Assembly (NCBI RefSeq): GCF_001186125.1
Contig: NW_014040548.1
Location: 32,873-96,872, forward strand
Reading direction: 5' to 3'
Source: Sphaeroforma arctica JP610
Taxonomy: Eukaryota
Length of the DNA stretch: 64,000 bases
A model generated the notes under the pieces. The model saw only the letters and a list, made by a program, of their open reading frames with translations. It ran no database searches and had not been told where the DNA came from. Each line of letters opens with the position of its first letter. Within the stretch, counting starts at the first letter, position 1. The position numbers were made by a program, and so were the translations under genes. This document shows positions 1 through 64,000 of the stretch, piece by piece.

Positions 1-13900: not shown

Positions 13901-14791
13901 CTGACATTTGACGGCCTGACACTGACAGGCTGACATCACCCCCAACGGCCCCAACAGAAGGATTAAAATTAAAATAAATATGACCTGCCGGCCTGCTGTT
14001 GTAGTACTGCTGTCTGCTGTAGTCTGTAGTAGAGTGTAGACTGTAAAGCCCTATACTGCTCTACTCTTGTAGAGAGAGAGCCAGAGTAGTGGCTACTATA
14101 ATAAAGTAGGGGTCACTGGCTGGCCAGGCCCAGTAGTGGACTAAATCCTACATGGTACTGTAGTGGTCAGTGGTCTGGCCTCTGGTGGCGTCCGGGGTAC
14201 GGTCTGGTGGTCTGGCCAGTGGCCAGTTCACTGGAGTCTGGCCAGTGGCGACTGGCGAGTCGATCATTCGACTGAATGCAAAAGAGTTTGATAAAAGTGA
14301 TAAAATACAAGACATCAAATGGTCAAATGGGTCGAAGCCTCGCTTACGCTGCCTCACAAGACGCGAGTTCGCGACTCACTACTCGCAAGGCTCAAAAATC
14401 GAAGTGTCGACAACTCGACAACTCGACACTCGACTGTCGAGTCTCTGACCTTTTTCCCTTTCCACTGGCCAGTGATCACTGATAAAAAGTTAAACAAATA
14501 GTGATCACTAAAAAATCACTCTGAACTCTGAACTCTGAAGTCTGAATTTAGTGATTCAGAGGACTGTCAAAGACTCAAAGCCAAAGGTCTGAACTCTGAA
14601 CTTTTGAAGCCTCAAACGGGAGTATTATTCTCAAAAACAACTCAGGAATGGTAGATGGTGTCAAAATATTTAGAGACACTCACAAAAACTGAGATCTGAG
14701 GTCTGGACTCTGGACACTGGACAATCATCAGGCATCAGGATTTAGGACATGATCAGGCCACAGTGACAGAAGTTCAGAACAGAGAATCAAA

Positions 14792-15236
14792 AGGCCGACC
14801 GCAGTCACCGCGTCAGTGGTAAAAATCCGGATTCAAAAATCCGGTGGGGAAAGAACGAATACTGTGTGTCTATTGGTCAATTAGATTTTGAATTTATATC
14901 GGGTACGGAACTTTTCAAAATCGGTTTGTTACAAAAAATGAAATCCATTACGACGCTCAATTTCTCCAGTTACTCCAACCTTATTGGACATCAAAATTCC
15001 AGACAAAATTTTGAAATTTCGGATTTTGTAATACATAGCCGGATTTTAATTATGTTTTTTGTTCTATTTTTAGAAGGCTATATGTTTTTGTACGACAAAA
15101 TCCTAGGCCTGGATTTTGTCCACTTCTCAAAAATTGAGACCGGATTTTGTTGCCGGTGCAGACGTATTTTCAAAATTTTATTAATAAAAATCAATTTATG
15201 TAGTTGGACGGATTTTGTCATCTGTGCGGTCGGCCT
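14792..15236. mobile_element. MITE-like element
   Basis: 12-bp perfect inverted repeat AGGCCGACCGCA (14792) / TGCGGTCGGCCT (15236), with inverted subterminal AAAATCCGG/CCGGATTTT motifs. No coding capacity and no TSD resolved. Confidence 0.5.
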
Positions 15237-15799
15237 CATAAATGTCAATAAAACACGACTGGGACGCCGCAGGGACTGAAAGCGTTTAATCAAAAAGGGT
15301 AGTTCATTTGTTTTTTATGCAATATTTATATTTATCCGCGCAGGGCGGAGAGAGCTTGCTGAGTGTTACACGTACACGCTCTCACTCACACTCACTCTCT
15401 CTCTCTCTCTCTCTCTCATACTCACACTCACACCCACACTCACACTTACACTCACATTCATTCTCATACACTCTTACTCATATCGGCCTAATAGATGGCA
15501 ACAAAAGTATTTATTGTTCTATTTTTTTTTATGTTCTAAAAATTCGCCTACCAACCGGGTCAGAATCTTAGGGCAGGACCGATTTAATTAAATGTGTTAA
15601 TAGGCCGAGCCTTATTTTATCACTTTGGACGGATTAAGAACACACTACTTGTGAACAATTATTGTTTTTGAACCTAAATCACAAAACCAATATTTCGCGA
15701 GTTATAAACATGCACGTATTAGTTGGTAGGTCAGATTTGGGTTATGTTAGAAACACGATTATGGTGTGCTATCAACGTCTAGGAAGGGTCTAAACGTGA

Positions 15800-17560
15800 T
15801 ATACAATGTTTATTAGGTGTCTAGTATCACCGTGTGTACCCATAATGATAGGAATATCACTACCCAAGCTGCGATAGTAAAGATGTCACAGAAGTACGAC
15901 TTAATAGTCGGGATGAGCGATTTACTCACTCTAGGTATAACCGTAACAGGCTTTCCCAACAACATAGACCCATTAAAGGATCAGTCAGACGATAATTTTC
16001 TAAAACCATATACACCACCATCGGACACAGTCAAGGAATTAATTACTGGCTTTGCCGATAAGATAATGGATCTTATATTAGTAAATAAGAAGATAAAAAT
16101 AACCGACTGGGCGAAATTCCGCTTCAACGACGGATACGTCAGCCTTGACTGAACCAAGGTAGACTTTACTAAGCTCAAATGTCCTTCAAGAAACTATGTT
16201 TCTTAGAGACACGAAGCTGTAGTTAAAGAACAAGTCGAGAAATGGGTATCCGATGGAGTAATCAGAATCAATTACCAACAAAGGCCAGTTAACTTAGAAT
16301 TATTGGCAGTTGACCAACACTACTCTGACGGAACATTTAAGAAAGTCAGAGTATGTCTAGATATGAGTCCAATAAATAAGTTATTGCCGACTCATAGTTT
16401 TAGGGTTATCAAGTAATGGAGAAAATGTTTCCAGACATGCCTAACGTGCAAGTCTATAGGTATGACATAGTCATCTTTTCTAAGACTAAGGACGAACATG
16501 CCGCATTCGTCAGACGAGTCCTTCAGAGACTCAACGAATAAAAAATGAGAAGAAATGTCCCTTCGCAATGAGCGAAATACAGTTATTAGGCTATCGTATA
16601 TCTGGAACTTGCTCTATCCTTTAAAGGACAAGAGTACGCAGACCGTGGCAGAGTTATGTTGCCAAGTCTTTGCTGACCACGGGTGGCCAAGTATCATGTG
16701 CACTGATAATGGTAGCGAATTCTGCGATGACGTAATGGAATCGGTAGTACTCGTATCAGGCATGTGCCATAAAAGGGGTGTGTACCATATAAACCGCAAA
16801 CACAAGGCGCTAATGAAACGCGCCATATATGACTAAAGTTCTTCTTACGTACTGCATTAACGGATGATGCAGATGATTGGCCGTACCACCTTAAGTGGGT
16901 ACAAACACAGATGAACGAGTGTGCTGATCCGGTTACAGGAACAACACTCGCTCACTATTTTCGTGGTGATTATAGTGAGTTACAAATACCCTTTAACAAG
17001 GACGAACCTGATCATCATGAATTACCATGGTTAGAGAAGGTACAACATTGTATATCCTTGCTTGCGAGAAACACGCAATATTGCCTTATTAAAAAGGCAA
17101 AGTAGATGGAACGCTACCAAAAGATTCAGAGTATCAGGTTGGAGACAGAGTTAACATCCGTCAGCGTAATTCCGATGCTACTATACTAATATCGAAATGG
17201 ATAGGACCATATATAATCTTTGTAGCCGACACTAAAAGTGGAACCTGTGAGGTTAATATCCCCGACGGTTCTCGTGCTTTAAATATATGCACTAGTCGGA
17301 TTCCGACTACTGAGATTATTCTCGAAAGAAGACATGATTCTAGTGCACCTCTTGACCGCTCCAAATTCAAAGATGTTATATGGAGAACGGAAAAAGGAGG
17401 ATATACATATAATCGTACACACTTTATAGACGGTACAATCGCTGAGTTAACTTCAGATGCTTTTGACTATCAGGACTATTTAAAGGTCTTTAACAGAAAA
17501 TGGCGTAAACGCCTACATAAGTCAAAAGCTGAAAAAGATAGCATGTTCCCATCAGCGTAA
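15800..17560 (+). mobile_element. Degenerate, internally deleted Ty3/Gypsy retrotransposon (lineage A, copy A1)
   Basis: Post-protease segment MSQKYDLIVGMSDLLTLGI (paralogous to 21522-21842), RT start KKVRVCLDM, RT DIVIFSKT, a jump directly to the integrase core (GWPSIMCTDNGSEF), and a C-terminal chromo-like segment (THFIDGTIAELTSDAFD). Multiple stops and frameshifts. Confidence 0.85.
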
Positions 17561-17659
17561 GAAACGTCCAGTCGACCACCACGGACCTTTTTGGACCTAA
17601 ACCCAAAATTCACAGGGTAAGCGAGAACGCTTAACTTCTCCGCCTGAGAAACATTAACC

Positions 17660-17864
17660 AAAACTGCCGCCCATTGGCCCTGACCTCCTTCAGCAATTAC
17701 AGGAGTGCCACAACTTCCACGGTATCTGGACCCTCCACGAACACCTTGGATCTTTTCTCCAGCATGTTAAAGAAACACCGTACCCTCACCCGTCCCTGAC
17801 ACATCAACAGATGTTCCCCATACCCCCGGCTATTCACGCTGTTGAAGTACTACTTCCAAATATC
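17660..17864 (+). mobile_element. Fragment of the non-LTR retrotransposon family (C-terminal region), ending at an N gap
   Basis: Near-identical to the reverse complement of ~33425-33630 and ~51800-52000 (PDLLQQLQECHxFHGIWTLHEHLG). Confidence 0.85.
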
Positions 17865-19839
17865 NNNNNNNNNNNNNNNNNNNNNNNNNNNNNNNNNNNN
17901 NNNNNNNNNNNNNNNNNNNNNNNNNNNNNNNNNNNNNNNNNNNNNNNNNNNNNNNNNNNNNNNNNNNNNNNNNNNNNNNNNNNNNNNNNNNNNNNNNNNN
18001 NNNNNNNNNNNNNNNNNNNNNNNNNNNNNNNNNNNNNNNNNNNNNNNNNNNNNNNNNNNNNNNNNNNNNNNNNNNNNNNNNNNNNNNNNNNNNNNNNNNN
18101 NNNNNNNNNNNNNNNNNNNNNNNNNNNNNNNNNNNNNNNNNNNNNNNNNNNNNNNNNNNNNNNNNNNNNNNNNNNNNNNNNNNNNNNNNNNNNNNNNNNN
18201 NNNNNNNNNNNNNNNNNNNNNNNNNNNNNNNNGATAATTCTTGATAAGTGGCAAGTTATTGGTTAATGCAATAACTATGGACATCCAGAGTATTTTTCTT
18301 TTTTCTTTTCTTTTCTTTTTTTCTAAAGATAGGATTTTATGAGTCTTTCGGATTCGCGCCAACGAAACGAAACACTAAATAAAATCCCTTCGGCGAAAAC
18401 AGTACTGAGAGGATTATATATAGGCAATGTCTCAGCCTCGCAATCCCGGAGATTGTTGCTGTTTTATTTCGTGTATTTACTTTGAATTTAATTATACTTA
18501 GACTTAACCTAAGCGTTTAATTACTCTAAGGCGTTAATATCGCCTTGATAGACCGAAATTTAATCTATTCACTTCGTGAGTATCACTCTTCTCATCATGT
18601 TAGGAAATAACAAGATTTATAATATGAACATAATAGCCAACTTTGAACTGAACAATGTTCTTAGTGTTATTCCATCGGTCATACGCTTTAAGTAGAACAT
18701 GATTTTTGTGCTCGAGTAAACAGGGGTAAACAACGTTCTGCATATGCTCGATCTTTTGTAGCTACGGAGTAACGTGTTTCTCGGGTGCAGTTTTGTCAAA
18801 CTTTGCTTGTAATTCACTATAGCGGCCAAAGAAATAGTGAAACGGGAGTGTTCCAGTTTGAGGATTCATGCAGTTATTCATTTGAGTCTGAACCCATTTC
18901 AAATGATTAGGCCACATATCCTCAACGTCATCTAGTGTGGTACTCAATAGCTTCTTTAGTTCTCTATGACGTGTCTCATTTGCACCCTACGTTTGAGGTT
19001 TATAAGGAACACCACGCCTATGGGTCATGCCTGATACGAGTATAAGGGCCTCCATTACGTCGGTACAAAACTCACTACCATTATCAGAACATGGTACTCG
19101 GTGGAAACCGAAGTCATTAAAGACGTGATAGCATACCTCTGCCACTGTTTGCGGGCGTTTGTTTGGTATTGCATAAAGCAAGTTATAGCCCGAAGCCACA
19201 CATATGAAATGACAGATATATACATCGCCAGTATGCTTGGATCGTGGAGTTTAACCAAATCGACTATGACTCGGCGCATCGGTTGGTCTTCTGTCACACT
19301 TTTTAGGGGTGCCCAATTGTAGCGCTTGATCTGGCTCTTTTCACAATCAGTACAGTGTCGGTATACTTCACGTATGATTTCATTCAGCGCCGGGTGATCA
19401 AGCCCTACACGAATAGCCATCTTATAGGTATGCTCATATGCTCGATGAGTTAAATTATGTATTATTTTAACTCTACGCTCGAGCTCTTCTAAGTCAGTCA
19501 GATTCTGTGTAGGGCAACTTCAGTATCAGGAGGGGTAGACTCCTGAGATACGTAATTAACAACATTGGATTGTTGGAGTATCTTCTTCAGTTGTTTCGCA
19601 ACTCCTGGCTGTTTTTGAAGCAGTGTTTTAAGTAGTTGAGTGCGAGCTTCGGGTTCTCTTAGAGCTTTGAGTCTTTGATCCATGGACTTAGCTAGTTCCA
19701 TGTTTTTACGATCTAATGTCGTCTCAATCGGCATTACCTCGACTGTATTCTTGTTGGGTGCATGTGTTGTACGAATCTTGAGCTTTTGTTCAAACTCCTT
19801 AGACTCCTCTAGTTTAGCTAAGAACTCGGTTGAGGGTTT

Positions 19840-20265
19840 TCACTTAGTGGTACCTGCAGGACCGATGCGACAAACGATGGTGTGTTTCCAAGGTGTCTTC
19901 TTAATAGAATAGGATCCCTGATACAAGAACGTGTCGGTTTCACGGTCGACATAGATAGGCTCGTCTTGTATCATATTAATTAAATCACGTATCCATGGTT
20001 CGGAGCTACGTAAGGGACAACACTGCGTAATGGTAGATTTAGTAATATTAACATAATTTAACAACTGTGCGATAAGTTGCCAAGGTGGGTTAGCCCACGC
20101 ATTATGCTTTGATAAGTCAAGTTGAAAGGCATCATCTTTAGGATGAGTCAACGACCTATAATCAGAAACCTGTTTGTTATGTTCTGCGGCGAACATATCA
20201 ATAGTAAATAGACCCCATCTTGATTGAGCGAGGTTGAACCATTTCTTATTAAGCATCCAATCGGT
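19840..20265 (-). other. Dam-like DNA N6-adenine methyltransferase domain within Gypsy pol (copy A2)
   Basis: DWMLNKKWF...FTIDMFAAEHNKQ...DDAFQLDL...AWANPPWQLI...CCPLRSSEPW, in frame directly after the RNase H end (HLPDILSR). Confidence 0.85.
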
Positions 20266-23200
20266 TGCTAATAACTCTTTAACTGTTCTTTGGTAGTCAG
20301 GGACAAGTCGAGAGAGTATGTCAGGAAGATGGTTATTTATTCCTGGTATGTATGTAATGTTAAAAGCGAACTTAGCAATAATGTCATGCCAGCGGCTCAC
20401 CAACTGTGAATCAGGGCCCATGTCCTTTAAATATGTTAAAGACTTTTGATCACAGGCGACAGTAAAGTAACTTCCATAAAGGTAGTCTTTAAACTGTCTT
20501 AACGCAGTAACTATAGCAAGGAGCTCTTGTTTAACGGTAGGGTAATTCCGTTGACTCTTATTATATCTCTTGCTAAATAATTATATGTAGCACTCCACCT
20601 ACCGCTCGATCCGAAACGTCGGTTGCTACTTGGAATGGGACGTCATCCACGGGGTATTGCATGATGGGTGCGTCCATTACTTTACTTCTGACTAGCTTAA
20701 ATGCATCATCACATTCCTTAGTCCAAAATTTTCCCGAAGTTCCTTTGTGCAGCCGTAGGTGACTGAAAGGCTTTAAGTAATGAGAAAGATGAGGTACCGA
20801 ATCCGAGAAGAAGTTAACAAACCCACACACAGAGTTCACATCTCTTCCAGTAATCGATGTTGATAAATCCAACAGAAATTGTTTCTTGCCAGGATCAATT
20901 TCTACCCCTGCTGCAGATACCTTGTAACCAAGTAAGTGTATAGTATCTTTAGCAAAAAAGCACTTGTCTTCGTTAATCTTAAGTTTGGCATGGTTTAGTC
21001 GCTTTAAGACTTCCTTAGCGAGTTTAGCATGTTCATGTGCTGTCTTTGTAAAGATAACTATATCATCTAAAGATACTGATACGTTATCCGACCGGTCCGC
21101 AAATAGTTCCACCATAACATGTTGGAAGAAAGAAGGTAGCATGTGTAAGCCTTCAGGTGCACCTTTAGACTGGTACTTCTTACCTTGCCAAGTAAAGGAA
21201 AAGTATTTCCTACGTGGCTCATATATTTGTAATTGATGGAATGCAGCTTTTTTAAGTCTACCTTGGAAAAGATAGTCGCACCTTCCATTTTGCGTAATAT
21301 CTCGCTGATCTTTGGTTAGGGAAAACTATGTTGCGGAATTAGTTTGTTGATTGGCGACAGTTTTAGTACTACTCTTGTTTTACTAAACGTTTCATCAGAT
21401 TTATATTGATCGACCGCTAAGAGAGTTAAGTTAACTGGGGTTGCATCATAATTGATTTCAATTAGACCCTGTTTTAACCAATCTTCAATTTGGATTTTGA
21501 CAACGTCTTTGTGTCTCCAACTTACGTAGTTATGTGAAGGATATTTTTTAACTTAGAGAGGTTGACGTTTGTTAAGTCAAGCTTAACGTACCCGTTAGAG
21601 AACTTAAACATACACCAGTCAGTTATTGCAATCTTCCTGTTTTGTATAATTAAGTCTATAATTATATCGGTAAAGTGCGGAATCATATCCTTTGCTTCAC
21701 CTTCCGGAGGTTTAGTTATCTTTAACATATTATCATCTGACTGATCTTTATTTGGGTCTATCCCATTTGGCAGACCAATGAGGGTTATACCTAAACTGAG
21801 AAGATCAGTCATACCTATAATTAAATCGTATTTCTGAGACATGTCAGTAACGATTAGGCGAGTCTTTACTTCATGTGTGCATAGTCAATGGCTTCTTCGC
21901 AAGTGGTAACTTTGCCATTTCCCAATATTAAATTAGTTGTTTCGTTATGGATAGCCATATCTGTAGCGTAGGTTACTCGGCGTGAGATAGCTGAGACTTC
22001 AGCCCCTGGATCAAAAAGTGCTATAACTTTTTCTCCATTTATATAAACGGTTTGAAATATACGTTCATCTCCTTTGGTATGGATTTTATTGAACACTTTC
22101 TCATAACCTTGCTCTAGTGCACACATATGGAACTGTCAGTACTTAACTTGGACGTCCGGCATGTCCTTGCAATCATCTTTGTGCCAACCGTTAGTACCAT
22201 TGCAAGTAGTACACTCTTTCATATAGTGTACAGAGTTTGGATTGCCTGGTGCACACTGAAACTTCTGGTAAAGGTATTTTTGTCATCCCGTCTATAATTT
22301 TCCTTCAAAGCTATCCGAAAGCAGGGATGTAGCATATCTTATCTTATCTTACCTTAGAACCATCCTTGAGTCACTCCCCTCCTTCCAAGAGGGAAGGGGG
22401 CTGATGGCTCCCAGGCTACTGAATTAGATGGATACTCACAGCTACTTAAAACATTACAGAGTCGTGTTTACCATTCCACTTGCCATCACGTTTAGTGAGG
22501 TTGTACCCACACTTCTTGCAAGGTGCTCTCTCCTTCCTTTCACCCTTTGGTTCAGTAGCAGTAGAGCTTTTACCACCTCTAGCAGTAGTGCGAGGTTTCT
22601 TAGTATCACGCGCAGTGTTATTCTCTAACGCGGTACGCTTAGCGGGCTGGGTAAAGCTCGCGGTACTAAGTACTCTAATAGATGGGTTGGTGTGCTTTTG
22701 AACTATCTCCTCAAAGACATGCCAAGGCATAGATCGCAAATCACCATTGGCGATGATATCATCATTGACCTTCTTAAAAAGGTTAGCCCTCAGAGTTTCC
22801 ATCATCTGACAAATTAATAAATAATCGTCAGTATAGGTACAACCTCCCATCCGAGTGTTCATATGTGTCATATGAGCTAGAGCACCTCGAATAGTAGTAT
22901 CGTTTGCAAAGGACTTGCGAGACTCTAGAAGTTCACGGTCACGTGCATTTTCAAAGAAGGCGTTAAGTATATTCTCACACAACTGGCGCCAGGGTAGGGC
23001 TTTCCAGTTGGGCTCATGGGCCTTCAAGATAGTTTTCCATTCCTCTGACTCACAGAAATGAATAAAGGCATTCATCATCTGCTTATCCTTAAGGCTGGCA
23101 GACTCCTTAAGTTGGTCAAAGGCCCTCAGTGTCTCCACTGTACTCTCATTAGTAGAGAAATCGACCTCAGCCTTCGCGTTACCTAGCTGCTTTATAAAGC

Positions 23201-24568
23201 TTGGTTCGAAGCGTTCACGAGGCTCACGCTCAGTGCTACTGGCTGCTAGCGCCAAGATAGAGTCTATCTCCTTTCTCTTGTTATCGATTAGATAGCAAAT
23301 GTTATCCGCTTTCTTATCGTCAAGGTCAGAGTCGTTCAATAGACGGTCCTCAAGGACTTGCATACCAGAACGTAATAGCCTGAGAAGCTAAGACGGTGTT
23401 GTCTGGTTCTCACTCCCTCGTCTTCAGAGCTAGAGTGGGTACTCTCTAGTGAGGTACTGGTATAACGATTACCAAAGTCGTGATTACCAGGATTAGATGG
23501 TAAATGAGGATCGATGTTATGAGGGTAGTAAGCCTCATCGATTTCCATACGATCATAGCCTCTAACAGGGTTAGGTTTGTCGAGAGGATGGTCGATTGTA
23601 GCTTCCGAGCTATAGAGATTAAATCTTTAGGTTTTATCCACTTCACCTGCGGTAACTGGCTCAGTGGTAACCCTGCTGGCTGGTAACCCAGTGGGTCCGA
23701 GATTTGAAACCCGGCTCGGAATATATTTTTCTTTGGTATAGAAAGGATATCGGCCACGTGAGATATGATCGAAGGGTCAGAAGCTGCGGCAGCGGCTAGC
23801 TCCTTTGAAAGGTCATCTTTACGGTTCAAATGGCGTCGAGATTGAGAAGATCCAACCACTCGTTGTCGAGTTATGGCGTCCCCAACATCTGCGTCTTCCG
23901 CCCCAACATTCAGTGGCGAGGCATTCAGTGGCGAGGCATTCAGTGGCGAGGCATTCAATAAAATTTCACGAAATGGAACGCCACCATCTTTGTTAATAGG
24001 TGAATTGGGCTGACTTTTAGTAGTAATAAACCGTCGATCTCGAGACGATTCCTCCACTTGTTCAGGAGATATAGCCTTTCCAATATCTGACTTTTCGCGG
24101 TCAAATGGCGAGCTGAGGCCCTGGGCTGCGCTACTAGGAGACATACGGACGCTGGCGAGCCTTTCCGCGGCAGTTGAGACCTCCACTTCCAAGGCTTTAG
24201 GGTCCGACGAGTCATCCTCAGAGTTTTCCTCAGAACCAAGCTCAGAAACAGCTTCGTCTACAGCTTCAACGGCAGGCTCAGTACCAGACGGACAAGCGTC
24301 CCCAATAACCTCATGATCCTCAACAGGCTTAGTAGGCTTAGAACTGGCGGCTCCCTTGCCTTTAGAATTTCCTTTAGCCATAGTAATAGCTCAAGAATAG
24401 GAAATTAATAAAGTCTAGGTATAGTAACTAACGTATAGCTAACTTTAGGGTAGTATTAGCCACTATGAGGTAGTATATAATACTTACAGTCCTATCGCTG
24501 GATAGTAAGCAGTTGTTAGACAGTCTAGAAGCAGTACACCATGGTAACTACTAAATAACTGAAAAATA

Positions 24569-25123
24569 TGGAAACTTAGACGTATATATTTATGTCTTAA
24601 ACTATGTTATATATACTAAGATACAATTTCAGTCAGATAGAATTTAGCAGTGGTAGCTTGTGTAAGAATGATCGGGACTGCCTCTTGGTAAGAGCCTTAA
24701 TATCCTCGATCACCCAGGACGTACCTCTAACTGTTCTTTATTGAAAAAAAAAATCACTAGAAGTACTAAGTGTTCATGACCACATGTCTAATTTGTAGAT
24801 AGACATACGAACGTAAGTCAAGTTAATACATTAGCTAATATAAATAAAGTTCCATCTGAAGAAAAGTTAAAAAAAGAAAAAGACTTATTAGATTTTGGAG
24901 ATTGGCAGGAAGACCAAAACCTGTAAGTAGTAGTTCAGAGATTATAAAATTTGTTATAATATCCTACATCTACTATCGTCTCAAATAGGTCTAAGTAAAT
25001 NNNNNNNNNNNNNNNNNNNNGAGAAAAAAACTTGTATTAAATTATTTTAAATACAAATAAAAACCATTGTGTTATCTCATTTGATCTTGATATTTTAGAC
25101 TGACCGGAGGCCGTGTTTCTACA
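24569..25123 (-). repeat. 5' LTR of Gypsy copy A2 (contains a 20-N gap)
   Basis: TG...CA termini; colinear with the solo LTR at 33710-34303. Confidence 0.85.
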
Positions 25124-25210
25124 TGCAAGTGTGCTTGCAGCGGGTTGATTAGTACTAAAAATGTGGTCGTCAGAAGGGATCAACTAAGGTAGTCGGCGAG
25201 GTGCATGTGG

Positions 25211-25395
25211 TCAAAACCAAGTGACACTTAATAAAGAGTGTTAAGTCTGAAATAAGTGAACTCAGTCAGAAGTGCCATTGGGAATGGCGCAACTGCTATA
25301 TTTATTAATCACGATCCTATGTGAAACGAGACTTTTTCTACCACCGGGTTATGTGCAAATACCCGTCTCTATGGTTTCGTATGAGTCATCATAAT
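25211..25395. repeat. Dispersed ~180-300 bp repeat family; other copies at ~31790-32070, ~49250-49400, ~50310-50530 and ~50640-50805
   Basis: Shared core GTGTTAAGTCTGAAATAAGTGAA...AGAAGTGCC...TATTTATTAATCACG(A/T)TCCTATG. Confidence 0.8.
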
Positions 25396-26274
25396 TTCGT
25401 ATGTACATGTGCACAAATTGTATTTCGTGTGTATGTGGGCACAAATTGTATAACCATGGAGGTCGAATGCCCAATCTCATCAAATGTTATGATACTAGGT
25501 GTTGTGTATATATAATTACCAAGCCGACTTCTATTGTATGCCTTTTCTGAAATGTTTTTTTTGTTTTATCATATAGATTGTAATAAATATACAATGTGCA
25601 TTTGCACGTATCGCTCGAATTGCATACATTAACTGCTTATGTAATTGCACATGTTTATATTAGTGCAAATTTATCTTATTATTCGTTATTGTTGCTGTGT
25701 TGGAATGATACTAGTGCCGTGTGATATCCTATTAATTGATAATTATATTAGTGACGTATGATAAATATCTGTCTACAACTAGCATGTCATTGTTCTTTGT
25801 GATCTTTTATTGCTAACACTATTCGTTGTGGTCCAATACATGAATGTATTATACAGTATATTATCGTGACTATTTGTATGTACCTCGGGTTGCTGTTGTT
25901 TAGTCTATTATCATTATCGATGTTTTACTATTGTTTTGTACATATCTACTTGGCCTTAGAATGTCATTCAGTAAATCTAATTGTGACTTGTACGGCCATT
26001 GATTTAATATTGTTATTGTGCCATTATTATCCTAGGTTTATGAAGCCCGTACTGTTTTCTCGTATATTTATAATAAATTATATATCTGTGTTATATATTT
26101 TGTATTATTTTCCTCGTTGTATATTCTATTCTGAAGTGAGGTAATATGTGTATATGCTGTAACATCGATCTTATTTTATTTTTTAAATTTATTTAAATTT
26201 GCATTGGCATATAAGTATGTATCACATACAATAATTATGTAGAGTAATCATACAAGTCGAATATTCGACTATGT

Positions 26275-27510
<1,236 letters not shown>

Positions 27511-27739
27511 AGCAATGTACTGTTATTAATGTTCTCTATTATATGTGTAAATAGGAGTGCTGTAGCATGCGCAGTTACTGAGATATCCGTGTTTGTATGT
27601 GTTATATGTTGATTATAAGAGTGTTAACGCTTATTGTAATACGTGAGCGTTTTATCCAAACCGTTTTCATTTTGCTTTAAAAAATGATAAATTTAGGCCC
27701 ATTTCTAGGCCCAGTTTTTCTGTAAGTATATATGTAAAC

Positions 27740-28680
27740 GCATGTGACTAAAAGCGTAAAACGCATGTGACTAAAAACATAACGTTTATGTACCTTAATA
27801 AAAATTGTTCGCTTCTCGTCCGCCTATGGTGCGGGCGGTTACCATTATGTTATATAATGACTCTAATAACAGTGTACTGTCCGCTTTCTTATATTATCAC
27901 AGGTTTGACGAAGCAGATAAATGTCCGTATCATCAGTCATTGACGGGTAAAGGTGGCCTCTACATGCAGTACCTACCCAATCCGTCCATATGTATTGGAC
28001 GATTATATTCTCGTGTTTAAATAAAGTTGTAAAGTCTTGATGTGTTATAGATTGTGGGAGTGTGGTGTGGTGTCCTCATGAGCATACTCGAGTTGAGCGC
28101 GCCTTCGGTGACTCCGTCACAGCGCCTTACACGTTCCGACTTCTACGTAATGGAGTTACATGTTCCGACTATTGTGTAATGATGTTGTACATTTTCCGCC
28201 TCCTACGTAATAATGTAACACGTTCCGACTTGGTACGTAATAATGTTTACATGTTCCGACTCTTGCGTAATGATGTTGTACATGTTCCGCCTCTTACGCA
28301 ATAATGTAACACGTTCCGACTTTTACGTAATAATGTTATCTAACTCAACACCATTCCGGGCGACTATGCAACACGCTTGAGGCTTCGGATTGCATACCGG
28401 CTCTCAAGTTTTCGCGCAAAGTTCAATGCGGCGTGTCCTCAGGGTTGCTCGCCTCTAAGTAAGAGTGAACAGGGTGCTCGCCTGTATTCTCAGCATCTAA
28501 AATAAACATACGGTCTATCCTGTCTACTGGGTGCCACGCAACACGCTCGAAGCTGCGATTAATAACCGAGCTCACACAAAGTCCAATGCGCCGTGTCCTC
28601 AGGGTTGCTCGCCACTGAGTTAGAGTCAACAGGGTGCTCGCCTGTACTTTAAGTATATATATATATACTTGCCATACACA
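27740..28680. mobile_element. Non-autonomous repeat element with ~30-bp tandem repeats and a duplicated ~170-bp module; copies at ~46005-46670 and a partial one at ~41440-41620
   Basis: About 7 copies of ACATGTTCCGACTTCTACGTAATAATGTT (28128-28340), followed by a twice-repeated GCAACACGCT...GTGTCCTCAGGGTTGCTCGCC...CAGGGTGCTCGCCTG module. The same order is seen at 46 kb. Confidence 0.7.
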
Positions 28681-30602
28681 ACCAGCACTTGTGTAACTAG
28701 ACCGCACGATCCACACTCGGGTAGAGTTCTCCGAACCTTCTACACTGGAATCACCACTCATGGGCGGATTTCTCTGAACCTTCCGCGCTGGGCAATAGTG
28801 CCGGCCTTGTAATGTTTGATCGATTTCGATTCGTTTGTAGCAATATGTTATGTGTGACGCACATCGCCTTATACTTGTGTGCATGGTAATATTATCTGCA
28901 TTACCGTGTAGTGTTTTGCTACGCTAAGTCATGCCTTTGCATGATTGATGTTTTGTATATGTCTACCAGCGGTGTGTCAGCTGGTGAGTATGTTTTATGT
29001 ATGTTGTATCTGTGCTATAACAACTTAACCAAAATAAATATATTCTATTTAATAATATAATAATAATTGTATGTGTATGTTGCTCTGTTGGGCTGGAAAT
29101 TGACCTAGAGTGTGTGTATATGTAAATATCTTATATACTCGCTAATATACCGTCTATCGAATTGTCTGTTCTTGACACGCGCATACCTGTAATTCACAGC
29201 CGCAGCTTCTGTGCTGTCGATTATATTTACATACACCAAAACATAATACTCTTGTGTGTGAACATAACCCCGCGCTTGCGTAAGGTCGCCACCTTGGCCA
29301 TCCATACCACTGACCAAGGCAGCTCTTACTTTAACCCATATGGCCTTGCAATCAACTGTATCCCGTGTATTATTGAAGACGTAATCAACTGGTAGTCCAC
29401 TTGTGTCATCAACAGTGGTATTCAATTTCCGGGTTTGAGTGTCACCCCGCCTATCCTTGGCGATGCGCAACACCACCTCGCAGTTGTAATCCACTTCCGG
29501 ACCCGACAACGCCTATATCGGTGACTCCCCAGCGTAGTATCCCAGTATCAACCCTTCTCCCGGCCACAGCAGTTTCTCCCGCGGCAGCACCAAAGCCCGT
29601 TAGCAAAAACGATACACAGCAGTTTCTCCCGCGGCAGCACCAAAGTCCCTTAGTAAAAACAGCGATCCTCCACCAAGCCATAGCAAGTCCTCCCCACGGT
29701 ACTGCCACCGCTCGGCAGTCCATTGTCGACCCATCGTCAAGCCACATCATGTTGTCGTCCAACCTTAGCTGTATTACCTTATAAAAACGTCCTGGTCACC
29801 TTCACATTGCCTCATAATTGTTTGCGTTATACTCGTCAGCGCACAGCAAAGTTTTTGATTGTAACTGATTGATGTCCCCAGCACCATGTTATGCATTGTA
29901 ATACCCACAACCCTATGGTGTCTTCTCAGTATAGGAACACTAGACGTGGCTCCTGGATATCTTATCGTCTGTGTCACCTCTCTGACACCTAAAAATGGAT
30001 TTGTACTCTTGTATTGACGTCAGCACCATGTAAAGAGTTCGGTGTGCGTAGAATCCTCGGAGTAAAAACATACTTGTTGATGAACACTTGTGTCCATAGC
30101 AGAACTATTAGCTGCACAATAACGTTTCCCCGTCATGTGTGTCATACCCTGTCTATTCTAAGTAACTTGTTTCCGCACATATACTTGCAACTACGTCACT
30201 CAGTGCGGTACGTACATCTTGTCCTTCCCACTTGTCTCCTGGTCATAGTATACCACAGTTGATCGACAGTGGCCTCTCTACCCAGGCATGTCCCGGTACT
30301 CACAAATCATCCCTTTTACGAGTGTTTGAGATGTTCTGCAAAATTTTGCATCAAACACGGACATATCCTTAAAAACATTTGTACTATGTTTGTGCGTCAT
30401 ATCTTGTAAATAGAAAAATATGTATAATATATATCTTTCATCCACGCGAAAGATAAAACAGCAGCTCCGTCGACAGCATAAATGACTAGCCGTATTGGTA
30501 GTATCGTAGAGGCTTTGTTCGCGAACAAATCATAAGCAATTGTCTATGACACCAGTCAAGCAATTTGCCAAGCAGTCATATACGTATGCGCCACATCTAA
30601 AT

Positions 30603-30647
<45 letters not shown>

Positions 30648-32099
30648 ACCATGCAACCAGCCCTGCCGCCTGCAGCATAATTAATCACTGTCACTCAGAT
30701 GATCGCACATCGTATATGCTAGCACATTGTGTAAGCAATACTGAGAGTATCCTTATATACTCCTCTTTCGAATGATTGGAAGGTCTGTAACTGACGGACG
30801 AAGTCAACCTACCCATAGGTAATGTCGTTATAAGCAAATCTTATACGTCAGCGCCAGTCTCTACCCCGCCGCCAGTTGAGGTGCCGTCGCGTCATGTCAC
30901 ATAAATATGAAAAATTTCCAAATTTGCTCAAAGGACTTTCTGTTAGTATCCGCCGTATGCGTTGAATATCCCTGAGCTGTGATGACGACGGTTATTGACG
31001 TCCGTGGGAAATTTACATCCAAGCCTGCCCCCAACCTTAGTAATATAGTCTCCTTGAAAATCTCTGTCGGTGCCCAAGTAATCACTTCCACCTTCGACAA
31101 GTTTTATATCCGTTTACACTTGAACCTTTTGTACGATCGACATATGTCGTCCTACAATTCCAAGTCAGCTCTGTATTAGTTCTACCCAATACTAGCTTGT
31201 AGTGTTGTCCTTTAGCCACCAGCATTTATTTTAACTGAATTTGTCACATCCACGAGCTCCTGTACAGTGATGACTGGCTCAGCCCTAGATGGACAAAAAT
31301 ATGAAGTTGTCCCCTGCGTATAGCTGGTAAGTTCAGAACTTGTAGAATCCGGTCGGCACCTGACAAAATTTGTCGTGAGTCCCACTCAATCGTATGGTCC
31401 GTATCCGTCCAGACTGTATTATTGCCTTAAGACGAATCAACCCATATACAGAAAATTGCCGAAATGTTTGACTTAGTAGCCGAAATAGCAAAATAACCTC
31501 CTGAGCATTTTGCACGTGTGTCATCAGCCCTAAGTTGTCGCTCCGCTTGATATCCCCTTTTATATGCTGTATGGTTTTATCCAATGCGGAAATCGATTAT
31601 TGAGTCTCAGACGATAAAAAGGTCTAGCGTAGTATAGACCTCTGCTTTGGTATTTCAACCGGAATTGGATCAGAGGAAAGTTATGTCGCCCCCTTATCAG
31701 TATGCGATGGCGACTATAAATGAATTCCAAGCAGTCGTTTCAACAATCGAACACAGGCTTTCTTGCTCACGTAGTAACTTCATTCATCGTGTAACAAAAA
31801 AAATCCATAACTAATTAATTTTAGTTAGCTTAACCTTTGAGGAACGTAATGTAATAAATACATTAGTTCGGTCACTTAAAAATGTGTTCAAAACCAAGTA
31901 ACACTTGATAAATAGTGTTAAGTCCGAAATAAGTGAACTCAGTCAGAAGTGCCATTGGAAACGGCGCAACTGCTATATTTATTAATCACGATCCTATATG
32001 GAACGAGACTTTTTGTACCACCGGGTTATGTGAAAATACTAGTCTCTATGGTTCCGGATGAGTCATCACTTTTATCTCATTAAATTATCTATTCCACTA

Positions 32100-32230
32100 A
32101 TCGGTCCGGTCCTCTGGTCCGGTCCCTAAATATTCCCCTAGGCCCGGTCCTCTGGTCCGGTCCTAAATATACCTCTAGGTCCGGTCCTCTGGTCCGGTTA
32201 TAAATTCCTCTCTCAGATCCGGTCCTCAGA
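32100..32230. repeat. Tandem CCGGTCCTCTGGTCCGGT-core repeats (~38-bp period)
   Basis: About 4 units read directly. A single unit also follows the dispersed-repeat copy at ~49476. Confidence 0.85.
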
Positions 32231-32929
32231 TCCTTTCCTAAATATCCGCCTAGGAAACTTTGTCCATATGCAGCGTGTATCATCGAGCCGTTCGTCAGCT
32301 AAGAGAGCACGTTTAGATATTGTTAAGAATATTCGTGCGCTTCATACTCCAACACGGAATACCAGTGCGCCAGCTGAGACGTATAAACATACAGAAAGTA
32401 GAAACATGGTCACAATTAGCTCCAATGACAACGCCAGCATAAATACAATCGTATCGTAGATATTTCAATAGCATTCGGCTGGAGCCATAACTTTAGGAAG
32501 GCACTTCCCAGTGCAGATTTACGTACGCACAACACATAACTACAGACAACGAATCCGCACGCATGGAACTGTATGTTTCAAATCGTGCTTAAGGCTTCAA
32601 AACGTATAGCAAATATAGTGTATTCGGCAGACCCGGACGCTTTGTTGAACGATGTTGCTACTTCGCTGGGTGCTAGTGAACATAATGCGTCTGCAGACCC
32701 TAACAAAACCATAGGCGGGCGAGTATTAGATAGTATTGTAAATGCATATAATAGAGCTCCCAAGAGCTCCTTGCAAAAGAGGGTTACTCGGGCCATACTA
32801 GTGAAAGCACTCACTAGAAAAGAAATAGATCATTTATAGGAGTGTGGCGAACTGACCTTATCTGGATCATCACGGGATGTAAGCTATGGAGACTGGACTA
32901 CGATGGATGCTGGTGATGCTCTAGGGATA

Positions 32930-35900
32930 ATATTATGTATTATATAAAAGGTAAGTTACAATGTATGTATGTTACAATGTATGAACATATGGTATGGCTC
33001 TCATAGCCGTTGTAGTGGTTCGGGAAAGATCGATGGGAAGAAGTGGTCAGTAAATTCCCGTTTTAAGCTTGGGCCAAGTGAGTCGACGATGGAGGATATG
33101 CGCTGAGTCAATTCGGGCCGGTGCTGACAAAACACTGATACCATCGAATGTGCCATGTATTCTCTTGCTGACCTACTAAGTAGCGTACCCACCTCTGTGG
33201 TACGGATCGGGTCTGCGCCATGTAGTGCCGTGGAATGGGTTAGTGCAGAGTGCGAAATACCGAGTAGGACTAGGTTATCCGTCATAACTCGGTCGAGGAG
33301 CAAGGATGGGGGTGAGCCAATGCCGCACCAGACCACGGACACATGCATTCGGTATGTTTTGGCTGGCCTGGATCGGAAGTATTATAGGCGGGACCAACAA
33401 GCGCGATGATTTGGTTTGAACTGAAATTTGGAAGTAGTACTTCAACAGCGTGATTAACCGGGGTATGGGGAACATCTGTTGATGTGTCAGAGACGGGTGA
33501 GGGTGCGGTGGTTCTTCTACATGCTGGAGAAAAGATCCAAAGTATTTGTGGAGGGTCCAGATACCGTGGAAGTCGTGGCACTCCTGTAATTGCTGGAGGA
33601 GGTTAGGGCTAATGGGCGGCAGTTTCGGGCCTACCAGGATGCGTCGAATCAGTTGTTGGATGCAGGTAAAGTGACTAGTGGTGAACTCGTGGCTACCGGG
33701 GCAGACAGGTGTAAACTTCGATGGATATTTCTATGTTTTAAACTATGTTATATAGGCTAAAATACAATTCAAGTCAGTTAGGATTTAGCAGTGGTAGCTT
33801 GTGTAAGAATGATCGGGACTGCCATTTGGTAAGCGCCTTAATATCCTTGATCACACAGGACGTACCTCTAGCTGTTCTTTATTGAAAAAAATACTAAGTG
33901 TTCATGACCACATGTCTAATTTGTAGATAGACAAAATAATGTAAGTCAAGTTAATACATTAGCTAATATAAATAAAGTTCCATCTGAAGAAAACTTAAAA
34001 AGAGAAAAATACTTATTGGATTTTGGAGATTGGCGGGAAGACCAAAACCTGTAAGTAGTAGTTCAGGGATTATAAAATTTAGTTTATAATATCTTACATC
34101 TACTATCGTCTCAAATAGGTCCAAGTAAATGAGTCATACCAAATACTCAGACTAATGAAGCCATCAAAGTGAATTTAGAACACTTTGCAAATATTGGAAA
34201 GGAAGAAAAATTATATATATATTTTTTTAAATACAAATAAAAACCAATGTATTATCTCATTTGATCTTGATATTTTAGACTGACCGGAGGCCGTATTTCT
34301 ACACAGGGCAGAGACAGCCGTCGGTGCAGTAGTCGAGCAATGTGAACAAGTACGTATTCGTTACAATCATAGCACATAGTCGAGGCAGCGGTTGAAGCTG
34401 TCGTGTCTGGCTTTGTCTCGGTGTGAGGTTGGCGGTTTATCCATAACCAGTTGTAGTAGTATTGGCGCCGGGCCATTGCCGCGATCTCCTTGTTGAACCA
34501 GTGTTTTGTTGAGTTCTTCCTGATGTCATCACAGCGTTGGCGGAGGGCTACTGAGTCGGGTGTACGCCCGCCCGTGGTTTTTTGTACAGTTTTCAGGTGA
34601 GCATAAATACTGTACGGGAAGCGCAGTGATGTTTTGTCGTGGGCCCAGGCGGGTTGCGTCAGAGGGGCGAGTAGATTTGTTCTGGCTATTGAGTCGAGTT
34701 GTATTCCCAGGCAACCTCCGAGGTAGTCCGCGAATGGTCGCGCGGGGTGCAGGCCACAAAAGTGGAGTAAGTTAGTTTGATGTTTGGGAAACCGAGGGTA
34801 TTTAGTGCCCGTGGTGATGGCTGCTGCTTGGATGAGTGCTGAGTTATAGCGCTCAAACAGGGGGTCCAACGCATCCTTCCATATAGGCGGAGCCAAGGCA
34901 ATAATGTTCAGACCATATGTAGCCGTGGATAGAATGAATGTTTTGAACAGCACCAGTCGGTTGCGGGGGTGTCGCCAGCTGAAGCCATGGAAGCAATAAG
35001 TGACAATGCTGCAACTAGAGATTCCATATGTCTGGCGAGGTTGATCCCTGGTATTCCGTGAGAGAGTTGGAACCCCGGATATTTGGAGTGTTTTGGTTTG
35101 GCTTATGTGGGCGCCATCTTCAGGGGAAGGTAACGTTTGTTCCAAGGTGCGTTTGCAAGCGTCGGCGTGATAAGCTCACCATTTATACGGAGGGTTGGCG
35201 CCGCGTGTCGCAAGTCAGTAGATCGTACTCGGGGTTTAATGACACCCTGTTCGAGGCCAGATTTGCGTCCCCACTCATCAATGTCATCTAAGAAGGGCTG
35301 GAGCGGAACCGATTGAGGAGCTTGGATCCGTGTGTCATCGACAAATAAATAAGAGCGGAGGAGCTTGTGCCAAAATTGTGCTAGCGTGACAGCTAGGGAA
35401 TCCATGTAGATAATAAAGAGCTGGGGGCCAACGATTGAGCCTTGTAGGATACCATTCGTTCTATGGAATAGAGGCGAGAGCGTGCAGCGGTATGTCACTC
35501 GGGTAGGGACGCTCTTAAATAGCGCGCGGAGGCAGTTGATCCAGTTTTCGGGCATTCCAGCGTGGCGCAGGAGTGCCCATATGTGTGGAAGAGCAACTTT
35601 GTCGTATGCCTTGGTAATGTCCAGACAGACGTCGTTTTACTCCTCTTCTGACTGCGTCTCAGATTCCATGGCGGCAAGTGCTTGGGTATGACAGGAGTAT
35701 CGTGATTTGAAGCCAGCTTGGGTAGCATGAGTAGCAGAACCGGGGTGGCTCGTAATCTGATTAAGAAAGCACTTTTCAAAGATGTGTCAGACTATTTGCG
35801 TATGCGTGATGGGGCGGAAGTCGGCGGGGGAAGTGATATATGCATCGGCTTTCTTTGGGTGCGATGCCAAGAGGCTGCAGTTCAGGGTTACAGGGAAGCT

Positions 35901-36110
35901 ACCTGCCTTCAATAGCTCAGTGAATGCTTCGGCAAGGAGTATAATCAGTGGGCTATTGGCGTCGGGGCGTCCTATTGTCCGGCGTTCGGTGGAGCGCTCC
36001 ACTACGGCCTTCAGGAGGAGGATGTGGATCCCGTCGGAGCCAGGCCCCTTATCGAGATAGCGTAGTATATCCTCCATTACTTCGGCATATTGTGGAAGTG
36101 ACAAGGGCGT
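32930..36110 (-). mobile_element. 5'-truncated non-LTR (LINE-like) retrotransposon: RT, CCHC motif and long C-terminal region; contains a solo LTR
   Basis: KGPGSDGI, DFRPITH, QAGF, LDITKAYDKV, NGILQGSIVGPQLFIIYMD, LFVDD, KYPGFQL, FKTFILSTATYG. The ORF ends near 33001 and is followed by a short TACATTGTAACA repeat and an AT-rich 3' end. Confidence 0.9.
33710..34303 (-). mobile_element. Solo LTR (594 bp) of Gypsy lineage A2 inserted in the LINE, with 4-bp TSD CAGG
   Basis: TGTA...TACA termini, with CAGG at 33706-33709 and 34304-34307. The empty site GCAGACAGGGCAGAG is present in the LINE copy at ~46935. Homologous to 24569-25123. Confidence 0.93.
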
Positions 36111-37339
36111 ATAGTGGAAATGACACTAAACATTTTTTAGGTGTCGTAAAATACAGCAGAGAAAGATTTAGCGAAGCACGCCTATAAGCTGCTATTAAGT
36201 TCATGCTTTTGGAAGATAGTGTTGTATGTCTAATATCATGGGGTACAAAGTCTATAAGGATTGGTTTGAATTCGACGAAGTTATATCATTGCCTGCACTC
36301 ACACGCCGTAAACCTACAGAGGTCCTATATAAGGACTATCTAGTGTCGGTTGACGAAGATGATCACATATGCAAGACTGGTTTCATGAATGTAGTGCTCT
36401 CTACATCTATTACCAACAATAATGAAAGAATTATAAAAGCGGTGGACTATGTAAGCGGATGTTGTGGATATGATGCAAACCAGAATAGAGGACTTCGCCG
36501 AAGACTCGACAGAGCACTCACGGCTGGCAAACTTAGTGAACCTCGACAAGACATTTATCAAACATCAATTAGATCACCACGTAATCAAGGAGGATATTAT
36601 TAACACACACGGACTAGAGTATGCACTTATGAACCAGGACAAAAATGTACCTATAAAAGATAGTGAGTGCAACGGATGCAAATATTTGCCCTGGGTAGTC
36701 TCCGAAATAAGGGGAACGGTGAGGCGGAGCGCTTTTGATGGTGCCGATGTCCAGCAAGATGCCTTGAACGTGATAGAGATGTGCCGCGATAAGTTGAAAA
36801 TACATCTACACGGGTCATCGCACCAAAGTCAAAACCCAGCAATACCACTATGATAAGATATTCAACGACATGCATGATCGTTGCCTACAGAATAAAGGCA
36901 GTACAAAATTCTTCACACTCATAGACTGGAAAATGAATTTCGACCCCATGTCATTTAGAGAAACAACTCACGAGCACTATGGTCAACGTGGCATGGGCTG
37001 GCATGGGTGTATGTCAATGTGCTTTGAGTACACAAAGTGGGAAAAAGAGGATGACAACGGAGAGATGATACAAAAGCATGGGGCAATATGTCGTATTGTG
37101 TATGGCGACCAAATATTGGAAGGGAAGAAAAAGCAGGATTATTCGTGTGTATATTCGATGATAGAGGCATATCTTTACGCAATCAAGGAACATCTGCCAC
37201 ATACTAAAACCACTGTGCTTGCATCCGATAATGCCGGATGTTATAAATCTGAAAGATCTGTTGCTATTTTTAGGAATACTAAATCTCACCGTCTTAATGG
37301 GTGTTGCATACGCACCTACACCCGAGGTAGTCACTTCTG

Positions 37340-40281
37340 GTCTTACTAAAATAGCTGCTGGCAGCTCAAAACAGTGGTTCAGCTGGCCCCAGTAGTCCAG
37401 CCACTGAAAGATGAATACTGTTTATGGTGGCTACAGATCTGAGAAACGTACAGTTGTATCTTTAGCAGGGCTATGAATTCGTCGCAGATCAACTACCTGA
37501 CGGTGTAACAAAAAAAAAATAGCTATTGTAAATGCACTCACTCATTTCAAGGATTACTTGTACGGTACACATTTTAACGTACTGTGCGATTAGAATTGGT
37601 TGTAACATCTAAAGGACATAAAATTCAACTCACAGTTGGTGAGTTGATGGCACATTCACAACCACCTACCGGATATGTTGCCACGCTTCGTACCGGACTT
37701 CAACAAGATGGTTCGCGAGTTACTAGCTACAGATTGGATGGCCAATCCTAGATGGGTTAAGATCGCAGACAACATCTATGATCCGCATACCATTAATATG
37801 CCGCGATACAGAACTTTGGAACATCCAATCGTTACCTTCGGACTTTGACATGGCAAGTTCATTGGAGAAAGTTATTATAAAGTGGTTAAGGCATAATCAT
37901 GCACTTGAACACCGGGGTAAGGTTAGGACTGAGAAAGATTGCAAATAAGTACGGAATTGTACACCCAACTCCTAAGCGATGTATATATCAGGTGTAGCAC
38001 GAATGTAACGACTGCGAGGTTAACCAGATCAAGCGCTACGAATACGCTCCATTGCGAAGCATATCAGAAGACAAGCCGTCCAAACACACGAAAAATAAGT
38101 ATGTCTGTCACGTGTTTGATGCTGCTTCAAAATATAACGTACTATATCGTCTGACAGATAAATCAACACAAACTGTGGCTGAGTGCATATAAATATGTTC
38201 CACAGATTTTGGCCGGCCAGCTATTGTATGTATGTTCCGATAACGGTAGTGAGCTTACAGGAGACGGTTTGACGACATTGTTACTTGTTGCGGTATCATA
38301 CCATAAGATGAGTGTATCTTATAAGTCTCAACAAAGTGCAAATAAGGTACGACACAGATAAATTAAGGAGTTTATGCGTGGAGCATTGCTAGATGACGCT
38401 GACATGTGGCCTTACTCAATTAACTGGGTACAGACACAACTGATCGAGACACCGAATTCAGTGACTGGTACAACGCCCGCTCACTATTTCAGAGGCAGAT
38501 ATAGTGAATTAAAAATACCTTCGAACAAGGATTCTCAGGAAGATCATGTGTTACCATGGTTAGAGAAGTTACGTCGTATTAGAGACGTCTTTTTCCTTGT
38601 TTAAGAGGGATGAAGGATACCGCACTCAAGAAGCGACAGAAGCGGTGGAATGATTGAAACAAAATAGTCGAGTTTGAGGTAGGCGATATAGTCAACATCA
38701 TGGCTCCCAACTCCGACACAACTGTGCTTACAGCTAGATATATTAAACAATTCAAGACTTCAGTGGCCGAAAAAAGAGAGGAACTTACGAAGCTAACAAT
38801 GTTGACAGTTCGGGCGCTCTTAACATCGGGACACATCGTATTCCGACGACAGAAATCACCCTTCGTCGCACACGTGAAGCTATTACACCTCTTATGTCTT
38901 ACGAGTTTAAGAAGATTCATGGGAAGGACAGACATGAGGACATGACTTATTACACAACGGAGTTTGCAGATGGGGCACAATACAATCTATCAACATCAGC
39001 ATTTGATGATCCAGAGGTACTGAAAGCTTTTAATAAAAAGTTTTGCAAACGCCTACACAAAAGTAAGGCTGATGCTGAGGCTATCTTACATATAAACAAC
39101 CGTCCTGATGTAGTCAAGGTATATTCGCAGACATCATTCATTCTAAGTGTCAAAGACAATGTAAAGTACGTACTCCTGAAAAGCACTAAAAAACGTCCCA
39201 TCCACCATCGGGGGCCACAAGGACATAAACCCAAACGTAATAGAGTAACCGAGTATCTTGTACACTTTGTATAAGAGAACATAGAATAATCATTGAGGCC
39301 ATTATATGATTGAAACCCGTTTCTTCTTTTCGCTTGTACAATTCATGTGGGCCTTTTGAGTCTATTTGCTTCACAACATTATAATTTTCAAGCTGAGGGG
39401 GGAGGGGGGGGGGGGGCTGTGTAAAATCAGCGGGTTCCTATAGTAGAAGCACATATTAAACGTATATTATAAATGTACGGACATGTAAACGTCATGCGGA
39501 TATAAAACCTGGTATACGTGAAACGCAATTGTAAATATTTGTAACTGCAAAATAGTCAAATAATCTAAATTTAGATATATTGAAATGCAGAAACAGACTA
39601 ACAACTAATTTATTATTTGGAAATATAATTGTATACAACAGATGTCGGAGACTCTGTTGATATTGATATTGGTGGTTTTTCTATAATGATATGTTTTCCA
39701 CCAGAATATTGGGATATATTAATTGGAGAGTCTGAGGTGAAATTAACACATGATGACACATGTAATAGTTCCGAATACTCTCAGCGCAAGATACCCCACT
39801 AAAAGATGGGGCATGAAAATGATCCCCCTTAGCCAGCCGACTATGTGTACCCGTTTATGCCTTCAATGGGATGGGGAGTTAGGTAGGGGTATATGTGCAG
39901 ACATTTAACTGCACCAACATGGTGTTTTTGATTTCTTTTATTTTTCTTAACTTGGACCCAAAGTTATTTTATTAGTAATTATTATTGGAGGATTGTTTTG
40001 AAGCATGAAATGACAAGGGAATGAAATATTATGCATCCAATGAAATGAAATCTGATCTTAATTACTGACACCAAATAAATCTAGACCTAGGTAGTGAGTG
40101 ATTAGAGCGGAAATATATAGACAATAATCTCAGTCTTAAATTCCCTAATCTTTAGCTCTCATTACCGAGGGCTGAAGCTAAACTTAAATTACATTGTGTA
40201 AATTTGCTTCTAAAACGTATTTCCTTTTACGCTAGTTTATTGGTATCGTTTATAGTCAGCCCGGTTAGCCCGACTTTTACC
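37340..40281 (+). mobile_element. Degenerate 3' half of a Ty3/Gypsy element (lineage A, copy A3): RNase H, MTase remnant, integrase, PPT and 3' LTR
   Basis: VATD, FSRAMNSSQINY, HFKDYLYGTHFNVLCD, NHLPDML; ECNDCEVNQIKRYEYAPL, SDNGSE; C-terminal YYTTEFADGAQYNLSTSAFDD; G-rich PPT at 39395-39416. Confidence 0.85.
39420..40281 (+). repeat. 3' LTR of Gypsy copy A3
   Basis: Starts TGTAAAATC just after the PPT and ends GACTTTTAC. Colinear with the solo LTR at 53738-54590. Confidence 0.88.
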
Positions 40282-43200
40282 GTGGGTCGTCAGAGAGGTC
40301 CGAATTTTGCTGTACAACATGATTGTTTGCATCTATAACTATGTTATCTGGTTGCACATTACCTGGATTATCAATAAGCACGTGCTCAGGTACAAGTACA
40401 GTGTCAATTTGAGGAGGTGGATATTTTGATGCATGCGCATGTGTGTTGTTTGCATCAGATGCTGGAATTGGTTGGTTTTGTGTGGTACTGCTACTATGAT
40501 GGCTTGGTGCAACACCAGTGAGTACCTGTTGTGAGCTATATCGAGTTTCTACATCTTTTTGGTAGATCGCCAATGTATGGCGTGCTAAAGCTGTGCGGTA
40601 GGACCAGATATCAAGATCTGAATATGAGTTTCTATCAGGTGCACTTAATGTTATCGTCTGCGGAGTCATAACTCTTTATGCTTGGTATATATATATGTCT
40701 TTCGCCGTCAGTAAACTCCTCATCACTCACTGTTATTTTATAAACAGTTACCCTACCCGTTGTAGACGGTGTTGCTATCACACTCTTTTAACCTTTCCTT
40801 CCGTTCAAATGTTTATAATCTCGATTCAAACCGATTCTGTTCATATCGTAAATCTATGTGGTGTCATCATACATACATAGGGATAGGAATAATATGGTGC
40901 CTACAACTTGTTTGGCAGCTGCAGGGTCGTTCTTAGGGACCTTGGGCATGATTATAGTACAGGAGTCGCCTTTCTAACCTACTAACCTTAGTAACGTATA
41001 CTAGCACACCATCTCAAATGTTTCGTATACAACAACTTAAAATAGCGCTATCTAACAAACGGATAGTTTGGCGGGCTATTTTTATATACTAATTGAGTTT
41101 GATTAGCTACTAAGAATACATTAAACTTGTCGCGTGGTAGGTTTGAACTCTAGACAGCTGTCAAATGGTTCGTTTTGGCGGGCGTTCTGTACATTATTCG
41201 GATGAGTGAGCAATTTTTCGACGACTACAGATATCGAAATACAAGCTGTATCTGACCTGAAGTCTTTTGATAATTGGTGTATTGATGTATCTTGTTTCAA
41301 CTCTTGAAGTGTGAGATTGTATGGGAGTGTGGCATTGAGAGCTCATGACAATACTCGAACTGGACACGCTTTCCGTGATCCCGCCATTACATATTTTCAT
41401 GTTCCGCATATAAGGAACGATGCTATACCAATTCAACACCTTTCAGGGTGACTCTATCGACTGGATACCATGCAACACGCTCGAAGCAATGGTTGTTTAC
41501 CGACTCATGAACGCTCACTCACACAGAGTTCAATGTGCCGTGTCCTCAGTGGCTGCTCACCACTAACCTAGAGTGTACAGGTTGCCCGCCTGCACGTCAA
41601 GCATATAGATATACTTGTCACCCACGACTAACACTCTTGTCAATCAACGCGTAGCGTCCTACTGTCAATCTTATTTTGATTTCCTTTACAATACAGCGTA
41701 GCATCATATCAATAAAAGTAATACAACACGACATAGCGATCTCCTATATACGAAGCTTGATGCACGTCGAATGTAGGTGTGTCGAATAGTTTGAAAGCTA
41801 TGCGCCTGCTGGGTATCTATCTGATAAGGCTGCGTCTATGTATGAATATTTCATTAAAAAACCGATATGATACCACATCCTCCATCTGTTTGTGTCTGCA
41901 GTACGAGCATGCAGAAAGTGCGCAACCCCGGCCAGACATACCATCGACCAAAGCTGCTTCAACACTGTGCCAGCAGTCGCTGTCGTCGACTCTCACGTTT
42001 CTGAATACGCTTACGACAAGCTGGCACCACGGTCGGATCATCGAATGCATCAGCTGTCGCCCAAGTAAGAGATCCTTCTAGCCAGCGCCCCAGGTACTCG
42101 AATTGTTGAGTCGTCTCCTTGTGGCGATGCGATATGATGTGTCGAAATGTCGATTCCCCTTCTCGCCAAAGCGATTCATCTAGCAGTGGTTCCGTAGTTT
42201 GGTGGGCCAGCCTAATAATGTTTACATTAACCGAACGGTCTTTGAGCTCCGGTCACTTGCTGTTGATCCGAACACTTGAGCCATGCATAAGCCATTTGTT
42301 CCAATTTGCGAATGGTACATGGCGGCGATCAAAGTAAACACTGAACGGAGCAGACTCGTGACGCCGTGATATTCAGGGATTTTGATAAAGTGCAGTGAAC
42401 GGTAAACGCTCATACCACAACTCCGGAAAGCCTACACATAATGCTCGTCCATTGTTTGCTCGTATATAAAAATATGTTTATCCCGACTATAAATGACATA
42501 TGATCCAAGCAGTGGCTTCAAAGCTTTAGCAGAAAGCCCATTGCTTGTGCAAGTATCACGACCACGTCCCCAGTCTTAAATTCAATCATATCGAACTATC
42601 GCATTTAATCGGTGGCATCCACCACGGCATCAGTATACTTGATAGTTTTTCTAACGAAACTTGGCAGGATATTCTTTCCAGCACACATTTGCAAATTTCT
42701 TATGACGTCGCTCGGCAGCGACCGGGGTCTGAGGTTGGTATGACTGAGATGTCTTATCAATAATTCGGAGCACCCGTGTAATAGGGTTGGTATGGCTGAT
42801 ATGTCTTATCAATAATTCCGAGCACCCGCGTAATAGCTTTCACGATACTATTCACAAACTCGTTGCCTTCATCGCTTTGACTCCTAGGAGAAAACTCATG
42901 CTCGCCAAACACCGATACTAATTCTGTCTCCATGGTTTTGCGTCCTTTGTAGGTACTGCGCGAAAAATGGAATACTCCGACACCACATCCAATATATATA
43001 GAATAAATTTGCTTCCTTTCGTTGATACACTCGCCATAATAATGATATCTATTTGTATATGATCCCATGTGTATCGTGCGGTAATATTCATTGAAGGATT
43101 TAACCCTTTCTTCATAGTGCATTCTCTAAGGACATACGACAAAATTTCCGTACCCTTCCGCGATTAGAAGTATTTGGTCTCCCTTGTGACCATCATCTCG

Positions 43201-43449
43201 CATATGTTTATACAGTGGATACTGGCGCCGGATGGCCCTGTTCATGACACTGCCATATCAGCTGTGCCGACGATGACTTCCTCATGCTCTGAGTGGTTGA
43301 TCGCAACAGCCCCGGCACGTATTTCAGGACCTTGTCGAGTATGCCTGGTCATATCCTTCTGTGGCCAGCTCTCTTGAAAACGGGCAGTAGCCTTTTCACA
43401 CACAGGTATCTCTAGACCCAGATTACAGCAAATCGATAGGTTGTCCTTG

Positions 43450-43870
43450 AATCCAGAGGGAGGTACAATGTGTACAACAATGGTATGCTCCCAAAGATAC
43501 TTGCCACAGGCCTGCGAGCCATGTTTCAACCAAGTAAAAGCCTTGCGAGAGATACTTAGCGGCTCCGTCTGCGTCATTTACAGGAGCAATGGAAACCATG
43601 ACGCTCGTGTATTCAACGGCAGGCATATTGTTGCAGATGCTTCATCCGCCAACACCCTGCGTAGTACCTCATGTATCATGCGCCACGGGTGGTTCCTCCA
43701 TGCGCTGTATTAACTTCAGTCAAAACTTGAACGTCCCCTATCCCTGTCGTACCACCAGTACTGTCGAAGTTGGGCTTTGTGGCTAGATGAAAAGGCATCG
43801 ACATCGTACATTGGGTTCAAAATGATTTTGAACTTGGTCATAGAAATCTGGATACAACAACTTCCAACAA
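43450..43870 (-). pseudogene. Decayed Dam-like methyltransferase domain in copy B1
   Basis: CWKL...YDVDAFSSSHKAQLRQYW...AWRNHPWRMIHEVLRRVLADEASATICLPLNTRASWF...ACGKYLWEHTIVVHI across frameshifts. NHPW at 43694-43683. Confidence 0.75.
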
Positions 43871-46669
43871 GATGTATTCGACACAGTCGAGAAGCTAACA
43901 TCTGACGTACTCTCATGAATGCGACTCCACTTGTCCGGTAACTTGTCCAATTCACCTGGTACATGTGTATTTGTGAAATAAATTGTGTGCAGCATACTGA
44001 TCAATTTCAACTGTGTGTTCATATAAACGAGCTGCGTGTGATCCGTGTGTATGAGAACTCGCTGTCCGATTAAGTGATCATGGAAGTGCACCAGTAGATA
44101 TATACGAGCTAGCAGTTCCTTTATGGGTGTTGCATATGTTTGCTGGGTCTTTTCAAGTATCTTTGAGGAGAATATAAGAATTTCTTCGGCAATAGCATAA
44201 CCACTTGCTTTATTTCCAACTCTAGTGGCACACCATCTACAGTAAAGTTCAAACGGATCGCCGACACGATCGCTTCCTTCATCTGATCCCATGTCAATTG
44301 ATGTTCTGGTTCTCAACTTTCTTCAATCGATACCCTTTGGTTTAAGATTAGCGAACGCACACATAGGGACTTGACCTTATGCGCAAAGTTGAAGTAATTG
44401 CTCGTGTAATAAATTTGCCTGTCTTAATCCGGAAGCAATATCCTTCTGACATCTTGGTATTAACCAATCGATTGAACGTTGCTGTTTCTCATGAACAACG
44501 ATAAGACTCTTAGCAGACACCTTCCTTCCGAGTATAAATATATCTTCCACAGAAAAGTGACACTTCTGATTCAGTTTTAAATTGTTATCCGTTAACAATT
44601 GAATGATCTCCTGAACAGTAGCAATGTATTCCTCGTAGTCATTCGACGCAATGATAAGATCATCGACATGGCATTGTACATTCAATCTAGCCATCAGGTT
44701 GCTGATCGTACGCTGAATTGTGAAGTGAGTGTTGTCAACCAAACTATTGTTGGATATCCCATGTAAATAAAGCATATGCTGAGAGTCAGCATGTACAGGC
44801 AATCGATGGTATGGTACCGACAAATAAAATGTTGTGCAATATTGCTTAACCTTCATGCTGATGATCTCGCTGACCTTTGGTAGCGTGAATTGATCCCCTG
44901 AAATGAGTGCATTGAGCTGTTGTAATTCAAACACACACATACTTTGATAAGCTCTACTGACGATATAAAGGATGGTACAGCCAACAATAGAAGGTTCACA
45001 ATCGATACCAAGGTCCGAAGATTGGTGACCAACTCATGTTCCCATTTGTGAACCCACATTGATACATGTGGTTTATATTCATCGGATACGAAAATTCGTG
45101 CCATTCTCCGGCGTGTACAATTGTATTTACAAATATTTAATAGAAGATTGTTTGTTTGTTTGTTCTGTTTTTGCATTTTCAATATATCTAAATTCAGATT
45201 ATTCGATTATTTTGCATTTTACAAATACCTACAATTGCGTTTCAACGTATACCAGGGTTAAAACTGTATTTAATACGTTTGAACGTTCATACTCCATAGT
45301 CTACGTTCATTGTATACCTCTACTATGGGAACCCGCTGTTTTTACTTTAGGCATGTTCTTAGAGTCTCATGAGATGTACAAAATATACCCTGTGTGCAAC
45401 GCGCGTGTAACTTCTAAGCGTCCACTCGCCTTTGCTTGCATCGTTGGATTAGTACAGATGGATGACTTGCATTTTGTGTCATTTTCGCAGCTGTGGATTC
45501 AGTGATGCATGCATATTTTTATGTTCTGTTGCTTACTGCATTTGTGTTCACGGCCTACGAGTCTAATAAGTAGCGATTATGATCCGCAGAGGGAATTTCT
45601 CCGGTGTGCTAGCGACTTTAAAAACATACTGATTCTCCTTTATTTTTGTGTAAAGTGAATGTGCACGTTGGTGACGTTGTAGCTTGTCACGAAATATATT
45701 TGCTGCTGCTGTCTGATCTTGATTGCGCGGATGTCGCGAAATAAGCTGTTTTTATCACTGTGATCTCCGATATGCAGACAAATTTCGCGAGTGTTGTTTA
45801 CACGTTGCAAAAAAAAAAACAACAGTTCCCGTCCAAACAGGTTTTGCCAAGGTACGATGCTGTAGTCAGAACCGAGTAACGCTCCACAGCCCAACCAAGT
45901 TGAATTCTGGTCTTTCAAGAACTTTTCCTTAAAGATACTCTGTCTTAAGTTATAAAAATAAAAGTACAAGAGTAATATTTTACACGGATCGTGGGGTTAC
46001 TGCATCTAAAAGCGTAATAGCTTATGACTAAAAACAAATACGTTTATGAAGAATACCAAAACTTTTCGCGTCTTTTCCGCCTAAGGTGTGGATGCCTACC
46101 AGTATACTAGGTATCTATCCTAATAGCAGTTTACGGTTTTCTTTTCCCTCTTATCATAGGTTTGACGAAGCATATAATTGCCCGTGTCGTCAACGATCGA
46201 TGGGTACAAGTGACAGCCCCGCCTGCCACCCAATAATATTTCGCATGTTCCGCCTTCTACGTAATATTGCTATGCACGTACTTTCTTCCACGTATTGATG
46301 CTATGCACGGTCCGCCTTCTACATAACAATGTTGTACATGTTCCGCCTTCTACGTGATACTTCTACACATTGGTCCGTCTGGTACGTAATAATGTTATCC
46401 AACTCAACACTACTCAGGGCGACTATACAACACGCTTGAGGCTGCGGTTGCTCACCGAATTATAAGTGCTCGCTCAAAGTTCAATGCGACGTGTCCTCAT
46501 GGTTGCTCGCCTCGGAGTAAGAGTAAACAGGGTGCTCGCCTGCACTCTCAGCATCTATATAAACATACAGTCTATTATGTCGAATGAGTGCCATGCAACA
46601 CGTTCTGCCCTGCAACACGCTCGTGAAGCTGCGGTTGCTCACCGACTCTAAAGTGCTTACGCAAAACTC

Positions 46670-47190
46670 AATGATTTGGTTTGAACCGATATTTGGAAAT
46701 AGTACTTCAACAGCGTGATTAGCCGGGGTATGGGGAATATCTGTTGATGTGTCATGGACGGGTTGAGGGTGCGGTGGTTCTTCTACATGCTGGAGAAAAG
46801 ATCCAAAGTGTTCGTACCTGTAATTGCTGGAGGAGGTTAGGGTTAATGGGCGGCATTTTCGGGCCTACCAGGATGCGTCGAATCAGTTGTTAGATGCAGG
46901 TAAAGTGGCTTGTAGTGAACTTGTGGCTACCGAGGCAGACAGGGCAGAGACAGCCGTCGGTGCGGTAGTCGAGCAATGTGAACATGTACGTATTCGTTAC
47001 AATCATAGCACAGAGCCGGATTGGTGTAGACTCGAAGCAGCGATTGAAGCTGTCGTGTCTGGCTGTGTCTCGGTTTGAGGTTGGCGGTTTACCAATAACC
47101 AGTTGGTAGTAGTATTGGCGCCGGGCCATTGCCGCGATCTCCTTGTTGGACCAACGTTTTGTTGAGTTCTTCCTGACGTCGTCACAGCGT
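46670..47190 (-). mobile_element. Internal fragment of the non-LTR family (CCHC region)
   Basis: Matches ~33405-33709 joined to 34304-34540 without the solo LTR. Encodes CLCPVCLGSHKFTTSHFTC. Confidence 0.88.
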
Positions 47191-47661
47191 TGTCGTATGT
47201 CATCTAGCTCGGACAAGTCTGGGGCCATTCGAAGATTGATCGGTTCCAGTAGTTTATCCATAACATTACGACTAATCTCCGGGAATGAATATAATAATCA
47301 AGTTAAGCCTAATTTCAGCTCTCCCATAATATCCATACCCAGTATAATATCAATCTGGTAAGGTCATACGTTCAAACGTACAACCCTTAGTAATAGCTGT
47401 CTAGTATCGGACCTTTGTTGCGTGTGTCTTGCCCAAACGTGGAGTCCGAAAAGCCTTGTCCGCCAAATAAATGTAGCTAACATTAGCTGGTAGTGTGACA
47501 GATTGCTGTGCCTTATCTGCGGATGCCTGAGTGATGACTGAACGGTTCGCCTCCGTGTCAACGAGGGTGCGCATGTCATGGCCGTTCACTTGTGAAGTAA
47601 CATATACACGGGGTTCGGCAGTAAATAATTTATGAACAAAGTCAATAGATGTACATTCATT

Positions 47662-48201
47662 ATGTGGAAAAGTCACTAAATGTACATTCACCTATTTTGT
47701 CGATGAAAACGTACTGAAATATTGATCAAATATGTACAAATGTACATTTAGCTACAATTACATTTTTTATAATATGTACATTTAGTGACTTTATTGTGCA
47801 AAATTTGTTTAAATTTAAATCCAAGAGCCTTCGGCTATATCAATTTTTGACGAAATATTTTGATGAGGGAGGTAATGTTGTCTTTTATTATTTTTTGTTT
47901 GTACATGCTACTTCATTAAGCTTATCTCACTGCCTAGTGCGCAACTCACGTGGTCGATGACGCTCTTTTACGGGACCATATGAGAATTGTATTACGATCT
48001 TACTATATAAATCAGCTATAGCAGGAGTTGACATACTTCTAATATAATATATATAGCGTTACTTTATACATTGTAATAATCGCAAGGTTCCAATGTCTTG
48101 CTTCCCTTGTAGACATATGAAGCCTGCACAGCATTTAACTCGTTTGATTTGTGTGCAATACATCTGTGTATTTGAAATAACGTATAGAGCATGAAAAGTT
48201 T

Positions 48202-48249
<48 letters not shown>

Positions 48250-48254
48250 CATAN

Positions 48255-48304
<50 letters not shown>

Positions 48305-48347
48305 NNNNNNNNNNNNNNNNNNNNCACACAGACATACACACACACAN

Positions 48348-48389
<42 letters not shown>

Positions 48390-48722
48390 TACACACACAC
48401 ACATACACAAGGACATCCACCCGACTTTTACATACATAGCATGTATTTTTATTTTTGTTTGTACATCCACACAAGGTTTTGCAGATGTGTGAGTCGGTTG
48501 TCAGTTGGCACACTCGCCGGCATTTTGAACCTGATAAAAATAGGTATTTTTTTTTGCGTCATCAAAAAAAAATTACAGCACTGGAAAGTCACTAAATGTA
48601 CTTTTTATTTTTTTTTGGTTGAAAAGTTTGAGAAGGGATTTGAAAATCACATTTAGCGATTTTAATTGGGCAATTAGAACACGTACCCGTAAATCTGTAT
48701 GGACATTTAGTGACTTTCCCAT
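47662..48722. mobile_element. MITE/foldback-like element with an internal (TA)n microsatellite and gap
   Basis: Inverted AAAGTCACTAAATGT (~47668) / ACATTTAGTGACTTT (~48703), with further internal copies at ~47778 and ~48584. Confidence 0.5.
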
Positions 48723-50213
48723 GTAGGCCTTGTACATTTAAAGTATTTCCTCATAACTTATATTTTACTGCAAATACCCTTGAAATGTCCCTTGAGTCAC
48801 ACGCGTCGATGTGCCCGTTGCCGATGAACGTTGTAAAGTAGCCTTTCCATGTTGTGTACGGTTACCCGTATTGGTCTGGACCGGTAGTCGTTGTAGTTTA
48901 GGACAGCGGCTGACATGTCCTGCTCCAGGAGAGAGGTTCTGCTCACACGACCGACAACGAACACGTGGGTTCAATACTGGCGGTGTATGTGGGTTGGTGC
49001 GTGTATTCGCATTAGTGCGTAAATATAAACGTACTCGCGAATTGCCCGGAATCTGTTGTGGTCGCGAGAACCTTTCCTGACAATATTCTTCTGTCTATGG
49101 CCAAGTGCAAATCCGCTGGTTCCAAACTATCAGGAGATTTCACCATACACTTTTGTCGAATCCCGAATCCGACTCAAAACACAAAAGTCGGTCGGCATCT
49201 CATCAGAGGTCAGAATTTCATGTGCTCGATTTTGAGCGTAGTACGCCTAGTAAAAGGGTGTTAAGTCTATAATAAGGGAACTCAGTTGGAAGTGCCGTTG
49301 TGAACAGTGCACCTGATGTATTTATTAATCACGTTCCTATGTAGGACGATAGTTTCTCTGAAAACGGGTAATTGTGAAAATACCCGTATCAATGGTTTTC
49401 GTCTCCTAGTTACTAAACTATGATGACATCCGATTTGTCATCATACTCTCATTTAGTCCTCTAATCTCCTTAGATCCGGTCCTCTGGTCCTGTCCTAAAA
49501 TCCCACTAATAGGTTGGGCCATCTGGTCCCATTTTAAATGTCCGTCCAAGGTACTTTGTACACATTTCACCACAGTTGTCGAGTCCTGAGTACGACTCAA
49601 ATCAGCAAAGTCGGTAGGCATCTCCCAGGTGTCCAAATTTCTTATGCTTGATTTTGAGCGAGTTTCAACATCCACTCTTTACGAGTAGTATGCACATTAT
49701 CGTAAGGTTCAACTGTTTGATATACCGGTTTTGTACCGCCAGTTTTGCGTTTCACTGGGTTGATTCGCTTTATCCCGTCTATCCTACTAGGTAAGTGGCC
49801 AGTTGGTGACGTCCATTCCTGCGTTGGGTGTCGAGGAGCCCATTGTGGTTGCAATGATGTCGCTTTCTGTTGCTCAAGATAACCAACTTAGCATGCCGTT
49901 TGGATCATGTCATTATCAGTTGTATACAAATTAATATTCGCCATGGAAAATTTACGAAGTTAACGGAGCTGTCCCCGAATGAGATTAACAACTTCCGTGG
50001 CCTCCTGCACACGCGTCAGTGTCGTCAAGTGTTCAACTCGATCACATATCTACTCTGGATGCCGTTTGGCCTCATCCAAGTACAAATAGAGTGTTGGGCC
50101 CCCGAAACCAAACGGGCCAGCATCACGTGATTTGTGCCTTTTCCTCATCCTCAGTTCTCGGAGCCATAGAAAATGTTGTCTCTACCTTAGCATTAATTAA
50201 AGGCAATCGACAA

Positions 50214-50805
50214 TGAACTGCGAGTAACCATTTCGATAGCCGGTCACAAGCTTGTTTTGTCTACCTGAGGTACCGGTGTCGTACTAGGTCCCTTCATTGT
50301 TGTAATCAAAAAAATTGATTGAATCTTATTTAATTTAGTCTATAAAGAACGTAATGGAATAAATACAGTACCTCGGTCACTTAAAAATATGGACAAAACT
50401 GAGTAACGCTTAGTAAAAAGTGTTTAAGTCTGAAATAAGTGAAATCAAACAGAAGTGCCGTTATGAACACAACGGGACGCCTGCTGTATTTATTAATCAC
50501 GTTCCTATGTGGAACGAGATTTTTGAAAATTTCCGTATCAGGACGATGAACTGCGAGTAGCCATTTCGATAGCCGGTCACAAGATTGTTTGCCTACCTGA
50601 AGTACCGGTGTAGTACTAGGTCCCTTCATTGTTGTAAACAAAAAAATAGATTGACTCTTATTTAATTTAGTCTATAGAGAACGTAATGGAATAAATACAG
50701 TACTTCGGTCACTTGAAATGTGGACCAAACTGAGTAACGCTTAGTAAAAAGTGTTCAAGCCTGAAATAAGTGAAAATCAATCAGATGTGCCATTATGAAC
50801 ACAAC
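50214..50805. repeat. ~333-bp tandem duplication containing the dispersed repeat family
   Basis: ATGAACTGCGAGTA...GATAGCCGGTCACAAG... occurs at ~50213 and again at ~50546. Confidence 0.85.
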
Positions 50806-51679
50806 GTCCCGGTTTTGCATCACATCACATCAAGTCGGAAATTTGTGTGTCCGGTTCCCCAGCGAGACACATTTTTGTATGGCGCTACTTGAGGACAAAG
50901 GTGCGACCAATTCTGCTTGTAGCACATCAGGCAAATAAATAACATGTTATAAACATGACTACCCCCAGGGGGTGAGCCGATCTCGGTAGGCTTCGCCGTT
51001 TTAGACCCGTTCTCCTCGCCGTTTTAGACCCGTTCTCCTCGCCACACTTCATAGAACAGTTAAATATGACAGTGGTAGTAGTCCTAAATTAGTATTTAGT
51101 ATAAGAATGCAGTACGAATTAATGACATCAGAACGATCTAGGTCGTATACCCTTCCGTTTTCAAAAATCGACCAATGCAATTGAAGTTTCCAAAAAATAT
51201 TTTTTATGGTCCACTAGGTATGGGAATGTCCGCTATTTGAAAGTCTCCAGTACAGTACAAAATTTTCAATTTTGACAGAATTTCCATTCACGTACAAAAT
51301 ATGCATCACAGCGTTTATGACCCTGCGGGTGATGAACCAACCAACCTAATTTACTACTTGAATTTCACTGGGCTGAGCTGTTTCATATCGATAGCCCCGC
51401 AAGGTAGATTGCAAGTTGATACTGTCCATTCCTGCCATGAGTATCAAGGAGCCCAACGTTGTGACTGGATTTGGTTTTGCTATTTACATAGAACTATCAC
51501 ATCACGTTCCAACGTCGTTTGAACCGTACCATTGTCGTGAGTACTATTTTTGTCACTCTCTTGGAAGTTCGCAAAATCTGCTACAAAAACTAGCCAAAAA
51601 AAAATCATCACTAGCACTAGCATTCAGAAGCCATTCCGGTCAGCAACTCATTAATTATGTTTCAACTCATTAATTATGA

Positions 51680-53694
51680 GCGAGGTTGGGGGTGAGCCAA
51701 TGCCGCACCAGACCACAGATGCACTCGGTATGTGCTGGCTAGCCTGGATCGGAAGTACCATAGACGGAACCAGCAAGCGCGATGACTTGATTTGTACCGA
51801 AATTTGGATGTAGTACTTCAACAGAGTGATTAGCCGGGGTATGGGGAACATCTGTGGATGTGTCAGAGACGGGTGAGGGTACGGTGGTTGTTCTACATGC
51901 TGGAGAAAGGATCCAAGGTGTTCGTGGAGGGTCCAGATACCGTGGAAGTCATGGCGCTCCTGTAATTGTTGGAGGAGGTCAGGGCCAATGAGCGACAGTT
52001 TTGGACCTACCAGGATGCGTCGGATCAATTGTTGGATGCAGGTAAAGTGGCTGGTTTTAGTGGCAGAGACAACCGTCAGTGCGGTAGTCGAGCAATGTAA
52101 ACATGTACGTATTCGTTACAATCATAGTACAGAGCCGGATTGGTGTAGGCTCGAAGCAGCGGTTGAAGCTGTCGTGTCTGGCTTTGTCCCGATTTTGAGG
52201 TTGGCGGTTTACAGTAGTATTGGCGCCGGGTCATTGCCGCGTTCTCTTCGTTGGACCAGCGTTTTGTTGAGTTCTTCCTGATGTCGTCACAGCATTGGCG
52301 GAGGGCTACATGGTTGGGTGTACGCCCGCCCGTGGTTTTATGTACAGTTTATAGGTAAGCATAGATACTGTACGGGAAGCGCAGTGATGTTTTGTCGTGG
52401 GCCCAGGCGGGTTGCGTCAGAGGGTTGAGTGGATTTGTGCTGGCCATTGAGTTGAGTTGCATTCCCAGGCAACCTCCGAGGTAGTCCGCAAATGATTGCG
52501 CGGGGAGCAGGCCACAAAAGTGGAGTGAGTTTGTTTGATGTTTGGGAAACCTAGGGTATTTAGTGCCCGTGATGATGAGTGCTGCTTGGATGAGTGCTAG
52601 TTATAGTATTCGAACAGGGGGGTCACACAGTGCATCCTTCCACTGAGCCCAGGCAACAATTTTCGGGCCATATGTAGCCATAGATAGAATGAATGATTTG
52701 AACAGCACCAGTCGGTTGCCGGGGTGTCGCCAGCTGAAGCCATGGAAGTTGTCATAAACGCGGAAAGAGGCGATACCCACACCAGGGGCAATACTGTAGC
52801 CAGGAATTTTATATGTCTGGCGAGGTTGATCCCTGGTATTTCATGAGAAAGTGGGAACCCCATATATTTGGAGCATTTCGGCTTGGCATGTGTGGGCGCC
52901 ATCTTCAGAGGGGGGGTAACGTGTGTTCCAAAGTGTGTCTGCGAGCGGTGATAAGCTTACCATTTATACGGAAGGTTGGCGCCGCGTGTTGCAAGTCGGT
53001 AGATCGTACTCAGGGTTTAATGACATCCTGTTCGAGGCCAGATTTGCGTCCCCTTGCATCAATGTCGTCTAAAGACCTGTAGCAGCGGGACTGGAAGGTT
53101 GGCGCCGCGTGTTGCAAGCCGGTAGATCGTACTCGGGGTTTATTGACATCCTGTTCGAGGCCAGATTTGCGTCCCCACTCATCAATGTCGTCTAAGAAGA
53201 CCTGTAGCAGCGGGACTAGTTTGGGGGCTTGGATTCGTATGTCGTCGACAATCAAATAGGAGCGGATGAGCTTGAGCCGAAATTGTGCTAGCGTAACAAC
53301 TAATGAATTCATGTGGGCAATAAAGAGCTGGGGGCCGACGACTGAGCCTTGTAGGATGCCATTCGTTCTATGAAATAGGGGCGAGAGCGTGCCGCTGTGG
53401 TATATCACTTGGATAGGGACCTTCTCAGTTAGCGTGCGGCGGCAGTTGATCCAGCTTTCGGGCATACCAGCGTGGCGCAGGAGGAGTACCCATAGGCGTG
53501 GGAGAGCAACCTTGTCATATGCTTTGGTAATGTCCAGACAGACGTCTTTCGTTCCACTGTTCCTCTTCCGACTGTGTCTCAGATTCCATGGCGGTGAGTG
53601 CTTGGGTATGACAAGAGTATCGTGATTTGAAGCCAGCTTGGGTATTATGGGTAACAGAGCCGGGGTGGCTCGTAATCTGATTAAGAAAGCACTT
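51680..53694 (-). mobile_element. Second long copy of the non-LTR (LINE-like) family, truncated at both ends, with an internal ~115-bp duplication
   Basis: Colinear with 33310-35775 (NGILQGSVVGPQLF, LIVDD, KYMGFPL). 52973-53088 is repeated at 53093-53208. Confidence 0.9.
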
Positions 53695-53737
53695 ATAACA
53701 TATGTCGTAAATAATTACGACTGAAATATCACGCAGT

Positions 53738-54590
53738 TGTAAAATCAGCGGGTTCCTATAGTAGAAGAACATATTGACGTATATTATGAACGTATTAACG
53801 TATAAAAGCTATTTCGGTTATAAAACCTGGTATACGTTGAAACACAATTGTGTATAATAATCAAATAGTGTAATTATAGCTCTATTGAATTTACAGAAAA
53901 CAAACAAACAAATAATCATATTTGGAATTACAATTGTACACAACAGAGGCCAAAGACCCTGTTGATATTGATACGATGGTTTTTCTACAATGATATGTTT
54001 TCCATCAGAATATTGGGATACAACACTGAGTGAGTCTCAGGTGATATTGACACTTGTTGACACATGTTGTATTACCAAATACTCTCAGCGCGCGATAGCC
54101 TACTGAGAAATGGGGCATGAAAATGATCCCCCCTAGCCGGCCAACTAGATGTGCCCGTCTATGCCTTAAATGGGATGGAGAGCTAGGTACTATGTGATGG
54201 GGTATAGGTACAGACATTTAACTGTATCATCCTGGTGTTTTTGATTTCTTATATTTTTCTTAAGTTGGACCTAGAGTTATTTTATTGGTAATTGCGATTG
54301 GAAGGTAATTTCGAGGCATGAAATGATATAAAAGAAAATATCATGCATCCAATGAAATGAAATCTGATCTTAGTTACTGACACCGAATAAATCTAGACCG
54401 AAGTATTGAGTGATTAGAGCGGAGCCATAAAGTCATTAGTCTCAGTCTTACATCCCCTAATCTTTAGCTCATTACTAAGGGCTGAAGCTAAACTTAAAAT
54501 TACATTGTGCAAATTTACTTTGAAATCTTACTTTTCTTTTACGTTAACTTATTGAAACCGATAGTCAGCCTGGTTAGTCCGACTTTTACA
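53738..54590 (+). mobile_element. Solo LTR (853 bp) of the Gypsy A3 family, with 4-bp TSD CAGT
   Basis: TGTAAAA...TTTTACA termini, with CAGT at 53734-53737 and 54591-54594. Homologous to 39420-40281. Confidence 0.93.
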
Positions 54591-55328
54591 CAGTCAACTG
54601 TAAACAGACTAAAGTATCTGTTTTATATTAGAATATTTGAAACATGGTATTATTATATTATGTATGTACCTAACTCTTTTTTCTTTCTATATTGTCTTTT
54701 ATTTCTAGAAAAATAATGAATAAATGAATAAGTACAAATATCAACAGTCGTAAATTTATATCTTGTCGTTTTTTCTATTGTGCGATTATATCGAGTCAAA
54801 ACCAAACTTAATACATTACGACTCGTGTTTAAAATTTGTGATGTCAACCTTTCTAATTCGTTACTATTTATAGCGAGCTATGTGTATTGCTCAAGCTATA
54901 TTATATTCCAAATGTGTGTCCTAATTTGGCATATGTCTCGTGTTTGACTATAAGTCTAATTTGTTTGCTTGACGTTAGACGTTTAAAAGTTCAGTTCCAT
55001 ACTCTCTATAATAGCCTTGTGGTAAACGAACGCTTCAATAACTGTATCGCAACGTTCTCCCTCCGTAGAGAGGGAGACGTTGTTCATTTATTAGTAATTG
55101 TAAAATTAGTGACTCTAAAAGTGAGTCATAAGTCATGTGCTGTAATAGTCAGCAAAAACCAAATTTATCAGATTATTCTGATAAACTGTAAAAAAACTAT
55201 AAGAACTAAAATAGACAACTAAAACCTAAGTACTTGTATTCTGACCACAACCCCCCCAAACTGAAGCACTGACCAAAAAGCAGTGTGCCAGTTTTAGAGA
55301 TAGTAAGGAATACCCAAGTAACTTAGTT

Positions 55329-55786
55329 GCTGGCATTTATCCTCTGAGAGCTAGAACAGTGTACTGGCATTTATCCTCTGGGAGCTAGAGCAGTGTGCTG
55401 GCATTTAACCTCTAAGAGCTAGAGGACCCGAGGTGTACGTCTCGAGTAACCCGTCGTTTTGACTACTTGAGACAACTGTTCAGTAGTGACACCATATATG
55501 CGTTCTGGCAAGTACAGTATAGAACTATACCTGTGTCGGAGAAAAACTGCCAATAGCAGAAACCATGAAAACCAGTTAACCCGATGATTCCAAACCGAGC
55601 CCAAGGAATTGTCTAGTAGATATCGCTCTTTTATACTCCAGAGCTTGAGTGGCTGATTTATACTCGGAAGCTAGAGTGGCTGGTTTATACTCGGGAGCTA
55701 GAGTGGCTGGTTTATACTCGGGAGCTAGAGTGGCTGGTTTATACTCGGGAGCTAGAGTGGCTGGTTTATACTCGGGAGCTAGAGTG
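55329..55786. repeat. Two related tandem arrays in the 3' untranslated region of B2: ~3x34 bp (55329-55424) and ~6x27 bp (55630-55786)
   Basis: Units CTGGCATTTATCCTCTGGGAGCTAGAGCAGTGTG and GAGTGGCTGGTTTATACTCGGGAGCTA. Confidence 0.9.
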
Positions 55787-57284
55787 CTCGACGATTACGG
55801 TTCGAGCGCACCGTCCTACCGAGTAGGCATATCTGAAGATAAAAATTTAGATTTGGGCACGTTGGCGTTTACGTGTCCGTGTCTGCGAAGCTTTGTGGTA
55901 GACCGCGATATCGTTGGCATCATCAAAAGCCGCCGATGTTTTCCACGTTGGATCGCCTTCACGCCATCGCACCAAGTATTCCAATTTCCCTGTTCCATCA
56001 TTAGTACGGTGTGCAATAATGTGGCGAAACTCAGCACCTCCTTCTGTCCACAATTCGTCGTTAAGTGGTGGGTCTGTGCGCCTATGCACTAACCGGAGGA
56101 GTTCCACCCGTACCGGTTTGTGATTGAATTCTGGAGGGGCGGATCCATCTTTATTCGCTAACTCATATCGTTGTCCGATCCTGACCTTCACCATATACGG
56201 CCCAAACAGTGGCCGCATTGCCTTAGTCGTTCTACCCTCCGATCGTATCGTAACCACATCGCCTTCGTCGAAATGGACCAAGTCATGAGCGTGTTGGCGG
56301 TCAAATGTCTTCGTAAGTTTGCCTGTATACTTCTTGGTAATGTGGTGGAGAGTCGGCAGTATAGTATCCTGCAACTGGCCTAACCGTTGTGCCCAGGTGT
56401 CGTTCGTCATCGGCTGGGTATCCGGTAAGTCACCAGTGAAGTCGGCAAATGGTACATGACGGCGGCCAAAATATACACTGAACGGCGCGCTCTTGTGACG
56501 TCGGGATATCCGAAGGTTCTGGTAGAGCATCGTAAACGGAAGGCGTTTGTCCCATCGTAGAGGAACTCCCTCACAGCATTGTCGAATGGAACGTGTATTC
56601 TCCTTATGACGGCGTTCAGCGGCACCCAGTACATGGCGGTGACACCTTGTGTAGCATACCCACTTCTTGGACCAGTAGCTCCACTATCTTGTTAGTTAAT
56701 TCATTCCCCATGTCCGTCTGGATCATACGTGGGAAACCATGCTCGCCAAAAACTTATATTAGTGTCTGTGCCGTTGTCTCCTTCGTCTTGTCCGGTGTCG
56801 CTCGAAGGATTGAGTAGCCTGTAGCAATGTCCAGGACGTGAAGTATATAATTATTCTTTCGTCTGGACTCAAGTGGTATCGGTATATAGTCGACTTGAAT
56901 ATGGTCCCACGGTTAGCGCGCGTCAATGCTAATCATCGGGTGGAAACCTTTACGAAGATTATCCTGTCCCAAACATGTGGCGCACTGCCGTTTGACTTCC
57001 GTTGCTAACTCAAGTGCGCCCGGCCACACATGACCGTTCTGACGGAGTTGTTAAACTGTATCAGCCGCACCATGATGTCCTTGTTCGTGGTGCGCTTGTG
57101 TGAGTCGCGTACGGCATTGTTGTTCTTCTGGCGTCGCCCGCTCAACTGCCGGTTGACCTTCTGCATCCGCCATTGCCACCGAGATCTCTCGCGCAGTATC
57201 TAACCACATTACGTACGTTGTGTGTTTTGGTTCTGCATACCCAAGTCGCTGTGATAACAGCGGGTCCAGTTTGAACCCGTTAGG

Positions 57285-57690
57285 GGGTCCCACTCGTGTA
57301 ATCACTATGTGTCCCCATGGCGTCTTGCCACAGGCATACTTAGCATACTTGAGGAACGTGTGTGGCGTTCATGGGACCAGTACTGATTCTGATTGCAACA
57401 ACTGTTTGAACAGGTCAAACCATGGTGCCCTTGGTGCCCATGGCAGACACACCATTGCCCTCGCACCATCGGTCCTTATCTTGCGTAACATTCCATTTAT
57501 CTTTTCCCATGGTGGGTTCATCCATCCATCGACTGTCGACCAGTCGTGGGCAAACGCCCCTTCCCCGTCGTCTTTAGTCCAAAATCGAGGAAGCTGAGCG
57601 TTAGACGGGTCCGCAAATACATCTATATTGTTCGGACCGAAGTGTTGTTGCGCTTGTTCAAAGTAACTAAGGAATAACTGCCAACAGTCT
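57285..57690 (-). other. Dam-like DNA N6-adenine methyltransferase domain within Gypsy pol (copy B2)
   Basis: DCWQL...FGPNNIDVFADPSNAQLPRFWT...AFAHDW...WMNPPWEKINGMLRKIRTDGARAMVCLPWAPRAPWF...(one in-frame TGA at 57371-57369)...CGKTPWGHIVITRVGP. Confidence 0.88.
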
Positions 57691-60600
57691 GTGTACAGTA
57701 TTTCAGGTCCGTCCTGCTCCGCTGTCCCCTCATTTACTTTGCTCAACATGTCCGGAAGCACGTTTGTCTCTCCTGGTATAGGTGATATGGTAAAGTTGAA
57801 CGGTGCTATAATATGGTGCCATCTCTGGAGCATCGGATTAAGCTTGAGCTGTGTATTCATATACACCAGGGCCTTGTGGTCCGTAAGACCGCAAACCGTT
57901 GCCCATCCAAATGTTCCCTAAAATGTGTCAGCCCGTACACCAAGGCTAGTAACTCTTTCATTGGTGTAGCGTAGTTCTGTTGCGCATGGTTCAGAGTCTT
58001 GCTAAAGAACATCAAATATTGTTTCTTCCCGTCGACCCATTGGAATAACGCTCCCCCCAAACCGTAATCGCTAGCATCGGTTTCCAAGTTCAATGGTATA
58101 CCGTCGACCGGAAAGTGCAACGCCACGGCATTGACAACTGCATCCTTCATCGCCTGCCACGCCTGTGCATGTCTTTCCTCCCAACGATCGCCGATCAACT
58201 CCTTCGGTTTGAGTTTGCAAAACTCGTGCAAAGGTGCAACCGTGTTTGCGAAGTTGAGAAGATGTTCATGAAGATAATTAACCAATCCTAAGGCAGAGAC
58301 TATGTCGTTGTACCGTAGTGGGGTAGGCCAGTCGATAAGCTTGGTCTGCTTCTCATGATCAATATCTATGCCTTGTGCCGACACCTTTTTTCCTAGGATC
58401 ACCACTTCGGGAATAGCAAAGTGGCACTTGGCGGGGTTGATCTTAAAACTGCGGTATGTTAAACGTTTTCGAATATGTTCGTCATAGTCGTCGCTGGCAA
58501 TAACTATATCGTCGATATAGTTGTGGACCGGCAAGCCGTCCAGTATTGTGCTCAAGGTTTGCTGGAACTGTTGCGTGAGCACATGGAGTCCAAACGGCGC
58601 CGATGTAAACGAGTACTGATAACGCTCGTGTGTAAGCTAAACAGATATTGTGAATCGGGATGGATCGGTAGCCTATGATATACCGCCGATATTTCCAGCT
58701 TAGTGTAGTACTTCTTACTCTTGAGGCGAGAGATAAGTTCGTTGACCTTGGGAATCAAGAACTGGTCGCCCGGAATAAGCGCGTTGACAGCACGCATATC
58801 TAAACATACGCGTACCTTCTTCACGTTCTCTTCTGCAACAAACGTCGGGCCCGTAAGGAGCGGGAGGTTAACAGTCGTCGGTGTCGTCCGCTTCGTGATC
58901 ACCAAATCCGCCAACCACTTCTTCACCTGCTCGTCCACGTATGGTAGCCACCGGTCGGATACAAAGTTATGCGTTGATATGCGCATGTGCATCGCCTGTT
59001 CACGGGTTACCGGAATGGTAACTTCGCTCTCTTCCAGACGACATCGCGCCTTGTCAGCAATCTGCGCATTCGCCTCTAAATCCTGTGCCAGCCGTTGACG
59101 TGCATCGGCGGGTTCCGTCGTGCTCGGTGCCTGTCGTCGTGGGATGGGTTCGAGGAGCTCGTCGAGTTCTGTGGGGTCTATTGGTGCAAGTGGAGATCGG
59201 ATGCCGCCTATGTATAGACCTAAGCCTTTCAACATATCTTGTCCCATTATGATGTCTATTTCTGCCGGTAAATTCATCAATTCCAGTGACCCGTCGATAA
59301 TCTTGGTCCCATACCGAATGGGTACCGCTTCCATCGTCCCCAGTCGAGGAGTTCGAACCGCCTTGTCAGCTAATTATATGAATGTCCCATGTGGTGCTGG
59401 AGTTATTGGGCGGCCGAGGAGGTCTGCGGATGTCTGTGAGATACAACTTCTGTTTGCTCCCGTGTCTAACAATGCTTTGAACGTAAGTCCATTAACTTGC
59501 ACTTGAATATAAACTCGGTCATTAGAAGACAGTAATGGGTCCTGTATTGCCATCACTTCCCTAATAGTATTAACAAATGTGAAGCTCATCTCCGACTCAG
59601 AAACCCTCACATACACCGTGGCCCTGGTCTGGTTCCAGTATTGTGTGCTCGAAGTCTTCCGTGAGTATCGTGTTGATGTGTACCTCTGTAGCTGCTGATG
59701 GTGGTATGAAACTTTCGTCCTTTGTAATCGCGTTCACCTGTACATGCGGAGTCGGGCGTGTAGTGACCAAGTCTTTGCCCGGGTTGTTGGACTGTCCCTG
59801 TCCTAAGGTTGGAGCTGCGGACGGTCTGTGTACCGGTTGTGCGTCTCGTGATGTGCGGTTGGTGTCATACGGCCGCGCCCTGCCGTCCGTACTCCCTGGG
59901 GGCTACGCTCGGAAATGGTGACTTCGCAAAATATGACGTAAACCTGGCGGTGCTTGTGCCTGACATCCAGCACACGTTGTAGGTAATGTCGGCTGGGGTC
60001 GCTGTGCCCAGTTCTGTGACTGTCGTCGAACCGTCTGCGGGTTAGTGCGGCTATTGGTGTAGTCACGAGCCCCATTACTTGGTGGACCTTCGCGATTATT
60101 ACGGTTCTGAAATCGCGCCGCATTGCGCTGCTGTGCGTCCTGAATGTCGGGACTCAACAACTGTAGAGTGAGTCTTCATTTACTGCCATTTGGGATGCAA
60201 CTGTAGAGTGCGTTCATACGTACGGCCGTTGAGAGCTTCCTCGAACAGTTGAACAATGCAATAGTTTGATAAATTCTGTTGGAAATCTTCATCTGTCTGG
60301 CATCGTTCACGTGCCCTCCTGCTATTCTCCATGAGCTGTGTCATTTGTTCCATGATGGGGGTATGCATGTTTCGACTGTGGCCCTTGGCAAGCTTACGAA
60401 ACGCGAGATCAACAGTGGCTTGCGTCTCATGTGAGCAAATCCGTTCGATTTGTAGTTGTGGCGTCCACATCTTCAATCGTTCAGAATTGTCACGTATGTA
60501 ATCCAATGTTGACTTCTCAGCCTTAAAGTAAGATAATACCTTGTGGAACCATGTAAGGTTCCAACTCTCATCTAACCCTGCGATCTGCGCGTTCTTAAAA

Positions 60601-63567
60601 GCCTCCAGTAGAGCCCCTCTCGTATCCCGTTCTGGGATGTCATGGAGGTGGTATCTACTCGAGGGCCAGTCGGGCCATGTACGTGGTGATGGTACCGGAC
60701 GCTATTCCACTGGACGGGACTCTAGTGTGGCTCGAAATGTTTCAATCGCACCCCTAAGGGCTTCAGCTCGAGCCGTATTATTATCCTCTATTGCTTGGCA
60801 TAACTCGTCGCTCAGGTGTAGTATACGTGCATGTAACCTCTGTCGACTCTTTTCAATACTCGCCGGTGTGGGTGGAGGTGTGAGCGACGTTGTCTCCGTT
60901 TGCTTGGGAATCTGTACATGCGCACTGGCAGCTTCCCTCTCGAACGACTGTCGCTGTTGATGTTGGCGATAGGTCGTGCTCATCTGGACTTACCTATTCT
61001 TGAGCGCTTCCTTCTCATGTGGGGTTTGCGTGGCCAACACTTGCTCACGTGCGAATTCTTGGAATGACGGAGCCTCTTCTAGAGACGACAAGGTATCTTC
61101 CTCCTCGGAGAGTTGACCTTCTGACCCAGGTGGTTCGTACCCGAGGCCATGGTGTTGTTGTGAACGGCCTTGGATCCGAAACGTGGGATTGTCCTCTCTA
61201 CCTTGTGCCATACGCTCCCGTTTGTGTGGACTAGTCGACGCTTCGTTTGCGTATAGCAAGGTCGTGGGTCGTTCGGACGATGTACGCTGCAACCTCTGTT
61301 CGTACCTCTCTAAGAGCGACGGTTGTTGGGCCATACGCTCGGTTAGCTTCTGTGTCGACGACTGGCCCCGCGCCGTACCCTTGTTGTTGGAACGACGGCG
61401 GTCACGCCTGCGCTTGTGAGGTGGTAGGCGTGTCTGCTCGATACCAGAAGATAGGGCTCCAGAGATACCCGAAGACGAACGGGAAGGCAGTCCATCACTA
61501 GCTACCTGTTTACTAATAGTGAACTGCTCCCTGTCCGCACGCAGGTCGGAATTTCCCTTGGCTTCTTCCTTAATTACAACGTCTTCTTGCGTTAGGCTGA
61601 TAGCCCCCCCCTGGGTGTCTTGGGTGCCTGTCTATCGGTAACCGCTGCTTGGCTATGAACCGCTTTATCCTGTGGTTCCATCCGTTCTTTCTCAGCTCGG
61701 TGGTCGGTATAGTCCGTGAGAGACTCGCGGCGCTTAGTTCCTCGTCGGTCTATATCGTCTTCCTCCCGACGTTCAGGGGTCAGATGTTGCTGCCGACGGC
61801 TTTGACGTAGGTTGGACATAATAGTACGTTGTGTGGATCAATGGAGGTTTGGAAATGTATGTAGACGTCCTCGAAATAGGTCGAGTATAAATACTCCTCC
61901 GCCCTAGAGATCGTCTCTCATCTCAACAAGTCTCGACACTGTTTGCCTGGACAGGTCTATGCCGTGTCCCACACTACGTCCATTTTAAGGTGGTAACTAG
62001 TACATGAGTCCCACCCATGCCTTCAACAGACCATAGTGTCGTATGTTCTTCGCCGAAACACCCGTCGGGGTACACCCTATACTCCTTGTATGCTACTCCA
62101 CCCTTCTGGTGGAGTTACACTCTTCTTCGGCGATCAATCCTTACTCTTTAGAGAGCTCCTCAGCTCTCGCCTTAATCCCCTTTCTTCGCTAATCTTACTC
62201 CTTCGTGCCACTGCATGTGCCGTTGTGGTATCGGTATGTGTCTGCCTATTGTAGACCTCTCGTGCTCTACGGCCCCTCTGTAGCTTCTAGATCCTACCTA
62301 GTACTTTCTTTTGAGCAGCTCTACCACGAAGTTCTGCTCAGACAAGTAGATCCTAGTGCTTCTGTGGCTTCTACTACGCCTTGTACATTTTCTACCTAGA
62401 ACTTCCCCATTCTACCGAATATCATACCTGTCTATGTACTGTAACTTCTACAGTGATTCTTGATTTGCGGCGATTCTCTGACTGTGCCATTAGTCTATCT
62501 ATTTCCATGATTCTACTGTTAACCCCTATAGTCAATGTACCTGGATGCTAATTAAGTGCGTACATACTCTTTTATCCCTTTTATCGCTCGATTTCGTTTA
62601 TGAAAGAAAAAAATTATCCCGTAAACCCGCGAGGAATGCACCATTCTAAGAATAACATAGCATTCATTGATAATTGTGTACGCTATCTGTTCTTTGTGCC
62701 CTTACTTATATCTAACCACAGTTTAGTCCCTCTTTGTATCTGCAAACTAGGGCTCTGTGAACTACTTATCTCTCTCCTTTGTCTATGCCTAGAGTTAGGT
62801 CGTATTTCCTATAATTATTATATCTTCTTGCCCTGCGTTGTTGTAGGAGCCACCTTCTTGTTTCTAAAACCAACTTCTTCTATGTACACTACCCTTTAGA
62901 TCTTATACGCTGTGTATTGGTGCCATTTCTCTAACGCAATTCCTATTTAGCAACTTCTAACTAAAATATTTCTCTAACAGGGTTCTAACTTGGTATCTAG
63001 CCGACAATATCACCCATGCTGTCTGTTTCTATAACATAAAACCACAAACTATTCTTCACCATCGTTTCTACTTAACTGATTGTTAGAGTACAATGTAGTA
63101 GACTTTAAATAAAGTACAAATGTATGTATTTATTTCTGACTTCANNNNNNNNNNNNNNNNNNNNNNNNNNNNNNNNNNNNNNNNNNNNNNNNNNNNNNNN
63201 NNNNNNNNNNNNNNNNNNNNNNNNNNNNNNNNNNNNNNNNNNNNNNNNNNNNNNNNNNNNNNNNNNNNNNNNNNNNNNNNNNNNNNNNNNNNNNNNNNNN
63301 NNNNNNNNNNNNNNNNNNNNNNNNNNNNNNNNNNNNNNNNNNNNNNNNNNNNNNNNNNNNNNNNNNNNNNNNNNNNNNNNNNNNNNNNNNNNNNNNNNNN
63401 NNNNNNNNNNNNNNNNNNNNNNNNNNNNNNNNNNNNNNNNNNNNNNNNNNNNNNNNNNNNNNNNNNNNNNNNNNNNNNNNNNNNNNNNNNNNNNNNNNNN
63501 NNNNNNNNNNNNNNNNNNNNNNNNNNNNNNNNNNNNNNNNNNNNNNNNNNNNNNNNNNNNNNNNNCA

Positions 63568-63999
63568 CTAATCGTCTGGCTGGACCCTCGTCTTAGCCGT
63601 TTGGCCCTGCTGGCCCTGTCCTTTTATTTCTTGAACTTCTAATGCCTGCTCCTGATTCGGTTGCTCCTTGGGTTCGTTCGTGGGCTCTTTGGGTGCGGTC
63701 GTAGTGTCAAAATCTGTCTTCGATCTTGAAGTCTCAGTAAGGTTAGGCCGGAGCCTAAATCGTTCGAGCTGTTTGGCCATACTTGTTCGATTTAGCCTGA
63801 AGCGTCCATTGGTCGCCTCAGATTCCCTTTGCTGATCCCATCGGACGTGCTGATCGCTCAGTCTCGGCGTCTCTTCCTCTTCACTGTTACTATTTGACAT
63901 CAAGGATGGCATTGTGGCACTAGCGTCACTACTGGCGTACCCACTGTCGTCTTCTACCGCGTGTGGATTGTGAAAGATTCCGTCATTTTGCAGTGCCAT
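63568..63999 (-). CDS. Possible coding fragment: low-complexity, acidic/polar, function unknown
   Basis: 143-codon ORF between an N gap and the window edge, with coding-like GC content and no recognisable motif. Confidence 0.25.
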   Translation of the reverse strand: MALQNDGIFHNPHAVEDDSGYASSDASATMPSLMSNSNSEEEETPRLSDQHVRWDQQRESEATNGRFRLNRTSMAKQLERFRLRPNLTETSRSKTDFDTTTAPKEPTNEPKEQPNQEQALEVQEIKGQGQQGQTAKTRVQPDD

Positions 64000-64000
64000 C

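What the first reader, a model, noticed from the sequence alone, without database searches (positions are those of the whole stretch)
19840..20421. A second, divergent Gypsy lineage has the same methyltransferase at the same position
Seen: copy A2 has different gag, protease (DPG) and LTRs from B2. It still reads HLPDILSR (RNase H end), then DWMLNKKWF..FTIDMFAAEHNKQ..DAFQLDL..WANPPW (20091-20080)..CCPLRSSEPW..TFL..KTPWKHTIVCRIGP in one uninterrupted frame before the integrase. Motif residues (D-x-FA, N-x-Q, AF-x-x-D, W-x-NPPW, P-x-x-x-x-x-PW, KTPW-x-H) are kept while the linkers diverge strongly from B2. Inference: the MTase is ancestral to a clade of these elements and was under purifying selection, so it is not a one-off capture.
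Basis: partly seen in the sequence, partly recalled or inferred. Interest (0 to 1): 0.85.

Follow-up and report, generated by a model that had tools for sequence, protein, structure and literature searches.

The report
Gypsy retrotransposons sharing an inherited adenine methyltransferase
Two very different Gypsy-type jumping genes in this window carry the same adenine-methyltransferase-like domain between RNase H and integrase, inherited from a common ancestor and kept by selection, but this kind of element was already described in a 2026 preprint, and what the enzyme likely methylates is still untested.

Summary
Window 19843-20580 (minus strand) is one open frame of 246 codons. It runs from the end of RNase H into a 142-residue domain that matches Pfam Dam PF05869 above its cut-off, with NPPW exactly at 20091-20080. 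The frame ends in a TGA that is private to this decayed copy.

A second Gypsy element, B2 (55850-61631), has no detectable gag similarity to A2 and only 39% RT/RNase H identity to A2's intact relative P0002. It carries the colinear domain in the same slot.

In separate trees of RT/RNase H, integrase and the methyltransferase, A and B fall in one strongly supported clade. Every sampled member of that clade carries the domain. Three members are named Abeoforma whisleri, an ichthyosporean.

Across nine intact polyproteins the domain is as conserved as RT (40% against 44%). The neighbouring linker is at 12%.

This is the DAM-LTR class of Fernandez-Moreno et al. (bioRxiv, May 2026), so it is a new member of a known kind.

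Two additions come from this work. The closest solved fold is the mRNA cap adenosine methyltransferase PCIF1, not DNA Dam. The clade also appears to have a hidden chromodomain, which the preprint says it lacks.

The parts
18233..24390 (-). A2: decayed Ty3/Gypsy element (gag, protease, RT, RNase H, MTase, integrase). Its 3' end is cut by an N gap and no LTRs were found.
   Evidence: Frame map; Pfam; 77-94% protein identity, piece by piece (the MT-IN linker 67%), to the intact 1400-aa polyprotein P0001; no repeat pair.
22449..23387 (-). A2 gag-like frame (313 codons). No similarity to B2 gag.
21525..22135 (-). A2 aspartic protease in two frames, with active-site motif DPG.
   Evidence: 78-83% identical to P0001 residues 1-204, where Pfam finds Asp_protease_2.
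20576..21552 (-). A2 reverse transcriptase and start of RNase H, in two frames.
   Evidence: Pfam RVT_1 E 9.2e-19 and RT_RNaseH_2.
19843..20580 (-). A2 open frame of 246 codons: end of RNase H followed by the methyltransferase-like domain.
19843..20268 (-). A2 adenine-N6 methyltransferase-like domain (142 residues). It carries D-x-F-A, N-x-Q, D-A-F, NPPW, and the clade-specific KTPW.
   Evidence: Pfam Dam 30.4 bits; alignments; AF2 model of a 147-residue stretch (19843-20283, this domain plus 5 residues upstream) with pLDDT 89.5; fold matches.
20080..20091 (-). NPPW, the catalytic motif IV of adenine-N6 methyltransferases.
   Evidence: N is kept in 14 of 15 clade rows, PP in 15 of 15, W or F in 15 of 15.
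19840..19842 (-). TGA stop ending the domain. It is private to this copy; the family reads TGG (Trp).
   Evidence: At 19840 nearly all contigs of 4 of 4 runs read C. P0001 and P0002 have W there.
19501..19839 (-). Poorly conserved linker between MTase and integrase, in the same frame as the MTase.
   Evidence: 32% identity with 60 gapped columns between P0001 and P0002.
18603..19519 (-). A2 integrase (zinc finger, DDE core, C-terminal part), broken over three frames.
   Evidence: 85-94% identical to P0001 residues 900-1198, where Pfam finds rve.
55850..61631 (-). B2: second, divergent and decayed Gypsy element with the same domain order.
   Evidence: Frame map; Pfam.
57255..57698 (-). B2 methyltransferase-like domain (NPPW and KTPW kept), interrupted by an in-frame TGA at 57371-57369.
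55850..56095 (-). B2 C-terminal module, predicted to be a chromodomain.
   Evidence: Pfam Chromo E 1e-3, 19.4 bits, below the 25.1 cut-off; AF2 model; all 50 listed Foldseek rows are chromodomains.
41700..45033 (-). B1: heavily decayed B-like copy with remnants of the same domain around 43450-43900 (NPPW now NHPW).
   Evidence: Pfam RVT_1 and RNase H; sister to B2 in the FastTree RT tree (98).
15817..17560 (+). A1: A-like copy with an internal deletion that removes RT, RNase H and the MTase.
   Evidence: Self-BLAST: 15883-16401 matches 21842-21322 and 16606-16985 matches 19184-18807.

Best explanation
The stretch is the dead remnant of an adenine-N6 methyltransferase-like domain built into the Pol polyprotein of a Ty3/Gypsy retrotransposon, between RNase H and integrase, and the two Gypsy lineages of the window inherited it from a common ancestor rather than capturing it twice. 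In working copies the domain is likely an active, SAM-dependent enzyme. It would methylate adenines of the element's own newly made nucleic acid (cDNA or RNA:DNA hybrid), so that new insertions would sit in 6mA-marked, transcription-permissive chromatin.

Shown here: the domain order, the common descent of A and B, strong conservation of the domain and its catalytic motif, and a methyltransferase fold.

Inferred (from the preprint's data and model, not tested here): catalytic activity, the substrate, and the effect on chromatin.

My odds: membership and common descent about 0.9. For the mechanism: DNA or hybrid 6mA writer about 0.4, RNA writer about 0.2, inert binding module about 0.25.
For: Architecture:
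- Pfam finds RNase H followed by Dam in A2 and in B2.
- The intact relatives P0001 (1400 aa, 87% identical) and P0002 (1376 aa, 69%) read protease, RT, RNase H, MTase and integrase in one protein.

Common descent:
- The RT/RNase H tree has a 13-row clade, all carrying the domain, at 99/94.
- The MTase tree has a 15-row clade at 100/100.
- The integrase tree has the 13-row clade at 99.
- B2 and P0148 are sisters in all three trees.
- B2's RT/RNase H is closer to P0002 (39%, 178 bits) than to any of the 134 generic Gypsy hits (best 36%, 143 bits).

Selection:
- MTase identity is 67% against 32% for the linker, and 40% against 12% across nine polyproteins.
- The N of NPP is kept in 14 of 15 clade rows. 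PP, the aromatic residue and the D of D-x-F-A are kept in 15 of 15.

Fold:
- The AF2 model has pLDDT 89.5 and pTM 0.86.
- In the second-look list the 37 best rows are adenine-N6 methyltransferases: PCIF1 Z 9.8-10.8, KsgA/Dim1/Erm about 8-9, and one 'putative RNA methyltransferase' (PH1948). T4 Dam follows at 7.7 and E. coli Dam at 7.6, with a few other methyltransferases between. The independent search agrees.

Function:
- In the preprint's Results and Discussion, DAM-LTR copies in two ichthyosporeans carry more 6mA and more transcripts than other LTR elements.
Against: - The preprint's own test found no rise in 6mA when DIRS, DAM-LTR and adintovirus DAMs were expressed in dam-deficient E. coli.
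- Iyer, Zhang and Aravind 2016 placed the DIRS1 domain in the PCIF1 clade and judged all copies likely inactive (passages read).
- The closest solved fold is an RNA cap methyltransferase, not a DNA enzyme.
- The closest intact relative, P0001, reads CPPW instead of NPPW.
- The A2 and B2 copies themselves are dead, with stops and frameshifts, so nothing here is expressed as an enzyme.
- The 6mA enrichment in the preprint is a correlation and could be laid down by the host's AMT1.
- The clade's equivalence with the preprint's 'ichthyosporean lineage' rests on 3 of 15 rows named Abeoforma whisleri. I did not see the preprint's sequences.
Confidence: 0.5

Rival explanations
1. The domain works on RNA, like PCIF1/CAPAM. 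It would N6-methylate an adenosine of the element's own transcript (for example next to the cap) or of the RNA strand of the replication intermediate, changing RNA stability, translation or packaging rather than marking DNA.
For: PCIF1/CAPAM is the best solved match by three routes:
- Foldseek E 2.8e-4 and 9.2e-4, the only 2 rows at E <= 1e-3.
- Second look: Z 10.8, rmsd 2.6, 129 of 147 residues aligned.
- Foldseek-independent search of 48,161 chains: Z 10.4, against 8.7 for the next row.
The next rows are rRNA adenine methyltransferases. DNA Dam enzymes score 7.6-8.0. Two DIRS-type relatives give weak Pfam PCIF1_WW hits over the same residues as Dam (P0230 4.9e-5, P0133 3.5e-4). Iyer et al. 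2016 place the DIRS domain in the PCIF1 clade. The negative DNA assay in E. coli would be expected under this reading.
Against: By sequence the domain matches Pfam Dam, not the PCIF1 model, in A2 and B2. A profile of 24 domains finds no PCIF1 chain in the PDB by sequence. No phage-type Dam appeared among the solved structures, so PCIF1 may rank first only for lack of a closer solved relative. The margin is under 2 Z units. PCIF1's WW domain and helical cap-binding part are absent. The preprint reports DNA 6mA enrichment on these elements.
Confidence: 0.2
2. The domain is catalytically inert. It is kept as a nucleic-acid or protein binding module: it would hold the template RNA, shape the Pol polyprotein, or mimic a host factor.
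For: Iyer et al. 2016 judged all DIRS1 copies likely inactive. There was no activity in E. coli. The domain is short (about 142 residues) and, per the preprint, lacks the first catalytic and first target-recognition parts of bacterial Dam. P0001 has CPPW. Several DIRS-type relatives have F in place of N. Earlier scan notes report Rozella elements that lost the motif (not checked here).
Against: In the clade that holds A and B the catalytic N-P-P-aromatic motif is kept in 14 of 15 rows and the D-x-F-A SAM-pocket motif in 15 of 15. That is hard to explain for a mere scaffold. Invariant columns over 24 diverse domains are just these motif residues.
Confidence: 0.25
3. A and B acquired the domain independently from DIRS elements, landing by chance in the same slot (convergent capture).
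For: The preprint infers at least four independent DIRS-to-LTR transfers. In my trees P0207 carries the domain but its RT lies with ordinary chromoviruses. The nearest relative without the domain, P0014, carries a dUTPase in the same RNase H-integrase slot, so the slot does accept cargo.
Against: The A and B methyltransferases share a 100/100 clade that holds no DIRS row. The same elements are one clade in the RT/RNase H tree (99/94) and in the integrase tree (99). The C-terminal G-x-TPW signature (HPW in one row) is present in 15 of 15 clade rows. It is absent from the 2 DIRS rows and the 4 other LTR rows aligned with them.
Confidence: 0.03
4. The architecture is an artefact: a DIRS fragment nested in a Gypsy copy, or a mis-assembly.
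For: The window is full of nested and broken repeats and N gaps. Both window copies are decayed.
Against: Intact single proteins from other assemblies read through RNase H, MTase and integrase: P0001, P0002, P0148, P0181, P0184, P0137, P0284 and others. The junction from RNase H to the domain is 88% identical between P0001 and P0002. The A family is highly repeated in four runs with the same order.
Confidence: 0.02

Closest known systems
DAM-LTR retrotransposons, 'Ichthyosporean DAM-LTR lineage' (Fernandez-Moreno et al., bioRxiv 10.64898/2026.05.21.726589, 22 May 2026; I read the outline, Results and Discussion)
   Same: Ty3/Gypsy Pol with a Pfam-Dam-type domain related to the DIRS methyltransferase; NPP-aromatic motif kept. 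Three of the 15 clade rows are named Abeoforma whisleri, one of the preprint's three host species.
   Different: The window shows two deeply split sub-lineages side by side (39% RT/RNase H identity between B2 and the A lineage's P0002, no gag similarity). B has no relative above 44% RT/RNase H identity among the proteins searched. The preprint says the lineage lacks chromodomains; here a divergent one is predicted. Intact A-lineage proteins score below Pfam's Dam cut-off (22.9 and 26.2 bits against 28.1), so domain screens may miss them.
DIRS1-type retrotransposon methyltransferase domain (Goodwin and Poulter 2001/2004, cited in PMC6338049; Iyer et al. 2016, PMC4738411)
   Same: Homologous domain placed after RNase H. 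DIRS-like P0003, P0004 and P0005 are 28-30% identical over 98% of the A2 frame and share D-x-F-A, N-x-Q, D-A-L/F and NPPF.
   Different: DIRS elements use a tyrosine recombinase and have the domain at the end of Pol. Here a DDE integrase follows (Pfam rve). The LTR clade has its own long stem and the G-x-TPW signature.
PCIF1/CAPAM, cap-specific mRNA adenosine N6-methyltransferase (PDB 6irv-6is0)
   Same: Best solved structural neighbour of the A2 domain model: Z 9.8-10.8 with 128-142 of 147 residues aligned. It is also an adenine-N6 enzyme.
   Different: No sequence-level match. Only 12-14% identity in the structural alignment. PCIF1's WW and helical domains are absent. PCIF1 is a cellular gene acting on capped RNA.
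Phage-type DNA N6-adenine methyltransferase, Pfam PF05869 (Dam)
   Same: A2 and B2 score above the family's cut-off, over profile positions 9-82 of 169. P0148 reaches 53.8 bits.
   Different: Only the first half of the profile is matched in A2. The domain is embedded in a retrotransposon Pol. No activity has been shown.
Chromoviruses (Ty3/Gypsy with a chromodomain after integrase)
   Same: B2's C-terminus is predicted to fold as three strands plus a helix, and all 50 listed fold matches are chromodomains. It aligns with the Pfam-confirmed Chromo regions of P0196 and P0178.
   Different: Pfam scores are below the cut-off (19.4 against 25.1). The model's alignment included true chromodomains, which may bias it.

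Membership tests
DAM-LTR retrotransposons (Fernandez-Moreno et al. 2026) | Ty3/Gypsy-type RT and RNase H with a DDE integrase in the same element | tested here: met
   Pfam RVT_1 and RT_RNaseH in A2 and B2; rve in the intact relatives P0001 and P0002; A2's integrase pieces are 85-94% identical to P0001.
DAM-LTR retrotransposons (Fernandez-Moreno et al. 2026) | A Pfam-Dam-type domain encoded within Pol | tested here: met
   PF05869: A2 30.4 bits, B2 39.0 bits, cut-off 28.1. It lies in frame with RNase H.
DAM-LTR retrotransposons (Fernandez-Moreno et al. 2026) | Long terminal repeats flanking the element | tested here: inconclusive
   No repeat pair was found around A2 or B2. An N gap and nested repeats lie at the expected places.
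Ichthyosporean DAM-LTR lineage of that preprint | Groups with elements of Pirum, Abeoforma or Sphaeroforma in DAM and RT trees | tested here: met
   A2 and B2 fall in the clade that holds the Abeoforma whisleri proteins P0135, P0137 and P0138 (MTase tree 100/100; RT tree 99/94; names). The preprint's own sequences were not seen.
Ichthyosporean DAM-LTR lineage of that preprint | Lacks a chromodomain (as described in the preprint) | tested here: inconclusive
   Pfam Chromo is below cut-off in B2, P0284, P0139 and P0134. But the B2 C-terminus model matches only chromodomains.
Pfam PF05869 Dam (phage-type DNA N6-adenine methyltransferase) | Score at or above the curated cut-off | tested here: met
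   A2 30.4 and B2 39.0 against 28.1. The intact relatives P0001 (22.9) and P0002 (26.2) fall below it.
Pfam PF05869 Dam (phage-type DNA N6-adenine methyltransferase) | Catalytic (D/N)PP(Y/F/W) motif present | tested here: met
   NPPW at 20091-20080. It is also in B2 and in 14 of 15 clade rows.
Pfam PF05869 Dam (phage-type DNA N6-adenine methyltransferase) | Methylates adenine N6 in DNA | not testable with these tools
   The preprint's E. coli assay with related domains was negative.
PCIF1/CAPAM clade | Structural similarity of the methyltransferase core | tested here: met
   Z 10.8, rmsd 2.6, 129 residues aligned; Z 10.4 in the independent search; Foldseek E 2.8e-4. All of this rests on a predicted model.
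PCIF1/CAPAM clade | Sequence match to the PCIF1 family, and an N-terminal WW domain | tested here: not met
   No PF12237 or WW hit in A2, B2, P0001 or P0002. No PCIF1 chain was found by profile search of PDB sequences.
DIRS retrotransposons | Tyrosine recombinase instead of a DDE integrase; DIRS-type RT | tested here: not met
   rve integrase follows the domain. RT/RNase H groups with Gypsy. The DIRS-like P0003 and P0005 score only 17-18 bits against the Gypsy RT/RNase H profile.
Chromoviruses | Chromodomain at the C-terminus of integrase | tested here: inconclusive
   B2: Pfam Chromo 19.4 bits, below the 25.1 cut-off. The fold prediction supports a chromodomain, but the alignment used contained true chromodomains.

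The most novel reading that the evidence does not exclude
These Gypsy elements carry a two-part epigenetic kit that domain screens miss: a hidden chromodomain reader plus a methyltransferase whose nearest solved relative is the mRNA cap enzyme PCIF1. The enzyme methylates the element's own RNA or RNA:DNA replication intermediate, not duplex DNA. That is why DNA assays in E. coli came out blank.
Probability: 0.2. Interest if true: 0.65.

Novelty: new member of a known kind. Interest (0 to 1): 0.3.

Why it matters
Retrotransposons that bring their own nucleic-acid methyltransferase are a way for a genomic parasite to write, and not merely evade, the host's epigenetic marks. This window shows that one such domain was kept through a deep split of a Gypsy clade, with conservation equal to that of reverse transcriptase. 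That argues it is needed for the element's life cycle.

The practical gains are modest:
- It is independent confirmation of a very recent preprint.
- It is a warning that Pfam cut-offs miss part of the clade. Intact A-lineage proteins score below the Dam cut-off, and the chromodomains score below the Chromo cut-off.
- The fold points to an RNA-type adenine methyltransferase. That gives a concrete substrate panel for the assay the field still lacks.

Tried and rejected
- **Earlier scan notes.** Look-ups by place and by sequence gave nothing.
- **LTR search.** Repeat finder and BLAST, down to word size 7, found no LTR pair for A2 or B2.
- **B2 methyltransferase frame against longer proteins.** 184 candidates, none at E <= 1e-5.
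- **B2 RT/RNase H frame.** 134 hits, best 36% identity. None of the 120 listed is flagged Dam.
- **Metagenome scan.** With the single protein, the 13 loci returned match only 16-21 residues, partly in gut-bacterial contigs. I judged them chance matches and did not use them.
- **Profile searches of PDB sequences.** Only chance hits, E >= 0.22.
- **P0122.** This Gypsy protein lay next to the clade in the first FastTree tree but not in the careful ones. It has no MTase-like region by hhalign (probability 0.2%).
- **Expression.** No RNA holder is listed. Two runs guessed to be RNA hold contigs of the A family, but that does not show transcription.
- **Laying reads on B2.** So B's copy number, and whether its stop is private to this copy, stay open.
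- **Nucleotide-level dN/dS.** Not possible. No DNA of intact relatives could be fetched.
- **Monophyly of all MTases of the wider Gypsy clade** (15 rows plus P0178, P0214, P0196). Not rejected (AU p 0.352, lnL difference 6.29), so the number of captures above the A+B node stays open.
Full report
**What is at the coordinates**

The window is eukaryotic, repeat-rich DNA with several N gaps. On the minus strand, 20580-19843 is one open frame of 246 codons. Pfam reads this frame as the end of a Gypsy-type RNase H (RT_RNaseH, E 2.5e-17) followed by Dam, PF05869 (E 3.9e-7, 30.4 bits against a cut-off of 28.1).

Around it lies a whole but decayed Ty3/Gypsy element, A2 (about 18233-24390). It has gag, a protease with DPG, RT, RNase H, the methyltransferase-like domain, a linker and a DDE integrase, spread over three frames with several frameshifts. 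The frame does not run on into the integrase: it ends in TGA at 19842-19840.

That stop is private to this copy. When contigs of four public runs were laid on A2, nearly all of them read C at 19840 in 4 of 4 runs, which gives TGG. Both intact relatives have tryptophan there. The family is highly repeated in those runs (58,511 pieces laid in X1, 16,368 in X3, 2,512 in X16 and 237 in X17, at 85% likeness).

**The second lineage**

B2 (55850-61631, minus strand) has the same order of parts. Its frame 57917-57372 matches Dam at E 8.5e-10 (39 bits). The domain continues after an in-frame TGA at 57371-57369. The A2 and B2 gag frames show no similarity (all E >= 1.5). The proteases share 39% over 31 residues, with DPG in A2 against DTG in B2. 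B2's RT/RNase H piece is 39% identical to the A lineage.

A third, heavily decayed B-like copy (B1, 41700-45033) keeps remnants of the domain. An A-like copy (A1, 15817-17560) has lost RT, RNase H and the domain through an internal deletion.

**Relatives**

The A2 frame finds two intact polyproteins. P0001 (1400 aa) is 87% identical and P0002 (1376 aa) is 69% identical. Both read protease, RT, RNase H, the domain and integrase in one protein. The same search finds DIRS-like RT-RNase H-Dam proteins at 28-30% identity.

B2 has no close relative. Its domain frame found nothing among longer proteins. Its RT/RNase H frame found 134 generic Gypsy proteins, at best 36% identical, and none of the 120 listed is flagged Dam.

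A profile of the A, B and DIRS domains, run against 1.84 billion representatives, found 13,500 proteins at E <= 0.001 and 4,763 at E <= 1e-10. Of the 154 proteins in hand that carry the domain, 15 also have a Gypsy-type RT/RNase H. Pfam shows the order RNase H, Dam, rve in 7 of the 11 new proteins of that set that I scanned whole (the other 4 show RT, RNase H and Dam without rve at E <= 0.001), and Dam followed by rve in two N-truncated ones. Some also have a Chromo domain.

- *RT/RNase H, first trees.* A FastTree of all 132 rows placed A and B together, but weakly (support 53). A careful tree of 42 rows gave A+B 99/91, with P0014 as sister at 100/98.
- *RT/RNase H with the other domain-bearing Gypsy proteins added.* This tree had 47 rows: 17 with the domain and 30 without. 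The 30 were picked by hand from the 129 Gypsy rows. A2, P0001, P0002 and B2 fall in a 13-row clade at 99/94 in which every row carries the domain. B2 is sister to P0148 at 99/91.
- *Methyltransferase.* This tree had 46 rows: 19 LTR-borne and 27 DIRS-like, the latter taken as every second one of 53. The same elements, plus two N-truncated ones, form a 15-row clade at 100/100 with no DIRS row inside. B2+P0148 recurs at 96/52. The bootstrap had not fully settled.
- *Integrase.* A quick tree of 41 rows gives the same 13-row clade (SH-aLRT 99) and B2+P0148 (89). The A2 piece filled only 28% of the columns.

Three rows of the clade carry a source name, and all three are Abeoforma whisleri. So A and B are two deep branches of one Gypsy clade that had the domain before they split.

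One level up the picture is open. A wider Gypsy clade (100/100 in the RT tree, 99 in the integrase tree) adds three more domain-bearing proteins and P0014. P0014 has a dUTPase in the same RNase H-integrase slot. The methyltransferases of those three sit among DIRS domains, but holding all 18 together is not rejected (AU p 0.352). P0207 is a clear separate case: its RT lies with ordinary chromoviruses.

**Selection**

Between P0001 and P0002, identities per region are:

| Region | Identity | Gaps |
|---|---|---|
| MTase domain | 67% | 0 columns |
| RT | 61% | 1 column |
| RNase H | 70% | 0 columns |
| Integrase core | 53% | 0 columns |
| Linker after the domain | 32% | 60 columns |

Over 35 pairs among nine full-length clade members, mean identities are:

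| Region | Mean identity | Gapped |
|---|---|---|
| RT | 44% | 0.1% |
| MTase domain | 40% | 2% |
| RNase H | 38% | 1.5% |
| Integrase core | 33% | 2.3% |
| Linker | 12% | 46% |

Within the 15 clade rows, the N of NPP is kept in 14 (P0001 has C). PP, the following W or F, and the D of D-x-F-A are kept in all 15. A C-terminal G-x-TPW signature (HPW in one row) marks the clade against the DIRS-type domains. I could not compute dN/dS, because no DNA of intact relatives was available.

**Fold**

An AlphaFold2 model of the A2 domain is confident (pLDDT 89.5, pTM 0.86). The matches are:

- Foldseek against the PDB gives only two rows at E <= 1e-3, both PCIF1/CAPAM, the cap-specific mRNA adenosine N6-methyltransferase.
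- A second look gives PCIF1 at Z 9.8-10.8 (rmsd 2.6-3.6, 128-142 of 147 residues aligned), rRNA adenine dimethyltransferases at about 8-9, T4 Dam at 7.7 and E. coli Dam at 7.6.
- A search that does not depend on Foldseek gives PCIF1 at 10.4, the next row at 8.7, T4 Dam at 8.0 and M.TaqI at 7.0.

There is no sequence-level match to any solved chain. The domain is therefore a compact adenine-N6 methyltransferase core. Its nearest solved neighbour acts on RNA, with a margin of under 2 Z units. My motif reading (D-x-F-A as motif I, D-A-F as motif III, NPPW as motif IV) rests on recalled knowledge of M.TaqI-type enzymes, not on a call.

**What is known**

Fernandez-Moreno et al. (bioRxiv, 22 May 2026; outline, Results and Discussion read) report the following:

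- 10,030 eukaryotic DAM proteins.
- The first DAM domains in non-DIRS LTR elements.
- At least four transfers from DIRS to Gypsy.
- An 'Ichthyosporean DAM-LTR lineage' in Pirum, Abeoforma and Sphaeroforma that 'lacks chromodomains'.
- A conserved NPP pocket.
- More 6mA and more transcripts on DAM-LTR copies.
- A negative methylation assay in E. coli.

Iyer, Zhang and Aravind (2016; passages read) had placed the DIRS1 domain in the PCIF1 clade and judged it likely inactive. The fold result here agrees with their placement. The motif conservation here argues against inactivity in this clade.

My three full-text searches found no earlier report of a Dam-type domain in Gypsy elements. A 2019 opinion paper lists DAM only for DIRS. 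Earlier notes of this scan report the same class in other genomes, with the motif lost (not checked here).

**Side finding**

B2's C-terminus gives a sub-threshold Pfam Chromo hit (E 1e-3). So do P0284, P0139 and P0134. It aligns with the Pfam-confirmed chromodomains of P0196 and P0178. A model of it (pLDDT 77.1; three strands and a helix) matches only chromodomains in all 50 listed rows (best E 5.6e-3, probability 1.00). The alignment used for the model contained true chromodomains, so this needs an independent test.

**Verdict**

The element belongs to a class published as a preprint six months before this scan. It is a new member of a known kind. Two leads are worth a bench test: the substrate (DNA or RNA) and the hidden chromodomain.

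Noticed in passing
window 55850-56095 (-); also P0284, P0139, P0134: The C-terminus after the integrase gives sub-threshold Pfam Chromo hits and is predicted to fold as a chromodomain. The preprint says this lineage lacks chromodomains.
   Followed up: yes
P0014 residues 935-1063: The nearest relative of the clade without a methyltransferase carries a dUTPase in the same RNase H-integrase slot. The slot seems to take different cargo.
   Followed up: partly
P0001 residue in the NPPW motif: The closest intact relative of A2 (87% identical) reads CPPW instead of NPPW, while the decayed A2 copy keeps NPPW.
   Followed up: no
P0001, P0002: Intact A-lineage polyproteins score below Pfam's Dam cut-off (22.9 and 26.2 bits against 28.1), so Pfam-based surveys would undercount this lineage.
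   Followed up: partly
window 18233-24500: Places where the family's contigs differ from A2 are mostly transitions, with A2 holding T or A where the family has C or G (in X1: T>C 60, A>G 52, against C>T 32, G>A 45). This is as expected for C-to-T decay of an old copy.
   Followed up: no
window 23449-24390 (-): A 314-codon open frame lies upstream of A2's gag. It is acidic and serine-rich, with a threefold NASPL repeat. No family match was sought. It may be an N-terminal gag part or a separate gene.
   Followed up: no
window 55598-55813: Six tandem copies of a 27-base unit lie directly 3' of B2's Pol stop.
   Followed up: no
window 34252-35636 (-) and 53010-53714 (-): Two copies of another retroelement with an RVT_1 match (E 7.6e-10 for the second), 83-85% identical to each other. 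Flanking repeats recur at 17658-17864, 33298-33709 and 51678-52055.
   Followed up: no
window 1753-2208 (+): An exon-like frame matches deoxyhypusine synthase (Pfam DS, E 7.4e-50). It is a host gene near the repeat cluster.
   Followed up: no
window 15817-17560 (+): The A-like copy A1 lies tail to tail with A2 across the N gap. It lacks RT, RNase H and the methyltransferase through an internal deletion.
   Followed up: partly

What the first reader, a model, noticed from the sequence alone, without database searches (positions are those of the whole stretch)
55847..58582. Ty3/Gypsy chromovirus-like retrotransposon carrying a Dam-like DNA adenine methyltransferase between RNase H and integrase
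Seen: after the RNase H end (NVLPDMLSK) the same frame continues into ~135 aa containing IDVFADPSNAQLPRFW (SAM-binding motif I-like), AFAHDW, WMNPPW (catalytic motif IV, 57518-57507) and VCLPWAPRAPWF. The frame then runs on, with isolated in-frame stops (57371, 57053), into an HHCC-DDE integrase. A chromodomain (FRHIIAHR...EYLVRW...TW) closes the integrase ORF, followed by a PPT. Established: DxFA...NPP(W/F/Y) is the signature of phage Dam-like amino methyltransferases (Pfam Dam, PF05869-like). Such a domain is a known feature after RNase H in DIRS1-type tyrosine-recombinase retrotransposons, while the standard Ty3/Gypsy pol is PR-RT-RH-INT(+CHD) with no MTase. Inference: this is an integrase-encoding LTR retrotransposon that packages its own DNA 'writer' with a chromatin 'reader'. 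It may methylate its cDNA or the insertion site to mimic host marks or evade silencing. I do not know this as a standard described architecture, but prior mention cannot be excluded.
Basis: partly seen in the sequence, partly recalled or inferred. Interest (0 to 1): 0.92.

Follow-up and report, generated by a model that had tools for sequence, protein, structure and literature searches.

The report
Decayed Gypsy retrotransposon with adenine methylase
This is a broken copy of a Gypsy-type jumping gene, in a single-celled relative of animals, that carries an adenine-methyltransferase-like domain between RNase H and integrase; the domain is real and likely marks the element's own new copies, but this kind of element was already described in a 2026 preprint that studied the same species.

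Summary
Observation confirmed; novelty refuted. The minus strand holds PR-RT-RNase H-Dam-integrase-chromodomain. Pfam Dam hits at 8.5e-10; the model (pLDDT 91) folds as an N6-adenine methyltransferase. RT and Dam trees give matching subclades, away from DIRS, and intact relatives have the same order, so it is no nested insertion. A neighbouring host gene is identical to the Sphaeroforma arctica protein. bioRxiv 10.64898/2026.05.21.726589 (whole text read) describes DAM-LTRs, including in S. arctica, with more 6mA and expression; its E. coli activity test was negative. This scan also noted the architecture in other genomes. Two small additions: (1) the preprint says ichthyosporean DAM-LTRs lack chromodomains, yet this clade carries a divergent one (profile hits HP1 at 1e-8), here missing two of three methyl-lysine cage residues; (2) the closest solved fold is the RNA cap methylase PCIF1/CAPAM, not T4 or E. 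coli Dam, so the substrate is open. This copy is dead (stops, frameshifts, no 5' LTR found). In passing: Copia polyproteins with the same domain, not found in print.

The parts
59903..61631 (-). likely gag region, broken by stops
   Evidence: inferred from position upstream of protease; no Pfam gag hit; multicopy in sequencing contigs
59236..59529 (-). aspartic protease (LLDTGAN 59472-59452), stop at 59376
   Evidence: Pfam gag-asp_proteas 4.6e-7; start from alignment to P0059; end approximate
58390..58998 (-). reverse transcriptase core (YIDD 58519-58508), frameshift near 58636-58618
   Evidence: Pfam RVT_1 in two pieces; best solved relative Ty3 RT 4ol8, 3e-24; limits approximate
57738..58183 (-). 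RNase H, frameshift near 57884
   Evidence: Pfam RT_RNaseH_2 5e-27, RT_RNaseH 1e-18
57282..57704 (-). Dam/PCIF1-type N6-adenine methyltransferase domain: DVFA (within 57626-57600), NPPW 57518-57507; stop at 57371 private to this copy
   Evidence: Pfam Dam, PHROG 111, model and fold searches, read contigs
56186..57098 (-). integrase: HHCC, DDE core, GPY/F motif; stops at 57053, 56915, 56756 and a frameshift
   Evidence: Pfam rve pieces, colinear with P0059, motif places
55847..56038 (-). divergent chromodomain and basic tail, ending at the Pol stop
55630..55786 (.). 27-bp tandem repeat, 5.8 copies, in the 3' untranslated part
55328..55424 (.). 34-bp tandem repeat, 2.9 copies
55251..55257 (-). 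likely polypurine tract (G7)
   Evidence: one base before the likely LTR
55018..55249 (-). likely 3' LTR, 232 bp, with 6-bp inverted ends beginning TG and ending CA
   Evidence: low-depth flank contigs end at 55044 in three runs; no second copy found, so inferred

Best explanation
This is a dead copy of a multicopy Ty3/Gypsy LTR retrotransposon family of the ichthyosporean DAM-LTR lineage, whose Pol carries an N6-adenine methyltransferase domain between RNase H and integrase, and the domain in intact copies likely methylates adenines in the element's own reverse-transcription intermediate (RNA:DNA hybrid or single-stranded cDNA). Shown here: domain order, family identity, fold, intact DxFA and NPPW motifs, co-inheritance of the domain with RT, and a divergent chromodomain. 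Inferred: Pol is packaged and cleaved, placing the methylase beside RT in the particle; the marked cDNA integrates and would recruit host AMT1 maintenance at ApT, giving a transcription-permissive copy (the preprint's model). The chromodomain likely helps tether the integrase to chromatin, but probably not through a classical methyl-lysine cage in this subfamily. Confidence in identity about 0.95; in the hybrid/cDNA-methylation mechanism about 0.5.
For: Pfam Dam 8.5e-10. Model pLDDT 91.4, pTM 0.86; all 4 Foldseek matches at E<=0.001 are the adenosine N6-methylase CAPAM; VIA top Z 9.8, rmsd 3.0, 136 aligned. Closest intact relative P0059 is colinear over 59529-55859 at 33-46% identity and sister in the RT-RNase H tree (100/96) and, with P0060, in the Dam tree (97/92). 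The clade holds Abeoforma whisleri P0058 and S. arctica SARC_07150 = P0060. NPP[W/F] kept in 16 of 18 clade rows; mean Dam identity 0.41 against RT 0.45, integrase core 0.36, flanking linkers 0.16-0.20 over 8 intact proteins. All covering contigs in 4 of 4 runs differ from this copy at stops 57371 and 57053, and contigs bridge RNase H-Dam and Dam-integrase. Preprint: DAM-LTRs of S. arctica have more 6mA-marked insertions and higher expression than other LTRs. [quoted passage not shown]
Against: No activity has been shown: the preprint's E. coli expression gave no 6mA gain. Iyer et al. call DIRS MTases likely inactive (passage). 2 of 18 clade rows have CPPW. The 6mA enrichment is a correlation and is measured at ApT, the host AMT1 site. 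The proteins compared were found by Dam similarity, which inflates Dam identity. The chromodomain is only as conserved as the protease (0.23). dN/dS was not computed.
Confidence: 0.55

Rival explanations
1. The domain is a PCIF1/CAPAM-like RNA methylase that marks the element's own RNA (cap-adjacent or internal adenosine) to help stability, translation or packaging; the 6mA on insertions follows from their transcription.
For: Best fold match is CAPAM in two programs (Z 9.8 against 7.4 for T4 Dam and 7.1 for E. coli Dam); related DIRS domains hit Pfam PCIF1_WW weakly; Iyer et al. place DIRS MTases in the PCIF1 clade; no DNA activity in E. coli. The preprint's main text never names PCIF1 or CAPAM.
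Against: Sequence hits are to the phage DNA methyltransferase families PF05869 and PHROG 111, for which the fold library may hold no solved member; Z 9.8 is modest and a shared fold shows no function; the domain lacks CAPAM's large helical part (target 482 aa, 136 aligned).
Confidence: 0.2
2. The domain is kept as a non-catalytic nucleic-acid- or protein-binding module of Pol.
For: Negative assay; Iyer et al.'s view; CPPW in the intact 1400-aa P0004; unchecked earlier notes report motif-less versions in other genomes.
Against: DxFA-like and NPP[W/F] motifs kept in 16 of 18 clade rows at about 40% overall identity.
Confidence: 0.15
3. The domain methylates double-stranded DNA at the insertion site or finished cDNA, like a phage Dam.
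For: Phage Dam family match; it sits next to integrase; 6mA enrichment on insertions.
Against: No 6mA on E. coli chromosomal DNA; at about 140 aa it has no evident separate target-recognition domain (the preprint also notes missing parts).
Confidence: 0.1
4. The domain is a separate nested insertion, a DIRS fragment or an assembly chimera.
For: DIRS elements carry the same domain after RNase H (P0006-P0008).
Against: Single-ORF intact relatives with DDE integrase; congruent trees; bridging contigs; two further window elements with the domain at the same place.
Confidence: 0.01

Closest known systems
Ichthyosporean DAM-LTR lineage (Fernandez-Moreno et al., bioRxiv 10.64898/2026.05.21.726589)
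   Same: Ty3/Gypsy-like LTR element with a PF05869 Dam domain and Asn-Pro-Pro triplet; host S. arctica; groups with A. whisleri proteins.
   Different: The text says this lineage lacks chromodomains; here a divergent one is present (Pfam E 1e-3, under their 1e-5 threshold; one search shows it clade-wide). The text does not give the Dam position for this lineage; figures and supplements were not seen.
Chlorophyta DAM-chromovirus-like and Chloro-Ochrophyta DAM-LTR clades (same preprint)
   Same: Dam plus chromodomain in the first; Dam between RT and integrase in the second.
   Different: Other hosts; described as independent captures. P0020, a Dam-first element with a canonical chromodomain, lies in another RT group.
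DIRS1-type tyrosine-recombinase retrotransposons
   Same: RT-RNase H-Dam order and the same domain family.
   Different: This element has a protease, a DDE integrase and a Ty3-like RT.
PCIF1/CAPAM cap-specific adenosine N6-methyltransferase
   Same: Closest solved fold.
   Different: 12-16% identity; no WW or helical domain; substrate here untested.
Group II chromodomains of plant chromoviruses (Novikova et al., PMC3350952; author name recalled)
   Same: Lack of Y24 and Y48 equivalents with W45 kept (passages).
   Different: That paper knew group II only from plants; relationship not tested, probably parallel loss; 5 of 9 clade tails keep an aromatic at the Y24 place.

Membership tests
Ty3/Gypsy LTR retrotransposon | pol order PR-RT-RNase H-integrase | tested here: met
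Ty3/Gypsy LTR retrotransposon | HHCC-DDE integrase with GPY/F motif | tested here: met
   Pfam rve pieces; motifs; tail model's best Foldseek hit is Ty3 integrase 7q5b, E 1e-3
Ty3/Gypsy LTR retrotransposon | RT related to Ty3 and apart from DIRS | tested here: met
   Ty3 RT 3e-24 is the best of 9 solved matches; 6 DIRS-like rows split off at 100/100 in a 33-row tree
Ty3/Gypsy LTR retrotransposon | two direct LTRs, PBS, PPT and target-site duplication | tested here: inconclusive
   likely PPT and 3' LTR found; no 5' copy in 61000-64000 (score 21, shuffles mean 20.5, max 27); an N gap lies at 63145-63565
DAM-LTR, ichthyosporean lineage | PF05869 Dam domain at E<1e-5 in an LTR-type Pol | tested here: met
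   8.5e-10
DAM-LTR, ichthyosporean lineage | Asn-Pro-Pro catalytic triplet | tested here: met
   NPPW 57518-57507
DAM-LTR, ichthyosporean lineage | Dam domain in one clade with S. arctica and A. whisleri elements | tested here: met
DAM-LTR, ichthyosporean lineage | absence of a chromodomain (descriptive statement in the preprint) | tested here: not met
   divergent chromodomain found; it would be missed at the preprint's 1e-5 Pfam threshold, so this is read as a correction, not an exclusion
DAM-LTR, ichthyosporean lineage | 6mA enrichment and expression of insertions | not testable with these tools
   no modification data; no run on record as RNA
Chromovirus | chromodomain at the integrase C-terminus | tested here: met
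Chromovirus | RT in the chromovirus branch | tested here: inconclusive
   no named references in the tree; the element lies outside the 100/99 group that holds P0012, P0020 and P0069 (Chromo plus SH3_Tf2-1)
Group I (methyl-lysine-binding) chromodomain | aromatic cage Y24, W45, Y48 | tested here: not met
   Ala, Trp, Gly at these places by alignment to HP1
DIRS1-type retrotransposon | tyrosine recombinase instead of DDE integrase, no protease | tested here: not met
   protease and DDE integrase present
EpiLTR (Dam + DNMT + chromodomain) | additional C5 DNMT domain | tested here: not met
   no DNMT hit in 14 frames scanned; no minus-strand frame over 83 aa between the Pol stop and the likely LTR
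DNA N6-adenine methyltransferase (EC 2.1.1.72) | methyl transfer to adenine in DNA | not testable with these tools
   fold and motifs fit; published heterologous test negative

The most novel reading that the evidence does not exclude
The retrotransposon 'Dam' domain is a minimal PCIF1/CAPAM-type enzyme that methylates the element's own RNA or RNA:DNA intermediate, not chromosomal DNA, which would explain the failed E. coli assays; it travels with an overlooked cage-deficient chromodomain in ichthyosporean elements and has also been captured by Ty1/Copia elements.
Probability: 0.3. Interest if true: 0.55.

Novelty: already known. Interest (0 to 1): 0.2.

Why it matters
As an architecture it no longer surprises specialists: it was reported in May 2026, in this species. 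What remains useful: the function of the retroelement Dam-like domain is still unproven, and the CAPAM-like fold points to an untested substrate (RNA or RNA:DNA hybrid); the chromodomain corrects a statement on one lineage and suggests that chromodomain-less DAM-LTRs are over-counted at standard Pfam thresholds; and Copia elements with the domain would add another independent capture.

Tried and rejected
Whole genome: none held, so no genome-wide copy census, LTR dating or dN/dS. Word-indexed search with P0001 among longer proteins: 0 of 105 candidates scored. Metagenome locus scan with P0001: 42 pattern matches, none confirmed. Sequence search of PDB with Dam profiles: no hit for A1, only chance hits for A2. 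Expression: no RNA holder listed; runs X16-X18 are only guessed to be RNA and are contigs, so not used as evidence. 5' LTR and target-site duplication: not found; the high-depth repeat at 62881-63140 has no similarity to the likely 3' LTR. First RT tree left the finding out through a frame slip and was a quick tree; replaced. The tail profile A3 contained canonical chromodomains from outside the clade, so it was repeated with clade rows only (A4). In one search one of the 7 non-window rows dropped out through a duplicate name, so that profile rests on 6 rows. The tail model's Foldseek search had no match at E<=0.001; the chromodomain matches there (rmsd 1.3-1.9 over about 50 residues, E 0.06-0.09) are supporting only. 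One paper on chromodomain targeting was not held. Earlier-findings search by sequence: nothing. No complex prediction was run, as no binding claim is made.
Full report
Observation. The minus strand from about 61600 to 55018 holds a decayed LTR retrotransposon. Pfam on 14 open frames gives, in order, aspartic protease (4.6e-7), RVT_1 in two pieces, RT_RNaseH_2 (5e-27), the end of RNase H and Dam PF05869 in one frame (8.5e-10, 39 bits, cut-off 28.1), two rve pieces and a weak Chromo hit (1e-3, below cut-off). The copy is dead: stops at 59376, 57371, 57053, 56915 and 56756 and frameshifts in RT, RNase H and integrase. No purine tract follows the Pol stop directly. Two tandem arrays follow, then a G7 tract and a 232-bp stretch with 6-bp inverted ends, next to which low-depth flank contigs end; I read this as PPT and 3' LTR. 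No 5' LTR was found.

The domain is a true N6-adenine methyltransferase fold. A model from a 62-row alignment has pLDDT 91.4 and pTM 0.86. Foldseek's 4 matches at E<=0.001 are all the cap-specific adenosine methyltransferase PCIF1/CAPAM, followed by KsgA/Dim1. VIA-align over 48,161 chains ranks CAPAM first (Z 9.8, rmsd 3.0, 136 aligned); M.TaqI has 7.6, T4 Dam 7.4, E. coli Dam 7.1. By sequence it matches phage DNA methyltransferases (PHROG 111, 2e-8).

It is a fixed part of the family. A two-sequence profile matched 5,583 cluster representatives at E<=0.001; the best 150 were listed and 28 of these were scanned with Pfam. Single-ORF proteins with RT-RNase H-Dam-integrase include P0004, P0005, P0057, P0058, P0059, P0065, P0067, P0069, P0070, P0073, P0075, P0077 and P0158. 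P0059 is colinear with the finding from protease to tail at 33-46% identity. In an RT-RNase H tree of 33 rows the finding is sister to P0059 (100/96) in a 12-row clade (98/99); the 6 DIRS-like rows split off at 100/100. A Dam tree of 53 rows (23 of 48 DIRS-like rows used) gives the same subclades inside an 18-row clade (99/97). NPP[W/F] is kept in 16 of 18 rows, and over 8 intact proteins Dam is about as conserved as RT and RNase H (0.41, 0.45, 0.41) and more than the adjoining linkers (0.16-0.20); these proteins were found through Dam, which biases the figure. In public read contigs the whole element is covered far deeper than its flank; all covering contigs in 4 of 4 runs differ from this copy at the stops 57371 and 57053; contigs bridge RNase H into Dam and Dam into integrase, one of them about 24 times as deep as the flank contig in run X6 (3631 against 149), a rough hint of many near-identical copies. 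The window holds four more related pieces; two show the Dam domain clearly and one a fragment.

Host and prior art. A deoxyhypusine synthase exon in the window is 100% identical in protein to Sphaeroforma arctica and 91% to CFRG5560T1 (a Creolimax gene name, recalled). The closest Dam relative P0060 is S. arctica SARC_07150; P0056, P0058 and P0061 are from Abeoforma whisleri. The first literature search found bioRxiv 10.64898/2026.05.21.726589; I read its whole main text, not its figures or supplements. It reports DAM-LTRs as a first description, with chromodomain-containing LTR elements as 30.9% of DAM-TEs, five lineages, one of them in Pirum, Abeoforma and S. arctica; more 6mA-marked insertions and higher expression of DAM-LTRs in S. 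arctica; no 6mA gain on expression in Dam-deficient E. coli; and a model in which 6mA is laid on RNA-DNA intermediates and maintained by host AMT1. Earlier notes of this scan report the architecture in other genomes (unchecked, not used as support).

The chromodomain. The preprint says the ichthyosporean lineage lacks chromodomains. Against that: 13 of 13 PDB sequence matches of the finding's tail are chromodomain proteins (best 6e-5); the Atlas's nearest named clusters are Chromo (0.89-0.90); a profile of 9 clade tails with no canonical member hits HP1 at 1e-8, and 58 of its 59 matches are chromodomain proteins by name; the model shows three strands and a helix and overlays CBX chromodomains at rmsd 1.3-1.9, though at weak E-values; a profile without window rows finds this tail and three others among 1,215 window frames at E<=6e-5. 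The A. whisleri protein P0058 has such a tail. By alignment to HP1 the finding has Ala, Trp, Gly at the cage places Y24, W45, Y48; 5 of 9 clade tails keep an aromatic at the first place, 8 of 9 the Trp, 0 of 9 the third at the exact place. This is the pattern of group II retrotransposon chromodomains (passages of PMC3350952), so methyl-lysine reading is doubtful. The tail is weakly conserved (0.23). Chromovirus membership by RT is not shown.

Mechanism. Most likely (about 0.5) the domain in intact copies methylates adenines of the RNA:DNA or single-stranded cDNA intermediate inside the particle, and host AMT1 then keeps the mark; all steps are inferred. The CAPAM-like fold fits: human PCIF1 acts in the order ssRNA > hybrid > ssDNA > dsDNA (abstract of PMC9178792), and Iyer et al. 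place DIRS MTases in the PCIF1 clade, while calling them likely inactive (passages of PMC4738411). The preprint's main text does not mention PCIF1, CAPAM or Copia. Rivals: an RNA methylase (0.2), a non-catalytic module (0.15), a dsDNA methylase (0.1), a nested insertion (0.01).

Verdict. Real, well supported, already known; interest 0.2. Papers seen: the preprint (whole main text), PMC5890265, PMC4738411, PMC3350952 and PMC11673190 (passages), PMC9178792 (abstract); the rest only as search listings. Subscription journals, Repbase, GyDB and REXdb were not searched, and the preprint's supplements may already show the chromodomain-like tail or Copia cases.

Noticed in passing
proteins P0107 (1248 aa) and P0086 (522 aa), unnamed metagenome records: Ty1/Copia polyproteins with the same Dam domain (NPPF) placed just before RVT_2; in P0107 the order is Pol_BBD, rve, Dam, RVT_2. 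They group together in the Dam tree (99/95), away from the finding's clade. Copia is not mentioned in the preprint's main text and two paper searches listed no such report. Possibly an undescribed independent capture; host and LTRs not checked.
   Followed up: partly
window 41962-47900 (-): Decayed sister element with the same Dam position and a chromodomain tail 46-48% identical to the finding's; RT is interrupted by other repeats.
   Followed up: partly
window 18558-24390 (-): Second DAM-LTR family copy; RNase H and Dam (WANPPW) in one open frame 19843-20580; 78-90% identical to the intact 1400-aa P0004.
   Followed up: partly
window 15823-17557 (+) and 37519-39271 (+): Two more decayed relatives of P0004/P0005; the first shows no RNase H-Dam part, the second a Dam fragment; both end in a very divergent chromo-like tail.
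   Followed up: partly
proteins P0073, P0075, P0158, P0069: RNase H-Dam-integrase elements with a canonical chromodomain (Pfam 1e-12 to 1e-13), from unnamed records; P0069's RT lies in a different group, which suggests another capture.
   Followed up: partly
proteins P0090 and P0101: Long polyproteins with an Exo_endo_phos domain, then Dam, then RT, RNase H and integrase zinc finger; an odd mix of LINE-type endonuclease family and LTR-type domains.
   Followed up: no
protein P0074 (Pirum gemmata): RNase H-Dam protein that groups with the Copia Dam domains (98/86, long branches), not with the S. arctica/A. whisleri clade.
   Followed up: no
window 811-2205 (+), 5122-5956 (+), 9083-10951 (-): Host genes: deoxyhypusine synthase; a likely ALKBH8-like gene (label from recall, no Pfam hit); a 623-aa low-complexity frame without family.
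   Followed up: partly
window 33000-36125 and 51600-53714 (-), pieces at 17658, 46500-47300: Repeated non-LTR-type RT remnants at about 90% identity; type read from motifs, not tested.
   Followed up: no
window 62881-63140 and gap 63145-63565: A high-depth repeat unrelated to the likely 3' LTR sits upstream of the element next to an assembly gap.
   Followed up: no
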